Shown piece after piece: positions 1 through 64,000 of a stretch of DNA of 64,000 nucleotides (position 1 is the stretch's first letter; the number at the start of each line of letters is the position of its first letter). The translations under genes were made by a program, and so were the position numbers. This DNA is from Microbotryum violaceum. Its lineage: Eukaryota. The notes under the pieces are model-generated. The model searched no databases, was not told where the DNA came from, and saw only the letters and a program-made list of their open reading frames with translations. Location: the NCBI GenBank assembly GCA_001244265.2, contig CDLV01000009.1, positions 248,001 to 312,000 of the forward strand. Reading direction: 5' to 3'.

Positions 1-39
1 AGACCTTCGGCGCCTTCCGACAACTTTTTCGAGCGCCTC

Positions 40-2001
40 GTGGCCACGACGCCCAAATCACCGTTGGCGGGAGGTCCGCTTAGCGGCGGCGGCGCAAGTC
101 TGCTCTCGCAATTTGCGCCGCGGCCGAGCAACCTCTCTTCGGGTGGACCGCCTCCTGCCGTAGCTGCCCTCACCCCTCGCCTCATGGACCAACTGCCGAT
201 TGATTTGCGAGAGGAGCTACCCAAGGTGATCGAAGAACCGGAGAAGGAGGCATTCAAAGACGAGAGAAAGCCGGTGCCTCAAGTTTGGAAGCCGTCCGCA
301 CTGAGTCCCAGTGGCTTTTCGGACGACGAGTCGCTGCCCTCGCCTTCGTTCTCGCCCTTGATCGCACCGGCTAGACTCCCGCACTCCCCTTCGACGCCGC
401 TCGTGCCCCTGTCACCTCCGTTTGCCACGACCTCCCTTCCCACTTCGTCTCAAACTGAGAAAGAGGAGACGCCGCCGCCGCAGTCGACGACCGTGCACAA
501 GATTGAACTTCCTCCGCTCAGTCGCCGGAAGAGCTCGACGCACGAGAATAGCTCGAACGATCTGACTCTGGTGTCCGAGGACAAGGACAAAAGCGACAGT
601 GAAAGAGGCAGCCCCCCGATCGGATTGACCGAGAAGCCAAAACGGCGCAAACGCGGCGCGAGGAAGAGCAAATCCACCCGCCTGGCCGGCGACATATCAC
701 CGTCGATGGAATCGATCCACACGCCAGGGTCCCCGACGGGGCGGCTTGCCGCACACGAGCACCAGGATCGGGTTTTACAGGACCTCGCTTCGGCATCGCA
801 GAACCTGGCCCGCGAGCTCAGCAAAACGCCACGCTCCCATTCGACCCACGACCATCGATCGTTGCGGCATAGGTCGAGTTACCAGACTTCGTCGTCGGCC
901 GCTTCCGTCCGATCCTCCTCCGCGGCGATCGACATTGTTGATCAGGTCGCAAAAAAGCCAGTCAAGACCGGCGGTGTGTTTGGCCGCTTCAAGACGCTCG
1001 TCACAGAGGGCAACCCCGACCTTCTGGCCTTCAAGCAGCGAGCCGCAGAGCGCGACGCGTCGATCGGAGCTAAAGCCGACACGTACAGTGCCCCGGCCAA
1101 GATGCAAGGTGCGCCACGTCGACACGAGACACCCCTGTCGAGTCGCAGGTCGGTCGGGACGCAATCTTGGAGCTCGACTCGATCGATCGAGGGGGACGAC
1201 GCGGTACGCGGCCGCGTCGGTGCCGCGGGCGAAACAGCCGGGCCTGTGCACTGGTCATCGACTTCGAGTCGTCGGGAGCGTCTGGACAGGCAGCGCCGTC
1301 GGACCGGCGAAGGCGATCTTTCCCCGTCGAGTTCGTCACGCAATGGCACCGCGACGTCGCTGTCTTCCGCGGCCTTCGACTCGCGCAATAACACCCCGCT
1401 GTCCAGTTTCTCCAGCGTCAACAGTGACACGTTCTCGTCGATGCATGCGCACCAAGCAATGCAACCCGTGGCGACTGTGCGAGACTGGCGCATCGCCAGC
1501 CCGCGCTCGACGTCCCGAGAACGACTGGCATGCACCACACGATCCCGAGCACCCACGCTCGAATCGGTGCGCAAGAGCATCAAAGACAGCTCCCATTCGC
1601 CCCCAAGGTTGATCTCCGACCCCAAACCAAAGCTGGTCGATGCTGCGACCGACACTTCAGACCTCGTGTCGCCGGTGTTGCCCGCTTCACCCACGCTCTC
1701 TTCGACCTCGACCAGGACCCTCGCTCCACCACCGCCCCCACTCGCTGCACTCCCAATCCCGATCAGCAAAGGCAAGCCCAAGTTGTCCGATCCGATCACT
1801 CGACCTTGGTCTGCAAACGCGATCACCGGGCGAAGCAACTCGGCCTCGACTCCGAGCTTTGTAAACGATCTCACCTCAGCTCTCCCTGTGGCTGTCGTAG
1901 CTCCTCCCGCGCCGCCGCCCGTCAAAGCGCCTAACAAGCTCGCCAAGATGCTCAATTCGATTTCGGTGTTCAACTCAAGGCCCGCATCCGCAGGGGCCTG
2001 A
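40..2001 (+). CDS. Ser/Pro-rich low-complexity hypothetical protein, probably the 3' part of a gene starting left of the window
   Basis: 653-codon uninterrupted ORF with no ATG at its 5' edge; no recognisable domain. Confidence 0.65.
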   Translation: MATTPKSPLAGGPLSGGGASLLSQFAPRPSNLSSGGPPPAVAALTPRLMDQLPIDLREELPKVIEEPEKEAFKDERKPVPQVWKPSALSPSGFSDDESLPSPSFSPLIAPARLPHSPSTPLVPLSPPFATTSLPTSSQTEKEETPPPQSTTVHKIELPPLSRRKSSTHENSSNDLTLVSEDKDKSDSERGSPPIGLTEKPKRRKRGARKSKSTRLAGDISPSMESIHTPGSPTGRLAAHEHQDRVLQDLASASQNLARELSKTPRSHSTHDHRSLRHRSSYQTSSSAASVRSSSAAIDIVDQVAKKPVKTGGVFGRFKTLVTEGNPDLLAFKQRAAERDASIGAKADTYSAPAKMQGAPRRHETPLSSRRSVGTQSWSSTRSIEGDDAVRGRVGAAGETAGPVHWSSTSSRRERLDRQRRRTGEGDLSPSSSSRNGTATSLSSAAFDSRNNTPLSSFSSVNSDTFSSMHAHQAMQPVATVRDWRIASPRSTSRERLACTTRSRAPTLESVRKSIKDSSHSPPRLISDPKPKLVDAATDTSDLVSPVLPASPTLSSTSTRTLAPPPPPLAALPIPISKGKPKLSDPITRPWSANAITGRSNSASTPSFVNDLTSALPVAVVAPPAPPPVKAPNKLAKMLNSISVFNSRPASAGA

Positions 2002-2817
2002 AATCTCTTTCGTCCTTCGTTTCTCGTCGTTCATTCCATCGGTGTACGTGTGCGTATGTGTGTGTGTTCTGTAGACCATCGTGGACACCAAGTGTGCCTT
2101 CTTGAGGAAGACGTCTGTTCTCTGTCCTCTCTTTTTCCTGTCTTGCCCGCCCACTCTCATATTTGTTTGTACTTGTCTCTCCTTTCACCAATATAGCTCG
2201 CACCAGTGAACACTCAATTTTATCCATCGCAATATTCCGAAACGCAAAATGTGATCTACACCCAAAGACGAGGTCTCGCCAAAAAGGAGAATCGAGGACG
2301 AAGTTGTGATGACCAGGACCGGAGTACACCCCCGAAAGCAAAGCCGACCTCAGCGGTAAGAAGCAGATTGTTCGTGGATAAGGGTGACATAAACGTGCAA
2401 GGGTGAAACGAAACCGGGTCGCCGCGTCGCGTCGCGCTTGCTAGTTGAGGACTCCCGGGGCAGCCTCGCAATGGGGCTAATGACGTAATCTCGCCGTTGC
2501 TAGCTCCTGACGGAAGGGTGGGCTGTCCTCCTAGGCATTGAGGGTGCTGGTTTTGTGTAGCTTTGGGCATTCTCGGTTGTTGAACCCCTCACGTCAGGCC
2601 GGTCGATCGAGTTCCGGTGCCCTCTAATGTGCTGCACCAAGACAAAAGTGAGGAAAATCCATACCGCACTCAGGAGTTTGACTTGGGTAATGATCGAGAG
2701 GAGGTGGAAGCCACCGTCAGCCGCATGGTTAAAGTTGCGCAACTCCTCCCTTCGTGCTAGTACACTGCGAAGGATCTCATACAATAAAACACCGCTACGA
2801 GAATCTGCCATCTGACC

Positions 2818-3257
2818 ATGCTCACGCCCAGTACAGTCCGCTCAATTGTGCTAGGAGCTCGTCTTCGACAGTCTCGACTTGCGAAGGTGGGCGCTGCTCG
2901 GCCATGTGAAGCTCAGTGTCTCGGAGTGCTAAGCAAGTGGAAGTCTTTCAGTCTACTCCTCGTTACCTCAGCACCTTCAGCACCGTGCGTTATGGCATGC
3001 ACAACCACCAAGGTAGCTACAGCTCAACTCCAAAGGGCAGCTACCCGGCAATGACGGGTGAGCCGGTCAATGCTGAACGAGGTGCTTGGCGCTCGCCGAT
3101 CTACTGGCTCGTGTTCGCTCTGCCTCTTTGTGTGTTCGGCTTCAAGATGGCCAAATATCGTAAACCTGCTACGTCAGCAATGCAAGGGATGATGGACTCG
3201 GCCGCACCCCAAACGATCGCAACCAAGGATGCCGCCGATCTGGCTTACCACTCCTAG
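2818..3257 (+). CDS. Possible small membrane protein; 5' structure unresolved
   Basis: ORF 2916-3257 contains one hydrophobic segment (IYWLVFALPLCVFGF) followed by basic residues; an upstream ATG lies at 2818 in another frame. Confidence 0.3.
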
Positions 3258-3859
3258 AGGTCGTACGTCGCCTCTCGTGACCGCAAGCAGGCGGCGCGAG
3301 AGATGCTCCAGGGCAAGGAGAAGATCAGCAAGGTATCAGGGTAACAACGAATGGAGCAGTGCTTTGGATCGGGTAGATGTAGCGCAGACTGCAACGCAAG
3401 TGAATTTGAGTGAGGGGCTCCATTCCGACGTCAAACGTGGAGGGCCGCCTGGTCTCGCGATGTACATGTCATCGAGTAGTAAGGAGCACGGTTTGTAGCC
3501 TGAGCAACGCAGCGCCTCTACTTCTTGTGGTATCTTCGTATATCAGCCTGTGCACCCGGCCGAGTAATTAATCGACCTAGACGACTTGTTGTACAAGAAT
3601 CATTCGTCTGCCACCATGGGTGAAACCAAACCCAATATTAGTTCCTTCGATTAGATTTTCCACCTCACCTCCCATTGAACCTGGTCACCCCACAAATCCC
3701 GATCGCAGTCATGGACCGGGCCGGTGCTCCGAGGTGCTCCGTCTCGCTCCGCCTAACGTCCCCTGTCAACGCTGTCATCTCTGAGCTGGCGAGCGGGTCC
3801 TCCTTCCGCCTCCGCGTCACGACCCTCGCATCCCCCTGACACTTGTAGCGATCCTAGAA

Positions 3860-5380
3860 ATGGTAAGCTAGTGATCCCAACCACCGCACGATCGACCTCA
3901 CGGCACTGACAGGTGGCCCACGTGTGCTCTTCGTTGTTGCTTCGCAGCCCAAGGCACGATCCAAGTCGTTGTCATGCTTGTTCGCCATCAACAAGCCCTC
4001 GGGCCAAGTCTCGATGCAAGTGAGTCAATTTCTACACCTTTTCTCCCGCGTACACGCGCTGCTAAGGCTATCTTGGTTATTGCTGTAGCTATTGAACCAG
4101 CTCCAACCGCTGTTCGCAAGCTCGTCGCTCTTCAAGCCCGGTCTGGCTTCGACACCGCATCCCAATGACAAGACCAAGCGACGCAAGTGGAAGCAAGAGA
4201 GGGTCAAGATGGGTCAGGGAGGAACACTCGACCCCCTTGCGGATGGTGTACTCGGTAAAGCGATATCGAATCTAGCCCCGTCAGGCCCCTTGCGATTGAC
4301 TGATTCTGTACTTTCAATCCGTCTCGACAGTGATCGGTGTCAACGATGCGACCAAACAACTGTCCAAGTTCTTGGACTGTACCAAAGAGTATCGCGCCAT
4401 CGGTCTGCTAGGCTGCTCGACCGACAGCTACGACTCCGACGGCAAGCGGGTCAAGCTCGCTTCCTTCGATGGCATCACTCGCGACAAGATCGAGGGCGTG
4501 TTGGGCAAATTCCGAGGCGAGATTGAGCAGATTCCACCGATGCAAGTTTTATCATGAGGCCCATCAACCGAAGGTCTTTCTCTCGAGGCTGACGAGCGCT
4601 CGTGACAAGTCGATCGCAGATTCTCGGCACTCAAGATGGACGGCAAGCCGCTGTACGAGTACGCTCGGACCAACACCCCTTTACCTAGACCGATAGCCGC
4701 GAGAAAGACGACGATTCACGCCTTGCAGCTGCTCAACTTCACACCCGGTAATCAGCATTCGTACGAGTACCCCGCCGAGGAGCTGGACGAGCAAGCCAAG
4801 CTCGAACTCGGTCGACTGGAGAAGATGGTTTCGGAAGGGTCGACAATCGTACCCTCTGAGCCAGCAGAGCCGCCTACTGCTACTCCATTTCAGCCGGAAC
4901 CCGGTTCTCCTTTATCCAGTACGTCTTGGTGAAAGAACAGGATCAACGAAAGGTGCTTGAGAGCTTGAGCTCACATCGCTTCGTTTTCCCACCTTCCGGT
5001 GCCTTGCAGCTCGACCACCAACGTTTGAGATTTCACTAACCGTCTCTTCGGGAACTTACGTTCGGTCCATCATCCACGACATCGCAATCGCATTGGGGTC
5101 AAGAGCGCATGTCGTCAAATTGACTCGCACACGTCAAGGCCAATTCGTCCTCGACGTCCCATCTCCGGCCGGCTCTCCCGCTTCCTCGGAAGCGGTAGAA
5201 GGCGAGGCAAGGGTAGTCGAGGAAGGAACCACACTTGGATGCGTTCAGTGGGAAACGTTGGAAGCGGCCATCAAAGCCTTTGATGCGAACAAGCAGGCGG
5301 GGACAAAGCCAGCCCCCGCTTCAGAGGAGGCAGATTATGCAGAGTGGGAGAAGGAGATCCTGAGCAAATGCAAAGAGTAG
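3860..5380 (+). CDS. PUS4: tRNA pseudouridine(55) synthase, TruB/Pus4 family (multi-exon)
   Basis: ATG 3860 followed by GTAAGC donor; exons encode LFAINKPSG, MGQGGTLDPLADGVL, TKEYRAIGLLGCSTDSYD, FSALKMDGKPLYEYAR, VSSGTYVRSIIHD, LTRTRQG. Confidence 0.95.
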
Positions 5381-5598
5381 CTTTTCCGCTCGCCTGTCGG
5401 ATGTCGCTGTTTGAGTAATGAGAAGGACTGCGTGTATGTGGATTCGCACTGTGAGACTGCAACAAGCACTATATCATATGGTGGGGTCAGATTATAAAGC
5501 TACAGTGATAAAATATGAAAGCGAGAGTTCGGGGTACTGATAAAATGAAAGAGGGAGCTTGCGATGCGTGTGCAGAAGGGAGGCATGTGGATGGTTGC

Positions 5599-8500
5599 TC
5601 AGACCACTTTGACGCGTACAACACTTCCGCCTTCGGCTGCGGCCTTGCTCCTAAACGCCGAGCAAGCTTCCTTCATCGAAAAAAGTCTACCCAGACGAGG
5701 CATGAGAGAGTTGGCCTCGACGATGGGCCTCAATCGATCGAGCACATCACGCGTTGAATCGCGCTCGTCGAGCTCGAGCGAAGCAAACCAATAGTTGATG
5801 TGTTTCTTGTTCTTCTTGAAGATGTTACGACGGAACGAGCGGACCGATTCTTTGAACTGTGTCGACGAAGTGGGTGCGACAGCGGATGATTCACCGACGG
5901 TCGTCACAAACGAGCCCGAATTGAGAAGCACGCGACGAGCCGCTTCGTAGACTGTGGAAAGGGAGTAAAAGTACCTCAGATATGGTCAGCGACTTGAATC
6001 GGCCAGTGCTATTCTCCAGAAGACTTACTCTTGCTACCACCGATCGTATCAATGACGACATTAAACTCGTTCTCGTGCAAGCGGTTGATCGCCGCAAGGG
6101 GATCATCGAGGAGCACATCCGAGGCTCCGCTTTCTCGGCAAAATACTTGGTCCTCGCGTCGTTCGGGCGGGCATTGTGCGACCAAGTACAGGTCGCGGGC
6201 GGGACGAAGGTGTCGGGCAAGTTGGAGGCAGAGATTACCAACACCGATGTGGGCGCCGAGGACGAGGATCTTGGCGCCGGCTGGAACAGTGGAGCAAAGC
6301 ACCTCCATCACCTGGAGCGACGCTGCACCCGCAATCGGGAGAGTCGCAATTTGCTCGACGGTCAGATCGCACGACGGAGCCGGTGTCACGAGACTTTTGT
6401 GAATCGTGATCAAATCGGCCAACGCGCCAGACTGTCAAACGAAGGCCAGAGATGCGGTGAGTCACGACGTTGACCAATGGTAACAGCAAACATTGCGTTC
6501 TCACCTTCTTGAGGGGTTGCACGCCCCACACAAGTTCGCCTTGCTTGACCTTGTTAACTTCCAAGCCGGTGTCAACGACCTTACCGTAAAAGCCACGCCC
6601 CGGGATCCAACCAAAGCCCTCCTGTTGACTCGCCGCTTTCTTGGCGCGGTCTACGTCGACGCGCTCGATCGGGACGGCAAAGACTTCGACGAGGACTTCG
6701 TCGGACTTGACCTTCTTGGGAAGCGGTTGCATGGACGAGACGGTCAGATCGCGCAGTGGGTCAAACTTTCTTGGGGAAGCGGTCGAAGCAAGGGGAGGTG
6801 CGGCCTTTTTGAACAGGGACCACCCGCTGCCGCTCGAGGCAAAGGTCTTGGGCTGCGCACCTAAGGCTGCAATGGCCGAAACCGAGACGGCGGTCATGAG
6901 CGAGGTCGTCTGTTGAGTTGCCGTAAAGTCGATAGGATCCGCGACGAGCGACTCTCGATTCCGCGCCGCAATGATATCGTGGCGAGGGTTCTTGGGAGGG
7001 CGCGAGTGTGCGCCGGCGACTGGCATACTCATGGCGGAGAAGCCAGAGATGGATCGAGCATCGCTTTCGTCATCGGAACCAGCGTCCGAATAGCTCGAGA
7101 CGGCTTGGAGCACGTCGCGCGGGCTTTCCGACGACGACTCCAGCAGGAACGGGAAAGGAAGGGGCGTAAATTGTATCTGCGCGCTGTTGTCCGAGTTGCG
7201 CCTTGTCAACGACATTGTACGCTGCGGGGCGGTTTCGGATCTGGCCGCGTCGGAAGCCCCAGCAGGGGCCGATTGCGACAGTGACACCGATCGATCGAGA
7301 GTCGTGCGCTTGGCGCGAGGGGCAGACTCAGCCCCGCGGAGCGGTGTCGAGGGCGAGCTAGGAGCTGACGAACCCAGCGTCGGGGCAGTCGACGCGGCAT
7401 CCTCTTGCTTACAGGTAGGACGAGGTGCCTGGCGCGCAGACCCATCATAGTAGATCGGGTTCGGTAAAAATAGGCTGTCGGGTCTCGGAGCGAGCACGTG
7501 GTGGGGCAGAATCGCGGGCGGAGGTGGTGTTGGCGCCACGGCGGCTGGTTGTGGCTCGGGGTTTCTCGGCTTGCCGGTGCTCCGCTCCTTGGCCCAGGTG
7601 GGGACTCTTCGGGATGGCGAGCTGAGCGAGCGTGCGTTCCTTGATGCTGGCATTGGTAAAGCTGCGAGGGCAAGAGCACCGGCTGGAAGGGCGGGCGTGT
7701 GATCTTCGTCCTCGCGCTCCTCAGGCATTGGCGCCATGATTGACTTTGGCCGTCGAAGGTTCCCCGCACTCGCTGGACGACGCATGTCCTGGCTCGTGCT
7801 CGCTCGACTCTGTTGCTGCTGCTCAACGTGGTGCTTGACCGTCCAGTGCGGTTCCAGCGTCTTGACCTTGAGCTTGGGGAGCTCGACCAGCGGGGCGATG
7901 GGTTCGCCGAGCGCCTTGATGCGCTTCATCCATTGCGGTTGGTCTTGCGCAGCCGTCGTCGTCGTTGTCGTCGAGGCCTTCAGGTCCTCGATCGGCCCGA
8001 CGGATGCGGTTCGAGAGGATCGTTTCGAACGGGGACTGTCGGATCCGAGCGAGGGGCCACTCATCACCGGCCTGGACACGGACTCGGGCGAAGACTTGCG
8101 ACTTGCCGTCGAAGACCGGCGCGAGACTTCACCCTCAGTCTTTCGCGGGGACTGCGAATCACATCCCGACAGTTCAATGCTGCCTTGCACCTTGTCAGCA
8201 AGCTGGTCCGATGCGGTGCGAGTCAGCTGGATGCGGGGAACTTCGACAGGTGTGATCGGCGTCGTGGGTGTAGCCTCGTTGAGGGCAATCTCATGCGCGT
8301 CAGCGTCTTTGGCCAAGGAAAACTTGGTGACGATGCGCGGTATGTCGCCCGGCCCGGCTTTTTTCTTCTCGGCCGCAAGGGGGATATCATCGGTGTAGGT
8401 TGACACCGGTTCGTTTTCCGGTGTCAGAGGTTCCGAACTGGCAGCTGTGGTCGTTGTCGAAAGCGAAGGTGTCCTCGAGTCCTGTCGATGCAGCACTCGC

Positions 8501-9861
8501 AGCCTTGTCGTCAGCTAAAGTCGCCCAAACCGAGAAAGCCACGATGCCACACTTACATCGGACGCATTTCCATCGAATGCGGCCAACGACGTGCCCTCCT
8601 TTGACGGCTTCGCCTCGTTTTCCACTTTACGCCCGTGCTCGATCTGCTCTTCCTCGAGCACCTTCATGGGTGCCGTCGCTTCCTTCTTCGCCGCCGCAGT
8701 GGCCTTTTGCTTGACAGCCTCGGCCGTCGTCGGTTCCTCCTCCAGCTCGACGACGCTGTCCAAGGGCAGCCCGGCTCGCTTGACGGCCTCCTCGATGAGC
8801 GTGTTGCGCTGGGTGTGCTTCTTGCGCTTCTCCTTCTTCAGCGCATCTTTGCTCAGGGAGGGCGGCGGAAGGAGGAGGTCGGGCGAGCCCAGCATGGGCG
8901 AACTGGTAGGATACGCCGGGGTGAGGGATCCACGGCTCGACCCGGTAGAAGAAGTCGTCGAATAAAGCGAAGGGGTGCGATCGGTACCGGTCAGGGAAGG
9001 GGCATACGATGACGAGAGCGTCGGAGTTGATTTCTTGTTCCTTTGCGAGGAAGGTTTCTTACGCGTGTATTCGGTCGTCGTCACAACCTGATAGCCACTC
9101 GTCGTGACCGTTGTCGTTCCCGATGCGCTCGAATACTTGCGCGAGGTTTTCAAGGTCGAAGGATCGGGGCCAGACATGGACCGGGATCGCGAAGGTGCCG
9201 ACCCGTTACGGTAATAGTCCGAGGCCGTCGAGGACGCAATCGAAGCCGTGTCGCTGGCCTCGTGGCGTTTCAGCGATGGAGTATTGGCAACATCGGTGTA
9301 CCTCCGGCTCGTGCGTTTCGTGACGCCCGGTACTTTGAGTGTCAGTGAGCCATTGAGTTGATCGCGTGTCCACGCCGACGAGACCGAGGCCGCGCTCCGC
9401 AACGACGAGTGGCTCTTGGCGCTGCGTAGGCTCCTCCCATCGTCCTCGTAGTTAGAATACACACTATCGGCACGGATCGAGTCTGCGTCGCTCGCTGTGG
9501 CCCCTACGCGGCGCGCAACGGCGCGAGGGACGGATCTTTTCACGTCGAGCTGAGACCCAACGTCACTCGGGTGCAGACTTGAGCCCACCCCAGCCGAGCC
9601 CTTGCGCGATCCGTACATGTCCCAGCTCCACTGCTGCCCTTGTGCGCCATAATGCGCGTCGTCCCCATTGACGGACGAGGCGTGCGAGTAGGACGAGCGG
9701 ATTGAGCCCGCCGCGCCTTGTCGGAGCGAAGGGGCGCGCGACGACGATCCTGCTCCTCCTCGCGCGGTCGGGAGCGGTGGTGCCTGGTCATACGCACTCG
9801 GGCCTGCAGCTTGATACGACTGCGATGGCTTGCGTAGCAGTGTCTGAAAGAAGGAAGGCAT
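5599..9861 (-). CDS. Large protein: long low-complexity N-terminus plus C-terminal MDR (Zn-ADH/quinone-reductase-like) domain
   Basis: ORFs 8515-9978 and 6235-8496 are joined by an intron at about 8482-8556 (GTAAGT donor, GCTGAC branch, CAG acceptor); C-terminal motifs DEVLVEVFAV, WIPGRGFYGKVV, KILVLGAHIGVG, VVIDTIGG, LRPIVE. Confidence 0.75.
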
Positions 9862-10496
9862 GATGGGTTGATCCCAGGCTCGGCCCTTCGAAAACAGATA
9901 GGGGCAGTGGACGATCGTCGGTCGCCGACTCGCCGTCGACGACCTGCCTTCGGCCCCGCGGGTAGGCGCGTAGATCAAGGTCTAGACGACGATCAAGTGG
10001 CAGAGGCCTGGGTCCTCAACTGCGAGAGTGGACGCCAAGAGCGTCAATGGGAGGGATATCAAAGCAGGTGACCAAAAGTAGAGCAAAGATGCTGCTCGAG
10101 ATCGTACCCGAGTCGTAAAGAGGTAAATTAAGCGTCGATCGGTCGAATGCCAGTCGGTCGCACGGACGCACGCGCAGACAAGAGTTCGAACGTAGCCGGG
10201 GGCGGTGTCGTGTGGGTTCGGATGGATCCGCTCAGTAGCGGTCTTGTCAGCGTCGCTGTCGAAGGACCACGGGATCTCGTGCGATGGGTGTGAGCGAATG
10301 CTGCGATACGAGGTACAAGAACAAAGCACAACGTGGAAACGGGCGGAAAGGAGGGGGGTGGAAAGGAGAGGAGGATCTGGGGGGACCGCAGCTTCGACGG
10401 GGGTAGCGGAGTGAAATGATTCGAGTTGTTGCGCGCCAATCGCAGGTCTGTCCGAGTAAATGGATCGGCGCGGTCGTCGACGATGACACGCGGAAC

Positions 10497-10564
10497 TTCT
10501 CATTTTGAAAGCTTTCTCATTTTGAAAGCTTTCTCATTTTGAAAGCTTTCTCATTTTGAAAGCT
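10497..10564. repeat. Perfect tandem repeat, 4 x 17 bp (TTCTCATTTTGAAAGCT)
   Basis: Read directly; unit junctions form the palindrome GAAAGCTTTC. Confidence 0.95.
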
Positions 10565-11586
10565 TGGGGTAGGTCACCGTTGCGGTAGCATAAAGCCGAC
10601 ATTTGCAATCGATCAGCAACTCGCGGGGCCGAGAGAGCGATGACGTCGAAGCGCGATCAATTCCACGATCGCCGAGGACTCAGGGCACCCCGCCACCTCC
10701 GGTACCTGACGCCGAGGCGGAGTAAACTAACAGCAGGGCGAGGACCACAATCCGTCACCGAGGAGTAACCAGCGGGATAGTAGTAGGCGGTCTGAAGAGT
10801 CAGGGTACTGGAGCTTCTTTACAACTTGAATGAGTGAGAATACGTACGTGCCCGCCGGAGACAATGAATCGAAAAAAATCCCGGGCGAGGGCTAAATAGT
10901 CATAAGAAATCGGATCAGGTTAATAATCTGTAGAATCCTATACAACACTCGGGAAATAACTGCAAACGGGTGCACAGCGATGCACCCGTATTCACCGCCG
11001 TGCACTCTCGGCGCCTCGAGCTCGTCTACAAACTTCATTATACCATGATTGGGATCACCGTGGATCGAGCGCGAGCGGGATGCACCGTATTGACAGTGCA
11101 TGACAGTACACCGTGCAATTCAATGGGATGACCCATGAGACCCCACCCGACGACTTGAGCCGCCTACGCCGATGAAGCAAATGAAGAGCTGAGTGTCCAA
11201 CGAGAGGATGTCGCGAAGCGCCGGCTCGGGCGATTGCAACTTGGTGCAGTGTGAAGCGCTTGCTACTGACGAGTGCTATTCACCGCTCGTGCTGAATGAG
11301 GAACGGAGAAAACAAAGAAAACTGGAGAAAACCCCACGGTCCGGGTCAGAGTCACGCAGTGATCAGCGGGGAGAGAGAGCCAGGCCACCGGAAGCTCGAT
11401 CGGCACCTGCCAGTTTGGTGCACTGACATGGAGATGACGAGGATGTCACCACGCCAAACGCTGGACTCCGCGCGCCTCCGCCTTTCCAGCGCAACCGGCG
11501 CCGCCCTTCTTGCCTCGTGCTGTACATGTGCCCCTGTCTTTTTTCGTCTCCTACGCTAGGCTCTCGCCGCTTGGACTCTCGCTATC

Positions 11587-11913
11587 TGTTACTACATTCG
11601 GTCATCAAGCACGGCCTTCTCAAGCATCGCCTCCTCAAGACCTCTCCTGCTTTCCACCGCCTCGTCTGACCTAGCTAGCTCCCCAGTTTCGTAGCTCGGT
11701 TCTCTCTTCCCTTTCTGTAACCCGGATCTCGTTAAAGGTCACATCCGTGCTTTCGTACATCGTCCTCGTCTCTCTAGAACACCCTAGAACATCTCTCGAC
11801 TCGTCCCTCGTCTCCCCTCCTATTTTTGTTCTTCGTGATACTGGCTGGGTAACTTGAAGGGTGACCTTCCCACATTGGCTCTGCTTTATTCGCACCGGGC
11901 CTGACTAGTTACA
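11587..11913. mobile_element. Candidate solo LTR relic
   Basis: 327 bp bounded by TGTTACTAC...CTAGTTACA (imperfect inverted TG..CA ends), CT-rich, AATAAA on the minus strand; no TSD seen. Confidence 0.3.
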
Positions 11914-12009
11914 ATCGCCCTCGGGTGTATTTTGCATCATGAAGGTAGGTTATTGGTACAGCCGCTATTACTTGCTCCGATTTGTCAAATGGGCCCTGAT
12001 GTCACTTGA

Positions 12010-13497
12010 TCAACTCATCTCGACCTCGGGTACCTCGGACGTGACGGGTGCCGCAGTTTCAGGCTTAGCCTTTCAAGCGGGGTGAAGCGAGGTTAGCAAA
12101 CGAAAAGAGACATCCCGAGTGTCCATCTCGGAACCACGGACTGACCTGGCCAGAGGGCTCGGAGTTGGCTTGCTTGAGGTACGAGTCCAATTCTCGGTCG
12201 AGGTCGTCGGCGGTCTTGGGTTCCTTCCTCGGTGATCGCGACCCTCCGCTGCCCGACCCTCCACCTCGACCACCTCTTGTTGCGCCGACAACTCGTACGC
12301 CACGCGATGACCCGTTGGATGCTCTGTCGTCCCTATACGACGAGGAATGTGCCCCTGAGCCGCGTGCGTACCGGCCCGACGGTTGGTCGCTACGAGCTGC
12401 GGGAGGGGCATAGCGCTCCATGTCGCCCTTGGATCGCCTCCCTTTGTCACTGGGCATAGGGAAGGAGTGCAAATCAAGATATTTTGGTGTTTGATTAGCT
12501 CGATGGTTCCCCACAGGAGCCTGCATTGCGACAGTGACTCACTCGTCGATACGAGCCAGCAATGTGCCCGGTGCGGCCTGACCACGCGTGTAGGTGTTGT
12601 CGAGAAAGTAGTCATATTCGAGACGAATCTTTTCACCTGGGAAAACGCAAGATCTTTCAAGCTTGAGCATCTTTGACCTGTCCAGCGCAGGTAGCGTGAT
12701 GGACAAACCTTTGCAGAGCGCGCCTTGGAACGCGTGCATGGCTTCCTCGGCATTTCTCTCGTCCGAGTATGTAACAAAAGCCCTTCCGGTCGATCGACCT
12801 GAAGCGTCAAACTGTAACAGCACCGGGTGGCGGGGTTGTAAGCGACGAGTCTGGTGGGCTGAATGGATTCCGTGGACTGCGTCGACGCGTCGAGCTACGA
12901 CTACACGACGGTGCGCTCATAAGACGTACGATGATCTTGGGTCCTATCGAGATGGGTCCGATCTGGGCAAAAAGTGCCTGCGATTGCGGGGAAACACGTC
13001 GATATGGATGGATCAGCACTGCACAAGCTCCCATCTGCCCGGGACTCCAAACGTGAGGGGAGCTCTTGATCGCCTCGATCGGCTCCATTGGAAAAGGGGG
13101 GACGACGCCTACCTTGAGCTCGTCCTCGGAGATGTCGTAGTGGACATTCGTGATCTTGAGCTTAGCCGAAGGTACGCCGTAACCGTGCACCCTGCGCTCG
13201 CCCGCAAAGGAGTCGACGTTGGTGTGAGCGGTCGGGGCCGACTTTCGTTCGTACATGTCGTGCGACCACGCCTCGTCATCCCTCGGTCTCTGCATAGGGT
13301 GAGGGTGGCTGAGCATATCAGTGAATTGATAGCGCGAAGAAGGGAGAGGGGGAAGGAGTACTGACCGCATAGGGGCTGTGACGAGTGCCAGGAGCGGTGT
13401 CGGACCTCCTGGGTCGACTATTGCCGTTGGTGTTGTTGCGCCCACCTTGAGCCTGCTCTTTGACACCCTCGAGCGTGCGTGATAAAAGCGACGACAT
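12010..13497 (-). CDS. RRM mRNA-export adaptor, ALYREF/Yra1/Mlo3-like (multi-exon)
   Basis: RRM motifs KLKITNVHYDISEDELK and FDASGRSTGRAFVTYSD; RGG-rich region; C-terminal KTADDLDRELDSY motif. Confidence 0.8.
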
Positions 13498-14227
13498 GGT
13501 TCGAAATTGTATGGGGTGAGAGGGTGGGGAAGGCGGCGGGAGAGGGTGAGAGGCTGAAAAGAAAGGAGGTGGCCATTTGTGGGCGATTCAGCGCGGCGGG
13601 AATCCGCTGGAATCTCACACAAGTTTGTACTAGTTAATGGTGCCTGAGGAGGCAAAGCCAGTGCAATTTGCGGGTTTTCGCACCAAACCTGACTACACTA
13701 GTCTAGGGTTTTTTTCCGCTTGGATCTCGATAGAAACCCCATTCTGCCGGCTAACTTGAACCTCTCATGGCGACTTCAAGGCAGCTGAGATTTGAATGTA
13801 CGGCGTGGCACGTGCACTGCATGGGCGCGTTGGACGGCCGGATGGGGTCCCTTTCACTCCGAGCGCGCCGCAACACCCTGCATGCCCTGCAGCTCCCTGC
13901 AGCACCTTTCCCCAACATTGCCCAGCTCGAATCCAACCCCACACCGCCTCCTTTCCACCTCGCCTTGCCTCCTCCCGCAGGCTGTCACATTTGCGCCGGT
14001 CTCACTCGACCGAGGCGCGCCATCAACGATAGCTCAGTCACGAGCTCGGACATCTCGCCAGCTCTCACCCAGTCTCACCCGTTCGCCCTTGGCCACGTCG
14101 CTCCTCACGCCGTCGTCTGAGCCGCTCGTTCCGTCATCGCGTCATCGCCGACGTCCTTCCCCACCGTTGCTCGACGTGCATCGAACGACCGTGGTGGAAT
14201 CCAGATACGGGCATACCACCAGACACC

Positions 14228-17119
14228 ATGAGTAGGTTCCACATGAGCGTCTTGGCCCAACAACAGCAACGCCGATCTGACCCTGAATGCTCCATTGATC
14301 CCACTCCCCCACCGTTCCAGACGAAACACAGCAGCATCCGCCATCGGAGCACGACCTCGTTCGTCTCGCCACCGACCTGTCCGAAATGGCGAGCAGCAGT
14401 GGCATGTTGGGCCCGTTGCAGTTCAACCTCGACACCCTTCAAGATGACCAAGGCCAGCCTTTCCTCGTGCGTCTATTTCCTACCGATCTCTCGGAAGAGC
14501 TCTCGGAACGACTGCTCCAGATCTAGCGCAACCACGCTGACAGCTCGCGTACGACAGACTTCCAAATTCAACCAACAAGGCACTTCGCACAGGCAAGTCG
14601 AGCACCGCTTCATTCGAGCAAAGGACTCGCTCCGGAATCAAATGGAGGAGCCCCCCACAGGACCCCAATGCCACGCGACCAGGCCGGGTCAGGCGATGCG
14701 ACGAGACAGCAGAGAGCTTACCTTCGGCTCTGTCCTCCTGCGATCTGCAGATCCCCATGGACCAACCATTACATCCCTCCGATCCCGCGCAGCAGCGTCA
14801 GCGTGGCTCTTTCCGGTCGAACCAGGGCCCTCGAGGTGGCATTGAACCAAAGCGTCTCCGAGCTCCGAGATCAGTCAGTGCAACCAGCCGGAGACGAGCA
14901 TTAGCATGGGTTGGTAAAGCATACTCACTGACACGAAGGTCCACCACGATGTTGATGTAAAAGACTGTGGCCAGGTGGTATCTCGTCCGTCTATCTCCGC
15001 GAAGCCGAGGCCGCCGAATCCACCCATGGTGTCGCCCTCATTAAGAAAGGTCCGTTCGGGCCACCCTGGATTGGCTTGATCCGTTGCAACCCTAATGAGT
15101 TGATTTTCGTAGCAATTCTTTCGGCAGGTCGTGTTACGGCGTTCGATTCTAGTCAGTTAAACACCTTTACATGTCTCCGGTCCGTCAGGTCGAATGGCTG
15201 AAGCCGGCTCTTGACGTGCGCCACAGTTCACGAGTTCTCTATCTCGCATCTTCCCCACGCTCCCTCCGCATGTTATACGCTCAACTCGACCATCGAGGTC
15301 CACAAGGACAAAATCGGTGGATCGACGTCCAATTCGAGTCGATCCGAACTGCCCGTCGAAGGACCCTCGACTTCGTCGCAGCACTCGTCCCACGCCCGGA
15401 ACGTGACGCAATTGATTGAGCAGCAGGAGAAACAACTGCGCGAAACCTTGCAGGATATTCACCGATCCAGTGAGTCTGTTTCGATTCTTCGTGGTGCAAA
15501 ATGTCTGAGCTAACCGAGACTCGGTCTCTGATCCAGTCGCACCTCCCCAAGCTTCGACCACCGCCGATGACGATTACCAGAGGCATGCGTATCCGCCGGC
15601 TCCGAACGACGCGGAAGACGACTACGGCGGCTCGGAATCGCGGCATCTGCTCGACGAGTTTGGGATCGACGAAACCATGCCCCCGACGTCGGGTCGTGCT
15701 GCGGCGCAGAATGGACCCTTCACAAGGTGGCTGCGGCGCTTCCTGCAACTTCCGCTGAGGATTTTAGCGATCCCCATCGGGTTACTTGGTATCGCTTTTG
15801 GTGTCGTCGCTAGGCTCTTGCGTATCCGGCCTGGTCAAACGTCGTTGGGGCCTCGAAATCCGTTCGCGAGGGACGCTCGTAGTCTGCAGCGGATGGACCC
15901 TGTCGGATCGGCCGAACGTTTCGTGCGCTCGATCGAAGAGATGACGGGGGCGGTGCGGTGGTCCAGACGGCTGGGGGATGCCCAAGGATCGAGCTCGTCC
16001 GTCGTCGGCACGAGTTCGGGAGGTTCGTCGAGTCTCGAGCGACGACGGTCGGGTTCCAACTCGAGTGCGAGAAAGGCACTGCCAGATTTCTGGATCGGGT
16101 CGTACGAGTCGGCCCTGAAAAAAGCCAAAGATGACTTCCAGGTCTTGATGGTCGTCCTGACCTGCGATGAACACGAGGGTGACGAGTTATTTAAAAGACG
16201 GGTCCTCACCGATCCCGAATTGCTCAACGCGTTGGCGAGGGAAAAGATCCTCGTCTGGGGTGGGGACGTACGAGACGTCGATGCGTACCAAGCGTCCAAG
16301 GCGCTGCAGTTCTTCCGCTTGCCCTTTGTCGCTTTCGTCGCCTTGCAACCGCATTCGTCGAATCCGACCCTACCGGGCAGCGCGTCCATCTCATCCCCCA
16401 AGCTCTCAGTCGTGACCCGGCTGGAAGGATCCCCCAGTTCGACCCTCTCGGCCTCGAGTCTGCTCGCGCATCTTACGAACGTCGTCCTGCCCCGCGTCAA
16501 CCCCTTTCTGGCTCGTTTGAAGGCACAACATGCGACCCGGTTGGAGGAACGCCGTCTGCGCCAGGAGCAGGACCGCGCCTTTGCCATGTCGGCCCAGAAG
16601 GACGAGGAACGCGTGCTGCGCAAGCGCGCCGAGGAGAGTCAGCGACAACGCGACGTTGAGGAGCGCAAGCGCAAAGAGGAAGTGGCTTTACGAATCCGTG
16701 AGGGGTCGACAAAGTGGAGGGCGTGGAAGAGGGGTCAGTTGCAGGTCGAGGGCGAGCGAGAGGGGGTCAGGATCGGTGTACGATTGGGAGATGGGAGGAG
16801 AGTTGTGCGATCGTTCGCCAAGGATGCCAAAGTCGAAGACGTGTACGCGTACGCCGAATGCTCGTTCGAAACCGACGACGGAGAGCGTCGCGAGGCGCCT
16901 CCCGAGGATTACGAACACATTTACGAGTTCCAACTCGCCGCGCCGTTCCCGCGCTACGTGCTCGAGGTCGACGGGGACGCCGGCCAGAGGACCCTGGAGC
17001 AAATCCCTTGGTTGGAGAAGAACGTAAGTTTGATCGTCGAAGGGCTAGAGCAGAGGAGGATCTCACTGGGTAAAAGCGAGGCCAGTGATGACGAGGAGAT
17101 AGAAGAGGACGATGAATAG
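14228..17119 (+). CDS. UAS+UBX domain protein (Ubx2/FAF2-like), apparently with an N-terminal divergent F-actin capping protein beta-like domain (multi-exon)
   Basis: 3' exon: hydrophobic hairpin, LPDFWIGSYESALKKAKDD, LVWGGDVRD, RRLRQEQDRAF, VRLGDGRRVVRSF, APFPR. 5' exons: HRSPWTNHYIPP, GGISSVYL..GVALIKK, YTLNSTI, HARNVTQLIEQQEKQLRETLQDIH. In-frame intron 15470-15536 joins them. Confidence 0.8.
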
Positions 17120-17436
17120 TTCTACGCCATGACAATCGTGCAATGCCATCATCTTGCTCTTCCGTACACGGCTCTCACTTGAGGATCACAACAGCTCCTC
17201 TTACACTATTGTGGTATAACATCATAACCGGAATGCCTAAGCAAGAGGTATGAGAACTCCTCCTCAAAAACAGGAATTGACTCCTTACTGATATCAAACA
17301 CATAAGTCCCCCAAGGTCCAAAGGCATAAGAAAGATAGACAAGAACGAGAGCGAATAGAAGAACGAGGGAACGACGATTCGGAAGAAGAATTCCCGGTGC
17401 GATGCGATGGGTGCAATTTTTTGGGCCGAGCCTCCT

Positions 17437-19815
17437 TTACGAGATGTAGTTCCATACCATGCTGATGACGCCATCGGACAAGGAATTGCCCAGCGCCTTG
17501 AAGGCCGCCACGGACAGGTCAAGGTCTTGCGCGTCGAGGCAGGTCGGGCAGCTGTCGGCCACGACAGCGTCGACGCACTTGGAGGTGTCCGTGGCGCAGA
17601 TGCGCACCTCTCGACCGCAGTTCTGGCCCGCGCTGTACATCTGCGTCGTCAAGGCGACGAGAGGCGTAGAGTCCAAGTTGACCTGGCCGCAGTTGCCGGC
17701 GACGCCCTTTTGCTCAAAGTAGGTCGCCGTGCCGTTGTAGGCTGCGGTGAAGTTGCCCTTGGTCGTGGACGGCGCCGCCGCAACGTCGCCGGCGCTGTCA
17801 GTGGTGGTCGTTGAGCTCGAGCTCGTCGAGGCGGACGACGAAGAGGCGGTGCCAGCGGTTTTCCCGTTGTTGAAGATATAATCCGTGGAGCGGTTTCCGG
17901 TAAAGTGCCACTTGACGTCCATGATGACGTCGTTCTTCGAGGCCGGCCTGGCGCCCATCAGCTCGGGGAAAGCACCAATGACGACGTCGACCGAGCTAGG
18001 GGTCTTGACCCACTTGTCGTCGAACGCGTCGATCACGTAGAGGGTCATGTTGCGACCGTCTGGGGTATAGAAGATGGCCTCAAGTCCGCAGTCTGTGCGA
18101 GTGGGGTGGGGGTGCACGAAAGGGTATCAGTTGCCATCCAGCAAGGAGAGGGTGGGGAAAGAACTCGACTGCGCGAACTCACAAGCTTCTCCGGCCTTGA
18201 TGGGATCGCCGCCATAGTTGGAAACCATGGTCTTGTAAGACGGTGCGAAACCGGGCATCGAGTCGTTGTACGGATTGTAGCACCAAGAGTGACCGTTGGT
18301 CGAGTCGGCAGAGTTGTTGGTGCGGAACCAAGAAGCGATCGCGCCCGTGTTGTTGCTCAGATTTTGCGCTCCAAAGCCGGTGATGTTGTTCTGGGCGATA
18401 TTGGCGGCGATGATGCTCGTGTTGGCGGGGAGCAAGAGCGGGATCGTGTAGTTGAGCGGTTGCGACGAGCCGACGTTGGTGGCGACGTTGCCTCCGGAGG
18501 AGTAGACGTACGAGTCGTTCGACGAACTCGAACCCGAGCCCGTGTTGACGCTGACGGTAACGGTCACGGTCTTGACGGCCGCTGCCGAAGCCACTGTTGG
18601 GGTGGCCAAGACGGTGATCGTAACGGGCTCTGCTGTAACGGTGACAATTGAAGTCACAACTTGGGCCGCGATCGAGGCAGCAGCACGACTTGCCGCCGCT
18701 GTAGTGGCGGCAGCAGTGCGACTTGCCGCTGCGGTAGTAGCCGCGGCAGCCGATCCTGAGGCGGCGCTCGCCGAGGCTGAGGCTGAGGCTGCTCGAGAGT
18801 GAGTCGTGGCCGCCGCCGCCGCCGTCGTTGCAGCGGCCACAGCGGCCGCAGCACTCGTCGTGGCCGCTGCGGCAGTGGTGGCAGCATCGGTCTGAACCGA
18901 AACCTCTGCGGCTGTCTTGGCTACAGCTGCGGTCGAGGACGACGAATGGACTACCACAGCGAGAATTCGTGCCGATGCGAGGCTGTTGCCATCGATGACG
19001 CACGAAGGCTCTGGCCAAAAGTTGAACGCGTACCCTTCGTTGCAGCCTGCCAAGATTAAGATTATTTAAGAGGAGTCAGTCAAGATGTACATCGTCTTGA
19101 CAAGATTCGAGAATGGGGTCTCGAGCCAATTTCGCCCAGGGCAATGGGTCGCACTTAATAAATGCAACCGCATGGACACGCGGCTTGCGGCCTCGCGGCG
19201 CTCGACCCCCGACGAGTTGGGACGAGGCAAGCGGGGCGCCGCATTGATCGGCGCGCGCTCCCGCTCGCGCACTCCGACCGGGCATCCGACCGGCGACAAT
19301 GATGCAGACGCGCACTGGACTTACGATACGAGCAAATCGAGCCGGGGCACACCGCAAAGGCGTTGGCCGGAATAGTCAATTCGTCGCAATCACTGTCGGC
19401 GTCGCACGTGATTGCACGCTTGCGCAGATCGCGCAGGACTGGACAATTCGAGAGTCGGGAGTCGAGTCGAGTCGAGAGCGACCGCGCGCGCGCGGGGTAA
19501 CGCAAGGGTTTAGCGCAATTGGATTGGTTCCGGAAATGGGCAGAGAACGTGAGGCCCAGAGCGCCAAAACAAAGGAGAGAGTCGAACCAGTCAGCTCCTC
19601 GTGCTCGAACACGGAGACCACGAAACAAATGGCAAGCAGGACGATGGTCCATTGAATGCCTATCGAGGTCATGGTAATTGTCAAGACTAACCTGGATAGC
19701 CATCATTCGTATCACGCTGGAAGAGCGAGTTCTTGATCGCCGGCAATGCGACGGCCTCCGCGACCAGGGGCGCCAGCGCCAGCAAAGCCGAGATGAAAGG
19801 AGCGGCGACGACCAT
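17437..19815 (-). CDS. Secreted expansin-like/RlpA (DPBB) protein with Cys-rich N-terminus, Ala/Ser/Thr linker and probably two DPBB-type domains
   Basis: Signal peptide MVVAAPFISALLALAPLVAEAVA; C-terminal GTATYFEQKGVAGNCG, NCGREVRI, VADSCPTC, LDLSVAAF; a second diverged domain (WFRTNNSADSTNGHSWC...YVIDAFDD). Confidence 0.8.
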
Positions 19816-21468
19816 TGTGTTGGATCGAGATCTTTATCTTCTTCGTGGAACGAAGAGGGGAGGGAACGAGGCAAAGAGCGTTTCGATGAAGAGGATCCAC
19901 AACGTGTCGTGGTCAAAAAGAAAGAAGGAAAGACTTGCCCGATCAATTGCTGGTCCGGGCACACGGCGACAACTCGCGAGGCAAATCGCCGGGGTCTCGC
20001 TTGAGACCTTTTTGCAGCCAACGCGTGCCTCCGGCCGAAACGTTAAAATCGCGATTGACCACCATCAATAATTGCCTGATTGGCGACGTATCCTGATTCT
20101 CGCCACCAGGTAGTTATTTGTTCTACTACACGAGTCGCTCCAACATTTCAAGATCATTTCTTTTTCTTCCTCCTGTGGAAATTCCTCCCACAGAAAGCCG
20201 AGGCGGGTACCCCCGCGAATGCCCGTCTGGGGGATTGCCAGGAATATGTTTCACACGTTGAACCGAGAAATCACGTTCGTAGAATTCTAATCCTCGACTT
20301 GTTGGACTTCCCGAATCACTTGAGATCCCTCTAGCGTCTCTAAACTCCAAGGCCGCAGCAAAGAGCTAACCCTCCCCGGCCATGCGCAGGCCGCCGCAGC
20401 AAGAGTGCAATCCGGATTCCGGACTCCGGAAACCTCACCGTCAGCGGGTCCAAGTTGTTCCCCACATTTCCTGGATCCGCCCCACATGAACCCTGGGGTA
20501 TTTACGCATCAGGTAAGATTCGCCTAAACAGTTAAAGGACCCGTCCGACTTCTCACCTCCAACTTCTCTCCTTTTCTCCTCTTCCTCGAAGTAAGTATTA
20601 CATACCCCCACCCCCCCGGTGAGCGGGATCAATAAACCCAGTAGATTTAGTGCAGCTTCCGTGACGCGCCTGCGCTGCTGGGCCGCGCATCCAAACGCGT
20701 CAAAAAAGGCGCCTCTTTGAGTTACCACCTAGAAGATCGATCTTTGCCGGGCTTGGGCGGCGCACCACACAAACCTCGGCCACCGACGAGTCACCGGTCA
20801 CCGACGACTAGTGAATCGTGACTTACGTGCCTGCCTACGCTGGCAGGTCTAACAAAGGACAATCTTGCACCTACCTCCCCGAGGTGCTGGGGAATGTCGC
20901 TTTTCAATACTGCTCGGCAAAGCATTCATCAAACTGGAACAGCAGGATTGAATGACGGACAATATCTCCCGCAAAGAGGTGAGACACGTTTCTTCGATCG
21001 CTAAATTAGTTATCGACGCGCGGATTAGACCCCGGAGATTATTGTCCATCAAGTTGAGCTGGGGTCCCCCTGGGAGGCCGAATAAGCATTTGCAACGAAA
21101 CAAGCTTCGAAAGCAAGTGTTACGGAGTAGCCCCAAGATGTGTACCTACCAAGAAAGACTAAGCGTCACACGAAGTGAACCGCCTGGGACGTCAAGCTGG
21201 CCGCGATCGGATGCTCTCGGAGCTACCGGCCCCGGAGCCCGGAGCCCCGCCGGATTTGCGCAGTTGCAGACTTCGGTCGCGGCGCAGACCACTGCTGAGT
21301 CAGAATTCGAATGCACGCTTCAAAAGATAAGCCACACAGAGAAACAATTACAGGTGTAAGGCAAGAGAATACTTTATTACCGCTAAACAAATCACACCTC
21401 GGACTTCCGATAAGACAACTTCTTGGCATTCCTGCGCGTGATTGACAACTACGTCGCATTTCTCCCAG

Positions 21469-24098
21469 TCATCCGGCCGTCGTGATAGCGACTACTCCTC
21501 CCCTTCCGTCGACTGGTTTGAACGTCCTCAACTTTTGCACTTCGAGCAACAAGGTCGTCTCGTCCTCCTTCTCGATCTCTTCGTCGCCTTCGATCGCCAA
21601 TTGCAGTTCGTCCAGCAAGCGATTCCACACCTCGCCCCTGAGCGTACCGAAAAAGTTGAGCAACTTGTTGACTTTGCGCACCGAGCCCATCGTCGCGCTC
21701 GGGGTGCGATGAAAGGGGTCCTTTTGAGGGTATGCGATCGAACCTGTGGGCGAAGCCAGGGGTGAGGCGGTTCCGGGTGCTCGAATCGTGCTGCGAGTTT
21801 CGTCGTCGAACGCTGACTCTTCGCTGGGAGAAACTCGGTCCGAATCGAGGCTGGGCGCTTTGACGTGTTGATGAGGTAAGGGCCTCGCTTCTTGTGGAAT
21901 AGCGGGTGGGTCCCCTTCGATGCTGATCACCCCGTCTTCGCCTTCATCGTCCTCGTGCAACGCCACGGCGATCTGGTCCAGTGCTTCGGGGTCTTGCTCC
22001 ATCAGGAAGCGCAGACTGGCTATCGAGGTGCGGTACGAGTCGACCGAGCTAACCGAAGTAGATAGACTGATTTTGGAAGCCCTCGAGTGGGATGAGGTCC
22101 GGTCATCGATGCGTGGGGGAGGCTTGATGTTCGCGGTTTGGAACAGGTTCTTTGGCGGGAGCGCTCCGAATCGCTGCGACAGATAGGGGGCGCATCGGCA
22201 TACACCGGGTTAGCATCTCATTCGTCAGGGATCCCAAGCTGTCCGTCAGCACTGAAGCTCACATCTTCAAGCTTTCTCGCAGTCGCGAGATACTTCAATT
22301 CTGCGGCCTGAGTCGATGTGCTAGTAGACGTTGTCGGGCCCACTCCCGCTGAAGCCTCCGGGGTTAGCACCGCGAGCACGTGGCGGTCCGGTTCGACATC
22401 GACGATAAACTCGTCCCTCCGAGCCTGTTCGAGCCCTGCTTCGTCGTGCTGTCGAGCGTAGATGTGCCAAGGCGCTTGCACGTGGCCCTTGGCGCGCTCC
22501 CAGATGCTCTTGGCCCCCGTCCCATTCCTCTTCGACCCCGGCGCCTCGATCGAGTCCAAACTCGAGACCGAACCTGGTTTGCAGAGCGCCAGCTCGATAG
22601 GTACCTTTTCCCCCAGCAGGCGATGTAGCTTGGCCAGCTTTTTCCGACGTTGTTCGCGATTCTTGAAGGCCATGGTCGTTGCGTCCGCCGCCCTCGTCGG
22701 TGTCGTCGGGCTGAGTGGGGTCAGGACCCCCCCGGGGCTAGTCGGGCTTGCGACGCAGAGTAATTGGTTCGGAGCAGGTGATAATGTGGGCGACGAAGGA
22801 TTCGGGCTCGAATTCGCTCGCCTCATGTCTTGGCCGCCGACGTGAAGGCTCCACAGTTGCGTCGAGGGCCCGCCGTTCTTTTCCGCTTGATGAACGTTCG
22901 TCGGCACCAGAGGGTGGCTGTACGATCTCTTTCTTTGGATCGACGGTCGACCGTCTGGATTAACCCCCTCGAGCGATGATGCACCATTTCGAGTCCCGGC
23001 CTGAACGATCTTTTTGGCCTGGGATTCCTTGACGGGCTTGCCGAGGAGGTGCTCGAGTTTCTTGGCTTGGCGGATGAAGTGGCGACGCTCGTCGGGGCTG
23101 AGCGTGCAGCTCGTTCGAGAGGCAACGACCGCGGAGGGAGAGGAGGGGTCGCTTCCCGCCTTGTGCGATGCAGAGGCTTTGATCAAGGAAGAGAAGGGTG
23201 GTACCGCAGGCGAGGGAAGATTGTCCTGCGCAGTATCCTCGATAAAGACAGGGAGCGGACGAGGTTTGGGGGAGAACGACCGCTTGGGCTGAGACGGGGA
23301 CGAAGCGGCCGCGACGGGCGAGGAAGGCGCAGCAAGCAAAGGGGCATTCGACAGCACGGAGTCGGTATCACTCGGTCTCGAATTGTGTCGCACGTGTCCA
23401 AAGGGAGAGGACTGGACCGAGTCGGACGTCATCATCGACGGCGAGCGCGTGTAGCTTTCAGCACCGTACGACCCAACCGACATGGGGCGCGGCTTCTTCC
23501 CTGTCGCTGTCGATCTGGGCGGGGTGATCGTCGTCGAAGACCCGGGAGGCAAGTAGTGGGCCAACGAAAATTTCTCCTGGCTGACCTTTCGAGAAGTTTG
23601 ATCCGCCGGTGGAGAGTAGCTCGTTGCACAAGACACGGGTTTCGAACGAGCAATTCCCCCAGGTGTCGAACCGGAGAAGTAGCGGCGAATAGCTTGATCG
23701 TCCTGCTCCGATATCGCATACCTCGCCCCGCCATCGGACACTCCAAAGCATTCGGGGCTGACGAGTTGTGCCAGAGAGGAAGACAGGAGGCGACACAAGA
23801 CGTCGGAGGTCGGATTTGCGAGAGAAAGCGACGAGCGGCGCCGGGCCGCAACGAGCGCGGATATGTCGCTCACCCAGTCCGTCGTCGATGGAATTGTAGC
23901 TGTGAGCGCATTAGATGGACAGGTGAAGCCAAAGTGGGTGATGATGTAGGCCTCGAGCTCGTCGATGCTGTTTTGCCAGAGACGCTGCGCACGCACGTTG
24001 TAGCCGGTTTCGGACATGGCCGAGACAAGTGAAGGTGCGACATGGCGAGGAACGTATAGGGGTGAAGCCCATGCGTCATTTTCTTGGACGCGGCGCAT
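21469..24098 (-). CDS. Hypothetical Ser/Pro-rich protein (multi-exon; may extend 5' to about 24800)
   Basis: 626-codon ORF plus downstream ORF linked by a GTGAGC donor near 22262; repeated KKLEHLLG / KLHRLLGE / KLLNFFG motifs. Confidence 0.6.
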
Positions 24099-25372
24099 GT
24101 ACTAGAGGTGCACATTAATTGAAACGCCGGGGGTTAATGCGCTAGCCGGAAAAAGTGGACTGCGCTAGAGGTTTGGTTCCCCTTGTACTTTGTGACCGGT
24201 TCGAGTGGTCGCAAGGGGCTCGTGCGCAGGCGCCGCGTGGAGCGAGGCAGCAGGCGCACTCGACTACGAGTACAAGTGCTCGACAGGGAAGTCCATACCG
24301 ACAGAAACAGGTACATTGACTCACAACTTCATTCATGTAACTGGTCCGCTGCGCCCAACCGGGACGAGGTGCACGATCGGTGTCGTGCCCGTCCGGTTGA
24401 ATGGCTCGGGCATCGGCACGGCTGTGAGCGCCAACGGCCGCTGTTGGCGCGGTCGATCTCGGCAGCGGCACTGTCCGAGCCTCGGCGGTCGGTGGCGGCC
24501 CCTGAGAGGTGTCTTGCGTTGATGGGACGATGTTAGCAGCTTCACCATTGGTGCCGTCGTCTGGAGTACCGTCCCGAACCGGTATAGCAAGCTTGTGAGA
24601 GGTTGTGGCCTCGGTGCTCTGCGTGCTCTGCGAACAAGGGGCCAGTGCTTGGACGAGTCGACACTCCAAAAGCAGTAATACGACTGCGAGCGGATGCGCC
24701 TCGTCCTGGGCCGCAGCATCGGATCGAGGCACGCGCAAGAGACGTCGAACGAGCTCGACCAAGTCGTTGGAACCCATCGAGGCGCTGCGAGACGGTAGCA
24801 TCGTCGTCGTGGAGGAGCTGCTGTCTCGGAGTGGCAGGTGGATGTCGTGGGCCCGCGCGCGGGCGGAGGCAGTGGGGCTGCGGCTGCGTGTGGGGGAAAG
24901 CTGAGAGTCCAACTCATGATCACACTGCGTCGTAGTTCGACAGCTGCCAGTGTCGTCGGCGGCAAAGGCTCGTCGAGTAGTATGGCCAATGGTCGCACCG
25001 ATCGGTAGCATACTTAAGAGCTTGCTTGAGCAATCTTGGAGCATAAGCAAAAAGGCCGAATCCTCGAGTGCATGCGTACCACAACTAATCTTGTACTTCC
25101 GACCTGCGACAGCCCCGCGCGACTCGGAGTCGTTAGCACGTGCTGCTGTGTTAAGGAGCGCCTCATCAAAGGGCCCGCGCTCCACTTGGCGAATTGCGCA
25201 TTACTCCGCCCGGCGGAATCGAAGTTGCGAGTTTCCGCTCCAAGCCCCAGGTCAATTCAGCCGATCGGCTTCCCCTTGCTCAGCGCCGCATGTCTTGAGC
25301 TCGTGTTTATTTTTCTGTCGCCTTATTCTCCTCTTGTACCTCACACCCCACGTTTACCAGCGATCCAACGCC

Positions 25373-26471
25373 ATGGAGGAAGATTACGAGTCGGTGCTCT
25401 TTGTCGCACGAGACGCGCACGTGTACCGCGTGAGTGGGCTATTCCGTCGCCGCGACGATGAACGGACGGCCAGGAACAGGGCCTCACCTGCACACCGCAC
25501 ACCAAGCACATGCCTCCTAATCAACCCCAATCAACGATCCTAGATCCCACCACGAACTTCGACGGAAGGCTATCGCGCTGCCAATTGGTGAGCATCTTCA
25601 ATCGTCCGGGATCTGCCGTCCTGCCCCCCACCTCAAAGACTCACACGTACATCTTGACTCGCTTCGACCATCACAATCAGGGGTGACATGTGAGCTAGAT
25701 ATCTTACACCTTCATCCTATGGAGACGGCGACCCAGGGTCCACCGACTGACCCATGGCCCTCTGGTCCGAACGCACAGGGGTGCCCCACTCTGGCGAGGT
25801 CGACTGCGAGTCGTCGAGAAAGGCTCAGGTACACCTACGACGTGTGCGGTTCGGTTGGAGGATGCAGATTCAGGTCAGGTCTAGAAACAGTCTCTTCATG
25901 TCATTGCTCCATCATATGCACTGACGTCTAGCTGTTGCGATCGATCGCGCCTCATCTCAGGTGAACTGTTCGCCGTCTGTCCGTACAAACCGACCAAGAC
26001 GAACACGAACGGTGGGGTCGAGGCCGTGCTCGATTCGAGTCGGTACTTTGTCCTGACCATCGTCGATCAAGTGAGTCAATGCCTCCCTGGCCCCGATGAA
26101 TGATATGATCGACGTCGACAAGACTGATTACCATCTTGTCTCAGGATTCGGGTACGCGCGCTTTCCTCGGAATGGGTTTCCCCGAACGGTCCGAATCGTT
26201 CGACTTTAACGTCGCGCTTCAAGACTGGTCCAAGCGACAAACACCTCCCCAACTTGCCTCCCCAACGACCTCATCAGACACCTCTACCTCTAGCAAAGCG
26301 CCTAAAGCCCCGAGCAAGGATTTCAGTCTCAAGGAAGGGGAGGTGTTGAGCATCAAGTTTGGGGGGCTCAGTACGAAGAAGAAGGCGACGGCGAATGAGA
26401 ATGGGTTGGGCCTCGGTGGGGGAGGGGGCTTCTTGTTGCCACCTCCTCCGCCACCACCGAGTAGGCGGTAG
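25373..26471 (+). CDS. Adaptin ear-binding coat-associated protein (NECAP/PHear, DUF1681), multi-exon
   Basis: YESVLFV, VYRIPPRTSTEGYRAANW, GELFAVCP, VEAVLDSSRYFVL, AFLGMGFPERSESFDFNVALQD, DFSLKEGE. Confidence 0.93.
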
Positions 26472-26865
26472 TGGATCGGGAAGTGGGGAGTCGTTGGTCC
26501 TTTGTATACGAGGGTGGAGGAACCTAGTCAGGTCTTTGCAATCCTGCAGAAAGGGTGAGGAGAAAGCAAGGCCAAGCTGGAACATTAGATATGCATGACT
26601 TGGGGGGATTAGATATAATTGCAGAAGAGAGAACATTTAGAACGAACGAGGCGGGAACAGAGTAGGAGTACGCAGCAACAGATTCAGACAAACGAAAAAC
26701 GAGAGGGGTGGGTGGGGGTGGGGGTGCATCGAGGAAACCCTGGTATGTACAACACTAAACGCAGAGGATACCTCGGAAGGTGTGATGGGATCGGGAACGG
26801 GAGGAGGTTCTCGCAACTGGCGATTGCAGAGGGCTGGCATTGTCGATCCTTGAAACGTAGAGCGT

Positions 26866-27871
26866 TCAAGGCCAATCGCTCTTGTTCCAGCTGGGGTCCT
26901 GCAGGAATGCGCACAAGACTTTGGAACCGGTCTGTCGACGCGCACCGCCAATCACACCTCGATCAATACTTATTCCCCAGAATAAGACTTGGCCGCGTGA
27001 CTGACCTGAAGCAATGGGTGGCCAGCGACGACCTGCAAGAACCTCTCGAGCCCTTCCCTTCGTTGCTCGATCACCTCGTCCGAGAAGCGGCCGGAGAAGA
27101 CCTTACCGGGCAGATGCGGGATGCTGACGCGCGTGGATTCGCGTTCGAGGAGCTCGCGGAACGCTTCAAAGTCCGAGTAGCGGCGGCGTACGGACGAGTA
27201 GCGGACTCGGAAGGCGGGGATGTTGGTCTGTGGAGGCGAGGAGCGTGGAGGTCAGCCCTCCGTATGGAGTGATGCGAATGTCACTTTCGATATAGACGTA
27301 CGCGGCACATGATCTCATAGTCGGTAAACATCTTGCGACCAAACTCTGTGCAGTGCAGCAGGGATGATTGGGGGTTGGGTTTAGCGACCATCGTTGGTCG
27401 TCGTCGACGTCGTCCGGTGCGAGCGTCGTTGCTGGCCATTCATCACCCAATCCGAGACCAGCTGTACTGACCTTGCGTTCTCGGATCCCTGACCTCGATC
27501 TCCAAGGTGTTCTCGGGTGCGGAGTACATCTCCTCCAAGGTCTGACCCCTCGCCTCGTGGCCAGCCGAAGGGGACGAAGGTGCATTCACGGCTTCGGCTT
27601 GATCACCTCCACCACCGCCGACGCCATTGTGGTTCTTGGTCGGACTCGTTTGCGAGGACGAGGACGAGGACATCGTCGCAGGGGTCGGTTCGTGATAGGC
27701 GAAGCGAGAGTTCGAGGGTCGGTCGGTAACGTAGGGGGATGAACCGGAGGGGGACGAGAGCGAGGTCGAGGGGAAGGACGAGAACGAGGTCGAGGGGGGG
27801 AGATTGGCCCGAGCAAAGGGGGAGTGGCCGGACGAGGGTGCAATCGTACCGCCTGAAGTGTAGCCTGACAT
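26866..27871 (-). CDS. SNX3: Sorting nexin-3 (PX domain), multi-exon
   Basis: [78 protein letters not shown]. Confidence 0.95.
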
Positions 27872-28468
27872 GGCGAGATGCGGCGGGAGTGGCGGGTGTG
27901 GGTGTGGGTTTGGATGTGATGTGGTGTGGGTTTGGGTGTGCGCGAAGGCGGTGCGACAGAGGCAGTGGAAGAGTGGGGGCCGCGCGGTCGATTCGACAGG
28001 GGGGGAACTCAAATTACGGGGGGTAAGACTAACTTAAAATCGACTTGAATACGGTATTAGTAAAGGGTCGGCAGGCGCGGCGGTGCGTAGCCTGTGTTTG
28101 GCTTCTCTAGTCACCACTGCACCGTGCAGGCTGGGATTCTATACCGTCAACGGTGGATTCGTATCAACGCTTGCACTCAACGTGCGACACACACCAAGGC
28201 CACAGATTGCTGACGCCAACACCAGTGCTTGCACTCGCTATCGCTGCGATCGCACCCGAAAACGCACGTGACTACCCAAACCTCCGACACACGCGTAGGC
28301 GCACCTCGACACCGATATACACCTCTTCTTCCCTGAACGGATACTTGCCCATGATACAGCAAGGTCGCCCAGCCTAGGCACACTATTCACAAGAGCACAT
28401 AGTAGACCCGCGAAGACTGAGCGCTGCAACAACGCGTCCGATCGCGTCGCGTCCAAGCCCCAACTACC

Positions 28469-31400
28469 ATGTCCAACTTTGCCCTCGACCCAGCTCTGAT
28501 GGGGCCGACCGCGTCGACCTCGTCGCAACCGTTGGAGAACTTGCACCACTTCAATTCACTTCGAGCGTACCCCGTCGACGATGAGTTCGCCGACGACTCG
28601 TTCGGGGAAGACGACGGCAGTATCGACTCGCGCGACGACGAATCCCACAATAGCGACGACAGCATCGAGGACGATGACGAACCCGAACATGACGGCGAAG
28701 ATAGTGAGACGGATGCAGAGGACGAGTATAGGGTTGAGATGGGCGAGGTTCAGCGCCCGCCGAATGGCGCTTCCCAGGGCAAGGGCAAGGGCAGAGCGCT
28801 CAACCAAGACAGCCTGGACCAAGACGACGACGCCGATCTCGAACAGGGAGAAGGTGGCGGTGATGAGGAATTGAGGTCAGTGCTACTTTGACGACATTGA
28901 TGGCTCCGGATCGAGTCTGACCCTGGCCTTGAACGCGTTCTCAACAGCCGACTCGTCGCCGCCCTTCGAGACTCGGGAGCGTCCACTTCCGTCGGAGGCA
29001 GGACCGCGCTCGACAAGGCCTTTGATCGCTCGATCGAGGAAGAACTCGACGGCATCGACGACCCTTTTAACAACGGCCTTCCCAATCCCAAGAAGCGGCG
29101 CATCGTCGTAAGTCGCGCACATCGCCCGGCGAACACAAGGATTTTCACCTGCGGTCCGCTGATCGAGCTTTGTTTTGACACAGCCCCGTCGCCCCGATGC
29201 GGAACCCTCGAACGAGGTCAAGGTCATGCTGGGTAGTGCGAACCGATATTACGCCGAAGGGCACCTCGATCAAGCCCGTGAGATCCTGACCGAAGTCGTG
29301 CGCATCGACCCGGCGATCCGACAATCATGGATGACGCTCGCCACGATCGAGGAAGAGTTGGGCAACTATGACAAGTCCATCACGTTCAGGATCGTCGGAG
29401 CGCATTTACTGCCGATCAAAAAGTCGTCGCTTGAATGGGCTGCGCTCGGTGCTCAATCTCGGTACGTAAGAAAGAGTCCCTGAAGTCTTGACCTGGTCTG
29501 ACTCGGGATGTCTCATACCGCCGCAGTGACAATGGTCTTTTGCACCAAGCCATCTACTGTTTCACTCAAGCCATTAAAGGTGACAAGGAGGATGTCGACT
29601 CCATGTGGGATCGAGCCGTCTTGCTCAAGATGTCCGGTAGCACCAGCTTGGTAAGTCGAGTCCGGATGGTCACGACGTGGGCTCTAAGCGCGTGAACTGA
29701 CCACACCAAGGACTGCAGGCCATCACCGCTTTCACTGCGCTTCTCAACGTCATCCCCCACGACCCCGGAGTCCTGCGTGAACTCGCACCCTTGCTCGCCG
29801 CGACGGAACAACACGCCCGAGCGACGACGCTCTTCCTCGCCGCCTTTGACCACTACCGCAAACTCGTACCCCACATCACACCGCGCAACATTGAGCGCAT
29901 CAACACCTTTGGCTACCAGGATCTCGAAACGATCGCAGACTTTCTTTCAATTCAGAAACTCTACACGCGGTGCGTGAGCGTCATTCGCACGGGCGTGAGG
30001 TGGTTGCAAGGGAGGGAGACGGAGACGGCGTGGGACGCGCTTGAAGATGATCGCGAGTACGACGTCATGCGCAAGGCGCGGATCGGGTGGGACTATGATC
30101 CAGCCACGAGGCATTTGGAAGATGCGGAAGTGTACGACCTTGATGTCAGGCTGAGATTGAGGCTTGGTGTTGCGAGGATTGGGGAGGGGAGGGTCGAGGA
30201 GGCCAAAGTGAGTTGCTGGCTTCCATAAATCTTCTCACAGAGGATGGTTCGATGCTGAATACCGGTGGCATGGGGTCGACGAGGATTCAGCGACATTTTG
30301 CGATCGTCTTGCAGGAGAATGTGGCCGATTTTCCCGAGTTGTGGGGTGCCATCGGGGACGCCTACTTTGAGCGCGACATGTTTGAGGACGCGCTCGAGAT
30401 TTTTCAAGAAATGGCAGAGGATGAGATTGTGAGTCTATCCAGGATTTAATGATTTTTGCTGGATTTGCATATTGACAAGGATTGTTGACAGACCAACGGA
30501 CCGGCCGTGTGGGCCAAAGTCGGCGCTTGCCACTTTGAAACCCGTGATTTCGAAGATGCACTCGAATGCTTCCAGGCTGGTCAGTCGCTCCGGCAACTGA
30601 TATAAACCAATGAAGACTCTCATTCTAATGGGTTAATCTGTGTCGCAGTCATGGAGGAGCAACCCGAAAACTTGACGGTCAAGATGCAGCTCGCTCGAAC
30701 TTGGGAGCAGCTCGACAAACCCGGCAAAGCCTTGGAGCTCATCCACGAGAGTGAGTGATCAGCCCGGCCACACGCCAGCTCACCAACACCAGTGCTGATT
30801 ATTCTCGCAACTTGTCTTTGCAGTCGTCGAAGTGCGCCGACAATTGCGTGACGCCGGCCAGCTGAGCGAATTGGCTCGAGTGCCGAGCACCCGCGGTGCT
30901 CGCCGCGGCGCCATGCAGGCCCGACCTTCGACCACTCGCCCGCACGTGACCCCGGCCGAGCGCGCCGCTCGACGCCAGAACGCCGCCACGGTCGAACGCC
31001 AACGCCACCAAGAGTTCATTCTCGCGGTCGAGACTTTGCGCAAGCTCGACGATGACGTCGAAGCCGAGGATGTGGAGGCGATCACCGAGTGGCTCGAGGT
31101 TGCGACGTTCCTCGTTGATGCGTTCCGCGAGACCAAGTCTTTGTTCCCGAGCGATGGGAAGAAACGCTTCATGGGGGCGATGCGCAGGCAGTGGAAGAGG
31201 AAGGGTGGGAATGAGATGGACATCGAGAAGCAGGCCGACGAGATGGCTTCGCGGTTGGAGAGGACCCTGGGTCGGTTCCTGCTCTTTCTTGTTTGAGCCC
31301 TGCGCCCACTGACCCTCTCTTTCGGTGATCCCCGCAGTCGATAATGACGATGACAACCTGGCGATCGACTCGTTCCGAGGCATCAGCTTTGACGACTGGC

Positions 31401-32604
31401 TGAAATTGATCATCAAGGTGAGAGTAGCCTTGCTCTTCCCAGGCCATCACCCACCGAAAACTAACGAGGAATCGTCCTTCGACAGTACTCCTTCTTGCTC
31501 ATCAAAAACGACGAGGCCGAAGCCGGGCTCGAAACCCTCAAGCACACGCAGAACGCCGCTCCGTTCAAACACTCGGAGACGCGCTCGCTCTCCATCTGGC
31601 TTGCCCTCGCCTCAGGCTACAACTACCTCCGCAACTACGACGAGGTCGTCATGATTGCTCGCCGCATCTCGCTCCGTCGACAATATCAATCCGAGCCCCT
31701 GCGCTTGCTCCACGCCCTCTTGCCGGGTGGGGTCGCCGCGGTCGAGGCGTTCAACTCGACGAGGCTGGCCAAGTACCTGATGCGCCAACTGATGATGCTC
31801 GAACGGATCTCTCGAGGCGCCGAGGTGCGCGTTGGTGCCAATGGTGCGATTTTGATCAAGTCTTTGGGCGTCGACAAAGATATGGACGGGGATGACGAGG
31901 ATGAAGATGGGGTCGGTGCTGGTGGGCATGAGTCGCTGCCGAGCTTTGTACCGACCGTGCCGAACCCGTGGTACAACTACGTCTACGCGTGCATGCTCGA
32001 GACGTCCAGGAGTTATCAATCGGCTCTCCGTGAGTTGAATGGGAGGGTTGGCGTCGAGGATCTGAAGTCACAGGCTGAATTTAACCGACTCCGGTTTTGC
32101 TTGTCTCAGAGTATCTGCTGCGAGCTTACGAGCGGATGCCGAGGCAGCCCCTAATCAACCTCACGATCGGGATCGTCTATATTCATCGCGCCATGACGCG
32201 TGCGACCGACAATCGACATCACCAGATCGCTCAGGGGCTCGCCTTTTTGAGCCAGTACCGAGCGATCAAGGGGAGGTGCCAAGAGGTCGAGTACAACTTT
32301 GGTCGCGTCTTTCACCTGCTCGGTGAGTGCTCTCCTACTCGTAGACGTGAAATCTTCGGTATTGACGCTGTGCTCCGTTATTGTAGGCCTTCAATCTTAT
32401 GCGGTGAGACACTACGAGGCCTGTCTGGCGATCGCGGCCGAGGACCGCAAGGCTCGGATGCAGCTCGATGGCGATGACGAGGAGGACGAGGACGGCGAAG
32501 ACGACTTTGCGCGCGTCGCGGCATACAACCTCTCGAACCTGTACATGCTTTCGGGCTCGCCCGACCTAGCCAAGGTGATCGCGCACAAGTGGCTGTCGTT
32601 TTGA
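28469..32604 (+). CDS. TFC4: Transcription factor IIIC TPR subunit (tau131/GTF3C3), multi-exon
   Basis: Acidic N-terminus, TPR repeats (MLGSANRYYAEG..EVVRIDP..WMTLATI), C-terminal RAMTRATDNRHHQIAQGLAFL, EVEYNFGRVFH, AAYNLSNLY..KWL. Confidence 0.9.
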
Positions 32605-33141
32605 GGCTGGGTAGATTCTCCACAACGTGGGCCGATGGTTTCTGGCACGGGCTCGGGAACCAATAGTGAACGGTGTCGGGACGTCGGTGCGGCACTTCCC
32701 CCCAGCACAAGCCTAGACCGACTTGGCGCAGGAGCGGTAGGCGAGTGCTACCTTGCTCGTTGGGATCTAGAATCATAAACTGCATCATTCCATCATCATT
32801 TCATCGTTAGATTTTTGTGTTTCTTTCAAAAAAGGGCATAGGTGGCACCAGTCGCGTGTACTAGTTCATCCCGGCCATGGTCGCGGTGCTACGTTTCGGT
32901 GAGGGTCCCTGAAAAGCTGTGAGTAAGCAAATCACATTGGCGTGCGAGACTTCCTCTTCTGACCCAAAATGGTAATGCGTATGATACATGGTTGCAATCG
33001 ACTTGGTCGCTACGACATCACTACTCCTCAGCCCACATCGGGGAGATCATCCCCTTCCCCCAATCCCGCCACTCTCATCGCGATGACGTGCCCTCTCCCA
33101 ATACCCCCGCTCCGGAGTCCCATTAAATAGAACCCATGTCC

Positions 33142-33640
33142 CTAAAATCGATGCCTTGGGATCTCGGACGTCGTTGTCGGCGGTGCAGACGAGTGGCTCC
33201 CAGTTTCGGCGACGAACGCTGATTCCGACTTGACCTTGGCCTCGTCCTGGAGATTCAGGGCGACGGCAGTGGGGAGCCATACAGCAAATCGCGGTGATTA
33301 GATTGCAAGGATGAAAGAGTCGGGGATCAGCAGTGGCTCCGCGAGTGAGCCCGGTGCCGACAACGATCGCGAGAGGGCTTACGTCCAAGTGCTTCTTCCA
33401 CGCCTCCTCTCCAGCCTGCATGGTATCGGTGTGAATCCTGTACATCCCATACAGACCGTCTGAAGCCCCCCAAAGTGGTTGAAACAAGATGCCGTGTCAG
33501 CCAGTAGGACAGGGTCATCGAGGCCCCGTTCCCGAAGCGCCTCTCGGGTGGGATGACGTACAGACGGACAGGCCGGCCAGGCCCGTGACGAGTGTACGGT
33601 GTGCGATGTCGGCCAGACCTAATCGAGCGGCTCCAGACAT
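33142..33640 (-). CDS. Small single-TM protein, COX14-like (three exons inferred)
   Basis: MSGAARLGLADIAHRTLVTGLAGLSV resembles the Cox14-family N-terminus; GTAAGC donor and CCAG acceptor lead to a stop at 33142. Confidence 0.55.
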
Positions 33641-34229
33641 TGTTTGTGAATTCAAGCTTGGACTGCAAGGATATGAGTGAAGGTCGCGGGGTTTTCGTGG
33701 TCGGTTGAGGTTGAGGTTGCGAGCCAAACGGCGATGAGACTTCCGCGCCGGCGGTCCGACGTCTAATAAGGCTGGGCTTGGGAGAGCTTGGACATTATTG
33801 TTTGGGGCGTCAGAAGAAAAAGCACAAAAAGGGAGGAAAAGAAGGAGGTTCACCTCATTGTAGCTTCTAGTCCACATCTTCAAAGCCTGCATTGTTCATT
33901 GCACTCAACACTGCTGACCGAAGCTTGAACACGCTTTGAAGTGAGGCCGCTGCGATCGGGACCGCCCACCTGATTCTCAAGTTTAGACAACCCATCTACG
34001 TGGACCTGGTATACGTGTACTGGCTACACCGAGGATTTGTGACTTCGGGCACGTGGTGTGGCAAGAGAGTACGGCCATGTAGCTCATGTGTTTGTCTGTC
34101 GTTCTTCCCTTTTTTCCCTTGTTTCTTCTTCGTCTTCTTCCTTTCTTCTCTTTTCTCTCCTTCCTTCCTTTCTGTGGTTTTCCCGTACTTTCTTCTTTTC
34201 TTTTTCCGCTTCGCCGGCAACTCCCTAAA

Positions 34230-34400
34230 TATGGGTGGGGACCCGAAAATTAAGACGGAGGACGACGATGATAACACAAATCGCTCGCGAGATGCGAGAA
34301 ACGGGCCGGTGCGGTGTCCACCAATCCGATACTTGGATCCAAATGCCCCAGTCAAGCGGTTACTGGTTCCCAGAAGACAAATGAGAGAGAGAGAACGCAA
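34230..34400 (-). mobile_element. Degenerate 3'UTR relic of an L1-like element (family C-like)
   Basis: Shares GATGATAACACAAA..GATGCGAGAAAC..GTCCACCAATCCGATAC..CAAGCGGTT..AATGAGAGAG with 37200-37350 and 51080-51230. Confidence 0.8.
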
Positions 34401-34649
34401 GAAAGGGAAAAAAATTCTTTGTAGAATCTCTTCGTCCTATCACCCCCACTTCCTATTGACCCGAATTCCTTCTTCCCCTAATTAAGGGGTTTTCTTTTGC
34501 TTTTTCCTGACTTTGCGACCGTGATAACTGAATTCTCACGGCATTTCTCTGCTGATCACAACGACTGCAAATAGCTACCCTCTTGGTTATGAGCTGATGT
34601 ATCAAATAGTACAGAAGTCGAGAATCCGATGGCGTTTTTGTCCTTTCGC

Positions 34650-34778
34650 TCTTTTGAAACTCATTGCTAGTTTGCCTTCTTTTTTTGGGGGGTTGTAGAA
34701 ACTGTTTATCATATTTATGAGGCGCCGTTGCTAACACGAGCGCCGCAGAAAAAAGAAAAAAGAAATGCGCGCCGCGCG

Positions 34779-34819
<41 letters not shown>
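34650..34819. mobile_element. Mosaic of very short L1-like 3'-terminal stubs, ending in a plus-strand poly(A) tail (34779-34819)
   Basis: TGAAACTCATTGCTAGTTTGC resembles the family B end (43201); TGTAGAAACTGTTTATCATATT resembles the family C end (51029); 34711-34740 is the near reverse complement of 37148-37177. Confidence 0.65.
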
Positions 34820-34822
<3 letters not shown>

Positions 34823-37082
34823 TCCTCGTCCTCGACTCGGATGTTGCCCCTCGGGAGCAGTCGGGAGGAGCAGTCGGGAGCAGTCGGGAGCTCTGAAGCT
34901 TTGAGTCGCCGAGTGGCTGAGAGGTGACGAGTCTCCGTCTGCTTCGGTCCCCTTGAGTGCCCAACGCCCCGAGATGGCTACGTTGCCGCCTGTTCTCACC
35001 CACCTTCAAGACGGCGATCAGCATGCCCTAGGGACGGAAGTCGGCGACGAAGTGCTGGACGAAGAAGCCAAGACAGCGCTATTCGAAGAGATCCGAGTTC
35101 AAGGTTTCCAATCTAATGCTCTTGAGATTGAGGAGGCGCGGCGGAGATATTGGTCGCTGTTCGATGGTCGGAAGAGAACCTTGCAATGTGACAGCTTTTC
35201 AAATCATACCCTATCGCTCGCTAGCTGGAATTGATGGTCCAAGCTGGGCCTCATCCGAGTGACAAAGTGACAGCCGCGCAGTGTCGCCGATGCGCCGATC
35301 ATCTCTGTCTCGCACAAGAGTCAAGATTTGGTACATGCTACAGATTTTATCTATAGTTTCAATCCGAACTCGCTAGTCTACAACGCAAGGTTAGTCTCGT
35401 GGCCGCGGGGGACAAGAGGTTCGTTCCGAGCGTCGAAGGGAAAAAACCTCCGAAGGCGCGTTCGACAAGGCGGGGTAGCAAGGCGAGTGAGATCTTCTGG
35501 AGGTTCGGTCGAAGAGCTAACGGTAGCATGTTCCCTTGAATCGGCAAGTGATTGCATCTGCTGCTCAATCACCTGCCTTGGCTGTCGCTTCGGACCAAAG
35601 TTCGGTGGCGGAGGTAACGTTTCCTCCTCTGATCCCTCTTCGGATCTGAACTGAGAATCATCCCCTGAATCCTTTGCTTCCCCGCAAAGATGTCCTGAAC
35701 TTGAGGACTCTCCGCACTTGATTCCGAAAGTCCCGACGAAGGTGATTCATCCTCGCTCGCTTTGTTGTCGTCGTCGTCCCGGCAGATCAACACTTGCGCT
35801 CTTCCCCAGTCTTCCTCTTCTTCTGCTTGCTCCCCACTTGCAAATCTTTGCACGCCCTTGCCCTTCCTGCTCTCCTCCTTACTAGCGGGCATCAAGTGCA
35901 TCGCTTCGGCGGGGGAGGGGGAGGGGGCGTGCGAAGAAGATTTATCGAGCCCTAGCTGAGTGCTACTCAGCCGGCCACGCGCCGAGCGTACCGCTGGTTT
36001 CAAGAGCCCACCCCCATTGCGATCATTCGCATGTACCGGAGATGATCGCGACGTCCTTGCGTCGCTCGAGGTCATCGGCTAAAAGCCGGGTCGGGCGATG
36101 GCGCGGCGGGAGCTGGATGACGGGTGGTCGAGGCGCGACTCGACGACTGCAAAAGAGTTGAGCTCGATCCCTTGAGGATGTGGAAAGAGTCGAGCCGGAT
36201 TTGAAGGTATTTGACCAGCCGTTAACGTAAGCCCAAGGCACATTGTCCCGGATCTAGTCTACGAAAGCGAGAGCCGAGGAATCAGCAATGGGACACAGAA
36301 CAAGGGGCGGCCAACGGCCAAGGTGAATCGACGAGACTGACCTGTTTCCTCAAGACCCAGGTTATGAGAGTTGATCAGCTCCAGATATGTTGCTGGACCT
36401 CGTTTCTCGGCCGCGACCCTAGCTTCCGTCTTGCCGAAAGCCATCGCGCGTTGTTCAATTGAGCGTAGATCGGCTCGGCGAGCTTCGATTTTGGCAGCCA
36501 TGGCAGCGAATTGTGTTTCATTTTCTGGAGCGTTACCACCATGTTCATCATTTCGAGCTGTTGAGCTGGAGTGAGTGAAGCTTGAGGTTGAGGTTGAGTC
36601 TGAGCGGGCGGTTGAGCAACGAGAAAAGGAGGGCGCGAATGGGCCTAAGAACAGTCGGGCGCTCGCCCCACCACGCGCTCGATACGTTGTTGTACCAAAA
36701 GAGGTGCATCGCCAGCAGTTGCAGCGCCAAAATAAGAGGCCGTATCGGAATTCAAGGCCAAGCTGAACAAATTGTCGGTCGAACCAGATGTTGATCCGTT
36801 CATGTTCATTGGGAGAGGCGAGGGGAAGAGAGTGGCAGGAGGAAAAGAGGCAAATCCAGGCCGAACTCGAGGCGGTTGCCTGGGCGCTGGGTGCGGGAGG
36901 GTGCGGGCCTCAGGGCCAAGCAGCACTGCAGCAGTAACAGCAGCAGGCTCAGCTAGGTGGGTGCAGAAGAGCTGATAGCTACAAATGAGACTCATGAGAG
37001 CTTTCTCTGTCCCATGGATTGGAGGGAAGTCGTGCCATGCCATGGGTCATGACGGACGACCTTGCGGCATGACTGTGTTGTG

Positions 37083-37083
<1 letters not shown>

Positions 37084-37113
<30 letters not shown>

Positions 37114-37800
37114 CTCTTCTCTCGTCTTTTTTTTTTTCGCGCGAAACTCGTGTTAGCTCCGGCGCCTCATACATATTGCCCCAATTCCTCTGATTGGCCT
37201 ACGGAAAAATTAGATGGAAGTCGACGGTGATAACACAAACCGCCCGCAAGATGCGAGAAACGCGCCAAGTCCGGTCCACCAATCCGATACTTCGGATTCA
37301 AGTGCCCCGCCAAGCGGTTGCCCCCCCCCCCCCGGGAGATGAATGAGAGAGGGAAGGAGAGAAAGAGAGAGAGAAACGAAAAGAACTAGCTTACTAACGA
37401 CAAGAGGCCCACCCCGCTGCCACTTCCCAACTCGGTCGAGACAAAGACAGGAGAGCGACTGCGCAGCTACCCTGATCCGCGAAGTCCCAAGTCTATGCTC
37501 GGTCACAACAAGACCGGGTGGGGACCCCTCAAAACCCTCTACCTCAGCAGTCCCTGGCCCTCAAAGCCCACTTCTGCCCCCCCCCCCCCCACGGTTGCTC
37601 CCTCCCAGAGACGAATGAAAGGAAGATTGAAGATAGTACAAAAGGAATCGGGAAACGATGGAGGAGTTGTTGGTGGTGGTACATGTGTTGTACAGACGAA
37701 TCCGATCATAGTTGACAGTTGAACCTTCTTCGATCTTTTGACTTCAGCCCCCCCCCCCCTGAGACCGCCATACCTCTCTCCTTGAAGCCCCTTAATTTTT
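37084..37800 (-). mobile_element. 5'-truncated chimeric L1-like 3' fragment with poly(A) tail
   Basis: T-tract from 37084; 37167-37575 resembles the family C 3'UTR (51041-51451); 37590-37797 resembles the family B 3'UTR (43508-43706); joined at a poly-C run. Confidence 0.85.
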
Positions 37801-40782
37801 TAATTTTTTTTTTTTGACTGGGGCTCATAAATTGCTATCCTTCGGGTTGGCTGGGACCGCTACAAAAAGAGCTAAAGGAGGTTATAAAGCAACGACGGCA
37901 AGCAGTTGGGTGAAAGTCAACCCCCTGCGCGCAAAGAGCGCTGCGCAAATCAAAACCCGCCGAGCACCTAACGCGGACTCCAACGGGCGGTGAGTACTGC
38001 TGCCGCTTCACGTCCCAAGAGCGGGAGCAAAGATACTCGAAAACCAGGCAAGAGCGCCTAGAGAAAGAAGGGGGAGAGTATACAGAAAGTCACGACTGGG
38101 GATACGGAGAACCAGGAATACTAAGACAGAGAGGAGGGGAACACACCCGAGGGGCCAAGGTAGGGGTCGAAGCCGGAGGTAGAGGTCCCCAGGGACTAAC
38201 AGACCGCAGCCAAGCCCCAGCTACTCGTCACCCCGACAGCGCCTGATGTCCTCCCTTGGCTGAATCTCGAGTGCTGGCTGTTGAGCCGTCGGGGCCGAGC
38301 GAAAAGCGATCCAATACAACAAAACGAGCCTCGCCTTGACGCGAGGATATTGACCAGAAACGAGCGACCTTCCTTCCCGAGCCATGCCGTAGATCTTGAC
38401 CAACGCGAACGAACGAACCATTCAACGGAATCCAACACACGGCTTAGGAGTAAAAGGAGAAGTGGCTGAAGCGTAGTCAACAACCGAGCAACAGGAACGA
38501 GAAGAGGAAGGGAAGGGAAAAAAGGGGGAAAGGAGAGGGAAAAACTTCACAAAGCCTCCAACGCAAAGATAATCGACCTGGCTTGCCGATCCATCCAAGA
38601 ACTAAAAAACCGCTACTGCGCAAAGTAGAGAGAGAGAGGGAGAGGTGCGCAGCCTTCCACTGCGCAACAAGTTCCAAGACAGTCAGCTTCTAAAAGAGGA
38701 GTCGACCTCCGAAAAAGAAGGGAGGAAAGGAGGGGAGGAAAATGGGAAGGAAGGACTTAACTCGGTCATCACACCTCCCAATCTCGAGCCCCAGGCACAA
38801 AACCCGCTCGAGAGAGAAAATCTCGCTCGAACGCTCTGAGTGCACTGGGGAGCGAGGGAGGGGCCACGACCTTGTCCAGCTCGAACCGCTGATGAACGCG
38901 CCAGCGGAGCAGGTGCAGCCGCTGGAAGCCGATCGCGCAGGCCAGCCGAACCCACATCCATCTCGAGGTCGTTCTCCCACGACCCCACAAAAGGGGAGCC
39001 CCATAGTCAGCTGCTCCGGAGTGAACGTCGACGGATCGACGTCGGTATCCTCGATGCCCAGCTTGTCGAACAGAATGCGAAGCACCCCACCCCAGAAGCT
39101 GGTCGAGTACGCGCACTCGAAGAAGTAGTGCGACACCGTCTCGATGACCGCTGCATCGTTGCCGCAGAACAGACACGTCGGCGAAGAGGCATGACCCTGA
39201 GTATGCTGCCTCTTGCGCGTCGGCGTCACGTCGTACATGAGCCGCCAGTGGGTGTCCTGCTCCACAGCAGACGCAAACCGGTCATGAAGCCATCTCCAGA
39301 AGCGCTTCCTATCGCTCTGAGAAGTCCCATCACGGAAACGCTTGACACGATCCTCCCTCCCTGGGAACCGAACCACGTTCACAAGCCGACGAAGCTTGCG
39401 AATAGTGAACGGTCGGGTGAGCCCAAAGAAGTTGAAGCACCGAGGACGGGGAGCCTCCTTGAGAGGTATCCGAGCAGGTCGCAACGCGGTCTTGGGCAGC
39501 AAGGCTTTCGCCTTGAGCAACTGACCCACGCGCGACCACACGTGCTCGTGCTGTAGGGCGGGTTCCTTAGAGTGCTGCCAGAACCCGCGTCGATGACCAA
39601 CCAGAGCCCAGCCCTTCCCTTCGTCCCTCCAGTACAGGTCCGCGATCTGCGCAAACTTCGCCACTGCGTCCGCATCGTCATATGCGTGCTTGGCACCTTC
39701 AGCATAGAGTGAAGGGAGGCGAGGCGGAAGCGAGAGCAATTCGGGGAGCGTAAGGAGTTCGGACTTGATGGTTGGAACTGTGACCCTGGCCGCTGCAACG
39801 ACTGCCCCCCAGCGCGTCGAGTCGCGATACAGCTTCTCGACCCGAGCCGTGCTGCTGAAGAACCCCCACGGACTGAAATCGCGGGTCGCAGCGACGAGGG
39901 ACCTCCAGCTCTCGCGAGCTAGGGGCGCCCAGATCGCCTCGTTCGAGCCCGCCACAGCATCCCAAAATCGAAGCGCCACCGAATGAACGATGTCGCCGAT
40001 TGAAATCAAGCCCAAGCCACCGTCCTCCCGAGCCTGGAACACGAAATCGCGAGCGACGGTATTTCGCCCTGCTCCTCCCCAAACAAAATCCGTAAGTGCT
40101 GTCTCCGCCGCCTTAATGAACCATTGAGGCGGTATGTCGAAGGACAGCACGTGGAGGACCGTCGAGATGATGTGAGCGTTGGCATAGAAGACCTTCCCAC
40201 TCGGCGAAAGTGTCCGGTCTCCAGCGGCGCGGGTCTTGGCCTTGATCCTGTCAAGAACATGGGTCCAAAACAGTTTCGAGTCACCGTGGCGAAAGAAGGC
40301 ATAGCCGCACCACTTGAAGCTCTCCCCTCCTGCACCGTTGGCAGCGCCGCGCAGTCTCGTCCCGAAGCCAGTTCGGTCCGAGTGGTAGCACCAGCGTCTT
40401 GTCCGTGTTGGTCTTCCCGTTGGTTGCCTCGTACCACGTCTGCGACAGCGTTTCCAGCTTCGACAATGCCGCCGGTGACTCCACTACCACCACAGCATCG
40501 TCGGCAAACGCCAGATGCGTAAGCTGCGCACGCGGCCCCCCTGGCCACACCTTAGTAGAAGTCAATGTGACCGTGCACCAGTCCGCCCGCCATGGCTCCC
40601 AATGTGTGGTAGAACCACCGCCGGTGTGACTTGGGTGCACCGTCATATTGACTTCTACTGTCCCCTTCAATTGATTAAACAACTGAAGCCAACCAACTTA
40701 ATCAATTGTTCAACTCGTGACCGATCTTAGTTTGCCTTGCGGCAGTGACAGACGCTACCAAATTGGAAAACAAAGGAAAGTT

Positions 40783-40854
40783 TGGCTGAACTGAGAATTG
40801 AACTCAGGTCCACTCTATTAATCAGAGTTGCTCTGACCGCTGAGCTACTCAACC
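40783..40854 (-). tRNA. tRNA-like cassette/pseudo-tRNA, copy 1 (apparent anticodon TTA in a non-canonical loop)
   Basis: GGTTGAG TA GCTC AGCGGTCA GAGC A ACTCT GATTAAT AGAGT GGAC CTGAG TTCAATT CTCAG TTCAGCC A folds into a full cloverleaf with A and B boxes; TTTT follows downstream. Confidence 0.75.
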
Positions 40855-41087
40855 AGTAGGAATAGATGAATATGACGGTGCACCCAAGTCACACCGGCGG
40901 TGGTTCTACCACACATTGGGAGCCATGGCGGGCGGACTGGTGCACGGTCACATTGACTTCTACTGTCCCCTTCAATTGATTAAACAACTGAAGCCAACCA
41001 ACTTAATCAATTGTTCAACTCGTGACCGATCTTAGTTTGCCTTGCGGCAGTGACAGACGCTACCAAATTGGAAAACAAAGGAAAGTT

Positions 41088-41159
41088 TGGCTGAACTGAG
41101 AATTGAACTCAGGTCCACTCTATTAATCAGAGTTGCTCTGACCGCTGAGCTACTCAACC
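41088..41159 (-). tRNA. tRNA-like cassette/pseudo-tRNA, copy 2
   Basis: Identical to 40783-40854, offset by 305 bp. Confidence 0.75.
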
Positions 41160-42399
41160 AGTAGGAATAGATGAATATGACGGTGCACCCAAGTCACACC
41201 GGCGGTGGTTCTACCACACATTGGGAGCCATGGCGGGCGGACTGGTGCACGGTCACATTGACTTCTACTACCTTCTGCAGGTCGAGCGCGATCCCGCGCC
41301 GAACGAGGGCGTCGAGGAAGGGCTGGAACGTGATGTTCCAAACCGGGCACGAGAGGGGATCCCCCTGACCGAGACCACACAGCAACCGCACCAACTCCGT
41401 GGGGAACCCATTGATGAGGTAGCGCACCCCAGAGTCTCGGGATCGTACAGAGCGCGCAGCAGGGAAATGAAACGCTCACCAAAGCCAAAGGCCTCGAAGA
41501 CGTCGAAGATCCATGCGTGATCGACCCGATCGTACGCGCTCTGCTGATCCAAGGACAAGAGGGCGCCCTCGGGGAAAACTTCAGTGCCTAGCGACTTGAG
41601 TTTTTCGAGAAGGAGAGTGAGATGACTTCCCGCGTCTGCTGAACGTCTTGATGGCATGAACCCGTGTTGCGCCGGCGGCAAAAGCTCGCCGAGCACCCCA
41701 TTGAGTCGCGCCACCAAGACCTTGCTGAGGACCTTGTAGGTTGTCTCGCGCAGTGTGATCGGTCGATATGCCCCAGTGATTTCAGATTGGCCCCCGGTTT
41801 GTTCTTGGGCAAAAGCCGCACCAGCCCCTCTGCCAAGGACGCCGTCATTTTGCCGCCCTCCCAAATCGAGTTGAACAAGTCCAACAGCTTGGGAGCGAAG
41901 TAGGTCGGCAGCGCCTTGAAAAGCTCATACGGAATGCCCGAAGGCCCCGGTGATCGCCCTGAATCCGTCTTCTTCAACGCCGCTTCGACCTCGGAAAGGT
42001 TGAAGGGCTCGTCAAGCGCCACTCTGGCTTGAAGGGGCAGCCGACGACCGAACGTAGGGTCCGAGCGGTCGTCATCGTAGCATTTCGCCGCGCGAATAGG
42101 GTCGAGCAGGGACCGACGTGGGTTCGTCGGGTCGCCACGAGCTGGGTCCGGCGTGAAGAGCGACTGTGCGTGCCGTGAAGCAATACCCAGCGCCTCCTGC
42201 ATGTCAACGGTCTCGGTGCCATCCACATCCTCCAGCGAGACGATGCTCGTCTGGCGACTCCGGCGGTTGAGACGCGTGCGAATGCTTGCCGATTGACCTT
42301 CCCTCGAGTCGACTGACGGCACATGCGCACGAATGCGCAGCCACTGAGCCTCCTTTACCGCCAACTGATCCAACTGCGACTTGGCGAGAGCATAAGCAA

Positions 42400-43178
42400 T
42401 TTTTTTTTTTTGACTGGGGCTCATAAATTGCAATCCTTCGGGTTGGCTGGGACCGCTACAAAAAGAGCTAAAGGAGGTTATAAAGCAACGACAGCAAGCA
42501 GTTGGGTGAAAGTCAAACCCCTGCGCGCAAACAGCGCTGCGCAGATCAAAGCCCGCCGAGCACCTAACGCGGACTCCAACGGGCGGTGAGTACTGCTGCC
42601 GCTTCACGTCCCAAGAGCGGGAGCAAAGATACTCGAAAACCAGGCAAGAGCGCCTAGAGAAAGAAGGGGGAGAGTATACAGAAAGTCACGACTGGGGATA
42701 CGGAGAACCAGGAATACTAAGACAGAGAGGAGGGGAACACACCCGAGGGGCCAAGGTAGGGGGTCGAAGCCGGAGGTAGAGGTCCCCAGGGACTAACAGG
42801 CCGCAGCCAAGCCCCAGCTACTCGTCACCCCGACAGCGCCTGATGTCCTCCCTTGGCTGAATCTCGAGTGCTGGCTGTTGAGCCGTCGGGGCCGAGAGAA
42901 AAGCGATCCAGTACAACGAAACGAGCCTCGCCTTGACGCGAGGATTTGACCAGAAACGAGCGACCTTCCTTCCCGAGCCATGCCGTAGATCTTGACCAAC
43001 GCGAACGAACGAACCATTCAACGGAATCCAACACACGGCTTAGGAGTAAAAGGAGAAGTGGCTGAAGCGTAGTCAACAACCGAGCAACAGGAACGAGAAG
43101 AGGAAGGGAAGGGAAAAAAGGGGGAAAGGAGAGGGAAAAACTTCACAAAGCCTCCAACGCAAAGACAATCGACCTGGC
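42400..43178 (-). mobile_element. 5'-truncated family A copy (3'UTR only, with poly(A) tail)
   Basis: 42412-43178 is a near-identical direct repeat of 37816-38582, preceded by a T-tract. Confidence 0.95.
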
Positions 43179-43182
43179 GCAA

Positions 43183-43340
43183 TTTTTTTTTTTTTTTGTA
43201 TGAAACTCATCGCTAATTTGCAAGACGAGAAAACCCCCTACGGAACTAAAGGAGATGCTACCCAGCATGCACGATGATGACCACAACCGCCGCTTGATGC
43301 GTTGTAACTAGCAGAACAGACCAACCCGATACATCCGAGT
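43183..43340 (-). mobile_element. Family B 3'-terminal stub (about 143 nt plus poly(A))
   Basis: 43198-43340 is nearly identical to 43350-43492; each copy is preceded by a T-tract. Confidence 0.95.
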
Positions 43341-44725
43341 TTTTTTTTTGTATGAAACTCATCGCTAATTTGCAACACGAGAAAACCCCCTACGGAACTA
43401 AAGGAGATGCTACCCAGCATGCACGATGATGACCACAACCGCCGCTTGATGCGTTGTAACTAGCAGAACAGACCAACCCGATACATCCGAGTTCAAGTCC
43501 CCCCACCCACGGTTGCTCCCTCCCAGAGACGAATGAAAGGAAGGTTGAAGATTATACACAAGGAATCGGGAAAAGATGGATGAGTCGTTGGTGATGGTAC
43601 ATGTGTTGTACAGGCGAATCCGATTATAGTCGTACAGTTGAACCTTCTTCGATCTTTTGACTTCAGCCCCCCCTGAGACCGCCATACTCCTTGAAGCCCC
43701 TTAATTCTTTGAGACGCGTCGAACAAGGCCTCCGATGGCACAAACATCCCGCTCAATCCAAATGATTCACGTGGTCCAAAGGGGGAATGTAACCCCTGCG
43801 ACCGCAGCAATCACATACCCCTTGTACCCGTCTGCGCTGGATCTCCACCGCGGATTCCAAACCCCTTTTCGGTTACCAAAGTCGGCCCCCCTCGCGACCG
43901 CACGACCCCAGATCACCCCCATTCCAATGACTGCAACTGCGAAACAGGCCTACTTCGCACAAAAACACACAATCCAGAGATTTCCGGGGAAAGTCACGGA
44001 GCATGTGACAGTCCATTGGACACGCCTCGGTCGGGTGCAGCGCGGGCGGGTGGCCGTCAACACCGGCGCGCGGCTGGAGACAAGGGCGGGGTATACCTTC
44101 CGCAGGGGCCTCGCTTCCCTGCGGCGTACTCCCAATCTCGGAACGCACACTCGAGTCCCCTTGTACGTGCAGGTGGTTCCCAATCACCGCAGATACTGGG
44201 GAAAGAAGGAGCATGAGGCCCACGACGGTGATGTCATTGGGTGGGACCTCGCTCGAGTGTGGATGTGTATGGCGGTTCGGTACCCGAGTCACCCGCCGCG
44301 GGGCCGCGACTCCGAGCGAGCAGCAAAGCAAGGAGAGGCGAGCCACGCAGGCAGTTTGTGCCGGCCTTGAACAGGAGATCACGGGGTCGCTCGACCGAAA
44401 GAGAAGACAGACCCGGCCCTTGAGAGGAGTGGAAAACTCACGGTATAGTCCAGGAGAGGGCCAAGGGGATACGTTTTCGCTGTGTGTCATCGTGATGTGG
44501 CAGAAGCTCGAACCAAGGGCGACAATGCCCGCCGGCGCAAAGAACCCGAGGCTCCTGGGGAGTACGGAAGCCTATGAGGAGGAATGGTAAAAAGAGCGAG
44601 AGAAAACAGGTTCAGTATTCTGGCGTGTTTGGGAGACATTTTGGAGATTGAGAAGGAGGGAAAAGGGACTTGTGATTTTTTGGGGGTTTGGTTTTTGCTT
44701 GGATAGGGAGGGAGGGACATCTACT

Positions 44726-47700
44726 TCATCGCGCCAATCTGAGCTCCAACCTCTCCTTCAGTCCCGCCATCTCCTTGTCCATGCTCGACATCGCTCTGGC
44801 GTGGCGATGGAGATCCCAGCGTCGGTTGCTGAGAGTGTCGAGCGCCAGCGCAATGAAGGCGCGGATTGGACGCTTTTTCGACGTCGGAAGGCGAGCGCGC
44901 AGTCGAGGGAGGCCGTGCTCGATCTGAAGTGCCGTGTAGTCGAGGTCGAGGATCGACACGACCCCCAGCGCGTCGCAGATAATGGACCTAGCTGCTTGCC
45001 AAAATTGAGAAGAGTCAGGGCAATCATGCCAAAAGTGAGTAAAGTCATCCTCCACCCCTGCCAGGCTGCATGCCTGCACAAGGCAGCAGGCCGAGTCGCC
45101 ATGCCGCTGCACAAACTGGCGCTTCCGCGTTGGCGTGAAGTGGTACGCCAGCTTGAAGTGCACCTCGCGCTCGCGGGCCGTGGCGGGCCCGGTGTGGAAC
45201 CACCCCAGAAGAGTCGCCTTTCTTTGGGTGTGGCGAGTGATCCAGGGCGTTGTGTGTCGTCGAAACGTCGATGGTTGATGACGCGTCGAAGTCGCGCAAT
45301 GGTGTAGGGTCTGTCCAAGCTCAACATTCTCCACTGATTAGCAAGCAAGGGGGCGGAGGGGAGGGGAAGTCTTTGATCAGGCATGCCGACCGGAGTCGCT
45401 CTGGGCAAGATGTGCTCGAGGGGACCGCTGGGCCGGGCTCCAGGTGCTCCAACGACACGAATGACGGGTGGTCGACGTGCGAGGACGGGAACAGGAGGCG
45501 GAAGCGGCGGGATGAAGCGATCGCCTGCGACCTGGATCCACGCCTGGACTTGATCGCGCTTCCATTGCCAAAGGTTGGACAGCTCCGAGCCGTCGCCTTG
45601 GGGATGCTTCTCAGGGGTCCAGGGCACCGTTGGAGCTGCGGGATATTGAGCTCGAGCATAGATGTCAGCGATGGTGCGTTCGAAACTGAAAAGCTTCGCC
45701 AAACGCTTATCCTGCTCCGAGAACGCCCGCGAGTCATGCAGACCCGGTTGGAGGGGGGAAAGAGAAAGAAGATTGGAGACCGAAAGTTTGGCAGGATCGA
45801 CGACGGCAGGGTAGCGTTCAGCGACCGAGAGCACCGCTCGCCAGCGGGGATGTAGCTCCCGGGGTGCGTCGGCGTTCCTCCACGTCCACAGATCCGCAGC
45901 AAAGTCAAAGGTCGGAAGCGCTCGCCGGATGGAACTCCGAGCCAGATCGCCCCAAATCGCAGTTGACCCGCCGGCCAGCACATCCCAGATCCGTACCGAG
46001 ACTGAATCCACCACATCCTGGATGCTCACGACGCTGAGACCGCCTCGCGCCCGTGCCGTGAAGACGACCGATTGCTTGTAGTCGCTGCGCCGCGGGCCTC
46101 CCTTCACAAAGTCAGCAAGCTTGCGCTCGATCGACTTGATCACGTCGGATGGCGGGATGTCGGCGGAGAGAGAGTGCAGCACCTTGGAGATGCCGTAGCG
46201 GTTAAGATAGAAAGCCCGGGTATGGTGCGTCATCCATCGGTCGCGCACCGATAGAATCACTCGATCAACCCTTCGCTCAAGATCATGGAATCCCAGCCTG
46301 TTGTTGCCGTCAGGCGCAAACTGGAGACCGATCCAGGGAAGAGACTCGTCCGGTGCCACGAACGACAGTTTGGACAAGTCCGCGCGATCCCACAACGTCG
46401 CGCCCAATGGCATCACCACAGTTTTGTCGGTGTTTAGACGTCCGTTCGTCGCGAGTCGCCAATCCCGAGCTAACGCCTCGAGCGAAGCAATAGCTTCCGG
46501 CCCAGCAACAGCGACGACGGCGTCATCCGCGAACGCCAAATTGGTGATGCATCGAGTCTGCGGACGATGAGCCAGCTCCGGAAGAGTGATAGTCAGCGCA
46601 ATGTTGCGTCGACTGAGAGAATCAAGGAAGGGTTGGAATACCACATCCCAGACAGAAGAAGAGAGAGGATCGCCCTGGCCAAGACCGCACAGGAGTCGCA
46701 CCGTCTCGGTGAGGAAACCGTTGACAATGTACCGCGCTGTGGACGTCTCGCCGTTGTAGAGCATCCGCAAGACGCGCTGGAAAGGTTCCGGCGCGCCGAG
46801 AGCCTCAAACACCGCAAAGACCCAATCGTGCTCGACCATGTCGTAAGCCGAGCTCTGATCCAGGGAGAGGAGCGCTGCTGTCGGGAACTCTGCCCCACGA
46901 CCCCTAATCTCATCGATCAGGAGCCGCAGATGCAAAGCCGCGTCCGCTGGTCTTCGCCCCTTGACGAACCCATGCTGTCCGGCCGGAAGAACATCGGGAG
47001 GATCCGGTTCAGACGAGCCACGTAGACCTTGGTGAAGATCTTGTAGTCGCATTCCCGCAAGGTGATCGGACGATACGATTTGAGGTCGCACCGCGCTGCA
47101 CCAGGTTTGTTGTGTTTGAACAAGAGGCGCACATTGGCCTGGCTCTGTTGTGGAGTAAGGGAGCCTCGAGTAATCAGCTCGTTGTAGGCTCGAGTCAAGA
47201 GAGGGGCCCAAAGCAGGGGGCAGGCTCGATACATCTCATAGGGGACCCCTGAAGGACCCGGAGATCGACCTTCGTGCGTGGTTCGAATCGCTGCGAGCAC
47301 CTCGGCCTCGCTGATGGGCTCGGCCAGAATGTCGACGTGCGAATTCGAGAAGCGCCGAAGGAAGCGAGCGTCGGAAAGCGGGTCGTCACAAGGTCTTGCT
47401 GATCTGATGGGTCCCAAGAGCTCATCCCGCATCGTCACGACCTGTTCCGGATCCTTCGCTTCGACAAGGTAGTGCTGCTGGAAATGAGAATGGGTGTGCT
47501 CGAGCGTGCGCTCCATGTCAGTGGTGAGCTCGCCATCAGCGAGCCGGATACTCTGAAACTTCACATCCCGGGACCGAGCAGCCAGTTTGGCATGTACCGG
47601 ACGACTGAGACGTTCCTCGGATGCAATCTCGGGCACGTGCGCCCTGATCCGGGACTGCCTTGCTCGCTCGTTCACAAGTTTGGTGAGAGCGTCGTGGGTG

Positions 47701-48764
47701 TTCGTCCAGTCGATAATATCGAAGGGGCTCAGCACCCGACGAGACTCAATGTCCTGCAGTCGAGATACCAGCATCATTTCGAGGGCGTTGCGCTCCCGAA
47801 ACAGACGCCGAGACAGCTCGAGAGCTTGGACCCGAGACTCCGAGAGTACGCGCTGAAGGTCCGCGACCGGATCCCCAGACGGTGCCTGCTCAAGGAGACG
47901 AGTGACGAACTCCTTAAACTCGGCGTGTCTGAAGGTCGACGAGTTGATGCGGGTCAGAAAATGAGCCGCCTGGGGAAGGCAGAGCTCCTCTTCGACCTCG
48001 GCACCACTTGCGCGCAGCCTAAATGTGACCGTAACCGGTCGATGATCCGACATGGATCGAGAGATATTGTACAGAGTAGAAGCAGAAACGACCCGTCGCT
48101 CGTGTCGCCGCTGCACCAGAACAAAGTCGATGCGCGCGCGCGAAATGAGCTGGCCGTCCTTGCTGAGATGTGGGCGCGTGGTCGCCGGCGACAGTGGGTG
48201 CATGAGCCGAATGGCATCCGTGTACGCCCCGTCGAGCCGAGACATAAGCACAGGCCAGTGGTGGGTGTTCGGGCGGTCCACCTGTTGCGCTCGATCCACC
48301 GCGGGAATAGGGCAGTCGTTCAGATCGCCCGCGATGAACCGAATGTGAGAGGAGACGGTCGCCCGAAAGTGAAGGGAGGTGAAGAAGAGGAGGCGCTCGG
48401 CGGGTTGAACCGGAGCGTAGATATTGTTGAGTTCGACGACGTCCGTCGAACCCCGCACATCGAAGGTGGTCACGAGTAAGCGCCCGCCAAGAGACTGACG
48501 CGTGCGACGATGACCACCGAGAAGAGGAGAAGAGCTTGGAATCAAAGTGAGGCAGTGTTGAGAAAAGTAGGCCTCGCCCTGGTGGGACTGGGCGTACTCG
48601 TGGCGTATGTGAGATTGTCGTGCTTTAGGAACATTATGTTCCTGGAGAAGGATAGCAGAAGGGGGAGGTGTGAGCGAAGTGAGATACGAAAGAAGCAGAC
48701 GACGTCGTTCAGGGGTATTGAAGCCCCTGTTGACGTTCCAGGTCATGATGATGAACTCAATCAT
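44726..48764 (-). CDS. Family B ORF2: APE endonuclease + reverse transcriptase + Cys motif (frameshifted as assembled)
   Basis: MTWNVNRG, LLQE, NIYAP, AGDLND, RIDFVL, SDHRPV; SPGPSG, YRPITL, QHGFVKGR, GLGQGDPLS, AFADD; CLVQAC..DDFTHFWHDC. Confidence 0.93.
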
Positions 48765-50743
48765 TACGATCGCGCCTTCGTTGCAGCAGCAGCTCCCTTG
48801 ATGGACAACATAGGTCCGAATGTGGGTGACGGGAGAGGGTCCGCAGCAGTCGATTCGTTCCAGTCCGATGTGCGCGCAACGCTGGTGAGACGCTGGATAC
48901 GCTCGGACCGGCGAAGACCCTGGGAAGTTCCTTCTTCCACCTCCTGCTTGGGCTCGGGCTCGGGATCACACACTGGACCTGGAGACGGCGAAGGCATCCA
49001 ACCGGTCACAGACGGGGTGCGGTCCAACTCGGTGATCTCATCGTACAGACCGGCATCCTGTTTGCGCTCGCGATCCGACACACGATTCATCCAGTCGTCA
49101 GGAAGGCCGTCCATATCAAGCTGATGGTGACTGGCCGATCGGAACCGCGTCAGCTCAGGGGTCGTCGAGACAACCTCAGGCATAGACCCCGTCTCGGCCG
49201 ACTGCGATTCCCCTTCTTCCGCGTCACTCGTCTCCGTGTGTTCCTCCTGGTTCCCCTCCGCTCCGCGGTCCTGCAGATCCGACAGATCCGAAGGCTCCAA
49301 CGGCGGCACCTCCTGCTGTGGTTCCAGCTGTGCCTCGACTACGCTCATCGCGTCCTCGTCGTCCTCGAGAGCCTGAGCGGGCTCCCCCTGCGCCTCTTCG
49401 GCCACGTCGCCGGCCAGACTTGCGAATGGGTTTGCGGCGACGATGAAACCGCAAAGGGCGGATGCTGTGAGTGTAGAGCTTTGTGAACGAGCAGGGTAGA
49501 CTCGTGGTGAGTTGTTAGTGGCCCTTGTGGGAGATGCGTTCTTCTTTGAACGCTTGGACGCGACAGGGGACATTGGGGGAGAGGGAGAGGCTACATCACC
49601 TCTGCGTTGTTTTTGGGGGTCGAGGTTTGCTCGATGCTGCTTTGGGGCTCGGCCTGGGGCCTTTGGTTGTTGTTATTTTTCTGGGCGGCCTGCTGACGCT
49701 GGACCGGCTTTTGAACGCAGTTGTCGGAGTGGCCTACAAAACCGCATCGGCGGCAGGAGGCTTCGGCCTCGTAGTCGTGGCGAAGGGGGTGAGAGTTGCG
49801 AGTCGTCCTCGAAGGTCGATCCTCGTCGGTAGAACCTGTCGAAGTTGAGCACCGTTGTTTTTGAACAGATCGTCGTCGTCGAACTGGACGATGGCCGCGT
49901 AGTTTCCTCGAGCAACGAGATACGAGCCTTGAACGACTGTTAGAGGCTGCTGGAGTTGGAGCAAGTCGCATTTGTGGCCGTCCCCGGTAAGCTTGGCGAC
50001 GACGCCTTGCAGTTTGCTCCAGAGGTCGTCATTCGTGTATTCAGCCTCAGGACTGATGATGAAACGCAGTTCGACGACGTTCTTGACGAACGCCAAGCGC
50101 TTGCGGACTTGGGCAAAGGAGCGTTTCCACTCGATCTTGGTCGCCGCGTCGTGGACTTGGTCGAGCGCCGCTGCGCTAGCGCAGCGCACCACGAACTTGA
50201 ACCGGGTGTTGCCGTTTTGGATGATCGACTCCGGTGCGACTCCATGGATGACTGGAGCGTATTTCTGGAGCTCGGGGGGAGGACAACTCCTGCGGGCAGG
50301 TTAAAACACAACCACGTGTCGGGCGACAGGGTACGGAGCACCTTCGAGTACAACTCGGACTTCTCGCGTTCAGTGGCCACACCGGTGTGTTCGAACGTGA
50401 CTTCAAGAACGGCACCAGACGTGTCGGCGATTGGTTTCGTTGCATTGAGTGCGCTAAAGCGCAGGGAGGTGGCCCGGTCCTTGCCGAAGCCGAGTGCTTC
50501 TTTGAGCACAAGGATGCGGGTGCCCTGGCGTGTGCCATCTTCGACACTGATCATCTTCAGGATCCTCGCGACATCCTCCTTCCTCTTCTTCTCTTCATCA
50601 CGCTTTTCCTGGTACAGCGCTAGGCCGGGATTCCCTGGTCCCTCGGCGGCATCGGCCTCCGCCCCCGCGTCACCACGTGGTTGCCCCGTCGCTGCCGGCT
50701 CCGGAGGGCCGCGGCCCGGATCAGGCGGTGCCTGGTCGGACAT
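48764..50743 (-). CDS. Family B ORF1 (gag-like, zinc knuckle, acidic C-terminus; frameshifted as assembled)
   Basis: ATG 50743 MSDQAPPDPG; ATSLRFSALNA shared with family C; LRHDYEAEASCRRCGFVGHSDNC; stop TAA overlaps the ORF2 ATG. Confidence 0.85.
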
Positions 50744-50813
50744 TGGGTCGATAGCTGATGTAGCGGTTGATGTATTCGATGTATTGACGTTTGCCGAGGT
50801 AGGGTAGTGCGAT

Positions 50814-51008
50814 AAAGATGAAAGATGAAAGATGAAAGATGAAAGATGAAAGATGAAAGATGAAAGATGAAAGATGAAAGATGAAAGATGAAAGATGAAA
50901 GATGAAAGATGAAAGATGAAAGATGAAAGATGAAAGATGAAAGATGAAAGATGAAAGATGAAAGATGAAAGATGGAAGATGAAAGATGGAAGATGAAAGA
51001 TGAAAGAT
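50814..51008. repeat. Microsatellite (AAAGATG)n, about 28 copies, at the 5' end of element B
   Basis: Read directly; two GGAAGAT variant units near the right end. Confidence 0.97.
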
Positions 51009-51478
51009 ATCAAATGTTTTTTTTTTTCTGTAGAAAACGTTCATCATATTGCCCCAGTTCCTGTTCCCCCTGTTTTGGCCTACGGAAAAAAACTAGATGG
51101 AAGACTACGATGATAACACAAACCGCCCGCAAAAGTGCGAGAAACGAGCCAAGTCCACCAATCCGAGATTCGGATTCAAATGCCCTAGCCAAGCGGTTGC
51201 TCCCCCCAGGAGACTAATGAGAGAGAGAAAGAGAGATGAAGAGAAAAAAAGAAAGAAAAGAAATGTACTAACGACAGAAGGCCCACCCCACAGCCACTTC
51301 CCACTCGGTCGAGACGAAGACAAGAGCACGACTGCGCAACCACCACGACCCTCGACGCTCCAAGTCTCTGCTCAGTCACAACAAGACGCGGTGAAGGTCC
51401 CTCAAAACCTCCCCCATCGGCAGTCCCTGGCCCCTCAAAGCCGACTTTCTGCCTGTGTCCGCTGATCCCTCCCTTGAC

Positions 51479-54400
51479 TCAGAACCCCGAAGCCGAAGAG
51501 CGCGAGCCACACCGAGTCGACGCCAAATCGCGAGATGGTCCATGATCCGCAACGGTGAACCTGTAACAAATGAAAGATGAAAGCGATCTATTTAGTGTAC
51601 AGTAGGAGAAAATAATGTCACGAGAATTTGGTGTGTGTGTGTGGTGGTGGTGGGGGGAAAGTCGAACCCAGCCTCTACTGCCCTCTCCTCCCCAAGCTCC
51701 TCCCGCCCTCAGCTTCAACCTCTCCTCCAAGATGATCCTCCTCCTCACAACACCCTCCATCTTCGTCCCCCACTTCTGCATCCCCCACCTCCAGCTGCTG
51801 ATCATCTCCAAGACCAGCCCGGTGAATATTTCGATCGTCCTCCCCGCTCCTTCTTGATCGCGTAGACTGGCCTTGAGCTTCGGAAGTCCGAACATGCGTT
51901 GAACAGCCGTGTAATGCGTGTTGTCGATCGTGTCGAGCCCCAGTGCGTCGCAGAGCACGCTCCTTGCCGCGATCCAAACGTTCCCAGAGTCAACGCAGTC
52001 GAAAAAGTAGTGGTCGGTGTCGTCCACCGGCGCCTCGCAGACGAGGCACGCGGGAGAAGTGTCGTGATTCTGTTGGTGTTGCAGCTTGCGCGTCGGGGTG
52101 AAGCGGAGAATCAGCTTGAACCAAACTTCCCTCTCCCTCGCCGTCAGTGCCTTCGAGTTGACCGCCTTCCAAAAGCTCCTGAGGTCGTCCGGCTGCGGTG
52201 GTCCCTTGAGCCCGAGCGTGTTGGTAAAGGCCTTCGCGTTCAGGACCCGGCGGATGCGACGGATGGTGTACGGTCGAGCCATGTTCAGCAGCTTGTACTG
52301 GCTCGCCTGCTGTGGAAGCACCGGGTCCGGAAGGCGCTGCTCCATTGCGAAGCGGGCCACGGGCTTGGGAGAATCGCCTCGAGCGGTGCGCTGGTGCCGA
52401 TCCGGGGAGGCACGTTGAGCCGTCCTGCCGCCACCGCCACCGCCAAGGGCGTGTTCTTGTGTCGATCGACAGTAAACCGGTACCAGGCCGCGATTGCCAG
52501 TCGCTGCGGGAGCCCGCGTCGATCGTACTCGCTGTTGTCGCCGAGCACATCCGCCGGCGGCGTCCAAAGGTGAAACCCCCCACCCGCATACAACTCGCGC
52601 CGGTAGAGATCCGCCACCTTCGGGTAGCCCTGAAGACGAAGGTAGTCAGGTATATGAACCGCGTCGATGGTCTGTCTCCCTCTGATGGGGGTGTGGAGGC
52701 TGCCGAGCAAGGTGGGAAGCGCGAGCAGGTTCGCGGTGGTCAAGGTCCTCGGGTTGACCTGCGCGTCTTGCTGTTTCGGAACCCCAATGCTGCTCGCCAT
52801 CGGGGATGGAGGTCGCTGGGGATGGGAGTGGATGGATGTGGCCAGAGATCGGTGGCCAGGTCGAGGTCGGACTGAGCTCGCTGGAGTGCCACGCGCGCAA
52901 GTCCTTGCCAGATCGCGCCCGAACCGCCGAGAAGAACGTCCCAGATCCGTGCCGCAACCGCGTCCACGACGTCCTGCATCCTGATCACCCCGAGTCCCCC
53001 TTGAGCTTGGCTGTGAACACGATATCTCTGCCGTAGCTGGTCCTGCCCTTGCCCCACGGACGAAATCGACGAGCATGTCATCGAGCTTCTTGACGACTTC
53101 GGGCGGCGGGATGTCGGCTGCAAGGAAGTGCAGGATCTTGGGGATGGCGTACCGATTGACGTAAAAGGCACGGGTGTGGTGTGTGAGCCAGCGATGCTGA
53201 ACCCCTTCCAGCGTCGCCTCGAGGCGTTCGATGAGATTCGCGTAGGCGAGTTCGGTGTCGCCGCTCGGGTCGAAGGGGAGGCCGATCCACTCGAGCGACT
53301 CGCCTGCGGCCTTGACGACGAGCGGGCGTTGCCCGGGTCCCAGCGGCGTCCGATCGGTAGGACGACCGTCTTGTCCGTGTTGAGCCGGCCATTCGTTGCA
53401 TGCCTCCAGTCGAGCGCCAGGTCATCGAGCAAGTTGAGTGACCCCAAGCCCGCGACGGCGACGACAACGTCATCGGCAAAAGCAAGCGATGTAATGGCGC
53501 GGCTCTGTGGGTACGGATGAAGTGCAGGTATGGAGAGATTCAGCGCGATGTTTCGACGGTGTAGAGCATCCAGAAACGGCTGAAACACGATGTCCCAGAC
53601 CGACGACGACGCCGGGTCCCCTTGGCCGAGCCCACACGTCAGTCGTACCGGCGCCGTCAAGAACCCATTGATGATGTAGCGGGCCGAGGTCGAGTCACCC
53701 GAGTAGAGCATCCTCAGCACGCGAAGAAAGGTGGCAGGAGCGCCCAGAGCGTCAAAGATGGCAAAGATCCAGTCATGCTCGACGAGGTCGTAGGCGGACG
53801 ATTGGTCAAGAGATAAGAGTGCGGCCGCGGGGAACTCGGTCCTGCGCGCGCCAACTTCCTCGATCAGGAGACGAAGGTGTAGTGCAGCGTCAGCCGATCG
53901 GCGGTCCTTGACGAATCCGTGCTGCTGCGGCGGGAGGAGATCCGGTAGAATTTGGTTCAAACGGGCGACATAGACCTTGGTAAAGATCTTGTAATCGCAC
54001 TCGCGCAGGGTGATCGGCCGGTACGCCGAAAGTTCGGCGCGATCAGCATTCTTCTTGTGTCGCTTGAAGATGAGGCGCACGAGTCCTTGGCCCTGCTTGG
54101 GAGAGAGTGAGCCTCGCTCTATCATCGCGTTGTAGGCCTTGGTCAGCACCTTGGCCCACGCCTTGGGTGCGGTCTGGTAGAGTTCGTAGGGCACGCCCGA
54201 CGGTCCCGGCGATCGCCCCGGGTGCGTCGTCCCGATCGCGGCCACGACCTCGTCCTCGGTGATTGGTCGCTGGAGTAAGTCGATCTGCGATTCCGAGAGT
54301 CGGCGCAGAAAGAGAGGATCCGAGCGCGGGTCGTCGCAAGTCCGCGCCGCCCTGATCGGCGCGAGGAATTCGTCCCGAAGTCGGTCGACGCGGTCCGGGT

Positions 54401-55505
54401 CACGAGGCTCGATGCGGTAGAGGCGCTGGATATGCGCCTGCGCGTGGTCAAGAGCGACATCAATGTCATGCGTTAGCTCTCCGTTGCTCAAGCGCAGTGC
54501 TGTGATCTTGGAGTCCGAGTTTCGCGCCGCGAGCTTGGCGTGGACCGGCCGCGACAGTCGTTCCTCGGAGGCGATCTCGGGTACGTGGGCTCGGATCCGG
54601 AGTAGGCGCGCGCGCGCCTCCTCGCCCGCTTGAGTTCCTCGGACGTCCTTGTCCATTCTGCCGTTTCCGCCTCCCCCCATTCCGGTATCGCCTCCAGATC
54701 CTGCACCCTCCCCACCAAATACTCCATCCGTTCCGTCCGCTCCCGATGCAACCTCCTCGCCATCTCCCCACCCCTATCCCTGCACGCCTTCAGAATGACC
54801 TCGAGCTCCCCCACCGGTTCCTCCCCGCTTGCCCCTTCCAACCATCCTTCCATCATCCGCTGGAATTCCACCGTCTTAAAGGTTGTGGTGTTGATTCGAT
54901 GTAGTTGGTTTGATGTGGTAGGTAGGCTGAGCTGTGGAGGGTCGCATCAGGATCGTCTGAGAGAGCCAGCACAATCAAGACCGGTCGGTGATCGGAAAGC
55001 TCCTTGGGATAGTCGTAGATCGTCGAGGCCTGATCGAGTCTTTTTTGGTGTGTCCGTTGCAGGAGAAAGTAGTCAAGCCGGGAGAAGGAGTTGGGTCGCT
55101 TGCGATTGGGATTAGGTCGAGTGAAGGATGGGGTGATGGGGTGTTTGTAGCGGATGCAGTCCGTGTAGGCCGAGTCGAGCTTGCCGATCAGGATTGGCCA
55201 GTGGTGGCCGCGCCGACTTTGGTTCCGCCGATCGACTTCTGGGCGCGGGCAGTCGTTGAGATCACCGCCAAGGAGTCGGAGGTGGGATTTCTGTGTTTTG
55301 TGAAATAAGAGTTTGTCAAAGAATTTCGCTCGTTGCTTTGGGTCAACGGCGCGCGTAAACGTTGTTGATTTCTAGAATTTTGATGTCGCCCCGCAGACGA
55401 AAGGACGTGACGAGGAGCCGGCCGTCGAGTGCCGAGTGGGTGCGCAAGAGCTCGACGTCGATCAGGGGGAGTCAGCCGGAATTAGAGTCAGACAATGTTG
55501 GTTGA
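51479..55505 (-). pseudogene. Family C ORF2 (APE lacking its N-terminus, RT, zinc motif), frameshifted
   Basis: [84 protein letters not shown]. Confidence 0.9.
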
Positions 55506-57632
55506 TCGCCAACCGGCATCGCCGCCGCCGCTGACATCGACCTCGTCACCCTCCGCCCCTCTGTTCCATCCTTGACAACGACGCGGCTCTTCCCTTTGAT
55601 GATCACTCGCTTGGCGTCGGTCGGTTCGTCACTCGGGTCACTGAGGTCCGCCGCAGTCTGCGACCTCTTCATTACCGGCTTTTTGAACTTCGAAGCGGTC
55701 CCCCTGATATTGATGGAACGTATCTCACCGTCCTCATCCCACGTGGCAAAGTTGTGACGCACCAAAGGGGTTTCAGCGTCGAGCCTCCTCTCGATGCTTT
55801 GGTCCCGCTCGAGTCGTGCCTGCTCAACCCAGTTAGCTCTGATCCTGTCCCACTCCTCCCCTCGCGAAGCGACTTGGCAAGAGTTTCGGGTGACAAAGGT
55901 GGGGTTGGTTCGTGGGGTGTCGATTCGCGGGAAGCGGTGGCGGCGGTTGCTGTTGCGTCGCTGTCGTCGTCATTGCCCAGCCTGTTCGTCTCCCCTAAGT
56001 CCGTCGCTTCCGCGTTCTCCGCTTTCGTCGCTCCCCCTGCCTCGTCCACATCGTCCACCTCCGTCGCCACCTCCTCTTCCTCCATCTCCGTCGCCACCTC
56101 CCTTTCCTCCATCTCCGTCGCCACCTTGCCTTCTGTTTCGCCCCTTCCATCCGCCATCACCTCATCCTCATCAATCACCTCTCCATCGGATCCTCCGCAG
56201 TCCTCTAAAACCGACTCGTCCTCGCTCTTAAGTATGATGGCCTCCGTTTTCACGGTCGCCTCTGATTCCATCTCCGAGTCCTCCGAGTCCTCGTCATCCG
56301 CCTTATCACCAGCGTCCTCCTCCCCGATTCCTCTGGCCCCTGTCCGCTCTGGCCAGTTACCGCTTCCTCCTGTCCCTCCTCAACCTCGAGCCCGGCGAAG
56401 CGATTCTGTGATGCGATCCTGTTAACAACCGGCACAGGAATGGGGGCCTCGGCCTCCGCAATGTTGGTGTCGTTGGTGATGGTGTTCTTGTTGGCGTTGG
56501 TGTTGCCGTTGCCGTTGCCGTTGTGAGCCTCCTTTCGCTTGCTCTCCTGATCCAGTCCGCAGGTTCCCACGTGACCAACGAAGTGGCACCTACCGCAAGC
56601 CGCCTCCTTCTCATAGTCATGGCGAAGGGCGGTGACCGGGATGCCTCGAGTGGGAAGGCCGATTCTCGAAGGTAGGATCTCTTTCAAGGTCGTGTTAGGG
56701 CGTTTGAACAGGGAGTCGTCATCGAAGTGTAGGAAAGCTGAGTAGTCTCCGGCAACGTGGGCAAAGGCCGAGGCGTTGTCCACGCTGATAATGCGCAGAA
56801 CCTGCACAAGTTGGCACGAATGTCCCTTGCCTGACAAGTCCTGCACTAGTAATTGGAACGATTTGATGATGGCATCCATGGAAGGCACTCCTTGAACACC
56901 GACGTTGATTCGAAGCTCGACCATGTTATGGTGGAACCTGTGAGATTTCGCGAAGCGGGCCTTCGCCGATCGCCAAGTGAGAGCAGGGGGCGTCGTAAGC
57001 GCAGCGTCACGTGCCTCGCCGGTGACGAACCCAACCGTAACGCGATGGTGAGCCGCCCCATTACGCAGGATTGATGAATGTTGTACGCCTAGGATCTGTG
57101 GTCGATAGGCTGCAAGGTGGTCCGGCAGAGGAACTCCAGGCTCAAAGCAGATAGGAGAGATCGGCGATAACAGCCTCGTGACGCAGGCCACGAGATCGGT
57201 CTTGTCGGCATGAGACGCTCGCGAGGCGCTTTGGTGAGACAGAGTCACTTCAAGGGCGTAATCAAAGATGTTCTCGACAGACCGGTTCGCGTTCAAGGCC
57301 GAGAATTTCAGCGATGTGGCGGTGGCGACGGGGTAGAGTTCGGCGAAGTAGATGGCCTGGACCCAACGATCCATGCGGTTTCCGGGTACAGCACCCATGG
57401 CTTGTAGGAGGCTGCCCAAAGCCTTGGCACGCTGTTGTTGTTGTTGCTGTTGTTCAGGTGACTGAGTCGCCTGACTCGCAGCGGCGGCATAGTTGGGTGC
57501 GGCGGTGGCGGGGCCCGTGACTTGGGTCTTCTTCGAGCTTATCGGGATCTGGTCGCCGGGTGGCTGGACGCTGGTGGCGGACACCGGTGGTGGCGGTGCC
57601 GGCGGTGGGGACCCAGGGTCTCCTGTAGACAT
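55472..57632 (-). CDS. Family C ORF1 (gag-like, zinc knuckle, acidic region; frameshifted as assembled)
   Basis: [45 protein letters not shown]; colinear with family B ORF1. Confidence 0.88.
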
Positions 57633-57688
57633 CTTGTCGGTGTATCACTTGTTAACTCGAGTATCGAAGACTGCGGTAGGGCGATTTC

Positions 57689-57729
57689 GAAGTGAAGTGA
57701 AGTGAAGTGAAGTGAAGTGAAGTGAAGTG
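57689..57729. repeat. Microsatellite (GAAGT)8 at the 5' end of element C
   Basis: Read directly; followed by a T-tract at 57732-57744. Confidence 0.97.
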
Positions 57730-57796
57730 GATTTTTTTTTTTTTCCGTTTTAGCTATATAACGGGCCTTGTGGCCACCAATTTCACAGATTGCATG

Positions 57797-57868
57797 TCCT
57801 TCGTGGGACAACGGTTAGCCTTTCGCGTTTTCACCGCGGCGATCCGGGTTCGATTCCCGGCGGGGGAG
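57797..57868 (+). tRNA. tRNA-Glu(TTC)
   Basis: TCCTTCG..TCGCG TTTTCAC CGCGG..CCGGG TTCGATT CCCGG CGGGGGA G cloverleaf, 72 nt, Glu-type TCC/GGAG ends; one D-stem mismatch. Confidence 0.9.
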
Positions 57869-57869
57869 A

Positions 57870-57878
57870 TTTTTTTTT
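57870..57878 (+). terminator. RNA polymerase III oligo-dT terminator of tRNA-Glu
   Basis: T9 run starting 2 nt after the tRNA 3' end. Confidence 0.85.
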
Positions 57879-58459
57879 ACGCCCCCAACCCCCCCCCCGG
57901 ATTTTTTGTGTTTTTGAGCCAGGCATACCGGGCCGAGTCGCAGCGGCTGCTTTGGTTCCCTAGTCCCTACGCAAAAATGTCACCCACATGCCCAAGCCCT
58001 TTTTGATTTTCAGGCGCTGCGCTTGGCGATGGTGCCGCCCAGCTCGGGGGTTTGTAACTTATCGGCGCGTTTGGCTGAGTTGCCTCTTGAAATTTTGGCT
58101 CAGAAAAGTACCAACTTGCTGTAGCATGGCGAATAAAATCAACCTATACAATCTGTTTCAATAGGCGCATTCTTATGCTATTTTTCGAGCATCTACCCAA
58201 GAGAAGAGTCTTGCAAATCCTATTCATTGAGCTACAGCGGTGAGAGCCGTTATTTTCGACTTGGAGCTGGCTCGCGCACGGACCCAGAGGGACGGTTCGT
58301 CGCGCCGACGTGAATCAGCCAGCCGCGCCTCACCGGTCTCACCTTCGGTCCACAACGCCAGTCCGCGACGTCGCTACCGCCCTCATGATCCACCATGCCC
58401 GTACAAACGCCAGCGCCTGTCAAGGGCACACCTCGTCGGTCTCCATCGATTGAGTTCAG

Positions 58460-58746
58460 AGAGTCGCCCTTGCGATCAGCTTCGAGGGCAAAGCCAACGA
58501 CATCATGGGACCATCACTCAACCAACACAACCCCCGAACTGCTAACCCGTCGCTCTCGGGCTGCTCACTGGAGATCACAATTAACTCAATCGGACTTCTT
58601 GGTCAACTCGATCTTCTCGAGTCAATTGTGATCTCCAGTGAGCAGCGCAAGACCGACGGGTAGGCAGTTCGGGGGTTGTGTTGGTTGATTGATGGTCCCT
58701 TGATGTTGTTGGCTTTGCCCTCGAAGCTGATCGTAAGGGCGAGTCT
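58460..58746. repeat. Long inverted repeat (about 128 bp arms, about 31 bp spacer)
   Basis: 58460-58587 is the reverse complement of 58619-58746 with scattered mismatches. Confidence 0.92.
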
Positions 58747-59189
58747 TTAAGCGTGAGGCCGAGATGAGGAACCAGTCGAGCAAGCGCTCGATACATCTGG
58801 GCGGAAAACCCTGTGGCGAAGGCCTCCTCAGACGCTTCAGCGGGCAATAAAAGGTTTACATCGACCGGAGATAACAATGCTTGATGCGCAATGTATGCTT
58901 GAAGGTCGTACGCGTTGGCCACGTCTCCATTCTGAACGTGTGCATATCCGAAAGTCCTGTGAAGCAGCTCGGAACGTCGATCGAGTTGTTCGTCATTGAA
59001 GTGATGTGCGACGTCGATGTTGTCAAGAGTGACATGGAAGTTGCGGGTTGACCCGATCTCCTTTAGCAACGTCAGATTGGCCATTGTCAGGCTCAAAGCT
59101 GCTCGTCGAGTCGTACGGCGAGAGGTCGTGAGGCCCCAGTCGTACAGGAACGTCGTCAACCGATCGCTCGCTCCACATGCGAGAGCCAT
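58747..59189 (-). pseudogene. DNA-transposon transposase fragment, DUF6589/Academ-like
   Basis: ACGASDRLTTFLYDWGLTTSRRT...LDNID...HRTFGY resembles motifs I recall from fungal DUF6589/Academ-type transposases; truncated. Confidence 0.6.
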
Positions 59190-59815
59190 GAGACCGTTAC
59201 GGCCATTTTTTCTAACAGCAGATCAACAAAAACCCTGCGCTTTGGATAATTGTAAGCTCCTCCCAGAGGGAAGGCTTAGTTGAACTTAGAAATCTCTAGT
59301 CGTCCGGTGGGCTCCGACTCGTCACACTGGATATCGCGAGTTCCAAGATACGCAATCACAACGAACGGAGATGTCGCAGTTGCCGAAGATGCATAGATGT
59401 TGACTTCTCCCTTACTACGACGCGAATGGACGAGCCTAAAGGTAAGATGCCGGGGTGCATATTCGGGCCTAAAGATAAGATGCCGGTCGCAGACACCTGG
59501 TCACCCTTTTAAAAGATAGGAGCTTGTTCCGAGGAGCTCGTTGACCTGAAGTCATAATAACGATAAAAACTCCGATTCTCTGGCGATGGCCATCTGTAGA
59601 AAGAGAAGGTATCCATCGCATCAAGATGGCCGCAACCTCAGGTAAAGATGGTAAAGCACAGATGGAGGAGTTACACTTTCCAAGCGAGATAACAGTCGCG
59701 GTCAGCCTCAGCTGATCTGCTCTCATCAACGTCGAGGGTGCGTTTCTTCATCTGATCCGTAGTATCACCATTCTTCAGACGCCACCTCTTCCAAAACACA
59801 ATCTCTCTACGAGGC

Positions 59816-61458
59816 CTACTTGACCACGCTCCTGCCCCATCTCCCCCCCGATGCGGTCCTCAACGCCGGTGAACTCCTCCCCCCCGCCGCCGACGTCGTC
59901 TTAGTCTTGGCCGCCGCGGCAACGAGGTCCTGGATCATGCCATTGTACGTCTCGGCATCGCCGCTCTCCTTGTCCCGCGTTACGAGCGCATGCGTCAATG
60001 CCGCGCTCGCCTCCTCGGTGACGCGATCCATTTCCGCAACCTTGCGCTGCAGATCCGCGAGACTGAGCCCGACGAGGTCGTGCTCCCGCAAGGCCAAGAG
60101 CGAGTCAGCCAATTTTCGATCGAGGATGGGGACCTGATGCAACGCTCGGGCGCGTTCTCGATCGGCAAAGTGTGTCGTCGAACGAGAGATAGAGCCGCCA
60201 GCCGCGAACGCGCTCGTCGGCGATCGGGTCGTATGGGGTGAGTGGGAGCGCTGAGGGGGCAGGGTCAGCGACGCGAGCTGCTTGACGGGTGCGGTCTGCA
60301 GAAGGAGTGATGTATTAGTTTGGACCACATGAAATGGAGGATGTCTGGCCCAACGCACATCGTCGAGGTTGATGGGCACACCGAGCGTGATCAGGTGCTC
60401 CCTCCGGATGCGAGATCGCCGCCAATCGAGCGGCTTGAGCGCAGGCAACGACGACAAACCCGCTAGCAGTGTCCGTCTGTGCCTCCTCAAAGTAGCAAAT
60501 CAGCACAAGATCCGTCGGTGAAACTACAAACTACTCACGTCGATTCGGAAGCCAAGACCTGGCCGACGCCTTCGACCTGGCGCTCGGGTTCATCCGAGAC
60601 CATACCCCTCGCACCGGGGTACACGCCTTCAAAAAACTCGTGAAGCTGCTCCTCAATCGCCGCCTTGGACGGGTCCGTCAGCTCGAGCAACAAGGGCGGA
60701 TGACCGGTCGACTGGAACGCTGCGAACGACGACGAAGCGATGGGAGTCACTTCCGGTCGAGGCAGGGGGGACGGCGTCGGTGGCTGCTCGTCAAAGCCTT
60801 CGAAGCCATGCACGTCGCCTTCGTGAGTGTCGCCGAAATGGCCAAAGTCGCCAAAGCCGGCGTCGTCGGCATCGCCACCTGCCTCTGCGGCCTCGCCGAA
60901 ATCGTCAAAGTCGTCCTCGTCGTCGTCGGCTGCTTGGGGAACGACAGGGGTGGGGCCGGATTCGTCGTCATCGAAATCGTCCATCGGTGGGCCTTCCTGG
61001 ATCGGCGGTAGGACTAGCGGGTTCGAGGCACTTCTGACCATCGCTGGTGGTGGCGATGAGTAGCCCTCGCTGTCCTTGCCGTCTTCGTGGGCTGGCGGCT
61101 CTGATTCGCGGTCCCGGGTCGAGCTCGTCTCTGGCTCTGTGGGCGCTGTTGGTGTGACTTGTTCCCCAGTCTGCACATGCTCGACCTTCTCCTCGACATC
61201 CATTCCGGTCCGTTCCTTCTCCTGCTGCACCTGTTCCCTACCCACCACCCCAGTCGACCGTTCCGTGGCGTCCCAGCCCGCGCTACTGATCGTCACATTC
61301 TCATTCTCGTTCTCGTTCTCGTTCTCGTTCTCGTTCTCGTTCTCCGCCCCCCCTCCGCCTACGCTCAACCGAAGCGATCGTATCGGATTTACGTCGGATT
61401 GAATCGGTCGTGGTGAAGGTGTCGTAGGCGTAGGGGCACCCCATGGATTATCGTCCAT
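59816..61458 (-). CDS. Conserved acidic fungal protein, Laa2/YBL010C-like (AP-1 accessory), two exons
   Basis: MDDNPW start, DDFDDFGE and FGDFG motifs, WRRSRIRREHLITLGVPINLDD, C-terminal coiled coil; intron at about 60490-60537. Confidence 0.65.
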
Positions 61459-61799
61459 CGTGTCGAAGGCAGGCGACGCGCGAGGAGCGACTCCACGACG
61501 CGGTCACTGAGCCTGTCGGTCAGACTAGGTATAGCCGCGTAGTAGGGGTGCCAAGTCGAGTACTGGGGTTCGAAAAGCGTTGGGAGTGGGTGCGATACGG
61601 TGTGGTACGAGTGTCGAGTTGGATAGAGAGCGAGAGCCGGCGAGACGTCGGCGAACATGCCCGAGCTCTTTATATGATTAGGCCTTCTTTTTAAGCTCTC
61701 GAAGCGCTCTCACGAATCTTGATTCTTCGGCGCCGGCACCTCTCGGCCATCTCCGCGCAGTCTCTTCTTCTCAGGAAAGACGCTCACATCTACAGCCAA

Positions 61800-62570
61800 T
61801 CAAAGAGGAACTCTAGCCAATATCTCCCATTGATCCGTACTTCCGCTCGTCCTCACGAGCAACACCTCCCCGGCCTTGAAACCCTTCTCTCCCGCAACTC
61901 GACATTCCCCGTTCGCTTCTTGCTGGACTTGTTTTCTTTCCTTCATCCCTTGAATGATATCTTCCTTGATCTGCGGGGATAGGTCGCCGTAGACGAGGGA
62001 TAGATGGGGAAAGTAGGTCGATGGAGACGGGATCGGGACGGAGAAGGACGAGAGCAGCGTTTCGTGCAGGGCGATCAGGTGCGCGTCCGGAACGAGCGTG
62101 GCGAGCACGCATTGGTAAAAGAGGTCACCTGTGAAGTCAGAAATCAGCGTAGGGGGTGAGCGGTCAAAGCTGCGGCCTAGTGGAGTGCTCGTCACTAGCC
62201 AGCTTCGTGCGCGACAAGATTTGGGGCCCCACTTGCACGTCATCTCGAGGGCGGCGTGGGAAAGACATTCAAATCATCAAGCCCGCTTTCAGGGGTACGA
62301 GTACATTCAACCGAACTGACCCTGTCGGACATCCAAAAACTTGATCTCCAACCCGGGTCCTTGGATCGCGCGATCACTCTTCCACCTCGCGATCGCTTCT
62401 CCTATCCTCTTGACCAGCTCGTCGACGGGCAGCCCGGGCACAATCGCATCCGACACCAGCGTCGCGTGCGGCTTGAAATAAACGGTCTGGTAGCGGTCCG
62501 AGAGCGAGGTAATCAAGTCGCCGAGTGGGGACGTTGCGGGTGGGGATAGCCATAGCGAGAGACCTGACAT
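61800..62570 (-). CDS. CPD1: 2',3'-cyclic nucleotide phosphodiesterase (2H phosphoesterase, Cpd1 family), two exons
   Basis: SLWLSPP, FKPHATL, YFPHLSLVYGD (two HxT/S motifs). Confidence 0.85.
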
Positions 62571-62775
62571 GGTGGTGATAGTAGGTGGTGGGAAGAGACA
62601 GTCTAGGCTGGGCCACGTGCGATCTGTGCGCCCTGCTCTCGGCCGGGTAATGTACTGCAGGGCAGTCAGGGGTAATCCCGCATTAGTAATCCGTGGAACT
62701 GGCCTTGTTCTCTGCTCTCCGCGCTCTCGCTTCTCCCTCATCACCATGGCTCATCAACCCTGAGCCTTCCATCTC

Positions 62776-63213
62776 ATGCCCCCGAAGCTACCCCACCTGA
62801 CGCTCTTCACCTCGGGACCGCAGTGTACGCTGTGCACGGTCGCCAAAGAAGTCCTGACCGAAGCGCAGTCCCAATCGCCTTTCCATCTCCGTGTGTACGA
62901 CATCCGCAAGACCGCGTCCGACACGCTCGACCAACAGATCGAACGTACGGCGTGGAGGAGGTTGTACCAGTACGACGTACCCGTTTTGCATCTTACCGCC
63001 CACGACGGTGGCTTTGACGATTTGGCGGGCAGGGGAGGGGGTGGAAGGGTGTTGAAAGGTGGGCGAGTGATGAAACATCGCATCGACCACGACAAGTTGG
63101 TCGAATTAGTCAAGAAATGGACCCAACAATTGAACGCAAAACAGGTAAGTGACTCAGCTTTCTGACGAGAAGAGAAATTTTTCCCGACTGAACCCCATAC
63201 GGCACAGGGTTGA
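62776..63213 (+). CDS. Glutaredoxin-like protein (DUF836)
   Basis: LTLFTSGPQCTLC, YDI, WRRLYQYDVPVLHL, MKHRID; intron 63145-63207 gives the end KQG-stop (unspliced stop at 63165). Confidence 0.85.
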
Positions 63214-64000
63214 AAAGAGCTCGCAGCTGCTCAGCATTCCCACCACGCGAAACCACCTCCTCAACCGAGACCATCAAACGGCATCGAGCCTCACCCGAAC
63301 CTTCACCCGAATCCGAATCCGAACGCTTCCCCTTCTCCGGACCGCCCTTCTTTATCTCGTCGGCGCCGTCCCCGACCGAACCCGTCGATTTCCCGACGAC
63401 GACCATCTCGTACGACTATTCGTCCTTTGACGAGCTCACGACCTTGCCCGTACTCGGCGTCGAAGCATCCCCCTCGAACGAATCAGAGAGATCCCAGCAG
63501 TTTAAACCTATCGAGGACGTCCGACGGTGCTTCAACTGCCTAGGTACCCACCTCCTCCACGATTGTCCCTTCCGCAACGACCGTTCCGTCATCGCCCAGA
63601 ACCGTCGCGAGTTCCAAGCCGAGTATTCGATCCATGCCGGTCCAGGCTTGAGCCTCGGTTCCTCCACGTCGAACAAGGCACGAGAAGAAGATGTAGCGCG
63701 ACGACTAGGCTTCTTGAAGAGAATGCGACCCGGTGTCGTAGGGCCGGAATTGGAGGGTGCTCTCGGAATTTTAGGGTCGCAAGGGGAATGGCCTTGGTTC
63801 GACAAGTTCAGAGAATGGGGGTACCCTTCTGGGTGGACGCGCACTGCAAGGCAAGATCAAGGGGGGATGATCGATGAAGAGACAGGTTGGCTTGCTTTGT
63901 CTTTTTTCAGTGCGACGACCCTTTTGAAACCCGATACTGAGTATGAGCTCTGCCCACAGGTCTGCAAGAACTGCTTTACGTCGTGCGGCAAAGGATCCAA
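63117..64000 (+). CDS. Zinc-knuckle + PSP domain protein (ZCCHC8-like), runs off the window
   Basis: RCFNCLGTHLLHDCP; RPGVVGPELEGALGI..PWFDKFREWGYPSGW; frame open from 63210 to the window end; ATG 63117 joins via intron 63145-63207. Confidence 0.75.

What the first reader, a model, noticed from the sequence alone, without database searches (positions are those of the whole stretch)
14228..17119. Divergent actin capping-protein beta domain spliced in frame to a Cdc48 adaptor (UAS-UBX)
Seen: small exons invisible as long ORFs reconstruct to ...QPFLTSKFNQQGTSHRSPWTNHYIPP..RTRALEVALNQ..GGISSVYL..GVALIKK..YTLNSTI..GGS..SHARNVTQLIEQQEKQLRETLQDIH. Established: CapZ-beta/Cap2 has the colinear motifs YNRDGDSYRSPWSN, LRKLE, GGVSSVYLWD..LIKK, YKLTSTV, HIANIGRLVEDME. 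A textbook intron (GTGAGT 15470, GCTAAC 15509, CAG 15536) joins this in frame to the UBX ORF, where Ubx2/FAF2 normally has a UBA domain. Retaining the intron gives a stand-alone cap-beta-like protein stopping at 15513. Inference: a chimeric gene possibly linking Cdc48/p97 to actin barbed ends or dynactin, perhaps with two isoforms.
Basis: partly seen in the sequence, partly recalled or inferred. Interest (0 to 1): 0.72.

Follow-up and report, generated by a model that had tools for sequence, protein, structure and literature searches.

The report
Capping-protein-like domain fused to Cdc48 adaptor
In the anther-smut fungus Microbotryum, one gene makes a membrane-anchored Cdc48/p97 adaptor whose usual ubiquitin-binding head has been replaced by a cut-down, fast-evolving copy of the actin capping protein beta subunit, an unusual domain swap whose function is still unknown.

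Summary
The window is Microbotryum lychnidis-dioicae. An 8-exon model (CDS 14228-17119, + strand, 7 introns) translates exactly to the public 752-aa protein MVLG_05925. The spliced protein scores 107.7 bits, E 9e-31, on Pfam F_actin_cap_B, and also hits UBX.

Spliced contigs from two runs of two studies carry all seven junctions. One is identical to the window; the other is a relative at 90-95% likeness. Both include 15469->15537, which joins the cap-like exons in frame to the UBX exon.

Orthologues in Rhodotorula and Sporobolomyces have a UBA-like domain at that position. Homology to them starts upstream of the first in-frame ATG of the UBX exon.

The cap-like domain is a truncated, very divergent paralogue:
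- It lacks helix 1 and the beta tentacle.
- It keeps 49 of 114 conserved columns.
- It keeps 1 of 3 beta-subunit basic residues.

A canonical CAP2 (MVLG_03131) lies elsewhere in the genome.

The gene is already annotated, but four literature searches found no description of it. The fused domain's function is inferred, not shown. The two-isoform idea is untested.

The parts
14228..17119 (+). Whole coding region of the fused gene (MVLG_05925), 8 exons, 752 codons plus stop
   Evidence: Script translation of the 8 exons is identical to P0001. P0001 is 100% identical to the window ORF.
14228..14231 (+). Exon 1, coding part (ATG plus 1 nt). The 5' UTR extends upstream of 14150.
   Evidence: Joint 14231->14321 in the X12 contig. 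That contig continues upstream of 14150.
14232..14320 (+). Intron 1 (89 nt, GT..AG)
   Evidence: joint in X12. X3 has a joint at 14231->14326 with 5 other letters between.
14467..14557 (+). Intron 2 (91 nt, GT..AG)
   Evidence: joints in X12 and X3.
14593..14750 (+). Intron 3 (158 nt, GC..AG, donor GCAAGT)
   Evidence: joint 14589->14748 with 3 letters fitting either side, in X12 and X3. Only the +3 placement gives a known splice type and the P0001 frame.
14874..14963 (+). Intron 4 (90 nt, GT..AG)
   Evidence: joint in X12. X3 is offset by 1.
15050..15112 (+). Intron 5 (63 nt, GT..AG)
   Evidence: joint 15047->15111 read with the cut +2, in X12. X3 differs locally, with 14 other letters between.
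15152..15226 (+). Intron 6 (75 nt, GT..AG)
   Evidence: joints in X12 and X3.
15470..15536 (+). Intron 7 (67 nt, GTGAGT..GCTAAC..CAG), the fusion intron. Its removal joins the cap-like exon 7 in frame to the UBX exon 8. Its retention would stop translation at 15511-15513.
   Evidence: joint 15469->15537 in X12 and X3, with 243 letters on the shorter side..
14347..15468 (+). Capping-protein-beta-like domain (residues 11-225, spread over exons 2-7)
   Evidence: Pfam PF01115 at E 9.3e-31 over residues 29-223. PDB CapZ beta at E 2e-23, query 11-223 on chain 25-232. AlphaFold2 model with pLDDT 85.9. Foldseek TM 0.74 to CapZ beta chains.
15581..15598 (+). RHAYPP motif (residues 241-246). This is the first stretch alignable to the UBA-bearing orthologues, and it lies upstream of the first in-frame ATG of exon 8.
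   Evidence: Alignment A1.
15677..15679 (+). First in-frame ATG of exon 8 (Met273), the only possible start of a stand-alone UBX protein
15740..15826 (+). Single hydrophobic segment (residues 294-322, ...LPLRILAIPIGLLGIAFGVVARLL...), read as a FAF2/Ubx2-type membrane hairpin
   Evidence: Kyte-Doolittle scan: the only 19-residue windows at or above 1.6 start at residues 294-304. The position matches the hydrophobic block of the orthologues. The hairpin topology itself is inferred.
16091..16339 (+). UAS / thioredoxin-like region (residues 411-493)
   Evidence: Pfam Thioredoxin_7 at 22.4 bits, below the cut-off of 27. The aligned region of orthologues P0004 and P0014 passes at 30.9 and 31.6 bits.
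16505..16735 (+). Charged helical region before UBX (about residues 549-625). This is the place of the ubiquitin-binding helix (UBH) of FAF2.
   Evidence: Conserved columns in A1. The UBH is described in PMC12630741 (passages). The assignment here is by position only.
16763..17041 (+). UBX domain (residues 635 to about 727, with the FPR loop at 696-698)
   Evidence: Pfam PF00789 at 34.8 bits, cut-off 21, residues 635-705. The P0002 match runs to profile position 81 of 82. FPR is at residue 696, and P697 and R698 are invariant in A1.

Best explanation
This is one gene, MVLG_05925 of Microbotryum lychnidis-dioicae, that makes one mRNA and a 752-residue protein.

Domain order from N to C:
- a truncated, strongly diverged paralogue of the F-actin capping protein beta subunit (residues about 11-225)
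- a short acidic linker
- one hydrophobic membrane hairpin (294-322)
- a thioredoxin-like UAS region
- a charged helix
- a UBX domain

Shown here: the splicing, the reading frame, the domain content, the presence of the fusion in at least three annotated Microbotryum species, a UBA-like domain at that place in Sporidiobolales and Agaricomycotina orthologues, and a separate canonical CAP2 in the same genome.

Inferred, with my odds:
- About 0.8: the protein still works as a FAF2/Ubx2-type adaptor that sits in ER, lipid-droplet or peroxisome membranes through its hairpin and holds Cdc48 through UBX. That core does not need the UBA domain in human FAF2.
- About 0.6: the cap-like head came from a CAP2 copy that lay next to the adaptor gene, and was joined to it by loss of the gene boundary and gain of intron 7.
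- About 0.75: the head does not cap filaments by itself, because it lacks the beta tentacle, helix 1 and two of the three beta-subunit basic residues.
- About 0.35: what it docks is the alpha subunit Cap1, because a beta subunit's sheet and long helix are normally completed by alpha.
- About 0.4: it docks a new partner or has no partner.

In short, the head most likely serves as a protein-docking module rather than a capping module.
For: Gene model and RNA:
- The 8-exon translation is identical to P0001.
- The X12 contig (100% identical, study P5) and the X3 contig (90-95% likeness, study P3) lack all 7 introns, including 15470-15536. X8 holds the unspliced DNA.

Domains:
- Pfam gives F_actin_cap_B 107.7 bits, UBX 34.8 bits and Thioredoxin_7 22.4 bits.
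- All 13 PDB sequences matched at E <= 0.01 are capping protein beta chains.
- The AlphaFold2 model has pLDDT 85.9 and matches CapZ beta at TM 0.74, against 0.56-0.61 for alpha chains.
- There is one hydrophobic segment, and the FPR loop is kept.

The swap:
- 3 of 44 relatives of the UBX part carry PF01115, and all three are Microbotryum. The other 41 do not.
- Orthologues P0014 and P0016 carry UBA_4 above its cut-off. P0004 is below it.
- Homology to the orthologues begins at RHAYPP, 27 codons upstream of Met273.

Paralogy:
- Canonical CAP2 genes are P0240 (MVLG_03131), P0244 and P0250.
- The cap-like domain is 32.6% identical to its own species' CAP2.
- The maximum-likelihood tree puts it inside the Microbotryomycetes CAP2 set, with support 98/98.

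Neighbourhood:
- In 4 of 6 Sporidiobolales assemblies where both locus tags are listed, CAP2 and the adaptor are two tags apart on a contig of the same length.

Constraint:
- The frame is open over 7 introns in the window and in the X3 relative.
- The differences shown against X3 are 10 synonymous to 11 non-synonymous in the cap-like part.

Losses:
- The PDB alignment starts at chain residue 25 and ends at 232.
- 49 of 114 columns conserved in 107 canonical sequences are kept. R195 is N, K223 is Q, and R225 is kept. The residue roles are from PMC3472329 (passages).

UBA is dispensable and the UBH-UBX module essential in human FAF2: PMC12630741 (passages).
Against: - No protein-level or binding data exist for this protein. 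Every functional step is inference.
- The contigs cannot show transcript starts or ends. The X12 contig also runs about 2 kb past the gene into the neighbours, so contig continuity alone does not prove a single mRNA. Only the splice junction does.
- Neither X12 nor X3 is on record as RNA. Their RNA nature is inferred from the missing introns.
- The cap-like domain has lost more than half of the family's conserved positions. It evolves faster than the rest of the protein: 80.5% against 90.8% identity between M. lychnidis-dioicae and M. intermedium. That also fits decay.
- The origin is not settled. AU tests reject none of 4 alternative placements, including with animals (p 0.090) or outside fungi (p 0.127).
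- The stem branch is at the program's ceiling of 10.
- The neighbourhood argument rests on locus-tag numbers and contig lengths, not on DNA. It fails in 2 of 6 assemblies.
- The thioredoxin-like hit is below Pfam's cut-off.
- The AlphaFold2 model used an alignment made almost wholly of canonical sequences, so it leans towards their fold.
Confidence: 0.8

Rival explanations
1. The cap-like exons are a decaying relic. A CAP2 duplicate was captured as a 5' extension of the adaptor gene. It is still translated but has no function of its own, and the protein works only through its hairpin-UAS-UBX part.
For: - Only 49 of 114 conserved columns are kept, and 2 of 3 basic residues are lost.
- Helix 1 and the tentacle are missing.
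- The stem branch is at the ceiling.
- Identity between species is lower than in the rest of the protein, 80.5% against 90.8%.
- The share of non-synonymous changes is higher: 11 of 21 against 6 of 18 among the differences shown.
- The word-based search found no short relative at E <= 0.001 among 738 candidates.
Against: - An open frame is kept across seven introns and eight exons in the window and in a relative at 90-95% likeness, with the same junctions.
- The fused models of M. saponariae and M. intermedium also read through it.
- Core fold motifs (SPWTN, GGISSVYL, LIKK, YTLNST) and 25 invariant columns are kept.
- Roughly equal synonymous and non-synonymous counts are fewer non-synonymous changes than random change would give. 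That count is small and covers only 39 of about 120 differences.
- The model folds with confidence, though with a canonical-rich alignment.
Confidence: 0.25
2. Two products from one locus. Besides the fused protein, retention of intron 7 gives a stand-alone 239-residue cap-beta-like protein, and/or an internal start gives a UBA-less adaptor from Met273.
For: - Retention of the 67-nt intron gives a stop at 15511-15513 after 14 extra residues.
- Met273 lies 21 residues before the hairpin.
- Contigs drop rare variants and cannot show starts or ends (stated).
Against: - Neither spliced contig retains intron 7.
- The only record covering part of intron 7 (X1, 15510-15710) comes from a run that also covers introns 3, 4 and 5. 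That run therefore looks like DNA or unspliced material.
- The linker upstream of Met273 is conserved with orthologues, so it is coding.
Confidence: 0.15
3. Two separate genes, a small cap-beta-like gene and a UBX gene starting at 15677, merged only by gene prediction and by transcript assembly.
For: - The X12 contig also runs on into neighbouring genes, so assembly can merge transcripts.
- Other long capping-beta models in public data look like merged neighbours: Rrp15p plus cap in P0061, and CPSF_A plus cap in P0079.
Against: - A splice junction needs both sites on one pre-mRNA, and 15469->15537 is present in two runs of two studies.
- It is in frame.
- The donor lies at the point where a canonical beta subunit would go on for about 40 more residues.
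- The acceptor lies 140 nt upstream of the first ATG, in sequence that is homologous to coding sequence of the orthologues.
- Unlike the merged models, this domain is truncated at both ends.
Confidence: 0.04

Closest known systems
F-actin capping protein beta subunit (CapZ beta / Cap2, Pfam PF01115)
   Same: Clear sequence membership: 107.7 bits against a cut-off of 26.3, and E 2e-23 to chicken CapZ beta. The predicted fold is the same, with TM 0.74. The order of core motifs is the same.
   Different: - It is not a free-standing protein of about 280 residues but the head of a 752-residue membrane protein.
- It lacks the first helix (chain residues 1-24) and everything after residue 232, including the actin-binding beta tentacle.
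- It keeps 49 of 114 conserved columns. R195 and K223 are replaced.
- It is 32.6% identical to the canonical CAP2 of its own species, which in turn is 53.5% identical to a fish CapZ beta.
FAF2 / UBXD8 (animals), Ubx2 (yeast), PUX10 (plants): membrane-hairpin UBA-UAS-UBH-UBX adaptors of p97/Cdc48
   Same: The order hydrophobic segment, thioredoxin-like region, charged helix, UBX is the same. UBX has the FPR loop. The best relatives are fungal UBX proteins of this build. The protein-atlas neighbours are all UBX clusters, several with UBA_4.
   Different: No UBA domain. A capping-beta-like domain of about 215 residues stands in its place. No PDB chain of this family matched by sequence at E <= 0.01. 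Membrane insertion and Cdc48 binding were not tested.
Orthologues in Sporidiobolales (Rhodotorula, Rhodosporidiobolus, Sporobolomyces; about 600 aa, named UBX domain-containing protein 10 or UBX3 by their sources)
   Same: 35-42% identity over 82-94% of the UBX ORF, E down to 1e-95. They share the linker motif RH[AP]YPP, the hydrophobic block, the UAS, the helix and the UBX.
   Different: They start with a UBA-like domain of about 50 residues. UBA_4 scores 33.6 bits in P0014 and 17.4 bits, below cut-off, in P0004. None carries PF01115. In 4 of 6 assemblies their canonical CAP2 gene lies two locus tags away.
Other long public models with a capping-beta domain (P0061 Babjeviella Rrp15p plus cap; P0079 CPSF_A/DDB1-like plus cap)
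   Same: PF01115 sits together with another family in one predicted protein.
   Different: There the capping domain is complete (profile 1-237), canonical (313-319 bits) and C-terminal, as expected from merged neighbouring gene models. No RNA was examined for them here.

Membership tests
F-actin capping protein beta (PF01115) | Sequence match to the family profile above the curated cut-off | tested here: met
   107.7 bits against 26.3, E 9.3e-31. In M. intermedium 70.6 bits. The M. saponariae model scores 31.9 bits, but that model is partly mis-spliced.
F-actin capping protein beta (PF01115) | Capping-beta fold (stalk helices, globule, five-stranded half of the central sheet, long helix H5) | tested here: met
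   AlphaFold2 pLDDT 85.9, pTM 0.80. Foldseek best 25+ hits are all beta chains, TM 0.68-0.74, E about 3e-13. Caveat: 39 of the 40 alignment rows are canonical sequences.
F-actin capping protein beta (PF01115) | Complete domain including the first stalk helix | tested here: not met
   The profile is matched only from position 33. The PDB alignment starts at chain residue 25 with 10 query residues before it.
F-actin capping protein beta (PF01115) | C-terminal amphipathic beta tentacle (L258, L262, L266 in chicken) needed for actin binding | tested here: not met
   Homology ends at chain residue 232. What follows is the acidic linker of the adaptor. The tentacle's role is from PMC3472329 (passages).
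F-actin capping protein beta (PF01115) | Beta-subunit basic residues R195, K223, R225 that add to the actin-binding patch | tested here: not met
   N, Q and R at the aligned columns in both fused sequences. These columns are 98-100% conserved in 107 canonical sequences. The chicken numbers were mapped through a fish sequence that has a 7-residue insert.
F-actin capping protein beta (PF01115) | Obligate heterodimer with the alpha subunit (Cap1) | not testable with these tools
F-actin capping protein beta (PF01115) | Caps barbed ends of actin filaments | not testable with these tools
   Needs a biochemical assay.
FAF2/UBXD8/Ubx2-type Cdc48 adaptor | UBX domain with the R...FPR signature | tested here: met
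   PF00789 at 34.8 bits against 21. FPR is at 696-698. P697 and R698 are invariant in 8 of 8 aligned orthologues.
FAF2/UBXD8/Ubx2-type Cdc48 adaptor | Thioredoxin-like UAS domain | tested here: inconclusive
   Thioredoxin_7 at 22.4 bits, below the cut-off of 27. The same region passes in P0004 (30.9) and P0014 (31.6) and aligns throughout.
FAF2/UBXD8/Ubx2-type Cdc48 adaptor | Hydrophobic membrane anchor between the N-terminal domain and UAS | tested here: met
   There is one hydrophobic segment, residues 294-322, with peak Kyte-Doolittle 2.24, aligned with that of the orthologues. Its topology was not tested.
FAF2/UBXD8/Ubx2-type Cdc48 adaptor | N-terminal UBA domain | tested here: not met
   No UBA family at E <= 0.01 in P0001, P0002 or P0003. 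UBA_4 is present in P0014 and P0016 and is below cut-off in P0004.
FAF2/UBXD8/Ubx2-type Cdc48 adaptor | Binds Cdc48/p97 and recruits it to membranes | not testable with these tools
   Needs pull-down and localisation experiments.

The most novel reading that the evidence does not exclude
The cap-beta-like head still pairs with the alpha subunit Cap1. That would build a tentacle-less capping-protein-like heterodimer anchored in the ER, lipid-droplet or peroxisome membrane and wired to Cdc48. Such a complex could hold or release actin (or dynactin Arp1) barbed ends at organelle membranes. Alternatively it could let Cdc48 control the pool of free alpha subunit, and through it the cell's capping activity. 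Either would be a direct physical link between the p97/Cdc48 unfoldase and the actin capping machinery, which no known UBX adaptor provides.
Probability: 0.2. Interest if true: 0.75.

Novelty: new variant of a known kind. Interest (0 to 1): 0.45.

Why it matters
UBX adaptors give Cdc48/p97 its targets through their N-terminal modules. The capping protein beta fold is almost always a free-standing subunit. Among the best 150 relatives of this domain in 1.84 billion representatives, only the Microbotryum cluster had it as a truncated head on another protein.

A natural swap of the UBA domain for a capping-beta-like domain has three uses:
- It is an evolutionary experiment that agrees with the recent finding that FAF2's UBA is dispensable (PMC12630741).
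- It offers a test case for how an obligate-heterodimer fold fares after fusion.
- If the head still binds Cap1, it would be a new route from the Cdc48 system to actin.

It also shows how a gene fusion may arise from genes that are near neighbours in sister lineages.

It is confined, so far, to one genus of plant-castrating smut fungi, and the gene model is already public. The value lies in the interpretation and the follow-up, not in the discovery of a gene.

Tried and rejected
- Whole-genome search of the window's own genome for PF01115: no genome is held for this window.
- RNA runs: no listed holder is on record as RNA. I laid 4 of the 13 listed runs. X1 gave 6 short unspliced pieces at low depth and says nothing on splicing.
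- Word-based search of the cap-like region (residues 1-236) against shorter proteins: 738 candidates, none at E <= 0.001. The full HMMER scan was needed to reach canonical relatives.
- Self-pairing of the cap-like domain: complex prediction with two copies gave 'no answer' (score 0.00, controls not run, the alignment was not used). I take nothing from it either way.
- Pairing with Cap1 alpha could not be tried, because no alpha sequence was obtainable.
- Placing the origin by tests: four AU tests rejected nothing. Held with Microbotryum CAP2, p 0.089. Outside the class, p 0.125. With animals, p 0.090. Outside fungi, p 0.127.
- The SPWTN motif, shared by the fused domain and Microbotryum CAP2, is not diagnostic. 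It occurs in 60 of 266 sequences counted, one of which (P0054) was counted twice, and these include animal ones.
- dN/dS proper could not be computed. One search prints only 40 of about 120 differences. I classed 39, dropping one in the 5' UTR.
- Pfam scan of 12 neighbouring long ORFs to look for synteny clues gave only an ADH_N hit and a sub-threshold DPBB_1 hit.
- The protein atlas gave only UBX clusters, none with PF01115.
- Literature: four searches listed no paper on this protein or on a capping-beta/UBX fusion.
- I did not test the dynactin idea. Nothing available bears on it.
Full report
**What the window is.** The UBX-bearing ORF (15509-17116) is 100% identical to a 752-aa public protein, MVLG_05925 of Microbotryum lychnidis-dioicae p1A1 Lamole (P0001). 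Its precomputed Pfam domains are PF01115 and PF00789. The window is therefore from an anther-smut fungus (Basidiomycota, Microbotryomycetes). No whole genome is held for it.

**Check of the observation.** I read 13600-17700 and listed stop-to-stop frames.
- Of six frame pieces given to Pfam, two hit F_actin_cap_B colinearly: E 7.7e-5 on profile 67-104 and E 2.1e-4 on profile 147-229. Each alone is below the 26.3-bit cut-off.
- The large ORF hit UBX at 35.5 bits and Thioredoxin_7 at 22.9 bits. Three pieces hit nothing.
- A script joined eight exons: 14228-14231, 14321-14466, 14558-14592, 14751-14873, 14964-15049, 15113-15151, 15227-15469 and 15537-17119. The result is a 2259-nt frame with one terminal stop, and its translation equals P0001 letter for letter.
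- The spliced protein scores 107.7 bits (E 9.3e-31) on F_actin_cap_B, residues 29-223 on profile 33-229 of 237. It scores 34.8 bits on UBX and 22.4 bits on Thioredoxin_7, which is below its cut-off of 27.
Retaining that intron gives a 239-aa product ending at 15513.

**RNA evidence.** No run is on record as RNA. I laid four of the 13 listed runs.
- X8 holds the whole stretch unspliced and identical. It is DNA and may be the source of the assembly.
- X12 (study P5) has one 4831-letter contig, identical to the window, that skips all seven introns at the model's boundaries.
- X3 (study P3) has a 4377-letter contig at 90-95% likeness, so a relative. It skips the same seven introns, with small local differences at introns 1, 4 and 5.
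- Both contigs carry the joint 15469->15537, with 243 letters on the shorter side.
- The joint for intron 3 can be placed in four ways. Only 14593-14750 gives a known splice type (GC..AG, donor GCAAGT) and the right frame.
- Contigs can merge neighbouring transcripts, and X12's runs about 2 kb beyond the gene. So I rest the case on the junction itself, because both splice sites must lie on one pre-mRNA.
- Contigs cannot show starts, ends or rare isoforms.

**Where relatives have a UBA domain.**
- Among 44 relatives of the UBX ORF at E <= 1e-5 (8000 candidates scored), three carry PF01115: M. lychnidis-dioicae, M. saponariae (811 aa) and M. intermedium (776 aa). The other 41 do not carry it.
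- Pfam finds UBA_4 in Sporobolomyces ruberrimus P0014 (33.6 bits) and Calocera P0016 (38.7 bits). In Rhodotorula toruloides P0004 it is below cut-off (17.4 bits). It finds none in the three Microbotryum proteins.
- In the alignment of 8 sequences, homology between the Microbotryum proteins and the others begins at RHAYPP (residues 241-246; window 15581-15598). That is upstream of the first in-frame ATG of exon 8 (Met273, 15677).
- The UBX exon therefore cannot encode the ancestral protein from its own ATG. It needs an upstream exon.
- The public models of M. saponariae and M. intermedium differ from P0001 in the cap-like part in ways that look like retained or skipped introns. I used only P0001 and P0003 in trees and left P0002 out.

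**What the cap-like domain is.**
- Against PDB sequences, all 13 matches at E <= 0.01 are capping protein beta chains. The best is E 2.1e-23, query 11-223 on chain 25-232.
- The first stalk helix is therefore missing, and so is everything after residue 232, including the beta tentacle.
- A full HMMER scan of 1.84 billion representatives with residues 1-226 found 292 proteins at E <= 0.001 and 45 at <= 1e-10. Only one was at <= 1e-30, the Microbotryum cluster itself. The rest are canonical beta subunits at about 30-38% identity.
- Among 107 canonical sequences, 114 columns are at least 90% identical. The fused domain keeps 49 of them, or 59 counting similar residues.
- Residues invariant elsewhere are replaced. 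In fish P0292 numbering these include W122R, Y107L, D63K and K175T, and the TRQ motif is SNS.
- Of the beta-subunit basic residues R195, K223 and R225 (roles from passages of PMC3472329), only R225 is kept.
- An AlphaFold2 model has pLDDT 85.9 and pTM 0.80. It was built on an alignment of this domain with 39 canonical sequences, so it leans towards them.
- The model matches CapZ beta chains at TM 0.68-0.74 and alpha chains at 0.56-0.61.

**A canonical CAP2 exists.**
- One hit, P0054, is the beta subunit of Rhodotorula graminis.
- Using it as query, 3557 proteins scored E <= 1e-10 among 8000 candidates. The best 120 listed include MVLG_03131 of M. lychnidis-dioicae (P0240, 287 aa, 61% identity, a different contig) and the M. 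intermedium and M. silenes-dioicae proteins.
- P0240 has every canonical motif and a tentacle.
- The fused domain is 32.6% identical to it, while P0240 is 53.5% identical to a fish CapZ beta. The fused domain is therefore a second, diverged copy.

**Origin.**
- A maximum-likelihood tree of 38 rows puts the two fused domains together (100/100), inside the set of Microbotryomycetes CAP2 (18 rows, 98/98). They sit on a stem branch at the ceiling of 10 changes per column, and their place within the set is unresolved.
- AU tests reject none of four constraints: with Microbotryum CAP2 (p 0.089), outside the class (p 0.125), with animals (p 0.090, 3.5 log units worse), outside all fungi (p 0.127). 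The tree favours a home-grown duplicate but does not prove it.
- A second clue comes from names and contig lengths. In 4 of 6 Sporidiobolales assemblies where both genes carry comparable locus tags, CAP2 and the adaptor are two tags apart on a contig of the same length:
  - R. graminis 003956/003958
  - R. babjevae 005518/005516
  - Rhodosporidiobolus ruineniae 001387/001385
  - Sporobolomyces ruberrimus 006108/006110
- In R. taiwanensis and Rhodosporidiobolus microsporus they are not close.
- In R. kratochvilovae and R. paludigena both lie on contigs of equal length.
- In Microbotryum the canonical CAP2 is on another contig or chromosome.
- I infer that a CAP2 copy near the adaptor gene was joined to it. 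I saw no DNA of those loci, and strand and order are unknown.

**Is the head kept by selection?**
- Between M. lychnidis-dioicae and M. intermedium the head is 80.5% identical (169 of 210). The rest of the protein is 90.8% and the canonical CAP2 89.0%.
- Of the coding differences to the X3 relative that one search prints (39 classed, about 80 not shown), the head has 10 synonymous and 11 non-synonymous. The first 250 nt of exon 8 have 12 and 6.
- This points to weaker but real constraint. It is a small, incomplete sample.

**The adaptor part.**
- There is one hydrophobic segment (294-322), an FPR loop at 696-698 and a charged helix before UBX.
- This reproduces the build of FAF2/UBXD8/Ubx2.
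- Passages of PMC12630741 state that FAF2 is anchored by a hairpin-like membrane anchor. They also state that deleting its UBA domain does not impair substrate unfolding or extraction, while the UBX-adjacent ubiquitin-binding helix is required.
- That makes loss of the UBA domain tolerable, and it leaves the N-terminus free to carry something else.

**How it most likely works.**
- Shown: one spliced mRNA and one open frame with this domain order.
- Inferred: a membrane-anchored Cdc48 adaptor whose head is a docking module rather than a capper, because the tentacle, helix 1 and most of the basic patch are gone.
- A beta subunit normally completes its sheet with alpha, so Cap1 is the first candidate partner (my odds 0.35). 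A new partner or no partner is about as likely.
- A two-copy complex prediction gave no verdict, and I draw nothing from it.

**Novelty.**
- The gene model and its Pfam domains are public, so the gene is not new.
- Four full-text searches listed no paper on it or on any capping-beta/UBX fusion. Supplements were closed.
- Other long proteins with PF01115 among the relatives are complete canonical domains joined to Rrp15p or a CPSF_A-type protein. They look like merged gene models.
- The protein atlas shows no cluster with both families.
- I rate it a new variant of a known kind of adaptor. It is moderately interesting, and of real interest only if the head proves to bind Cap1 or actin.

Noticed in passing
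window 14593-14750: Intron 3 of the fused gene is a GC-AG intron (donor GCAAGT). Both spliced contigs skip it. The joint can be placed in four ways, and only GC..AG is a known splice type.
   Followed up: partly
P0002 (M. saponariae, 811 aa) and P0003 (M. intermedium, 776 aa): The public models of the same gene in two sister species look mis-spliced in the cap-like part. P0002 reads through the equivalent of intron 3 and reads exon 4 out of frame. P0003 starts earlier, lacks the 13 residues of exon 6 and has 9 extra residues at the fusion junction. Their Pfam cap-beta scores drop accordingly: 31.9 and 70.6 bits against 107.7.
   Followed up: partly
Sporidiobolales proteins P0007/P0194, P0009/P0213, P0010/P0222, P0014/P0227: The canonical CAP2 and the UBA-UBX adaptor gene are two locus tags apart on the same contig in four species. 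This is a conserved near-neighbourhood that may explain how the fusion arose. The gene in between was not identified.
   Followed up: partly
window 17437-18126 (- strand) and 18127-19065 (- strand): A convergent downstream gene has a DPBB_1 (RlpA/expansin-like) match at 25.9 bits, below the cut-off of 28.8. It is preceded by a long Ser/Thr/Ala-rich frame, so it is perhaps a secreted wall-acting protein. The X12 transcript contig runs on from the fused gene into this region, which suggests overlapping 3' ends.
   Followed up: partly
P0061 (Babjeviella inositovora, 505 aa); P0079 (1693 aa, source not looked up): These public proteins join a complete canonical capping-beta domain to Rrp15p or to a CPSF_A/DDB1-type beta-propeller protein. 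They are probably merged neighbouring gene models.
   Followed up: no
window 6235-8514 (- strand): A long frame with an ADH_N (GroES-like alcohol dehydrogenase) match at 26.6 bits. Nine of the other long frames scanned in the first 25 kb had no Pfam family as unspliced frames.
   Followed up: no

Follow-up and report, generated by a model that had tools for sequence, protein, structure and literature searches.

A conserved, strand-specific multibranch RNA structure in the 3'UTRs of diverged fungal L1-clade LINEs

For the L1 clade it is still debated by what means a LINE enzyme selects its own RNA from the pool of polyadenylated transcripts. Conserved 3' stem-loops with compensatory changes have been published for L1-clade LINEs of maize/sorghum and Chlamydomonas (PMC3472496), the ORF2 protein of zebrafish L2 LINEs binds the stem-loop of its cognate tail (PMC4176376) and human L1 has been proposed to carry a stem-loop in its 3'UTR (PMC5135761). 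Reported from fungi are the ENE, which is mostly linked to LTR elements (PMC12501189, citing Tycowski 2016), Zorro3 from Candida albicans, which integrates at poly(A) tracts (PMC1965478), and L1-clade elements of Microbotryum violaceum (Hood 2005, as cited in PMC3956500). In the literature we found no description of a structured 3' recognition signal in fungal L1-clade elements.

The block described here is ~145 nt long and is present in five copies in a 64-kb window (the whole stretch of DNA analysed, 64,000 nucleotides), all of them on the minus strand, the sense strand of the elements, in the 3'UTRs of L1-clade LINEs. The initial annotation had placed it at four sites, and alignment as well as a covariance model find it on this strand at every one of them, the span 43237-43520 comprising two copies. 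They comprise A51, A37, B43, a B mini-copy of 142 nt and, at 34 kb, a relic; A37 and A51 belong to the same family and the relic is A-like. Their positions and parts are:

51029..51225, minus strand: 3' module of A51, beginning with the CU-rich/G-run pre-helix and reaching the final base ahead of the A11 tail (51027-51017); alignment, covariance model (147 bits) and whole-module fold
51120..51199, minus strand: core of A51 with Y-shaped fold; MFE of the core alone
51198-51192 with 51127-51121, 51190-51147 and 51139-51128, minus strand: closing helix, long hairpin and short hairpin of the A51 core; MFE
51079..51113, minus strand: conserved, mostly unpaired motifs of A51, namely UCAUCGU (51113-51107), CAUCU and UUCCGUAGG (51087-51079); alignment and motif count
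51041..51052, minus strand: tail motif GCAAWWU..AUGA of A51, 13 nt 5' of the A-tail; motif scan and pair probabilities
43350..43541, minus strand: 3' module of the full B43 copy; alignment and covariance model (106.5 bits)
43515-43436, 43397-43389, 43373-43359 and 43349-43340, minus strand: core, UUCCGUAGG, tail motif and A10 tail of B43; alignment and fold
43198..43339, minus strand: B mini-copy, the last 142 nt of B followed by A15 (43197-43183); covariance model (45.7 bits)
37138..37345, minus strand: 3' module of A37; alignment and covariance model (135 bits)
37320-37237, 37206-37198, 37179-37167, 37137-37127 and 37113-37084, minus strand: core, UUCCGUAGG, tail motif, A11 and A30 of A37; alignment and fold
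34246..34414, minus strand: relic of an A-like 3' module with its core at 34362-34278; alignment and covariance model (116.8 bits)

The carriers show matches to Exo_endo_phos, RVT_1 and zf-RVT together with A-tails; an apurinic-type endonuclease upstream of the RT, a zinc motif at the C terminus and a terminal poly(A) give them the architecture of L1-clade non-LTR elements. Among solved proteins the best relative is the ORF2 protein of human L1 (E 7e-23), with R2 behind it (E 1e-12). Distant database matches bear the automatic name 'Transposon TX1'. Both A51 and B43 contain frame breaks, the mini-copy, which is placed after the A10 tail of the full B43 copy and is 99% identical to it, is 5'-truncated with its start within the 5' arm of the terminal hairpin, and the relic is decayed, without UUCCGUAGG and with a broken closing helix. 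In a motif count the exact 10-mer TCGGRTTGGT occurs five times and is confined to the block sites, and TTCCGTAGG, absent from the relic, occurs four times at block sites only (expected 0.31; 0/100 shuffles reach 4). Running the covariance model across the entire 64-kb window with filters off and E<=10 gave nine matches, five of which are the known copies (E 1.9e-42 to 1e-11), and the other four (E 0.97-9.3) were taken as noise. The five are all LINE tails, no partner SINE was found in the 64-kb window, and pattern scans of a collection of bacterial and archaeal contigs resulted in 0 loci among these bacteria and archaea.

Local alignment of the 3'UTRs of A51 and B43 finds a single alignable stretch, 51223-51107 vs 43539-43423, in which 90/109 columns are identical (score 52 vs a maximum of 31 in 50 shuffles), and the UTR around it is unalignable between the two families. 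Conservation of one stretch of 3'UTR between diverged LINE families, with no such conservation in the remaining UTR, is also seen in the 3' recognition elements of stringent-type LINEs. The ORF1 products of A and B share just 31-35% identity and the RT region is 66% identical at the DNA level over 1844 nt; in the core 29/78 aligned columns differ, a divergence similar to that of the RT DNA, which argues for an old and constrained block and against a recent swap. The distance from core to A-tail is 86-99 nt in A51, A37 and B43, and the distance from core to ORF2 stop varies from ~280 to ~1240 nt.

Each folded alone, the 80-nt cores of A51, A37 and B43 adopt the same Y shape composed of closing helix, long hairpin and short hairpin. 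The MFE of the A51 core has a z of -2.51, with 2/300 shuffles being equally stable, followed by A37 (-2.35), B43 (-1.92) and the relic core (+0.42). Over their whole length of 134-140 nt the blocks are no more stable than shuffled sequence (z +0.33 to +0.74), and neither are the 192-197-nt modules of A51 and B43 (z -0.19 and -0.33). The consensus fold of the minus strand reaches -22.83 kcal/mol with 28 pairs, that of the plus strand -14.88 kcal/mol with 16 pairs and a covariation term of +0.25. In DNA, the terminal hairpin forms an inverted repeat as well. Outside the core, two of four copies, A51 and B43 but neither A37 nor the relic, have a predicted second hairpin that closes 10-13 nt 5' of the tail, and pair retention in this predicted second domain is not above null (4/8 and 8/17 pairs). 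A long-range helix between UCAUCGU and AUGAUGA of the tail motif is predicted with a probability of 0.84-0.99 in A51 and B43; it is absent in A37, has no tail partner in the relic and was rejected as its mapping test did not go beyond the null.

Covariation is concentrated in the long hairpin, where nine of the 18 pairs differ between B and A. All nine still pair, four of them after changes on both sides, and with the same substitutions placed at random zero pair loss was seen in just 3/20,000 trials. The two-sided changes include U-A to C-G, C-G to G-C, A-U to G-C and U-G to G-U, the last three being additional to those of the initial annotation, and the change from U-A to C-G plus the wobble changes reported by the initial annotation for the terminal hairpin of B are present as described. 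A stem-loop with compensatory changes is therefore found from the single contrast of A vs B, the one independent contrast for covariation among copies that all come from the 64-kb window. The covariation proposed earlier holds for the long hairpin and not for the other two helices: the enclosing helix is present in the sequence but nearly invariant, the hairpin CTCGC..GCGAG of the relic is present as well but its change is one-sided, and neither closing helix nor short hairpin shows a two-sided compensatory change. When the structure derived from A51 is mapped to B43, 24/29 pairs are kept (null 17.5 +/- 2.0; 5/2000 trials as high), and the structure derived from A37 gives the same 24/29 (3/2000 null trials as high). 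Mapping the MFE structure of B43 itself to A51 keeps 17/28 pairs, which equals the null, and pair retention in the 34-kb relic is not above null. On the minus strand the four copies form 29, 27, 26 and 25 of 29 canonical pairs, on the plus strand 23, 23, 17 and 25. For B43 this means 26/29 pairs on the sense strand vs 17/29 on the other strand, since 9/26 kept pairs are G-U and G-U pairs are mismatches on the DNA or the other strand, and the suggestion that they function on the element strand alone is borne out. The fold common to three cores and the kept pairs of the long hairpin support the conclusion, already drawn in the initial annotation, that the block is a real, strand-specific multibranch RNA structure, and one that has been spared by substitutions.

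A further family, C, shares the tail motif. This motif is located 10-32 nt 5' of the A-tail in all three families, and 6/6 matches in the motif scan lie within element tails. Family C and a fragment adjoining it are arranged as follows:

37802..38582, minus strand: copy X of the family C 3' end, closed by A12 (37815-37804), with the tail motif at 37835-37825
42398..43178, minus strand: copy X', the last 781 nt of family C again, 98.3% identical and ending in A12 (42411-42400)
37581..37801, minus strand: B-like fragment, 89% to 43710-43499

No block is detectable in family C, where the covariance model gives no match. A predicted multibranch fold at 38005-37896, with a z of -2.05 the best of the window scan, is a candidate homologue for which the MAFFT alignment is loose and the covariance model is without a match. 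Copy X' directly adjoins the A-tail of the B mini-copy. The elements are arranged as a head-to-tail array, which integration at poly(A) tracts, as in Zorro3, would explain. Just past the 5' arm of its closing helix and a G-run (37590-37577), the B-like fragment gives way to an A-type 3'UTR (37578-37167). The end of the fragment lies within 43505-43499 in B43 numbering and the start of the mini-copy corresponds to 43491, so that two independent junctions are only 8-14 nt apart.

Searches for known RNA classes did not identify the block. Using Rfam, whose families include self-cleaving ribozymes, snRNA, tRNA and 5S rRNA, at gathering score, the entire window contains just three tRNAs, which lie elsewhere, and local scans at E<=10 gave two and five weak matches with a best E of 1.8 (15 bits vs a 55-bit threshold), so neither a captured known host non-coding RNA nor a ribozyme family is matched. 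The best of them are snoRNA-like (E 1.8-5) and fall on the other strand or on low-complexity sequence; those at a plus-strand UGAUGA-like box (E 1.8-4.7) were taken as chance. The idea of an unrecognised ribozyme, also raised in the initial annotation, found no support, as no self-cleaving ribozyme family matches at E<=10 in the local scans. A coding function was rejected because no frame is common to the copies and the lengths of the A/B indels are not divisible by three. B43 (43524-43499) and the chimeric junction (37606-37567) are the only places with a canonical G-quadruplex motif, which is thus not conserved.

With a probability of roughly 0.45, hence at slightly less than even odds, we propose that the block acts as a stringent-type template-recognition signal for the ORF2 protein. 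The module would then be a cis-acting structured RNA of the sense-strand 3'UTR in L1-clade LINEs of a Microbotryum-like fungus, built from a three-way junction of 80 nt with closing helix, long bulged hairpin and short hairpin, the single-stranded motifs UCAUCGU, CAUCU and UUCCGUAGG after it and the tail motif just before the poly(A). The ORF2 protein of the element would bind this fold on its own transcript, the A-tail would then pair with a nicked T-tract of the target, from which reverse transcription would begin. We infer this binding, and any role in priming, from the observed sequence conservation, strand, common fold and paired long hairpin. Counting against such a signal are the position of the core 86-99 nt from the tail, compared to the very end in classical stringent tails, family C without a detectable block, the lack of a partner SINE in the window and the frame breaks of A51 and B43, either of which may be inactive.

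The sense-strand fold, the spacing to the A-tail and the single-stranded motifs would equally suit a post-transcriptional element read by host factors in nuclear export of intronless mRNA, stability, 3'-end formation or translation, which we regard as possible but rather unlikely. The tail motif near the A-tail in all three families, including the block-less C, fits a polyadenylation signal, and TE RNAs with protective 3'UTR structures have been published (PMC12501189). However, the one well-defined class of this kind, the ENE, was rejected, as no predicted fold contains an internal loop in which two U-rich tracts face each other between G-C pairs: the internal loops are 1-3 nt long and not U-rich, A37 and A51 have a single U-run that is either unpaired or lies outside a loop, and a U5 run is missing from B43. 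Furthermore, host mRNAs should carry a site for host factors as well, and the model detects no others in the 64 kb, admittedly a small sample. It is improbable that the block is functionless, with 3' ends exchanged between families by template switching of the RT and the apparent constraint arising by chance. Such exchange would account for the B-like fragment fused to an A-type 3'UTR at 37.6 kb and for the mini-copy as tandem copying of 3' ends, but the divergence of the core matches that of the RT DNA (29/78 columns vs 66% identity over 1844 nt), a neutral swapped end should align up to the tail whereas the similarity is confined to the block, and 9/9 changed pairs of the long hairpin still pair where just 3/20,000 null draws show no loss.

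Less probable again is an RNA cleavage site (self-cleaving or for a host nuclease), or a hot spot for RT pausing and template jumping, at the 5' base of the long hairpin, to which the two independent junctions 8-14 nt apart might point. We give the same low credence to a new class of processed RNA, in which site-specific cleavage at this base, self-catalysed or by a host nuclease, would be followed by end-to-end template jumps by which the RT joins the ends; this would explain why both chimeric junctions (37.58 kb and 43.34 kb) lie within 8-14 nt inside the fold. Against cleavage or jumping, there are n=2 events, the G-run and annealing of non-templated C could alone explain the first junction, and besides the missing ribozyme match at E<=10 the loops are variable and no catalytic core is recognisable. 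The compact, multibranch and non-coding nature of the block, with A/B indels that are not multiples of three, would also be expected of a captured host non-coding RNA fragment or a SINE-like module, but Rfam gives no match at gathering score in the window and nothing credible at E<=10 locally, and no free-standing copy exists in the window, making such an origin very improbable. Least credible of all is an element of the DNA or the antisense strand, e.g. a protein-binding palindrome or an antisense promoter: although the terminal hairpin is an inverted repeat in DNA, 9/26 kept pairs of B43 are G-U and mismatched there, leaving 17/29, and the consensus fold of the plus strand is weaker with its covariation term of +0.25.

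Template-recognition signals have already been published for plant and algal L1-clade LINEs, and on our best reading the fungal block would add to this known kind. The statement in the initial annotation that the L1 clade relies on poly(A) was too strong, with conserved L1-clade 3' stem-loops already published (PMC3472496). If the proposed recognition signal is true, it would provide a fungal case of a family-spanning, covarying 3' fold in poly(A)-ending L1-like elements beside the plant and algal ones and would support that specific tail recognition is old in the L1 clade and was later relaxed in mammals. The 80-nt core is a concrete mutational target, and with the covariance model it might be possible to seek partner SINEs in Microbotryum genomes. 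The stringent-type LINEs ZfL2/UnaL2 (L2 clade) and LINE1-1_ZM and L1-1_CR (L1 clade), some of which end in poly(A), likewise conserve part of the 3'UTR where LINEs have diverged in other regions, and there too the hairpin is backed by compensatory changes (PMC3472496, PMC3747384 and PMC4176376). Stringent-type LINEs carry a single terminal hairpin of ~45-50 nt, whereas here an 80-nt three-way junction ends 86-99 nt before the tail; unlike them, our elements have no partner SINE in the window and come from a fungus. R2 falls into another clade, has another type of endonuclease and lacks a poly(A) tail. The likeness to its 3'UTR RNA, which is bound by the R2 protein, lies in a multi-helix 3'UTR fold serving as template signal for target-primed reverse transcription (PMC11194090). 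With the ENE, a poly(A)-clamping triple helix of plants and fungi, the block shares its nature as a structured 3'UTR element of a polyadenylated TE transcript (PMC12501189), but it lacks the U-rich internal loop between G-C pairs by which an ENE is defined. Zorro3 is likewise a fungal L1-clade element ending in poly(A), for which, unlike the block-bearing elements, the passages considered describe no structured 3' signal (PMC1965478). The stem-loop proposed for the 3'UTR of human L1 and Alu, by its description, also belongs to an L1-clade element and has a stem that is bulged a few base pairs away from its loop (PMC5135761), yet it was proposed from positional conservation within one family, whereas the pairing in the fungal block is kept across two diverged families.

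The block, a conserved segment of about 145 nt in LINE 3'UTRs, was found at all four sites at which the initial annotation had seen a conserved structured RNA. Copies lie in two elements of family A (A51 and A37), in one of family B (B43) together with a 142-nt mini-copy, and in a decayed relic at 34 kb that is A-like by sequence comparison. The exact 10-mer TCGGRTTGGT occurs five times and TTCCGTAGG four times in the window, both at block sites only (for the latter 0.31 expected, with 0 of 100 shuffles reaching four). A covariance model from four copies, run across the window with filters off (E≤10), gave nine matches: the five known copies, at E 1.9e-42 to 1e-11, plus four others with E 0.97–9.3. 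When the A51 and B43 UTRs were aligned locally, the sole stretch to align was 51223-51107 vs 43539-43423, with 90 of 109 aligned columns identical and a score of 52 vs a shuffle maximum of 31. Every copy compared comes from the 64-kb window; two scans for the block pattern in a prokaryote-only genome collection found none.

The elements are carried by the minus strand, and their A-tails appear as plus-strand T-runs. The RT-bearing frame 52740-54773(-) is 81–87% identical to proteins from three Microbotryum species, its distant matches bearing the automatic name 'Transposon TX1'. Pfam domains in the elements are an apurinic-type endonuclease, RVT_1 and zf-RVT, and the closest solved relative is the human L1 ORF2 protein (E 7e-23), with R2 behind (E 1e-12). 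Elements of the L1 clade are on record for Microbotryum violaceum (Hood 2005, as cited in PMC3956500). Using tblastn of element frames against the window we distinguish three families, whose copies are listed below with the neighbouring repeats and A-tracts.

Elements, simple repeats and junction A-tracts of the array
about 57.7 to 51.03 kb, minus strand: copy A51 of family A (tblastn)
about 51.0 to 43.2 kb, minus strand: copy B43 of family B (tblastn)
42.4 to 37.8 kb, minus strand: family C, 5'-truncated (tblastn)
50814-51008, sense strand: simple repeat (TTTCATC)n at B43
about 57690-57730, sense strand: simple repeat (CACTT)n at A51
junctions: A13+T before A51; A11 before B43; A15+TTG before X' (one of two copies of the C 3' end); A12+TT before C; A12+TT before a B-like fragment

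A and B share 51–71% identity in RT protein pieces, 31–35% in ORF1 and 66% over 1844 nt of RT DNA, with frame breaks in both. A37 and A51 can be aligned across the entire 412-nt UTR and therefore belong to one family. From 37084 to 57744 the LINE copies are arrayed head to tail, each beginning directly after the A-tract of the preceding one; a 781-nt repeat (37802-38582 and 42398-43178, 98.3% identical) represents the family C 3' end with its A12 tail. This layout fits poly(A)-tract integration, which has been described for Zorro3, an L1-clade element of a fungus (PMC1965478). B43 and A51 each have one of the simple repeats before their 5' end, and after both repeats the 5'UTRs start similarly (ATCGC.CTACC). 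A tRNA-Glu(UUC) gene at 57797-57868(+) lies about 55–110 bp from the A51 5' end and points away from it; as this is a single case, we make no claim of tRNA targeting. At 58460-58746 a 288-nt stretch is 86% identical to its own reverse complement, forming a large palindrome.

The family C RT is split by an insert of about 750 nt (40524-41277 in the minus-strand view; tblastn breaks at 41278 and 40523) whose terminal inverted repeats measure about 97 nt (40553-40649 is 100% identical to 41174-41270 and 40869-40964). With these, and possibly a TA duplication, it resembles a MITE. Inside, a 305-nt tandem unit holds two tRNA-like genes (40782-40855 and 41087-41160; Rfam 49.9 bits), for which ARAGORN reports the anticodon UUA ('tRNA-Stop'). 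A tRNA anticodon loop is expected to carry U33, and given the A at this position the gene may be a pseudo-tRNA.

The core of the block spans 80–85 nt from CAACCG to CGGUU. Folded singly, the A51, A37 and B43 cores adopt one topology, in which a closing helix encloses two hairpins, one long and bulged and the other short (z-scores -2.51, -2.35 and -1.92). The relic core does not adopt it (z +0.42), and neither whole 134–140-nt blocks (z +0.33 to +0.74) nor 192–197-nt modules (z -0.19 and -0.33) are more stable than shuffles. RNAalifold sides with the element strand, giving -22.83 kcal/mol, a covariation term of -1.38 and 28 pairs on the minus strand vs -14.88 kcal/mol, +0.25 and 16 pairs on the plus strand. 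Across the four sequences, 29, 27, 26 and 25 of the 29 A51 pairs are canonical on the minus strand, compared with 23, 23, 17 and 25 when the plus strand is read; the 26 vs 17 of B43 agree with the earlier statement that the G-U pairs work only on the element strand.

To avoid circularity, the structure for the retention test was drawn from A51 alone and mapped onto B43 via the sequence alignment, the null being identical substitutions placed at random positions. B43 keeps 24 of 29 pairs vs 17.5 ± 2.0 in the null (5 of 2000 draws as high), and starting from A37 again 24 of 29 (3 of 2000). Four short-hairpin pairs scored as lost from A51 to B43 trace to a misalignment of one to two bases; the long hairpin has alignment gaps in its loop alone. 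Of the 18 long-hairpin pairs, 9 are altered in B43 and none of these is lost, four having changed on both sides (U-G to G-U, A-U to G-C, C-G to G-C, U-A to C-G). Zero pair loss was reached in 3 of 20,000 null draws and at least four two-sided changes in 0.6%. Transitions account for only 14 of the 29 substitutions, so the retention is not explained by a transition bias. The covariation claimed initially is seen in the long hairpin, but the closing helix and short hairpin show no two-sided changes in the four-sequence alignment. In that alignment, from which the structure itself was derived, 96.3% of 109 cells pair (slid controls 24–44%) and the observed covariation is matched in 9 of 500 column shuffles. 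In the reverse mapping, from B43's own MFE structure to A51, 17 of 28 pairs are kept, which is the null level, and retention in the relic is not above null; all statistical power is that of one evolutionary contrast, A vs B.

Outside the core, a CU-rich stretch on its 5' side is predicted to be able to pair with a G-run, a helix that retains 9 of its 10 pairs, 6 of these altered (null fraction 0.04). Conserved unpaired motifs follow on the 3' side (UCAUCGU, CAUCU and UUCCGUAGG). The distance from core end to tail is 86–99 nt in A51, A37 and B43, that from the ORF2 stop to the core about 280 up to about 1240 nt. A tail motif, GCAAWWU(0-6)AUGA, chosen post hoc from these sequences, occurs six times in the window against 0.30 expected, each time 10–32 nt before an A-tail of A, B or C, and may serve in polyadenylation or in priming.

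Tail motif copies (motif scan)
37167-37179, minus strand: tail motif
37825-37835, minus strand: tail motif
42421-42431, minus strand: tail motif
43207-43221, minus strand: tail motif
43359-43373, minus strand: tail motif
51041-51052, minus strand: tail motif

Pairing of UCAUCGU with the tail motif is predicted in A51 and B43 (pair probabilities 0.84–0.99) and not in A37 or the relic, and the mapping test gives it no support. Family C has the tail motif, the block being undetected there by the covariance model; a prediction for the corresponding place in C gives a multibranch fold. A canonical G-quadruplex motif (43499-43524(-)) overlaps the 5' arms of the B43 core only; without a counterpart in A, we rejected a conserved G-quadruplex.

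The 142-nt B mini-copy sits after the A10 tail of the full copy, and the B-like fragment ends at a 14-G run (37577-37590), where it is joined to an A-type UTR starting 26 nt past the A stop codon. Both junctions look like template switches. Their breakpoints, the end of the B-like fragment (37577-37590) and the start of the mini-copy (43339/43491), are 8–14 nt from each other, at the long hairpin's 5' base; this may mark a hot spot for template jumps or cleavage, or be coincidence.

We favour, at slightly less than even odds (about 0.45), a reading in which the ORF2 protein of the element would recognize the block as a stringent-type template signal, jointly with the A-tail. Its main rival, an element bound by a host factor for export, stability or 3'-end formation, is in our view less probable, and the data accord with either reading. 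Neutral shared ancestry of the block is unlikely, because the core has diverged and similarity is limited to the block. The ribozyme offered as an option in the initial annotation finds little or no support in Rfam searches, and captured-ncRNA and DNA-level readings likewise have little or no support.

Among TE RNAs, ENE elements are known, but their defining loop, as given in PMC12501189, is absent from the block. The predicted template signal has published counterparts: L1-clade LINEs of monocots and Chlamydomonas possess conserved 3' stem-loops with compensatory changes (PMC3472496; PMC3747384), zebrafish L2 LINEs have a tail stem-loop bound by ORF2 (PMC4176376), and a stem-loop has been proposed for human L1 (PMC5135761). 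In the literature searched, we found no account of a signal like this in L1-clade elements of fungi. The finding adds a new fungal L1-clade member with a predicted function to a kind of signal that is already known.

Follow-up and report, generated by a model that had tools for sequence, protein, structure and literature searches.

The 64-kb window of Microbotryum violaceum DNA analyzed here (contig CDLV01000009.1, positions 248,001 to 312,000) contains a polarized array of putative L1-like non-LTR retrotransposons that extends at least from 34218 to 57744 (~23 kb) and ends shortly before a tRNA-Glu gene. We favor, with about even confidence, an origin by separate target-primed insertions of several L1-like families at one hotspot, with a T-tract that was regenerated, growth towards tRNA-Glu, and a position defined by the tRNA gene. 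The original prediction, made from the sequence alone, had described a polarized head-to-tail array of three families, and in this it was right; the start that it gave was wrong, and the template jumping that it proposed is not borne out by the junctions.

Pfam domains found in the array were Exo_endo_phos, RVT_1, and zf-RVT. In unit B, Exo_endo_phos (E = 2.4e-6) lies upstream of RVT_1, and RVT_1 was also found in units A and C. Residues 9 to 566 of human L1 ORF2p align colinearly with the N-terminal half of B ORF2 (E = 1.7e-13), and the 19 best of 99 matches in a protein search were all Microbotryum transposable element ORFs. The reverse transcriptase (RT) core alone had similar PDB matches to Bombyx R2 (3.8e-8) and human L1 (1.4e-5). 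A Pfam search of ORF1 returned no domain at E ≤ 1; the CX2CX4HX4C motif reported below comes from a regular expression only. Four of the six units are cut at different internal points, tails range from T10 to T15, and no terminal repeats were found. Judged by domain order, tails, truncation, and lack of LTRs, the units are predicted to be APE-type, L1-like non-LTR retrotransposons, and L1-clade elements in Microbotryum are mentioned in PMC3956500, which cites Hood 2005.

Self-BLASTN and Pfam searches placed these APE/RT/zf-RVT elements head to tail in a common minus orientation, as had been proposed, and at five junctions the incoming unit opens with a T-tract on the plus strand (T12, T12, T15, T10, and T11). 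By self-BLASTN, none of the missing 5′ parts of truncated units resumes anywhere in the window, and the only fragments of families A, B, and C in the window are members of this same array. The division into three families also stood, with B and C 66% identical over 1.8 kb and A having only short stretches in common with both, as did the TT microhomology at the two breaks with a recognizable parent sequence (37797 and 43339). A/T homopolymers of at least 8 nt number just 10 in the window, which has a GC content of 58%; six mark the array junctions or end, all of them T on the plus strand, a single nested DNA transposon accounts for three, and the last is the terminator of the tRNA gene.

The oldest recognizable unit, a C-like 3′-UTR fragment at 34218 to 34414, has the minus-strand orientation of the rest of the array. 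It has 83% BLASTN identity to 37204 to 37319 and 77% to C (51095 to 51250), with local alignment scores of 176 to 180 against a maximum of 52 in 30 shuffles. A CT-rich tract at 34095 to 34210 precedes it. Between 34415 and 34679 (minus strand), T-rich tracts and short sequences weakly resembling the C and B 3′ termini were read by eye; with local alignment scores of 37 to 43, inside the shuffle range, further very short stubs here are at most possible. The first large unit follows in two parts on the minus strand. Its 3′ end (34680 to 34715) consists of a T-rich tract (~34680 to 34689), G6, a C-like terminus, and the left copy of CATATT, and its remainder (37172 to 37801) is 5′-truncated at ccccttaatt. 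This unit is C-like to 37578 (79% to C), then B-like from 37581 to 37801 (89% to B 43499 to 43710), and it may represent a family of its own or a recombination product of the B and C types.

The original prediction began the array at 37084, to the right of this 3′ end, with a "chimeric stub" whose poly(A) tail was taken to be the T30 at 37084 to 37113. That tract instead belongs to a nested DNA transposon of 2456 bp (34716 to 37171) that is not part of the retrotransposon array. The transposon has 25-nt terminal inverted repeats starting TATGAGGCGCCG (23/25 identical), subterminal A41 (34779 to 34819) and T30/T11 (37084 to 37137), and a 6-bp target-site duplication, CATATT, at 34710 to 34715 and 37172 to 37177; a Pfam search of its four ORFs at E ≤ 1 gave no transposase domain. 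Its removal in silico, by joining 34640 to 34715 with 37171 to 37600 and aligning the product to C 51028 to 51453, restored a C-like 3′ end that is colinear with C from the very terminus. A 718-bp foldback element with target-site duplication CCT is likewise nested inside the RT of unit A (40553 to 41270). Its inverted ends match perfectly over 97 nt, and it contains 2.1 copies of a 305-bp unit and two identical tRNA-like genes on the minus strand (40782 to 40855 and 41087 to 41160). In silico excision restored DLQKVWPGG, as in homologue P0023. The claim that the array has no nested remainders thus holds for retrotransposons but not for these two DNA elements.

To the right of the first large unit, all remaining units are again on the minus strand. 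Unit A (37804 to 42399; T12 tail) is 5′-truncated inside ORF2, at a point corresponding to residue ~262 in a homologue of 1184 aa; it has 84 to 97% TBLASTN identity to homologues P0023 and P0015, Pfam matches to RVT_1 and zf-RVT, at least five frame changes, and a nonparental terminal AA. A 3′ fragment of A (42400 to 43182; T12, 767 nt, and GCAA) is 98.3% identical to 37802 to 38582, with 13 differences in 767 positions. A stub of B (43183 to 43339; T15 and 142 nt), truncated at ccgag(tt), is 99.4% identical to B 43340 to 43493, with 1 difference in 142. Unit B (43340 to 51016; T10 tail) is full length and has 84% TBLASTN identity to homologue P0012. Its ORF2, with APE, RT, and C-terminal region, starts at ATG 48764 and has two frame changes; its ORF1 (ATG 50743) is broken and has one CX2CX4HX4C knuckle, and its 5′ UTR carries (GATGAAA)x27.9. 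Unit C (51017 to 57731; T11 tail), also full length (81% to homologue P0001 in the protein search), has at least four frame changes in ORF2, a 460-aa ORF1 (ATG 57632) with one CX2CX4HX4C knuckle, and a 5′ UTR that carries (GAAGT)x8.2. A plus-strand T13 tract (57732 to 57744) lies between the 5′ end of C and unique DNA, where it abuts CCGTTTTAGC.

The array might instead be an assembly artifact or the product of DNA-level rearrangement, such as unequal crossing-over or tandem duplication between T-tracts. Tandem Repeats Finder does read the B stub plus the 3′ end of B as a 152-nt tandem duplication in 2.0 copies, and the foldback in A has 100% identical repeats, a pattern that assemblers can create. 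However, the units belong to different families, their junctions are unique, and the duplicated parts differ (13/767 positions). Moreover, the left edge of each unit is its exact 3′ terminus, directly behind a T-tract, and the other edges fall at differing internal points, a pattern not predicted by recombination. We therefore give this account very little credence, the least of those considered.

The junctions themselves record how at least part of the array was assembled. Read from left to right, the sequence before successive T-tracts is ccttAAtt (parental, first unit), T6, AA, T12 (unit A), agcAA, T12 (A 3′ fragment), GCAA, and T15. At the first of these junctions, TTAA-T6-AA-T12 (37792 to 37815), the AA that the first unit shares with its parent precedes a further AA plus T-tract, where the B parent reads ccccttaattc. 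An abortive event that added only poly(A) could account for this arrangement, as could a target-site duplication; alternatively, the second AA could be slippage. The A 3′ fragment is bounded on both sides by GCAA plus a T-tract (42396 to 42411 and 43179 to 43197). The GC of the left copy is A's own coding sequence, part of an Ala codon conserved in homologues. Parental A lacks the right-hand GCAA at the corresponding point, and 4 nt would agree at precisely this place by chance in ~1 of 256 cases. The target-site duplication at the A fragment therefore includes bases of the preceding copy, and the fragment is an independent insertion with its own duplication, not a jump junction. The chain of duplications, AA and then GCAA, shows separate target-primed insertions in the order first unit, A, and A 3′ fragment, and given this order the array grew towards the tRNA gene. 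Duplications order only these three consecutive events, and the last three junctions have duplications of T alone and carry no order information; we infer that the B stub, B, and C followed in that sequence.

These duplications bear directly on template jumping, in which the array would have arisen in one or a few events as RT, on reaching the end of one RNA, continued on the poly(A) tail of the next. The capacity to jump between templates is established for R2 and L1-type enzymes. Same-family neighbors (A and its fragment, the B stub and B) would fit RNAs held in one particle, three junctions have only T between units, and template switching is described for Zorro3 in Saccharomyces cerevisiae (PMC7175516). 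The GCAA+T(n) on both sides of the A fragment, with its nonparental right copy, and the AA chain are instead target-site duplications of separate events. The units are also unlike one another in decay and nested insertions, the junction T-tracts are short (10 to 15 nt), and three of the jumps would need internal RNA start positions. Serial jumping between RNAs, the first mechanism put forward in the original prediction, is in our view very unlikely.

The second mechanism put forward there, repeated insertion at one fixed site, is supported by the right-hand end of the array. The flank CCGTTTTAGC occurs once in the window and is never duplicated inside the array, the T13 that abuts it resembles a regenerated target, and 52 nt separate the site from the tRNA gene downstream. 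Under separate target-primed insertion, an element endonuclease would nick the plus strand at the 3′ boundary of an oligo(T) run, T(n)|CCG, and the T-tract would prime on the poly(A) tail of the RNA, with the cDNA often 5′-truncated. Second-strand cleavage ~14 to 16 nt upstream would leave a duplicate of the T-tract between the new element and the tRNA gene, in some cases together with a few bases from the older element. Each event would regenerate the same target at the same distance from the neighboring gene, and the next copy would enter in the same orientation with its tail against the 5′ end of the previous one. The small degenerate 3′ fragments on the left would then be oldest, followed by A, the A fragment, the B stub, B, and C, and the T13 at 57732 to 57744 would be both the right-hand target-site duplication and the next priming site.

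A divergence gradient along the array, suggested in the original prediction as a check, was found in part. The leftmost units are the shortest and most diverged (77 to 83%), and the nested DNA elements sit in two left or middle units, with B and C free of them and full length. Frame changes are not monotonic (A, at least 5; B, 2; C, at least 4), and C, supposedly the youngest, is more broken than B; we discarded these counts as an age gradient. The source RNAs may already have been defective. The divergence of the A pair (13/767) does not differ significantly from that of the B pair (1/142). RIP-like mutation was likewise rejected as a clock between the A copies, whose differences (7 transitions, 4 transversions, and 2 indels) have no clear signature.

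The gene next to the array, which was absent from the original prediction, is tRNA-Glu(UUC) at 57797 to 57868 on the plus strand (ARAGORN; Rfam RF00005, 46.5 bits versus a gathering score of 29). It is followed by a T9 terminator (57870 to 57878, plus strand, from the homopolymer listing). The T13 ends at 57744 (−53), which leaves a 52-nt spacer (57745 to 57796) with a TATA-like tatataa at 57755 to 57761 (−42 to −36 of the tRNA). With the units on the minus strand and the tRNA on the plus strand, the element 5′ ends face the 5′ end of tRNA-Glu. A point placed at random would have a chance of ~2e-4, a figure calculated post hoc, of lying 39 to 64 nt upstream, in this orientation, of the single true tRNA gene in the 64-kb window. 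Since the nick would lie 52 nt upstream of the tRNA gene and the 5′ ends face it, the gene may define the hotspot, a directing role that we infer from one locus only. The determinant might be the Pol III-bound gene or a chromatin or replication state that the gene creates. The two tRNA-like genes inside A attracted no insertion.

This geometry resembles that of TRE5 (TRE5-A/DRE) and NLTR-B of dictyostelid amoebae, which are non-LTR elements of APE-RT-zinc finger layout that carry an oligo(A) tail. According to passages in PMC5911963 and PMC3159450, TRE5 lands 44 to 54 bp upstream of tRNA genes, is transcribed in the opposite direction, and points its 5′ end at the tRNA; the nick site here, at this one locus, would be at −52/−53 in the same orientation. 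In both cases ORF1 has no recognizable Pfam domain (PMC5006619 for TRE5). In contrast to TRE5, the host here is a basidiomycete fungus with 58% GC, the association with tRNA genes was seen at one locus, the target is a regenerated T-run, and several families are stacked into a 23-kb array; the literature searched yielded no description of TRE5 arrays or stacks at one tRNA gene. The possibility that a Microbotryum L1-like lineage independently evolved TRE5-like, Pol III-directed integration ~50 bp upstream of tRNA genes, with the 5′ end towards the gene and several families stacking at one tRNA safe haven through the regenerated oligo(T), is a tentative one whose chances we put slightly below even.

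The same serial insertion might also have followed from an oligo(T)/poly(A) preference alone, as a self-reinforcing trap with the tRNA gene as a bystander, for example if T-runs in a GC-rich genome lie mostly in intergenic or Pol III promoter regions. The comparison with Zorro3 of Candida albicans (L1 superfamily) made in the original prediction is apt here. Zorro3 integrates into poly(A) tracts and has poly(A) on both flanks, with zinc knuckles in ORF1 and EN-RT-C-terminal domains in ORF2 (PMC7175516, PMC3956500). Units B (T10/T11) and C (T11/T13) are similarly T-flanked on both sides, and this fungal element also has a knuckle-bearing ORF1, although B and C have one CX2CX4HX4C knuckle each and Zorro3 has two. 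A preference of the Zorro3 type for oligo(A/T) (PMC7175516) would build the same array, and T/A runs of at least 8 nt are so rare (10 in 64 kb) that any founding T-run would be a strong attractor. However, the −52 distance and orientation, so close to those of TRE5 and NLTR-B, would then require a coincidence of ~1e-3 or less, and all three ordered events used the tract nearest the tRNA though older internal T10 to T15 tracts were available. The T30/A41 of the transposon and the T9 terminator of the tRNA are unoccupied, but these may postdate element activity. No chromosomal-region or tRNA preference and no multifamily polarized stacks were reported for Zorro3 in the literature searched. We regard a tRNA gene that is only a bystander as possible, though less likely than not.

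Other known arrays differ from this one in composition and setting. In Zepp-like L1 elements of Chlorella, Coccomyxa, and Chlamydomonas, new copies target old ones to form tandem arrays in which 3′ ends predominate, since copies are 5′-truncated as they insert (PMC8226300, citing Higashiyama 1997; PMC3446292). The present array is likewise tandem, made up mostly of 5′-truncated copies, and built by insertion at existing copies, with the junction details of Zepp known to us second-hand. However, a Zepp cluster holds a single family, is found once on each chromosome, and occupies a telomere or putative centromere, whereas this array combines several families, sits beside a tRNA gene in a gene-rich arm, and has two full-length copies. 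HeT-A/TART of Drosophila and Cnl1 of Cryptococcus also form head-to-tail polarized non-LTR arrays, but those are terminal, and Cnl1 is described as CRE-type (PMC7175516). This telomeric comparison, drawn in the original prediction, does not carry over. The array is flanked by 34 kb and 6 kb of gene-bearing DNA with ordinary genes on both sides, and a search for telomere repeats gave 0 matches in the 64-kb window; a telomeric or centromeric array was rejected for the window. Given the ordinary genes in its flanks, the setting is a safe haven rather than a transposable element island.

If the proximity to the tRNA gene is incidental, the array would be a fungal counterpart of Zorro3 or Zepp behavior, of modest interest. 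The table of tRNA-targeted non-LTR elements in a 2018 review (PMC5911963) gives dictyostelid examples only, and no fungal tRNA-targeted non-LTR retrotransposon was found in the literature searched; if the TRE5-like reading is true, this would be the first such element outside the dictyostelids. A tRNA link that held genome-wide would mean that retroelements came to target tRNA genes a third time independently, after yeast Ty and amoebal TREs, and for the first time with a non-LTR element in fungi, and it would strengthen the idea that compact genomes push mobile elements to Pol III safe havens. The junctions are an unusually readable record of a self-regenerating target building a polarized, time-ordered stack, with bases of each older copy carried into the next target-site duplication. 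Transposable element dynamics in Microbotryum have already been studied for mating-type chromosome evolution (PMC10502011), and stacks of this kind could be read as a local "fossil column" that records family activity within the genus.

The head-to-tail array of L1-like (APE-type) non-LTR retrotransposons originally predicted at 37084 to 57744 is real, but its boundaries were wrong; on our map, it spans at least 23.5 kb (34218 to 57744). Self-blastn mostly reproduced the predicted units, placing A at 37804 to 42399, an A 3′ fragment at 42400 to 43182 (98.3% identical to 37802 to 38582), a B stub at 43183 to 43339 (99.4% identical to B at 43340 to 43493), and full-length B (43340 to 51016; ORF1 ATG at 50743, ORF2 ATG at 48764) and C (51017 to 57731; ORF1 ATG at 57632), all on the minus strand. 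As had also been claimed, the truncated units did not resume anywhere else in the window by self-blastn. A/T homopolymers of at least 8 nt number only ten in the whole 64-kb window (~58% GC), so that the tracts at the five unit junctions (T12, T12, T15, T10, and T11) are far from a chance feature; the others are the T13 that closes the array, three tracts (A41, T30, and T11) within one nested transposon, and the T9 that terminates a tRNA gene. The 5′ UTRs of B and C end in microsatellites—(GATGAAA)x27.9 and (GAAGT)x8.2, respectively—which are mutually unrelated and lie, read on the plus strand, at the extreme 5′ ends (50814 to 51008 and 57689 to 57729). These could reflect 5′-end slippage during cDNA completion or could be promoter repeats.

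L1-clade elements have been reported in Microbotryum (PMC3956500, citing Hood 2005). The 677-aa reverse transcriptase (RT) frame of C matched 99 proteins (E ≤ 0.001; 7,999 candidates scored), the best 19 of which were all transposable element-like ORFs of Microbotryum silenes-dioicae, M. intermedium, and M. saponariae, with identities up to 81 to 87%. Ranking below these were other Microbotryomycetes and algal proteins automatically named "Transposon TX1" (~32%). These matches assign the window to an anther-smut fungus of the genus Microbotryum or a near relation. By Pfam, B encodes Exo_endo_phos and then RVT_1, A and C each encode RVT_1 together with zf-RVT, and every one of these domains is read from the minus strand. 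Residues 9 to 566 of human LINE-1 ORF2p were colinear with the N-terminal half of B ORF2 (E = 1.7e-13). The RT core alone matched human L1 and Bombyx R2 to a similar degree. By self-blastn, B and C shared 66% identity across 1.8 kb, and A had only short stretches in common with either. In tblastn with 12 of the 99 matched proteins, each unit had a different closest homologue—P0023 and P0015 for A (84 to 97%), P0012 for B (84%), and P0001 for C (81%)—and all three units were broken, with at least five frame changes in A, two in B, and at least four in C.

The T30 at 37084, originally taken as the start of a unit, instead lies in a nested DNA element; as a poly(A) tail it is ruled out by the enclosing inverted-repeat element at 34716 to 37171. 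The inverted repeats of this element start TATGAGGCGCCG (25-nt terminal copies matching at 23 of 25 positions), its subterminal tracts are A41 and T30/T11, and CATATT (6 bp) stands on both flanks. Joining 34640 to 34715 with 37171 to 37600 in silico gave a sequence colinear with the C 3′ end from the very terminus of C. Given the terminal repeats, the flanking CATATT, and the colinearity restored by excision, 34716 to 37171 is a 2,456-bp DNA transposon inserted in the 3′ end of the leftmost substantial unit (the first unit), whose real T-rich tract is at ~34680 to 34689. No recognizable transposase was found in it, and four of its small ORFs had no Pfam domain at E ≤ 1. A 6-bp target duplication is unusual among common DNA transposon superfamilies. 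Further left, a C-like 3′-UTR fragment (34218 to 34414, minus strand; 83% and 77% by self-blastn) gave local alignment scores of 176 to 180, against at most 52 across 30 shuffles; the 265 nt between it and the first unit held T-rich tracts and short termini-like sequences that did not exceed shuffled controls.

A second nested element, a 718-bp foldback (40553 to 41270) with a 3-bp CCT duplication, lies within the RT of A, and its in silico removal restored DLQKVWPGG, as in P0023. Thus, of the claim that the array lacks nested remainders, the absence of nested retrotransposons stands, but two DNA elements are nested in it. The foldback carries two 100% identical tRNA-like genes (40782 to 40855 and 41087 to 41160, minus strand; Rfam, 49.9 bits) with anticodon UUA preceded by A in place of U and with T4 14 to 17 nt downstream. 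The foldback might represent a Pol III-type module carried by a DNA element; an assembly effect could also account for its perfect repeats. The 3′ UTR of the first unit has C-runs of 12 to 15 nt (37320 to 37334, 37577 to 37589, and 37749 to 37760), which are shorter in B and C. The truncation point of the B stub (43493 to 43499) and the point where the B-like part of the first unit begins (37579 to 37581) are at most 6 nt apart in B coordinates and fall on a run of C (G in the RNA), which may be an RT pause site or recombination hotspot. A 3′-UTR module with the hairpin AAUCCGA...UCGGAUU is conserved in B, C, the first unit, and the leftmost fragment (43395 to 43505, 51080 to 51205, 37197 to 37325, and 34238 to 34368, respectively, minus strand). 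One hairpin pair is changed on both sides in B, as are 4 of 24 predicted pairs overall; across these four sequences, the hairpin is a possible structure for recognition by the RT.

When a minus-strand copy is made by target-primed reverse transcription, synthesis is primed by a plus-strand T-tract paired with the poly(A) tail. What is duplicated is the target sequence upstream of the nick, with the T-tract as its end, and this sequence recurs beyond the 5′ end of the new copy. The junction observed at each step has this expected pattern. The first unit ends in parental ccccttAAtt (ccccttaattc in the B parent), followed by T6, AA, and T12; A ends in ...gcataagc AA T12; and the A fragment ends in ...cctggc GCAA T15. 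An AA dinucleotide that begins as part of the first unit itself can be followed across three successive junctions. The "agc" of A is the Ala codon of a ...DAYALAKSQ motif conserved in three homologues, and the GCAA beyond the A fragment is missing from parental A, which reads cctggc|ttgccg. A 16-nt duplication (GCAA+T12) thus flanks the A fragment, and since part of the left copy belongs to A itself, the fragment inserted after A, in a separate event on the 5′ side of A. Template jumping between RNAs, as originally proposed, accounts for neither the GCAA duplication nor the different decay states of the units. Duplication at the DNA level could produce the B stub (a 152-nt tandem repeat according to TRF), but the multifamily structure is beyond it. 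Serial independent insertion is very probably the correct reading.

Insertion order is not readable from the junctions of the B stub, B, and C, where the duplications consist of T only. The sequence CCGTTTTAGC on the right flank is found a single time in the window and is absent within the array, which fits nicks that all fell precisely at T(n)|CC. This unduplicated flank supports the alternative original proposal of repeated insertion at one fixed site. The junctions that can be ordered indicate that the array grew towards a tRNA gene at its right end. Three weaker observations agree with this direction: the shortest and most diverged units lie at the left, the nested DNA elements are confined to the left and middle units, and divergence, suggested earlier as a check, is higher in the A pair (13/767) than in the B pair (1/142). 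The last difference did not reach significance, however, and C carries more damage than B.

This gene, tRNA-Glu(UUC) at 57797 to 57868 on the plus strand, was called by ARAGORN and Rfam (46.5 bits versus a gathering score of 29) and is followed by a T9 terminator. The C 5′ end (57731) is followed by T13 (57732 to 57744), 52 nt of unique sequence with tatataa at −42 to −36, and the tRNA gene, placing the T13 edge at −52/−53; the elements are transcribed in the opposite direction, with their 5′ ends facing the gene. To the right of the gene, 58460 to 58746 could represent a MITE or a hairpin element. The dictyostelid element NLTR-B inserts 39 to 64 bp from tRNA genes (PMC5911963). By our own post hoc arithmetic, a random point in the window would fall in this 26-nt band with that orientation with a chance of ~2e-4, the array having been singled out independently of the tRNA gene. 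We give even weight to site choice being set by the tRNA gene. A serious rival, tenable if somewhat doubtful, is that only T-tracts are targeted and the tRNA gene is coincidental. Zorro3, a Candida albicans L1-superfamily element with a zinc-knuckle ORF1, integrates at poly(A) tracts and afterwards has poly(A) on either side (PMC7175516); such a preference would by itself build this stack. B and C are likewise flanked by T-tracts on both sides, and each has one ORF1 knuckle (CX2CX4HX4C). A single locus cannot separate the two modes of targeting.

The array is flanked by ordinary genes (ADH_N, UBX/thioredoxin-like, LAA2, and PSP domains), and no telomere repeats were found within the window. 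M. lychnidis-dioicae is reported to have 134 tRNA genes and 392 LINE copies, the latter making up 0.93% of the assembly, and the excerpted text of that study mentions no link between the two (PMC4469406); the word "tRNA" has zero occurrences in PMC10502011. Our search of article texts found no description of LINE arrays, polarized or adjacent to tRNA genes, in any fungus, Microbotryum included. The tRNA-targeting non-LTR elements tabulated in a review are solely from dictyostelids (PMC5911963). A precedent for arrays of 5′-truncated L1 copies built on existing copies is Zepp of green algae, which targets its own earlier insertions (PMC8226300, citing Higashiyama 1997; PMC3446292). In Microbotryum, the array very probably formed by serial insertion at one T-tract that each event regenerates, advancing towards the tRNA gene.

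Follow-up and report, generated by a model that had tools for sequence, protein, structure and literature searches.

A probable young MITE-like transposon in Microbotryum, with a tRNA-derived RNA polymerase III cassette as its likely dispensable passenger

A 716-bp sequence interrupting a LINE RT gene of Microbotryum violaceum is probably a young non-autonomous cut-and-paste DNA transposon of the Microbotryum lineage, with TIRs and a MITE-like constitution, whose tRNA-derived RNA polymerase III (Pol III) cassette travels as a dispensable passenger. It was found in a stretch of 64,000 nucleotides, referred to here as the window, at whose positions the following features were delimited:

38690..42685, minus strand: host sequence, a degenerate APE-type LINE, RT with zf-RVT domain (domain search)
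40554..41269: the mini-transposon, 716 bp, between ACCTT and ACCTT inside the LINE RT gene
40549..40553, no strand: left target-site duplication, ACCTT (empty-site reconstruction)
40554..40659, plus strand: P1, the left TIR, 106 nt (inverted-repeat pairs)
40660..40782, minus strand: trailer 1, flanking tRNA-like gene 1 on its 3' side, 42% G+C
40783..40854, minus strand: tRNA-like gene 1, 72 nt (ARAGORN, RF00005, cloverleaf pairing)
40855..40964, minus strand: P2, an inverted P copy, 110 nt (repeat comparison)
40965..41087, minus strand: trailer 2, equal to trailer 1 in sequence (repeat comparison)
41088..41159, minus strand: tRNA-like gene 2, equal to gene 1 in sequence (ARAGORN, Rfam)
41160..41269, minus strand: P3, an inverted P copy and the right TIR, 110 nt (repeat comparison)
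41270..41274, no strand: right target-site duplication, ACCTT (empty-site reconstruction)

The insertion is clean, as the original prediction had it, with ACCTT on both flanks and the RT gene as its target. The LINE is broken between ...ALDLQKV and WPGGPRAQLTHLAFADD, and with the element present its RT aligns as two pieces in different frames, while deletion of 721 bp (the element plus one ACCTT) produces a single in-frame tblastn alignment over the junction with both of the two paralogous LINE RTs of the window. The zf-RVT domain was located on the ORF at 38690-40483, and the window paralogs bear RVT_1 and Exo_endo_phos. Since the RT alignment also shifts frame at other places, the LINE itself is degenerate. 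The duplication could be of 3 bp (CCT) if the flanking T/A were counted into the TIR. A TA duplication of the Tc1/mariner type was rejected, because removal of 716 bp shifts the RT frame and leaves the 5-bp repeat unexplained.

The element reads P - core - P' - core - P', repeating every 305 bp, in agreement with the TIR-core-TIR'-core-TIR' structure originally proposed. Repeat searches detected inverted arms of 97 nt at 40553-40649 and 41174-41270, and a second inverted pair of 96 nt at 40554-40649 and 40869-40964, both with 100% identity, as well as a direct repeat within the element (40634-40933 and 40939-41238) with that same period. The three P copies are identical at 96 of 96 nt, the two cores are also identical, and the 305-bp units show 2 mismatches in 305 positions (40641 and 40646), which are precisely the sites separating the inner from the outer P end. 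Trailer 1 additionally contains an 11-bp inverted repeat, CAATTGATTAA...TTAATCAATTG.

What appears as the TIR is itself a module, P, of 106-110 nt, with AGTAG...CTACT termini and its own inverted ends (26-31 nt in general, and 26 nt for those of P1, at 40554-40579 and 40634-40659). Folded as a DNA hairpin, P1 reaches -30.6 kcal/mol (z = -6.8). P2 retains the CTACT end and has a changed inner end, with CATCTATTC instead of GACTT, that abuts the 5' end of the tRNA-like gene. P, of around 106 nt, would act as the mobile 'handle' and can also live alone as a miniature element of ~103 nt. Here two inverted P copies bracket a 195-nt passenger, made of a tRNA-derived Pol III gene and its 3' flank, the basic element being of 411 bp. 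The 305-bp unit formed by passenger and P would then have been duplicated in tandem, most likely because the 26-nt P ends, placed 305 bp apart in direct orientation, underwent slippage or an unequal exchange, although this duplication could also be an assembly artefact. A transposase acting in trans would have produced a 5-bp staggered cut in the LINE RT gene and inserted the element.

Small size without a transposase gene, TIRs at both ends and a restorable empty site are all in line with a MITE-like nature. Stops occur in all six frames of the 716 bp, and the longest internal ORF, of 63 aa, has a sole match among 1.84 billion representatives, P0121, a repeat protein with 22% identity that was rejected as spurious. 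An 18-nt terminal motif, allowing up to 3 mismatches, gave four matches in the 64-kb window, all four within the element, against 0.03 expected by chance. A blastn-short comparison of element and window (38 rows in all) did not find a second copy in these 64 kb, matches outside the element being of 11-13 nt with E values of at least 0.56. Several copies at unrelated sites are seen by proxy, in three gene models of M. silenes-dioicae, with zero further copies in the window. Neither a transposase nor an autonomous element with the same TIRs was found in the 64-kb window, and no superfamily match was confirmed for AG...CT termini combined with a 5-bp duplication. As regards other coding sequences of the window, one ORF of 480 aa is 100% identical to MVLG_05925 of M. 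lychnidis-dioicae, the species from which the window thus derives.

Both cores enclose the complete cloverleaf, A and B boxes and T4 run that had been anticipated for them. ARAGORN identified three genes in the window, two 'tRNA-Stop (tta)' on the minus strand (40782-40855 and 41087-41160) and a tRNA-Glu(ttc), and Rfam at its gathering threshold returned three window matches, all of them to RF00005, with 49.9, 49.9 and 46.5 bits (cut-off 29), the lowest score corresponding to the genuine tRNA-Glu. For tRNA-like gene 1 the RF00005 E value is 1.1e-7, and its cloverleaf folds at -22.0 kcal/mol versus -23.8 for the minimum free energy structure. Each of the 21 stem pairs is of Watson-Crick or G-U type. 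The A box (TAGCTCAGCGGT) is intact, as are the B-box invariants (G53, T54, T55, C56, A57, A58 and C61). A minus-strand T4 run lies 12 nt past each tRNA-like 3' end (40770-40767 and 41075-41072), these being the only runs of four or more T on either strand within 40300-41300. Having kept its internal promoter and its cloverleaf, the tRNA-like gene could recruit TFIIIC and Pol III to yield a tRNA-shaped small RNA, an outcome that we regard as about equally probable as its opposite. Regarding other RNA families at 40450-41370, two of the six matches of an E-value scan are tRNA and the remaining four are far below threshold (for instance, Plastid-ycf2 with 19.8 bits versus 65.7 and TtnuCD24 with 17.8 versus 75) and were attributed to chance. 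A role as primer for a primer-binding site was rejected, since outside the element nothing is complementary to the 3' end of the tRNA-like gene, whether CCA is added or not and even if 2 mismatches are tolerated.

Searches with P translations led to three gene models of M. silenes-dioicae (one of two candidates, and then two of five; BQ5605_C036g11556, BQ5605_C036g11543 and BQ5605_C025g10075), located on two contigs and in different host genes, each including translated P sequence; these sister-species copies are deduced from translated gene models rather than from DNA. P0122 is a Copia polyprotein with an insert between HIGIHF and HFIRDH that starts with NWKTKESLAELRIEL, equivalent to window positions 40761-40805 (the T-run together with the final 25 nt of this gene as found in the element), continues with SHTGGGSTTHWEPWRADWC (P) and ends in GLVHGHIDFYY (P terminus). 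Excision of the 81-nt GT..AG interval 40808-40888, a predicted intron, from the window yields the 34-aa peptide of P0122 exactly, and none of the 15 amino-acid residues in the region of T-run and T-arm is changed; the left boundary of the insert and a 10-nt difference near its P terminus speak against the reading. P0124 displays a solo-P copy of ~103 nt, free of cassette and flanked by YI on both sides. At the protein level these YI flanks, and the HF ahead of the P0122 insert with YF at its end, fit what a 5-bp duplication predicts, and these are both of the insertions with two readable flanks.

The third model, P0123, reads inward through P with at least 4 nt changes in 102, P being conserved at 96% or above. 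Over the stretch due to hold the tRNA-like 5' half, at least 19 changes in 42 are needed (p = 0.16 versus shuffled controls), and the similarity to the 3' flank (p = 0.001) depends on a gap that tblastn introduced post hoc. The possibility that other copies lack the cassette, envisaged as an outcome that would go against the original prediction, is therefore borne out in part among the three: P0124 is without any core, P0122 keeps part of it, and the 5' half in P0123 behaves no better than shuffled sequence. Since other copies move without it, the cassette appears dispensable for mobility. Nonetheless, the perfect TIRs, the target-site duplication, the precise interruption of the RT in frame and the related copies at three sites uphold the proposal of a DNA transposon mobilising a tRNA-derived cassette.

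The identity of the three P copies and of the two cores indicates that the insertion is young, and further suggests recent activity of the transposase behind it. The 411-bp unit is depleted in TCG, with a TCG:TTG ratio of 2:24 versus 32:47 for VCG:VTG (Fisher p = 0.0015), a bias that the LINE flanks do not exhibit (55:37 vs 149:102). This depletion matches the TpCpG hypermutation reported for repeats of this fungus (PMC3318451). The idea that reverting TTG/CAA sites makes the tRNA more canonical was discarded, as the U4-A68 pair would be lost on reverting the TTG of positions 3-5, and the signal is retained at the level of composition.

Among the alternatives to a passenger, the one best surviving, though improbable, is that selection maintains the cassette for a function within the element: it would offer a movable TFIIIC/Pol III site with barrier or insulator activity on chromatin, or give rise to a tRNA-shaped or hairpin RNA of advantage to element or host. 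The original prediction likewise envisaged a TFIIIC-bound insulator, or a decoy landing pad for tRNA-targeting retroelements, as possible roles. The preservation of A box, B-box invariants and all 21 stem pairs despite the element-wide TCG depletion would favour it, as would the unchanged 15 residues of P0122 and the fact that read-through past the presumably weak T4 would yield an RNA with 96-nt perfect inverted P arms; moreover, core RNAi machinery is reported for this fungus (PMC4469406). Against this, the cassette-free solo-P of P0124 has its own apparent target-site duplication, and P0123 conserves P with an adjoining interior that is not demonstrably conserved. In its broadest form, considered unlikely, a miniature transposon family would spread tRNA-like genes as selected cargo, distributing ready-made TFIIIC/Pol III sites across the Microbotryum genome that would act as chromatin barriers or, via read-through of the P arms, as origins of Pol III hairpin RNAs feeding RNAi.

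It is considerably less probable that the core is a tRNA-derived SINE that landed in a pre-existing fold-back MITE, instead of having been captured with its genomic flank. Its tRNA-like head, in which both promoter boxes (A and B) are present, and its body of ~120 nt add up to a SINE-sized 195 nt, and tRNA-like structure in repeats is by convention taken as indicative of SINEs (PMC2817418). However, the core lacks an A-rich or simple-repeat tail and direct repeats beside it, directly adjoins P at either end with a gap of 0 nt, and is absent as a free copy from the window, while Table 2 of PMC4469406 gives zero SINE copies in the published TE annotation of the genome.

U33 is nearly invariant in elongator tRNAs. 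The original prediction noticed that the loop GATTAAT lacks it and is centred on TTA, and the loop obtained here, GAUUAAU with UUA at its centre (G32 A33 U34 U35 A36 A37 U38), coincides: it departs from the canonical 7-nt loop with U33 and a purine at 37 in having A33 in place of U33. Pairing of G32 with U38 is also possible, resulting in a 6-bp stem and a slightly more stable 5-nt loop (-22.8 vs -22.0 kcal/mol for the 7-nt form). Because its anticodon loop is defective, the tRNA-like gene is in all likelihood not a decoder. Hence, despite the tta anticodon assigned by ARAGORN, an Rfam score (49.9 bits) above that of the genuine tRNA-Glu (46.5) and a downstream T4 run, it is highly improbable that the transposon disseminates functional ochre-suppressor tRNA genes in the form of these cassettes, with UUA decoding UAA, already the less favoured option initially: besides A33 and G32-U38, T4 would be a weak terminator versus the T9 trailing the one bona fide tRNA gene of the window, no isotype was assigned, a multicopy suppressor would be harmful, and loss of the cassette is tolerated in the family. 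Equally hard to sustain is an immobile sequence generated by local rearrangement or misassembly within the LINE, as the single copy in the window and the 100% identical internal repeats (as in collapsed or mis-joined reads) might suggest, given the precise 5-bp-duplication flanks, the restored frame and the related sequences at three sites, in unrelated host genes of another species' annotated genome.

As a non-autonomous transposon with a passenger, the element resembles MITEs and other non-autonomous TIR transposons, including the fold-back-like ones with long TIRs, in its small non-coding size, perfect TIRs and short duplication of fixed length. It also parallels the internally deleted derivatives of MITEs in the ~103-nt solo-P, with transposase presumably provided in trans, but differs from them in bearing a complete tRNA-like Pol III gene, a modular TIR with its own inverted ends and a 305-bp internal tandem duplication. 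In Pack-MULE-type gene capture and in bacterial-style composite transposons, host-derived DNA lying between transposon ends moves along with them, and a tRNA-type gene with its 3' flank is similarly placed here between two transposon ends. The cargo, unlike that of Pack-MULEs, is a Pol III gene with no protein-gene fragment, and the ends, as in a composite transposon, are whole miniature elements, an arrangement that is to our knowledge unusual in eukaryotes. Like tRNA-derived SINEs, it amplifies within a repeat a tRNA-related sequence that contains A and B boxes and has lost a normal anticodon loop; nonetheless, SINEs depend on LINE-mediated retroposition and have a 3' tail, variable duplications and no TIRs, whereas the Microbotryum element is tailless and presents TIRs together with a short duplication of fixed length.

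Integrase-type elements typically present TG...CA ends. Duplications of 4-5 bp are described for Ginger2/TDD and others (PMC10045372), and the 5-bp duplication observed is compatible with this group, but the Microbotryum termini are AG...CT. Dada DNA transposons, according to PMC3706591, insert in tRNA and snRNA genes, have no TIRs and produce 6-7-bp duplications; a tie to tRNA genes is thus common to both, although membership in Dada was rejected on the basis of the entire tRNA-like gene carried, the 97-nt TIRs, the 5-bp duplication and the location in a LINE RT and Copia RNase H region. The literature searched, which does not extend to Repbase Reports and most subscription journals, yielded no account of any TIR element with a tRNA-like gene, whether from Microbotryum or from other organisms. 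Within the part of the PMC4469406 supplements searched, no TE-related passage dealt with MITE, tRNA or TIR, and the TE consensus list of that work may already contain the family.

While tRNA-derived repeats are usually read as a signature of SINEs and retroposition, here a cut-and-paste element moves a complete tRNA-shaped Pol III gene, and an annotation pipeline would report two surplus 'suppressor tRNA' genes or else wrongly classify the repeat among the SINEs. Taken as a pair, solo-P and composite provide a rare eukaryotic case in which two miniature elements mobilise the intervening DNA. If the selected-cargo reading were true, it would constitute a DNA-transposon counterpart of the roles of SINEs in animals. 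The host, an anther-smut fungus, serves as a model in which to study the accumulation of TEs and degeneration of the sex-chromosome-like kind, and, if the family is numerous, TFIIIC-binding sites and sources of inverted-repeat RNA could be scattered genome-wide.

The 716-bp insertion at 40554-41269 is best read as a member of a non-autonomous TIR transposon family, and its original interpretation as a DNA transposon carrying a tRNA-derived cassette is supported by its inverted ends, a target duplication, restoration of the host reading frame on its removal, and copies in a sister species. The predicted coordinates and layout hold in all respects: 716 bp with inverted arms, a 305-bp repeat and flanking ACCTT. 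The outer arms (40553-40649 and 41174-41270) are identical over 97 nt (100%), and 40869-40964 also matches the left arm over 96 nt (100%). The proposed TIR is more than a plain repeat, being a module, P (106 nt at 40554-40659), having inverted ends of its own. The relevant features are as follows, the three ARAGORN genes being all those that it finds in the whole window:

40554-40659, module P1, 106 nt, with its own 26-nt inverted ends
40782-40855, minus strand, 'tRNA-Stop (tta)' (ARAGORN)
40855-40964, module P2, inverted copy, 96/96 nt identical to P1
41087-41160, minus strand, 'tRNA-Stop (tta)' (ARAGORN)
41160-41269, module P3, inverted copy, 96/96 nt identical to P1
57797-57868, plus strand, tRNA-Glu(ttc) (ARAGORN), a genuine tRNA gene

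On the minus strand the order is P, tRNA-like gene, trailer, P, tRNA-like gene, trailer and inverted P (106 + 305 + 305 bp). As DNA, P is computed to fold into a near-perfect hairpin (-30.6 kcal/mol, z = -6.8). At the inner ends of P2 and P3, which directly adjoin the tRNA-like gene at its first base, CATCTATTC replaces the GACTT of P1 while the CTACT ending is kept. The two 305-bp units differ at only 2 of 305 positions (40641 and 40646), both of them positions that tell inner from outer P ends, so that the duplication itself is free of mutations. It may have arisen by unequal exchange or slippage between two 26-nt P ends (40634-40659 and 40939-40964) that share 24 of 26 nt and are directly repeated at a distance of 305 bp. 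Because its internal repeats are identical, the present copy was inserted or duplicated recently. G+C content is 46% in the cassette, 42% in the trailer, 56% in P and 58% in the window. Within each trailer (40669-40709 and 40974-41014), CAATTGATTAA...TTAATCAATTG form a perfect inverted repeat of 11 bp around a 19-nt loop, and the RNA of the whole core has a more stable fold than any of 200 shuffles (z = -3.4).

ACCTT is present at either end of the element, and removal of 721 bp (the element plus one ACCTT) leaves a single frame across the junction, in agreement with the predicted clean insertion with target site duplication inside a reverse-transcriptase gene. In tblastn, translations of two of two paralogous RTs pass the junction after this removal (...ALDLQ-KVWPGGPRAQ-LTHLAFADD...), while with the element retained the RT alignment splits into two pieces in different frames. 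A TA duplication was rejected, as a frameshift would remain. Counting the T that precedes AGTAG and the A that follows CTACT as TIR sequence would make the duplication CCT (3 bp). The element sits in a minus-strand APE-type LINE (38690-42685), which has an ORF at 38690-40483 containing zf-RVT and paralogs in the window containing RVT_1 and Exo_endo_phos. The RT alignment of this LINE copy shifts frame at two further points, and the copy was therefore probably dead before the insertion. Direct repeats totalling ~780 bp (37802-38582 and 42398-43178; three blocks, 98-100% identity, 4596 bp spacing) flank the LINE body, and could represent two adjacent LINE copies with a common 5' region or a terminal-repeat structure. 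Just past the LINE 5' region, a 152-bp unit is tandemly duplicated at 43188-43491 (99% identity), and more APE-type LINEs (Exo_endo_phos, RVT_1, zf-RVT) at 44758-48764 and 51479-54680 make the region a retroelement nest.

Regarding the cassettes, Rfam at its gathering threshold gives exactly three matches in the window, all RF00005 (49.9, 49.9 and 46.5 bits; cut-off 29), which puts the cassettes on a level with the genuine tRNA gene; over 40450-41370, a less strict scan added only four matches, far below threshold and taken as chance. The complete cloverleaf first proposed is borne out by 21/21 stem pairs being Watson-Crick or G-U, its energy being -22.0 kcal/mol versus -23.8 for the minimum-energy fold, and the A box TAGCTCAGCGGT and invariant B-box residues are found in the Rfam alignment. 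The anticodon loop reads G32 A33 U34 U35 A36 A37 U38, the expected GATTAAT, with A33 in place of the almost invariable U33; G32 and U38 can pair, giving a 5-nt loop (-22.8 kcal/mol). The T4 run is likewise present, 12 nt beyond each tRNA-like 3' end, and no other run of T>=4 occurs on either strand within 40300-41300. The tRNA-Glu(TTC) gene has a T9 terminator immediately 3', against which Pol III terminators of this genome can be gauged. Ochre suppression, raised in the original prediction, is unlikely considering A33 for U33, the G32-U38 pairing, and T4 versus T9 at tRNA-Glu.

MVLG_05925 of Microbotryum lychnidis-dioicae p1A1 Lamole matches a 480-aa ORF of the window (15677-17119) at 100% identity. 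Related copies were sought by protein searches with translations of P, relying on gene models that read through them, and three models of the sister species M. silenes-dioicae contain translated P (one protein among two candidates in one search, two among five in another). P0122 is a Copia polyprotein (RVT_2 and rve domains) whose insert sits between HIGIHF and HFIRDH. Its segment NWKTKESLAELRIEL is identical at 15/15 residues to translated 40761-40805, that is, the T-run plus the tRNA-like gene's final 25 nt, and is followed by SHTGGGSTTHWEPWRADWC (P) and GLVHGHIDFYY (P terminus). Deleting from the window the 81-nt GT..AG interval 40808-40888, which contains two stop codons, the inner P end and what remains of the tRNA-like gene, yields the 34-residue peptide of P0122 exactly; most probably, an intact cassette was spliced out by the gene caller. 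The insert's left edge begins within the trailer rather than at a P end, and at residues 1726-1741 RADWC then GLVHGH stand beside the P terminus, ~10 nt more than in the window's P, an apparent GGACTGGTGC duplication; both oddities could derive from rearrangement or gene-model splicing. P0124 holds ~103 nt, the first 72 nt of P plus the 31-nt outer terminus, and the core is absent. P0123 reads inward from the P terminus, with P conserved (at least 4 changes in 102 nt); the 14 codons after P are no more similar than shuffles (p = 0.16), and a later stretch is closer than shuffles (p = 0.001) only after an aligner-placed gap. At the protein level, the flanks YI/.../YI (P0124) and HF/...YF/HF (P0122) agree exactly with the residues expected in those frames from a 5-bp duplication. 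Loss of the cassette from other copies, which would have spoken against the original prediction, is therefore seen in part: among these translated models it is present in one of three, absent in one (P0124) and ambiguous in the third (P0123).

Within 40554-40964, TCG is depleted and TTG enriched (TCG:TTG 2:24 versus 32:47 for other NCG:NTG; p = 0.0015), while the LINE flanks (40000-40553, 41270-41800) are unbiased (55:37 versus 149:102). TpCpG is the hypermutation target reported for this fungus (PMC3318451), and the composition agrees with the element being a repeat that has a past in this genome and with such hypermutation having hit the MITE lineage and not this LINE copy. The T-loop is TTCAATT in the tRNA-like gene versus TTCGATT in the window's tRNA-Glu, one TpCpG-type site.

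In its workings the element resembles a MITE or a small composite transposon that carries captured host DNA, and its 5-bp duplication is compatible with the ranges of Ginger2 (4-5 bp) and MuDR (4-10 bp) given in PMC10045372; with AG...CT termini and no transposase, no superfamily was assigned. Dada, described in PMC3706591 as lacking TIRs and inserting inside tRNA genes with 6-7-bp duplications, was rejected on the 97-nt arms, the LINE RT target and the 5-bp duplication. A SINE was rejected as well, the element having TIRs and no tail and its core no flanking repeats; the published annotation counts 0 SINE and 39 MITE copies in its Table 2 (PMC4469406). In the literature searched, outside Repbase Reports and with genome-paper supplements half covered, no TIR element with a tRNA-like gene was found described.

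P would be the unit recognised by the transposase, and the cargo between two P modules would be the tRNA-derived gene together with its 3' flank, a status suggested by the solo-P copy (P0124) and by P0123, whose P is conserved but whose interior is not demonstrably so. Insulator and decoy are candidate roles for the tRNA-like cassette.

Follow-up and report, generated by a model that had tools for sequence, protein, structure and literature searches.

A head-to-tail array of dead L1-like LINEs upstream of a tRNA-Glu gene in Microbotryum violaceum is probably explained by insertion into poly-A tracts

We report that a 64-kb stretch of Microbotryum violaceum DNA (referred to as the window, i.e., the whole of the sequence analysed) carries an array of approximately 20 kb (37084-57744, minus strand), which consists of six head-to-tail L1-like LINE units arranged in the order C, B, B', A', A and D as counted from a tRNA-Glu gene. 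Our data suggest, with modest confidence, that the array seeded its own growth, being composed of APE-type LINEs of the L1 clade (families A-D) that target poly-A tracts in the manner of Zorro3, and that the first tract to be used was located upstream of tRNA-Glu. Specifically, the units are joined to each other at A-runs, and long A/T tracts are rare elsewhere in the window.

The tRNA-Glu(UUC) gene was predicted at 57797-57868 on the plus strand by both ARAGORN and Rfam (RF00005; 46.5 bits versus a gathering score of 29), and according to the same two programs it is the sole canonical tRNA gene of the 64-kb window. The features at and upstream of this gene are the following (coordinates, strand, description):

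57870-57878, plus strand: T9 Pol III terminator of tRNA-Glu, taken from the sequence and the run list; no LINE is inserted in it
57745-57796, plus strand: 52-bp spacer from the T tract to tRNA-Glu, containing TATATAA at 57755-57761
57732-57744, minus strand: T13 run (A13 on the sense strand of the element), directly upstream of unit C and ending at -53 from tRNA-Glu
57689-57729, minus strand: (GAAGT)8.2 when read on the plus strand, (CACTT)8 in sense, forming the 5' end of unit C (TRF, 100% matches)

The dinucleotide GA at 57730-57731 separates the T13 run from the (GAAGT)8.2 microsatellite. The ORF1 start codon of unit C is positioned at 57632, 56 nt beyond the microsatellite, and ORF1 reads away from tRNA-Glu. 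Since the N-terminus of this ORF1 aligns with annotated ORF1 proteins of Microbotryum from residue 1 onward, it is the 5' end of unit C that faces the tRNA gene. The original prediction placed the array head-to-head with tRNA-Glu, with the end of unit C and the adjoining T tract 68 and 53 bp upstream, respectively. This geometry was confirmed: unit C, a minus-strand element, has its 5' end toward tRNA-Glu on the plus strand, and the distances are 57797 - 57729 = 68 and 57797 - 57744 = 53. The tract itself, implied to be 15 nt (57729 to 57744), measures 13 nt (57732-57744). That the 52-bp spacer might represent a much shortened LINE 3' end was considered and rejected, since by eye it has no likeness to the 3' ends of the four families; we read 57745-57796 as native DNA upstream of the tRNA gene. 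The A13 at 57732-57744 would be either the target tract or the 5' poly-A of unit C.

The array was mapped using tblastn of intact relatives and comparison of the window with itself, and each junction was read. Its components, listed from the tRNA-proximal to the distal end, are:

57731-51028, minus strand: unit C, full-length and dead (tblastn, ORFs)
57632-56250, minus strand: ORF1 of unit C, 460 codons; a frameshift shortens it relative to the 610-aa relative P0048
55515-51680, minus strand: ORF2 remnants of unit C, with 4 breaks between tblastn segments
51679-51028, minus strand: 3' UTR of unit C
51027-51017, minus strand: A11 tail of unit C, which abuts the 5' end of unit B
51016-43350, minus strand: unit B, full-length and dead, opening with a 10-nt leader
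51008-50814, minus strand: (CTTTCAT)28 of unit B, following the 10-nt leader
50743-48764, minus strand: ORF1 of unit B, with one frameshift
48764-44729, minus strand: ORF2 of unit B, with 2 breaks
43349-43340, minus strand: A10 tail of unit B
43339-43198, minus strand: unit B', a 142-bp 5'-truncated copy of the 3' end of B, 99% identical to B
43197-43183, minus strand: A15 tail of unit B'
43182-42412, minus strand: unit A', TT followed by A-family 3' UTR only, 98.3% identical to 37802-38582
42411-42400, minus strand: A12 tail of unit A'
42399-37816, minus strand: unit A, TT followed by a 5'-truncated ORF2 and 3' UTR (tblastn)
40572-41268: insertion that interrupts unit A
37815-37804, minus strand: A12 tail of unit A
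37803-37114, minus strand: unit D, TT followed by a 5'-truncated 3'-UTR unit composed of two modules
37801-37581, minus strand: B-like module of unit D, 89% identical to B
37578-37167, minus strand: C-like module of unit D, 79% identical to C
37137-37114, minus strand: 3' end of unit D, A11 and a 13-nt spacer
37113-37084, minus strand: A30 tail of unit D, the distal end of the array

The existence of an array, as predicted, is thus borne out by three copies of ORF2 that encode APE, RT and zf-RVT domains, along with truncated units, all on the minus strand. Every unit is broken in frame or 5'-truncated, such that none of the six is intact as judged by tblastn. In unit B, the 3' UTR of which is approximately 1.4 kb, the stop codon of ORF1 and the start codon of ORF2 share one base in the sequence TAATG (48762-48766), and the arrangement of these codons suggests that ORF1 and ORF2 may be coupled through termination-reinitiation. 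ORF2 of unit A begins at approximately residue 358 of the relative P0021, to which it is up to 99% identical; P0021 was rejected as an orthologue of the unit A locus because P0021, unlike the truncated unit A, is full-length, and these are therefore different copies.

The three 5'-truncated units A', A and D have TT straight after the preceding A-run (43181-43182, 42398-42399 and 37802-37803), and the A12-TT tail is identical in A' and A. These TT starts could be due to repeated target duplication, non-templated additions, insertion into a tail or duplication at the DNA level.

The RT region of unit A is interrupted by a 0.7-kb insertion (about 40553-41270), which is made up of a 305-bp unit present twice (99% identical) and has inverted arms of 96-97 nt that are 100% complementary. 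In both 305-bp units a minus-strand tRNA-like gene is present (40783-40854 and 41088-41159; 49.9 bits with Rfam), and with the anticodon UUA these would decode the stop codon UAA. The insertion could be a foldback/MITE-like element, a rearrangement or a tRNA-derived repeat.

The ORFs of the array are 92-99% identical to proteins of M. silenes-dioicae, M. saponariae and M. intermedium, and Microbotryum is reported to harbour L1-clade elements. The ORF2 pieces match the Pfam families Exo_endo_phos (AP-endonuclease), RVT_1 and zf-RVT, and intact ORF2 relatives are 1325-1335 aa long, each with all three domains; the closest solved structure to ORF2 in the PDB is human L1 ORF2p (E = 1.9e-25). For ORF1, which is approximately 610-716 aa in intact relatives, no Pfam family was detected even at E <= 1. 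Homology is detected between the ORF1 proteins of family B and family C (31% identity over 113 aa, E = 3e-13), and by eye ORF1 has one conserved Cys-Cys-His-Cys-like, knuckle-like motif, with C349 and C358 nearly invariant. Language-model look-alikes of ORF1 include CCHC and RNA-binding clusters (scores 0.86-0.88), which we take as a lead only, and the AlphaFold model of ORF1 reached a mean pLDDT of 39.6 only, too low for comparing folds.

Each of the six units directly follows an A-run of 10-15 nt, and all six are closed by an A-run (A10-A30), while no duplicated non-A target sequence is visible by eye at any junction of the array. In the 64 kb there are 10 A/T runs of at least 9 nt, i.e., eight LINE tails, the 5' tract of unit C and the tRNA terminator. 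Under a first-order Markov model of the window, 0.39 such runs are expected on average, and the maximum in 100 simulations was 3. With 10 of 10 runs accounted for and 0.39 expected, long A/T tracts in this region are essentially equivalent to LINE borders. According to the run list of the window, no A/T run of at least 9 nt is present inside any unit, including between the ORFs.

In units B and C a family-specific microsatellite (195 nt in B and 41 nt in C) is positioned between the A-run and a unique 5' UTR (70 nt in B and 56 nt in C), and after the microsatellite a similar 11-mer, identified by eye, opens the unique 5' UTR in both. That the microsatellites were the insertion targets, as is the case for microsatellite-specific LINEs, was considered and rejected, since they are present on the 5' side of the units only. 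Speculatively, they might have arisen through slippage at the 5' end of the RNA, or represent repeated initiator-like motifs.

As the best explanation for the array we propose that the elements integrate by target-primed reverse transcription, with A/T homopolymer tracts for targets, in the way of Zorro3 of Candida albicans. Zorro3 is described as an L1-clade LINE with poly-A at both ends, the new insertions of which are found in genomic poly-A tracts, mostly of 9-15 bp, with a bias for promoter regions, and a model has been proposed in which the target tract anneals to both element ends and in this way guides both priming steps; Zorro3 is reported to have a very short 5' UTR and to show no association with tRNA genes (Goodwin et al. 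2007). In the array, the endonuclease would nick the T-strand of a tract, the T flap would prime on the poly-A tail of the element RNA, and the new copy would end up flanked by A-runs on both sides. The first tract would have happened to be in the short region upstream of tRNA-Glu, and the adjacency to tRNA-Glu would be incidental or reflect a general bias for open promoter DNA. The anatomy of the units, the A-runs at all junctions, the scarcity of other tracts and the L1-like ORF2 are observed here; we infer the nicking specificity, the order of the insertions and the native origin of the first tract, and the preference for poly-A targets would here be read from a single fossil locus.

Since tracts are very rare in this GC-rich genome except for LINE tails, each insertion would make the next preferred targets, and these would be on the same strand. 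The strand of the tract would in turn set the orientation of the incoming copy, and as each insertion leaves same-strand tracts, a head-to-tail array of one polarity would be the outcome. Neither the array nor its polarity needs recognition of a tRNA gene, because insertion into poly-A would explain both. The original prediction took the polarity and the distal position of the fragmented units as signs that new copies push older ones outward from the tRNA gene; in our analysis, polarity, head-to-tail order and truncated units would be produced equally well by insertion into A-runs.

The window also contains a second LINE cluster, separate from the array:

34095-34819, both strands: cluster of LINE 3'-UTR debris
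34245-34414, minus strand: C/D-like fragment
34655-34715, minus strand: B-like and C-like terminal fragments of 21-22 nt
34711-34789, plus strand: D-like 3' end, followed by A41
34779-34819, plus strand: A41 tail

This debris, at 34.1-34.8 kb, is present in both orientations with its A41 on the strand opposite to that of the array, and no tRNA or other Pol III gene was detected in 33000-37600 (Rfam, E <= 1), which argues for poly-A targeting and leans against strict tRNA targeting. In other Microbotryum genomes, LINE families are found a few genes apart as judged by the numbering of the gene models (BQ2448_1881/1886 and BQ5605_C028g10581/10590); this numbering fits, if weakly, with LINE clustering being general in Microbotryum.

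The minus strand of the debris cluster 34095-34819 has a purine-rich degenerate tail. Between this cluster and the array is a 2.26-kb segment (34820-37083), which is bordered by convergent LINE tails, A41 to the left and T30 to the right. An ORF in this segment (36259-36909, minus strand) encodes a 95-aa stretch that is 84% identical to proteins on at least five M. silenes-dioicae contigs, and judged from these matches the segment is suggested to be a multi-copy unclassified repeat and not a single-copy host gene. The right flank of the array carries LAA2-like, cyclic phosphodiesterase and PSP-domain genes, and the sequence at 58460-58746 looks like a MITE or a hairpin.

An alternative, which we regard as less likely, is that these families are head-to-head integrators that insert approximately 50 bp upstream of tRNA genes, i.e., a fungal reinvention of TRE5 that possibly combines a Pol III tether with A-run nicking. 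An element protein (e.g., ORF1p) would then tether the RNP to TFIIIB/TFIIIC, and nicking and target-primed reverse transcription would take place approximately 50 bp upstream, alone or together with nicking at A-runs. New copies would enter at the proximal A-run and push the older ones outward, and the A-runs would represent the elements' own 5'/3' poly-A or duplicated tails. The position of the array speaks for this alternative. TRE5 of Dictyostelium, oriented opposite to the tRNA gene, is found at 44-54 bp upstream of the coding sequence of the tRNA (Pol III-targeting review, 2018), and for NLTR-B of Polysphondylium pallidum the range given is 39-64 bp upstream (same review; Spaller et al.). 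The junction analysed here, at -53 for the A-run and at -68 for the microsatellite and likewise in opposite orientation, matches this pattern, and this TRE5 geometry would be a coincidence under pure poly-A targeting. In addition, the two-ORF layout with an APE-RT-Zn ORF2 is the same as in TRE5-A, and members of at least four families are lined up next to the single tRNA gene of the window.

Using published M. lychnidis-dioicae values (26.1 Mb, 134 tRNAs and 392 LINE copies), a LINE 5' end placed at random would fall in one 30-bp, one-orientation interval upstream of a given tRNA with a frequency of ~2e-4, or ~0.03 per genome, figures that take into account neither the post-hoc choice of the locus nor a possible preference for A/T tracts or promoters. 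In this genome a T13 of native origin would itself be improbable, which counts against poly-A targeting and in favour of tRNA targeting. Poly-A targeting is further argued against by the microsatellite that follows the A-run at the start of B and C, which Zorro3 lacks, by the absence of poly-A between the ORFs, unlike in Zorro3, and by the unoccupied T9 terminator 126 bp away. Moreover, tRNA targeting has arisen repeatedly in compact genomes, in dictyostelids at least six times according to Spaller et al., and at 26.1 Mb (M. lychnidis-dioicae) the genome here is compact.

Several observations nevertheless weigh against tRNA targeting. The array is a single locus that was noticed because of its tRNA gene, and all its structural features are covered by poly-A targeting, a mechanism for which there is experimental precedent in fungi with Zorro3. 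In the proximal unit C, ORF1 is truncated and ORF2 has 4 breaks, versus 2 ORF2 breaks in the more distal unit B, and hence decay does not increase with distance from tRNA-Glu; a model in which the youngest copy is nearest to the tRNA gene does not predict that C is more decayed than B, although copies can be defective at birth. In our literature search we found no report of non-LTR elements associated with tRNA genes, either in Microbotryum or in any other fungus, and in the table of the Pol III-targeting review (2018), to the extent available, all non-LTR elements are from dictyostelids. Distantly related LINEs in metagenome contigs were also scanned using an alignment of 12 ORF2 sequences; relatives were encoded by 209 of 562 candidate stretches, of which 80 were kept and 60 of these 80 scanned. 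A divergent upstream tRNA was found at 0 of 60 loci, a result that, at 20-33% identity, says little about the Microbotryum families. Four of the 60 loci have a tRNA, in all four cases on the strand that carries the RT match.

Finally, it is improbable that the units piled up without target preference in a tolerant region of intergenic or repeat-rich DNA, in part multiplied by DNA duplication or unequal recombination and next to tRNA-Glu by chance: the partial duplicates B' and A' with their 99% and 98.3% identity to B and A, the A12-TT tail shared by A' and A (which could reflect DNA duplication), the multi-copy unclassified left flank at 34820-37083, the rearranged inverted duplication within unit A and the fact that all units are dead would be in keeping with such a graveyard, but random accumulation gives no account of six co-oriented units out of six being joined precisely at A-runs without intervening DNA, nor of each long A/T run being a LINE end or the tRNA terminator, and the genes of the right flank are ordinary ones.

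Should insertion into poly-A tracts be the true explanation, the array provides a clear case of how a Zorro3-type rule makes self-seeding LINE arrays of one polarity in a GC-rich genome, which would be useful for the annotation of Microbotryum repeats, if unsurprising. Should tRNA targeting be true, non-LTR retrotransposons targeted to tRNA genes would for the first time be known from outside Amoebozoa, which for fungi would be a notable novelty. LINEs would then have converged on Pol III targeting in fungi as well as in social amoebae, and how a target-primed element reads the Pol III complex could be studied in a second system that is genetically distant from the first.

Comparison with known systems provides some insight into which of these features are shared. 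Human L1 resembles the array in its poly-A tails, its 5' truncation and the joining of copies head-to-tail at these tails; its endonuclease prefers T-rich/A sites, and L1 inserts into poly-A tails that are already present. In contrast to the array, human L1 generates ordinary target-site duplications and has no poly-A on the 5' side, and the array ORF1 is unrelated to it by sequence search (no Pfam match).

TRE5-A (DRE) of Dictyostelium discoideum has an APE-RT-zinc-finger ORF2 as in the array, and both TRE5-A and NLTR-B are APE-type two-ORF LINEs that the review lists under L1. The TRE5 geometry, i.e., -53 and head-to-head, is present at this one locus. For TRE5, association with tRNA genes applies to the whole family, has been reproduced in experiments and is linked to ORF1-TFIIIB contacts, whereas the array represents one locus, with an ORF1 without detectable family. 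Moreover, the host is here a basidiomycete, and LINE debris in the window is found without a tRNA gene.

With Zorro3, the array was compared through the published descriptions of that element. The 5' UTR of Zorro3 is 5 bp and starts in the poly-A, whereas B and C have a microsatellite and a unique UTR of 56-70 nt. The Zorro3 ORFs are separated by poly-A, while those of unit B overlap as TAATG with no internal A-run of at least 9 nt. Zorro3-type ORF1 carries zinc-knuckle motifs and the array ORF1 one knuckle-like motif (by eye) and no Pfam match. Arrays are not mentioned for Zorro3 in the portions of its literature available to us. Zorro3 is further described as having a short 5' UTR, as is the unique part of the 5' UTR in B and C, and a location in intergenic or promoter-side DNA. 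Both are fungal L1-type elements with two ORFs and an APE-RT ORF2, and in both poly-A is present at the two ends, in the array for six of six units; Zorro3 has no ordinary target-site duplication, and in the array none of non-A sequence is visible by eye.
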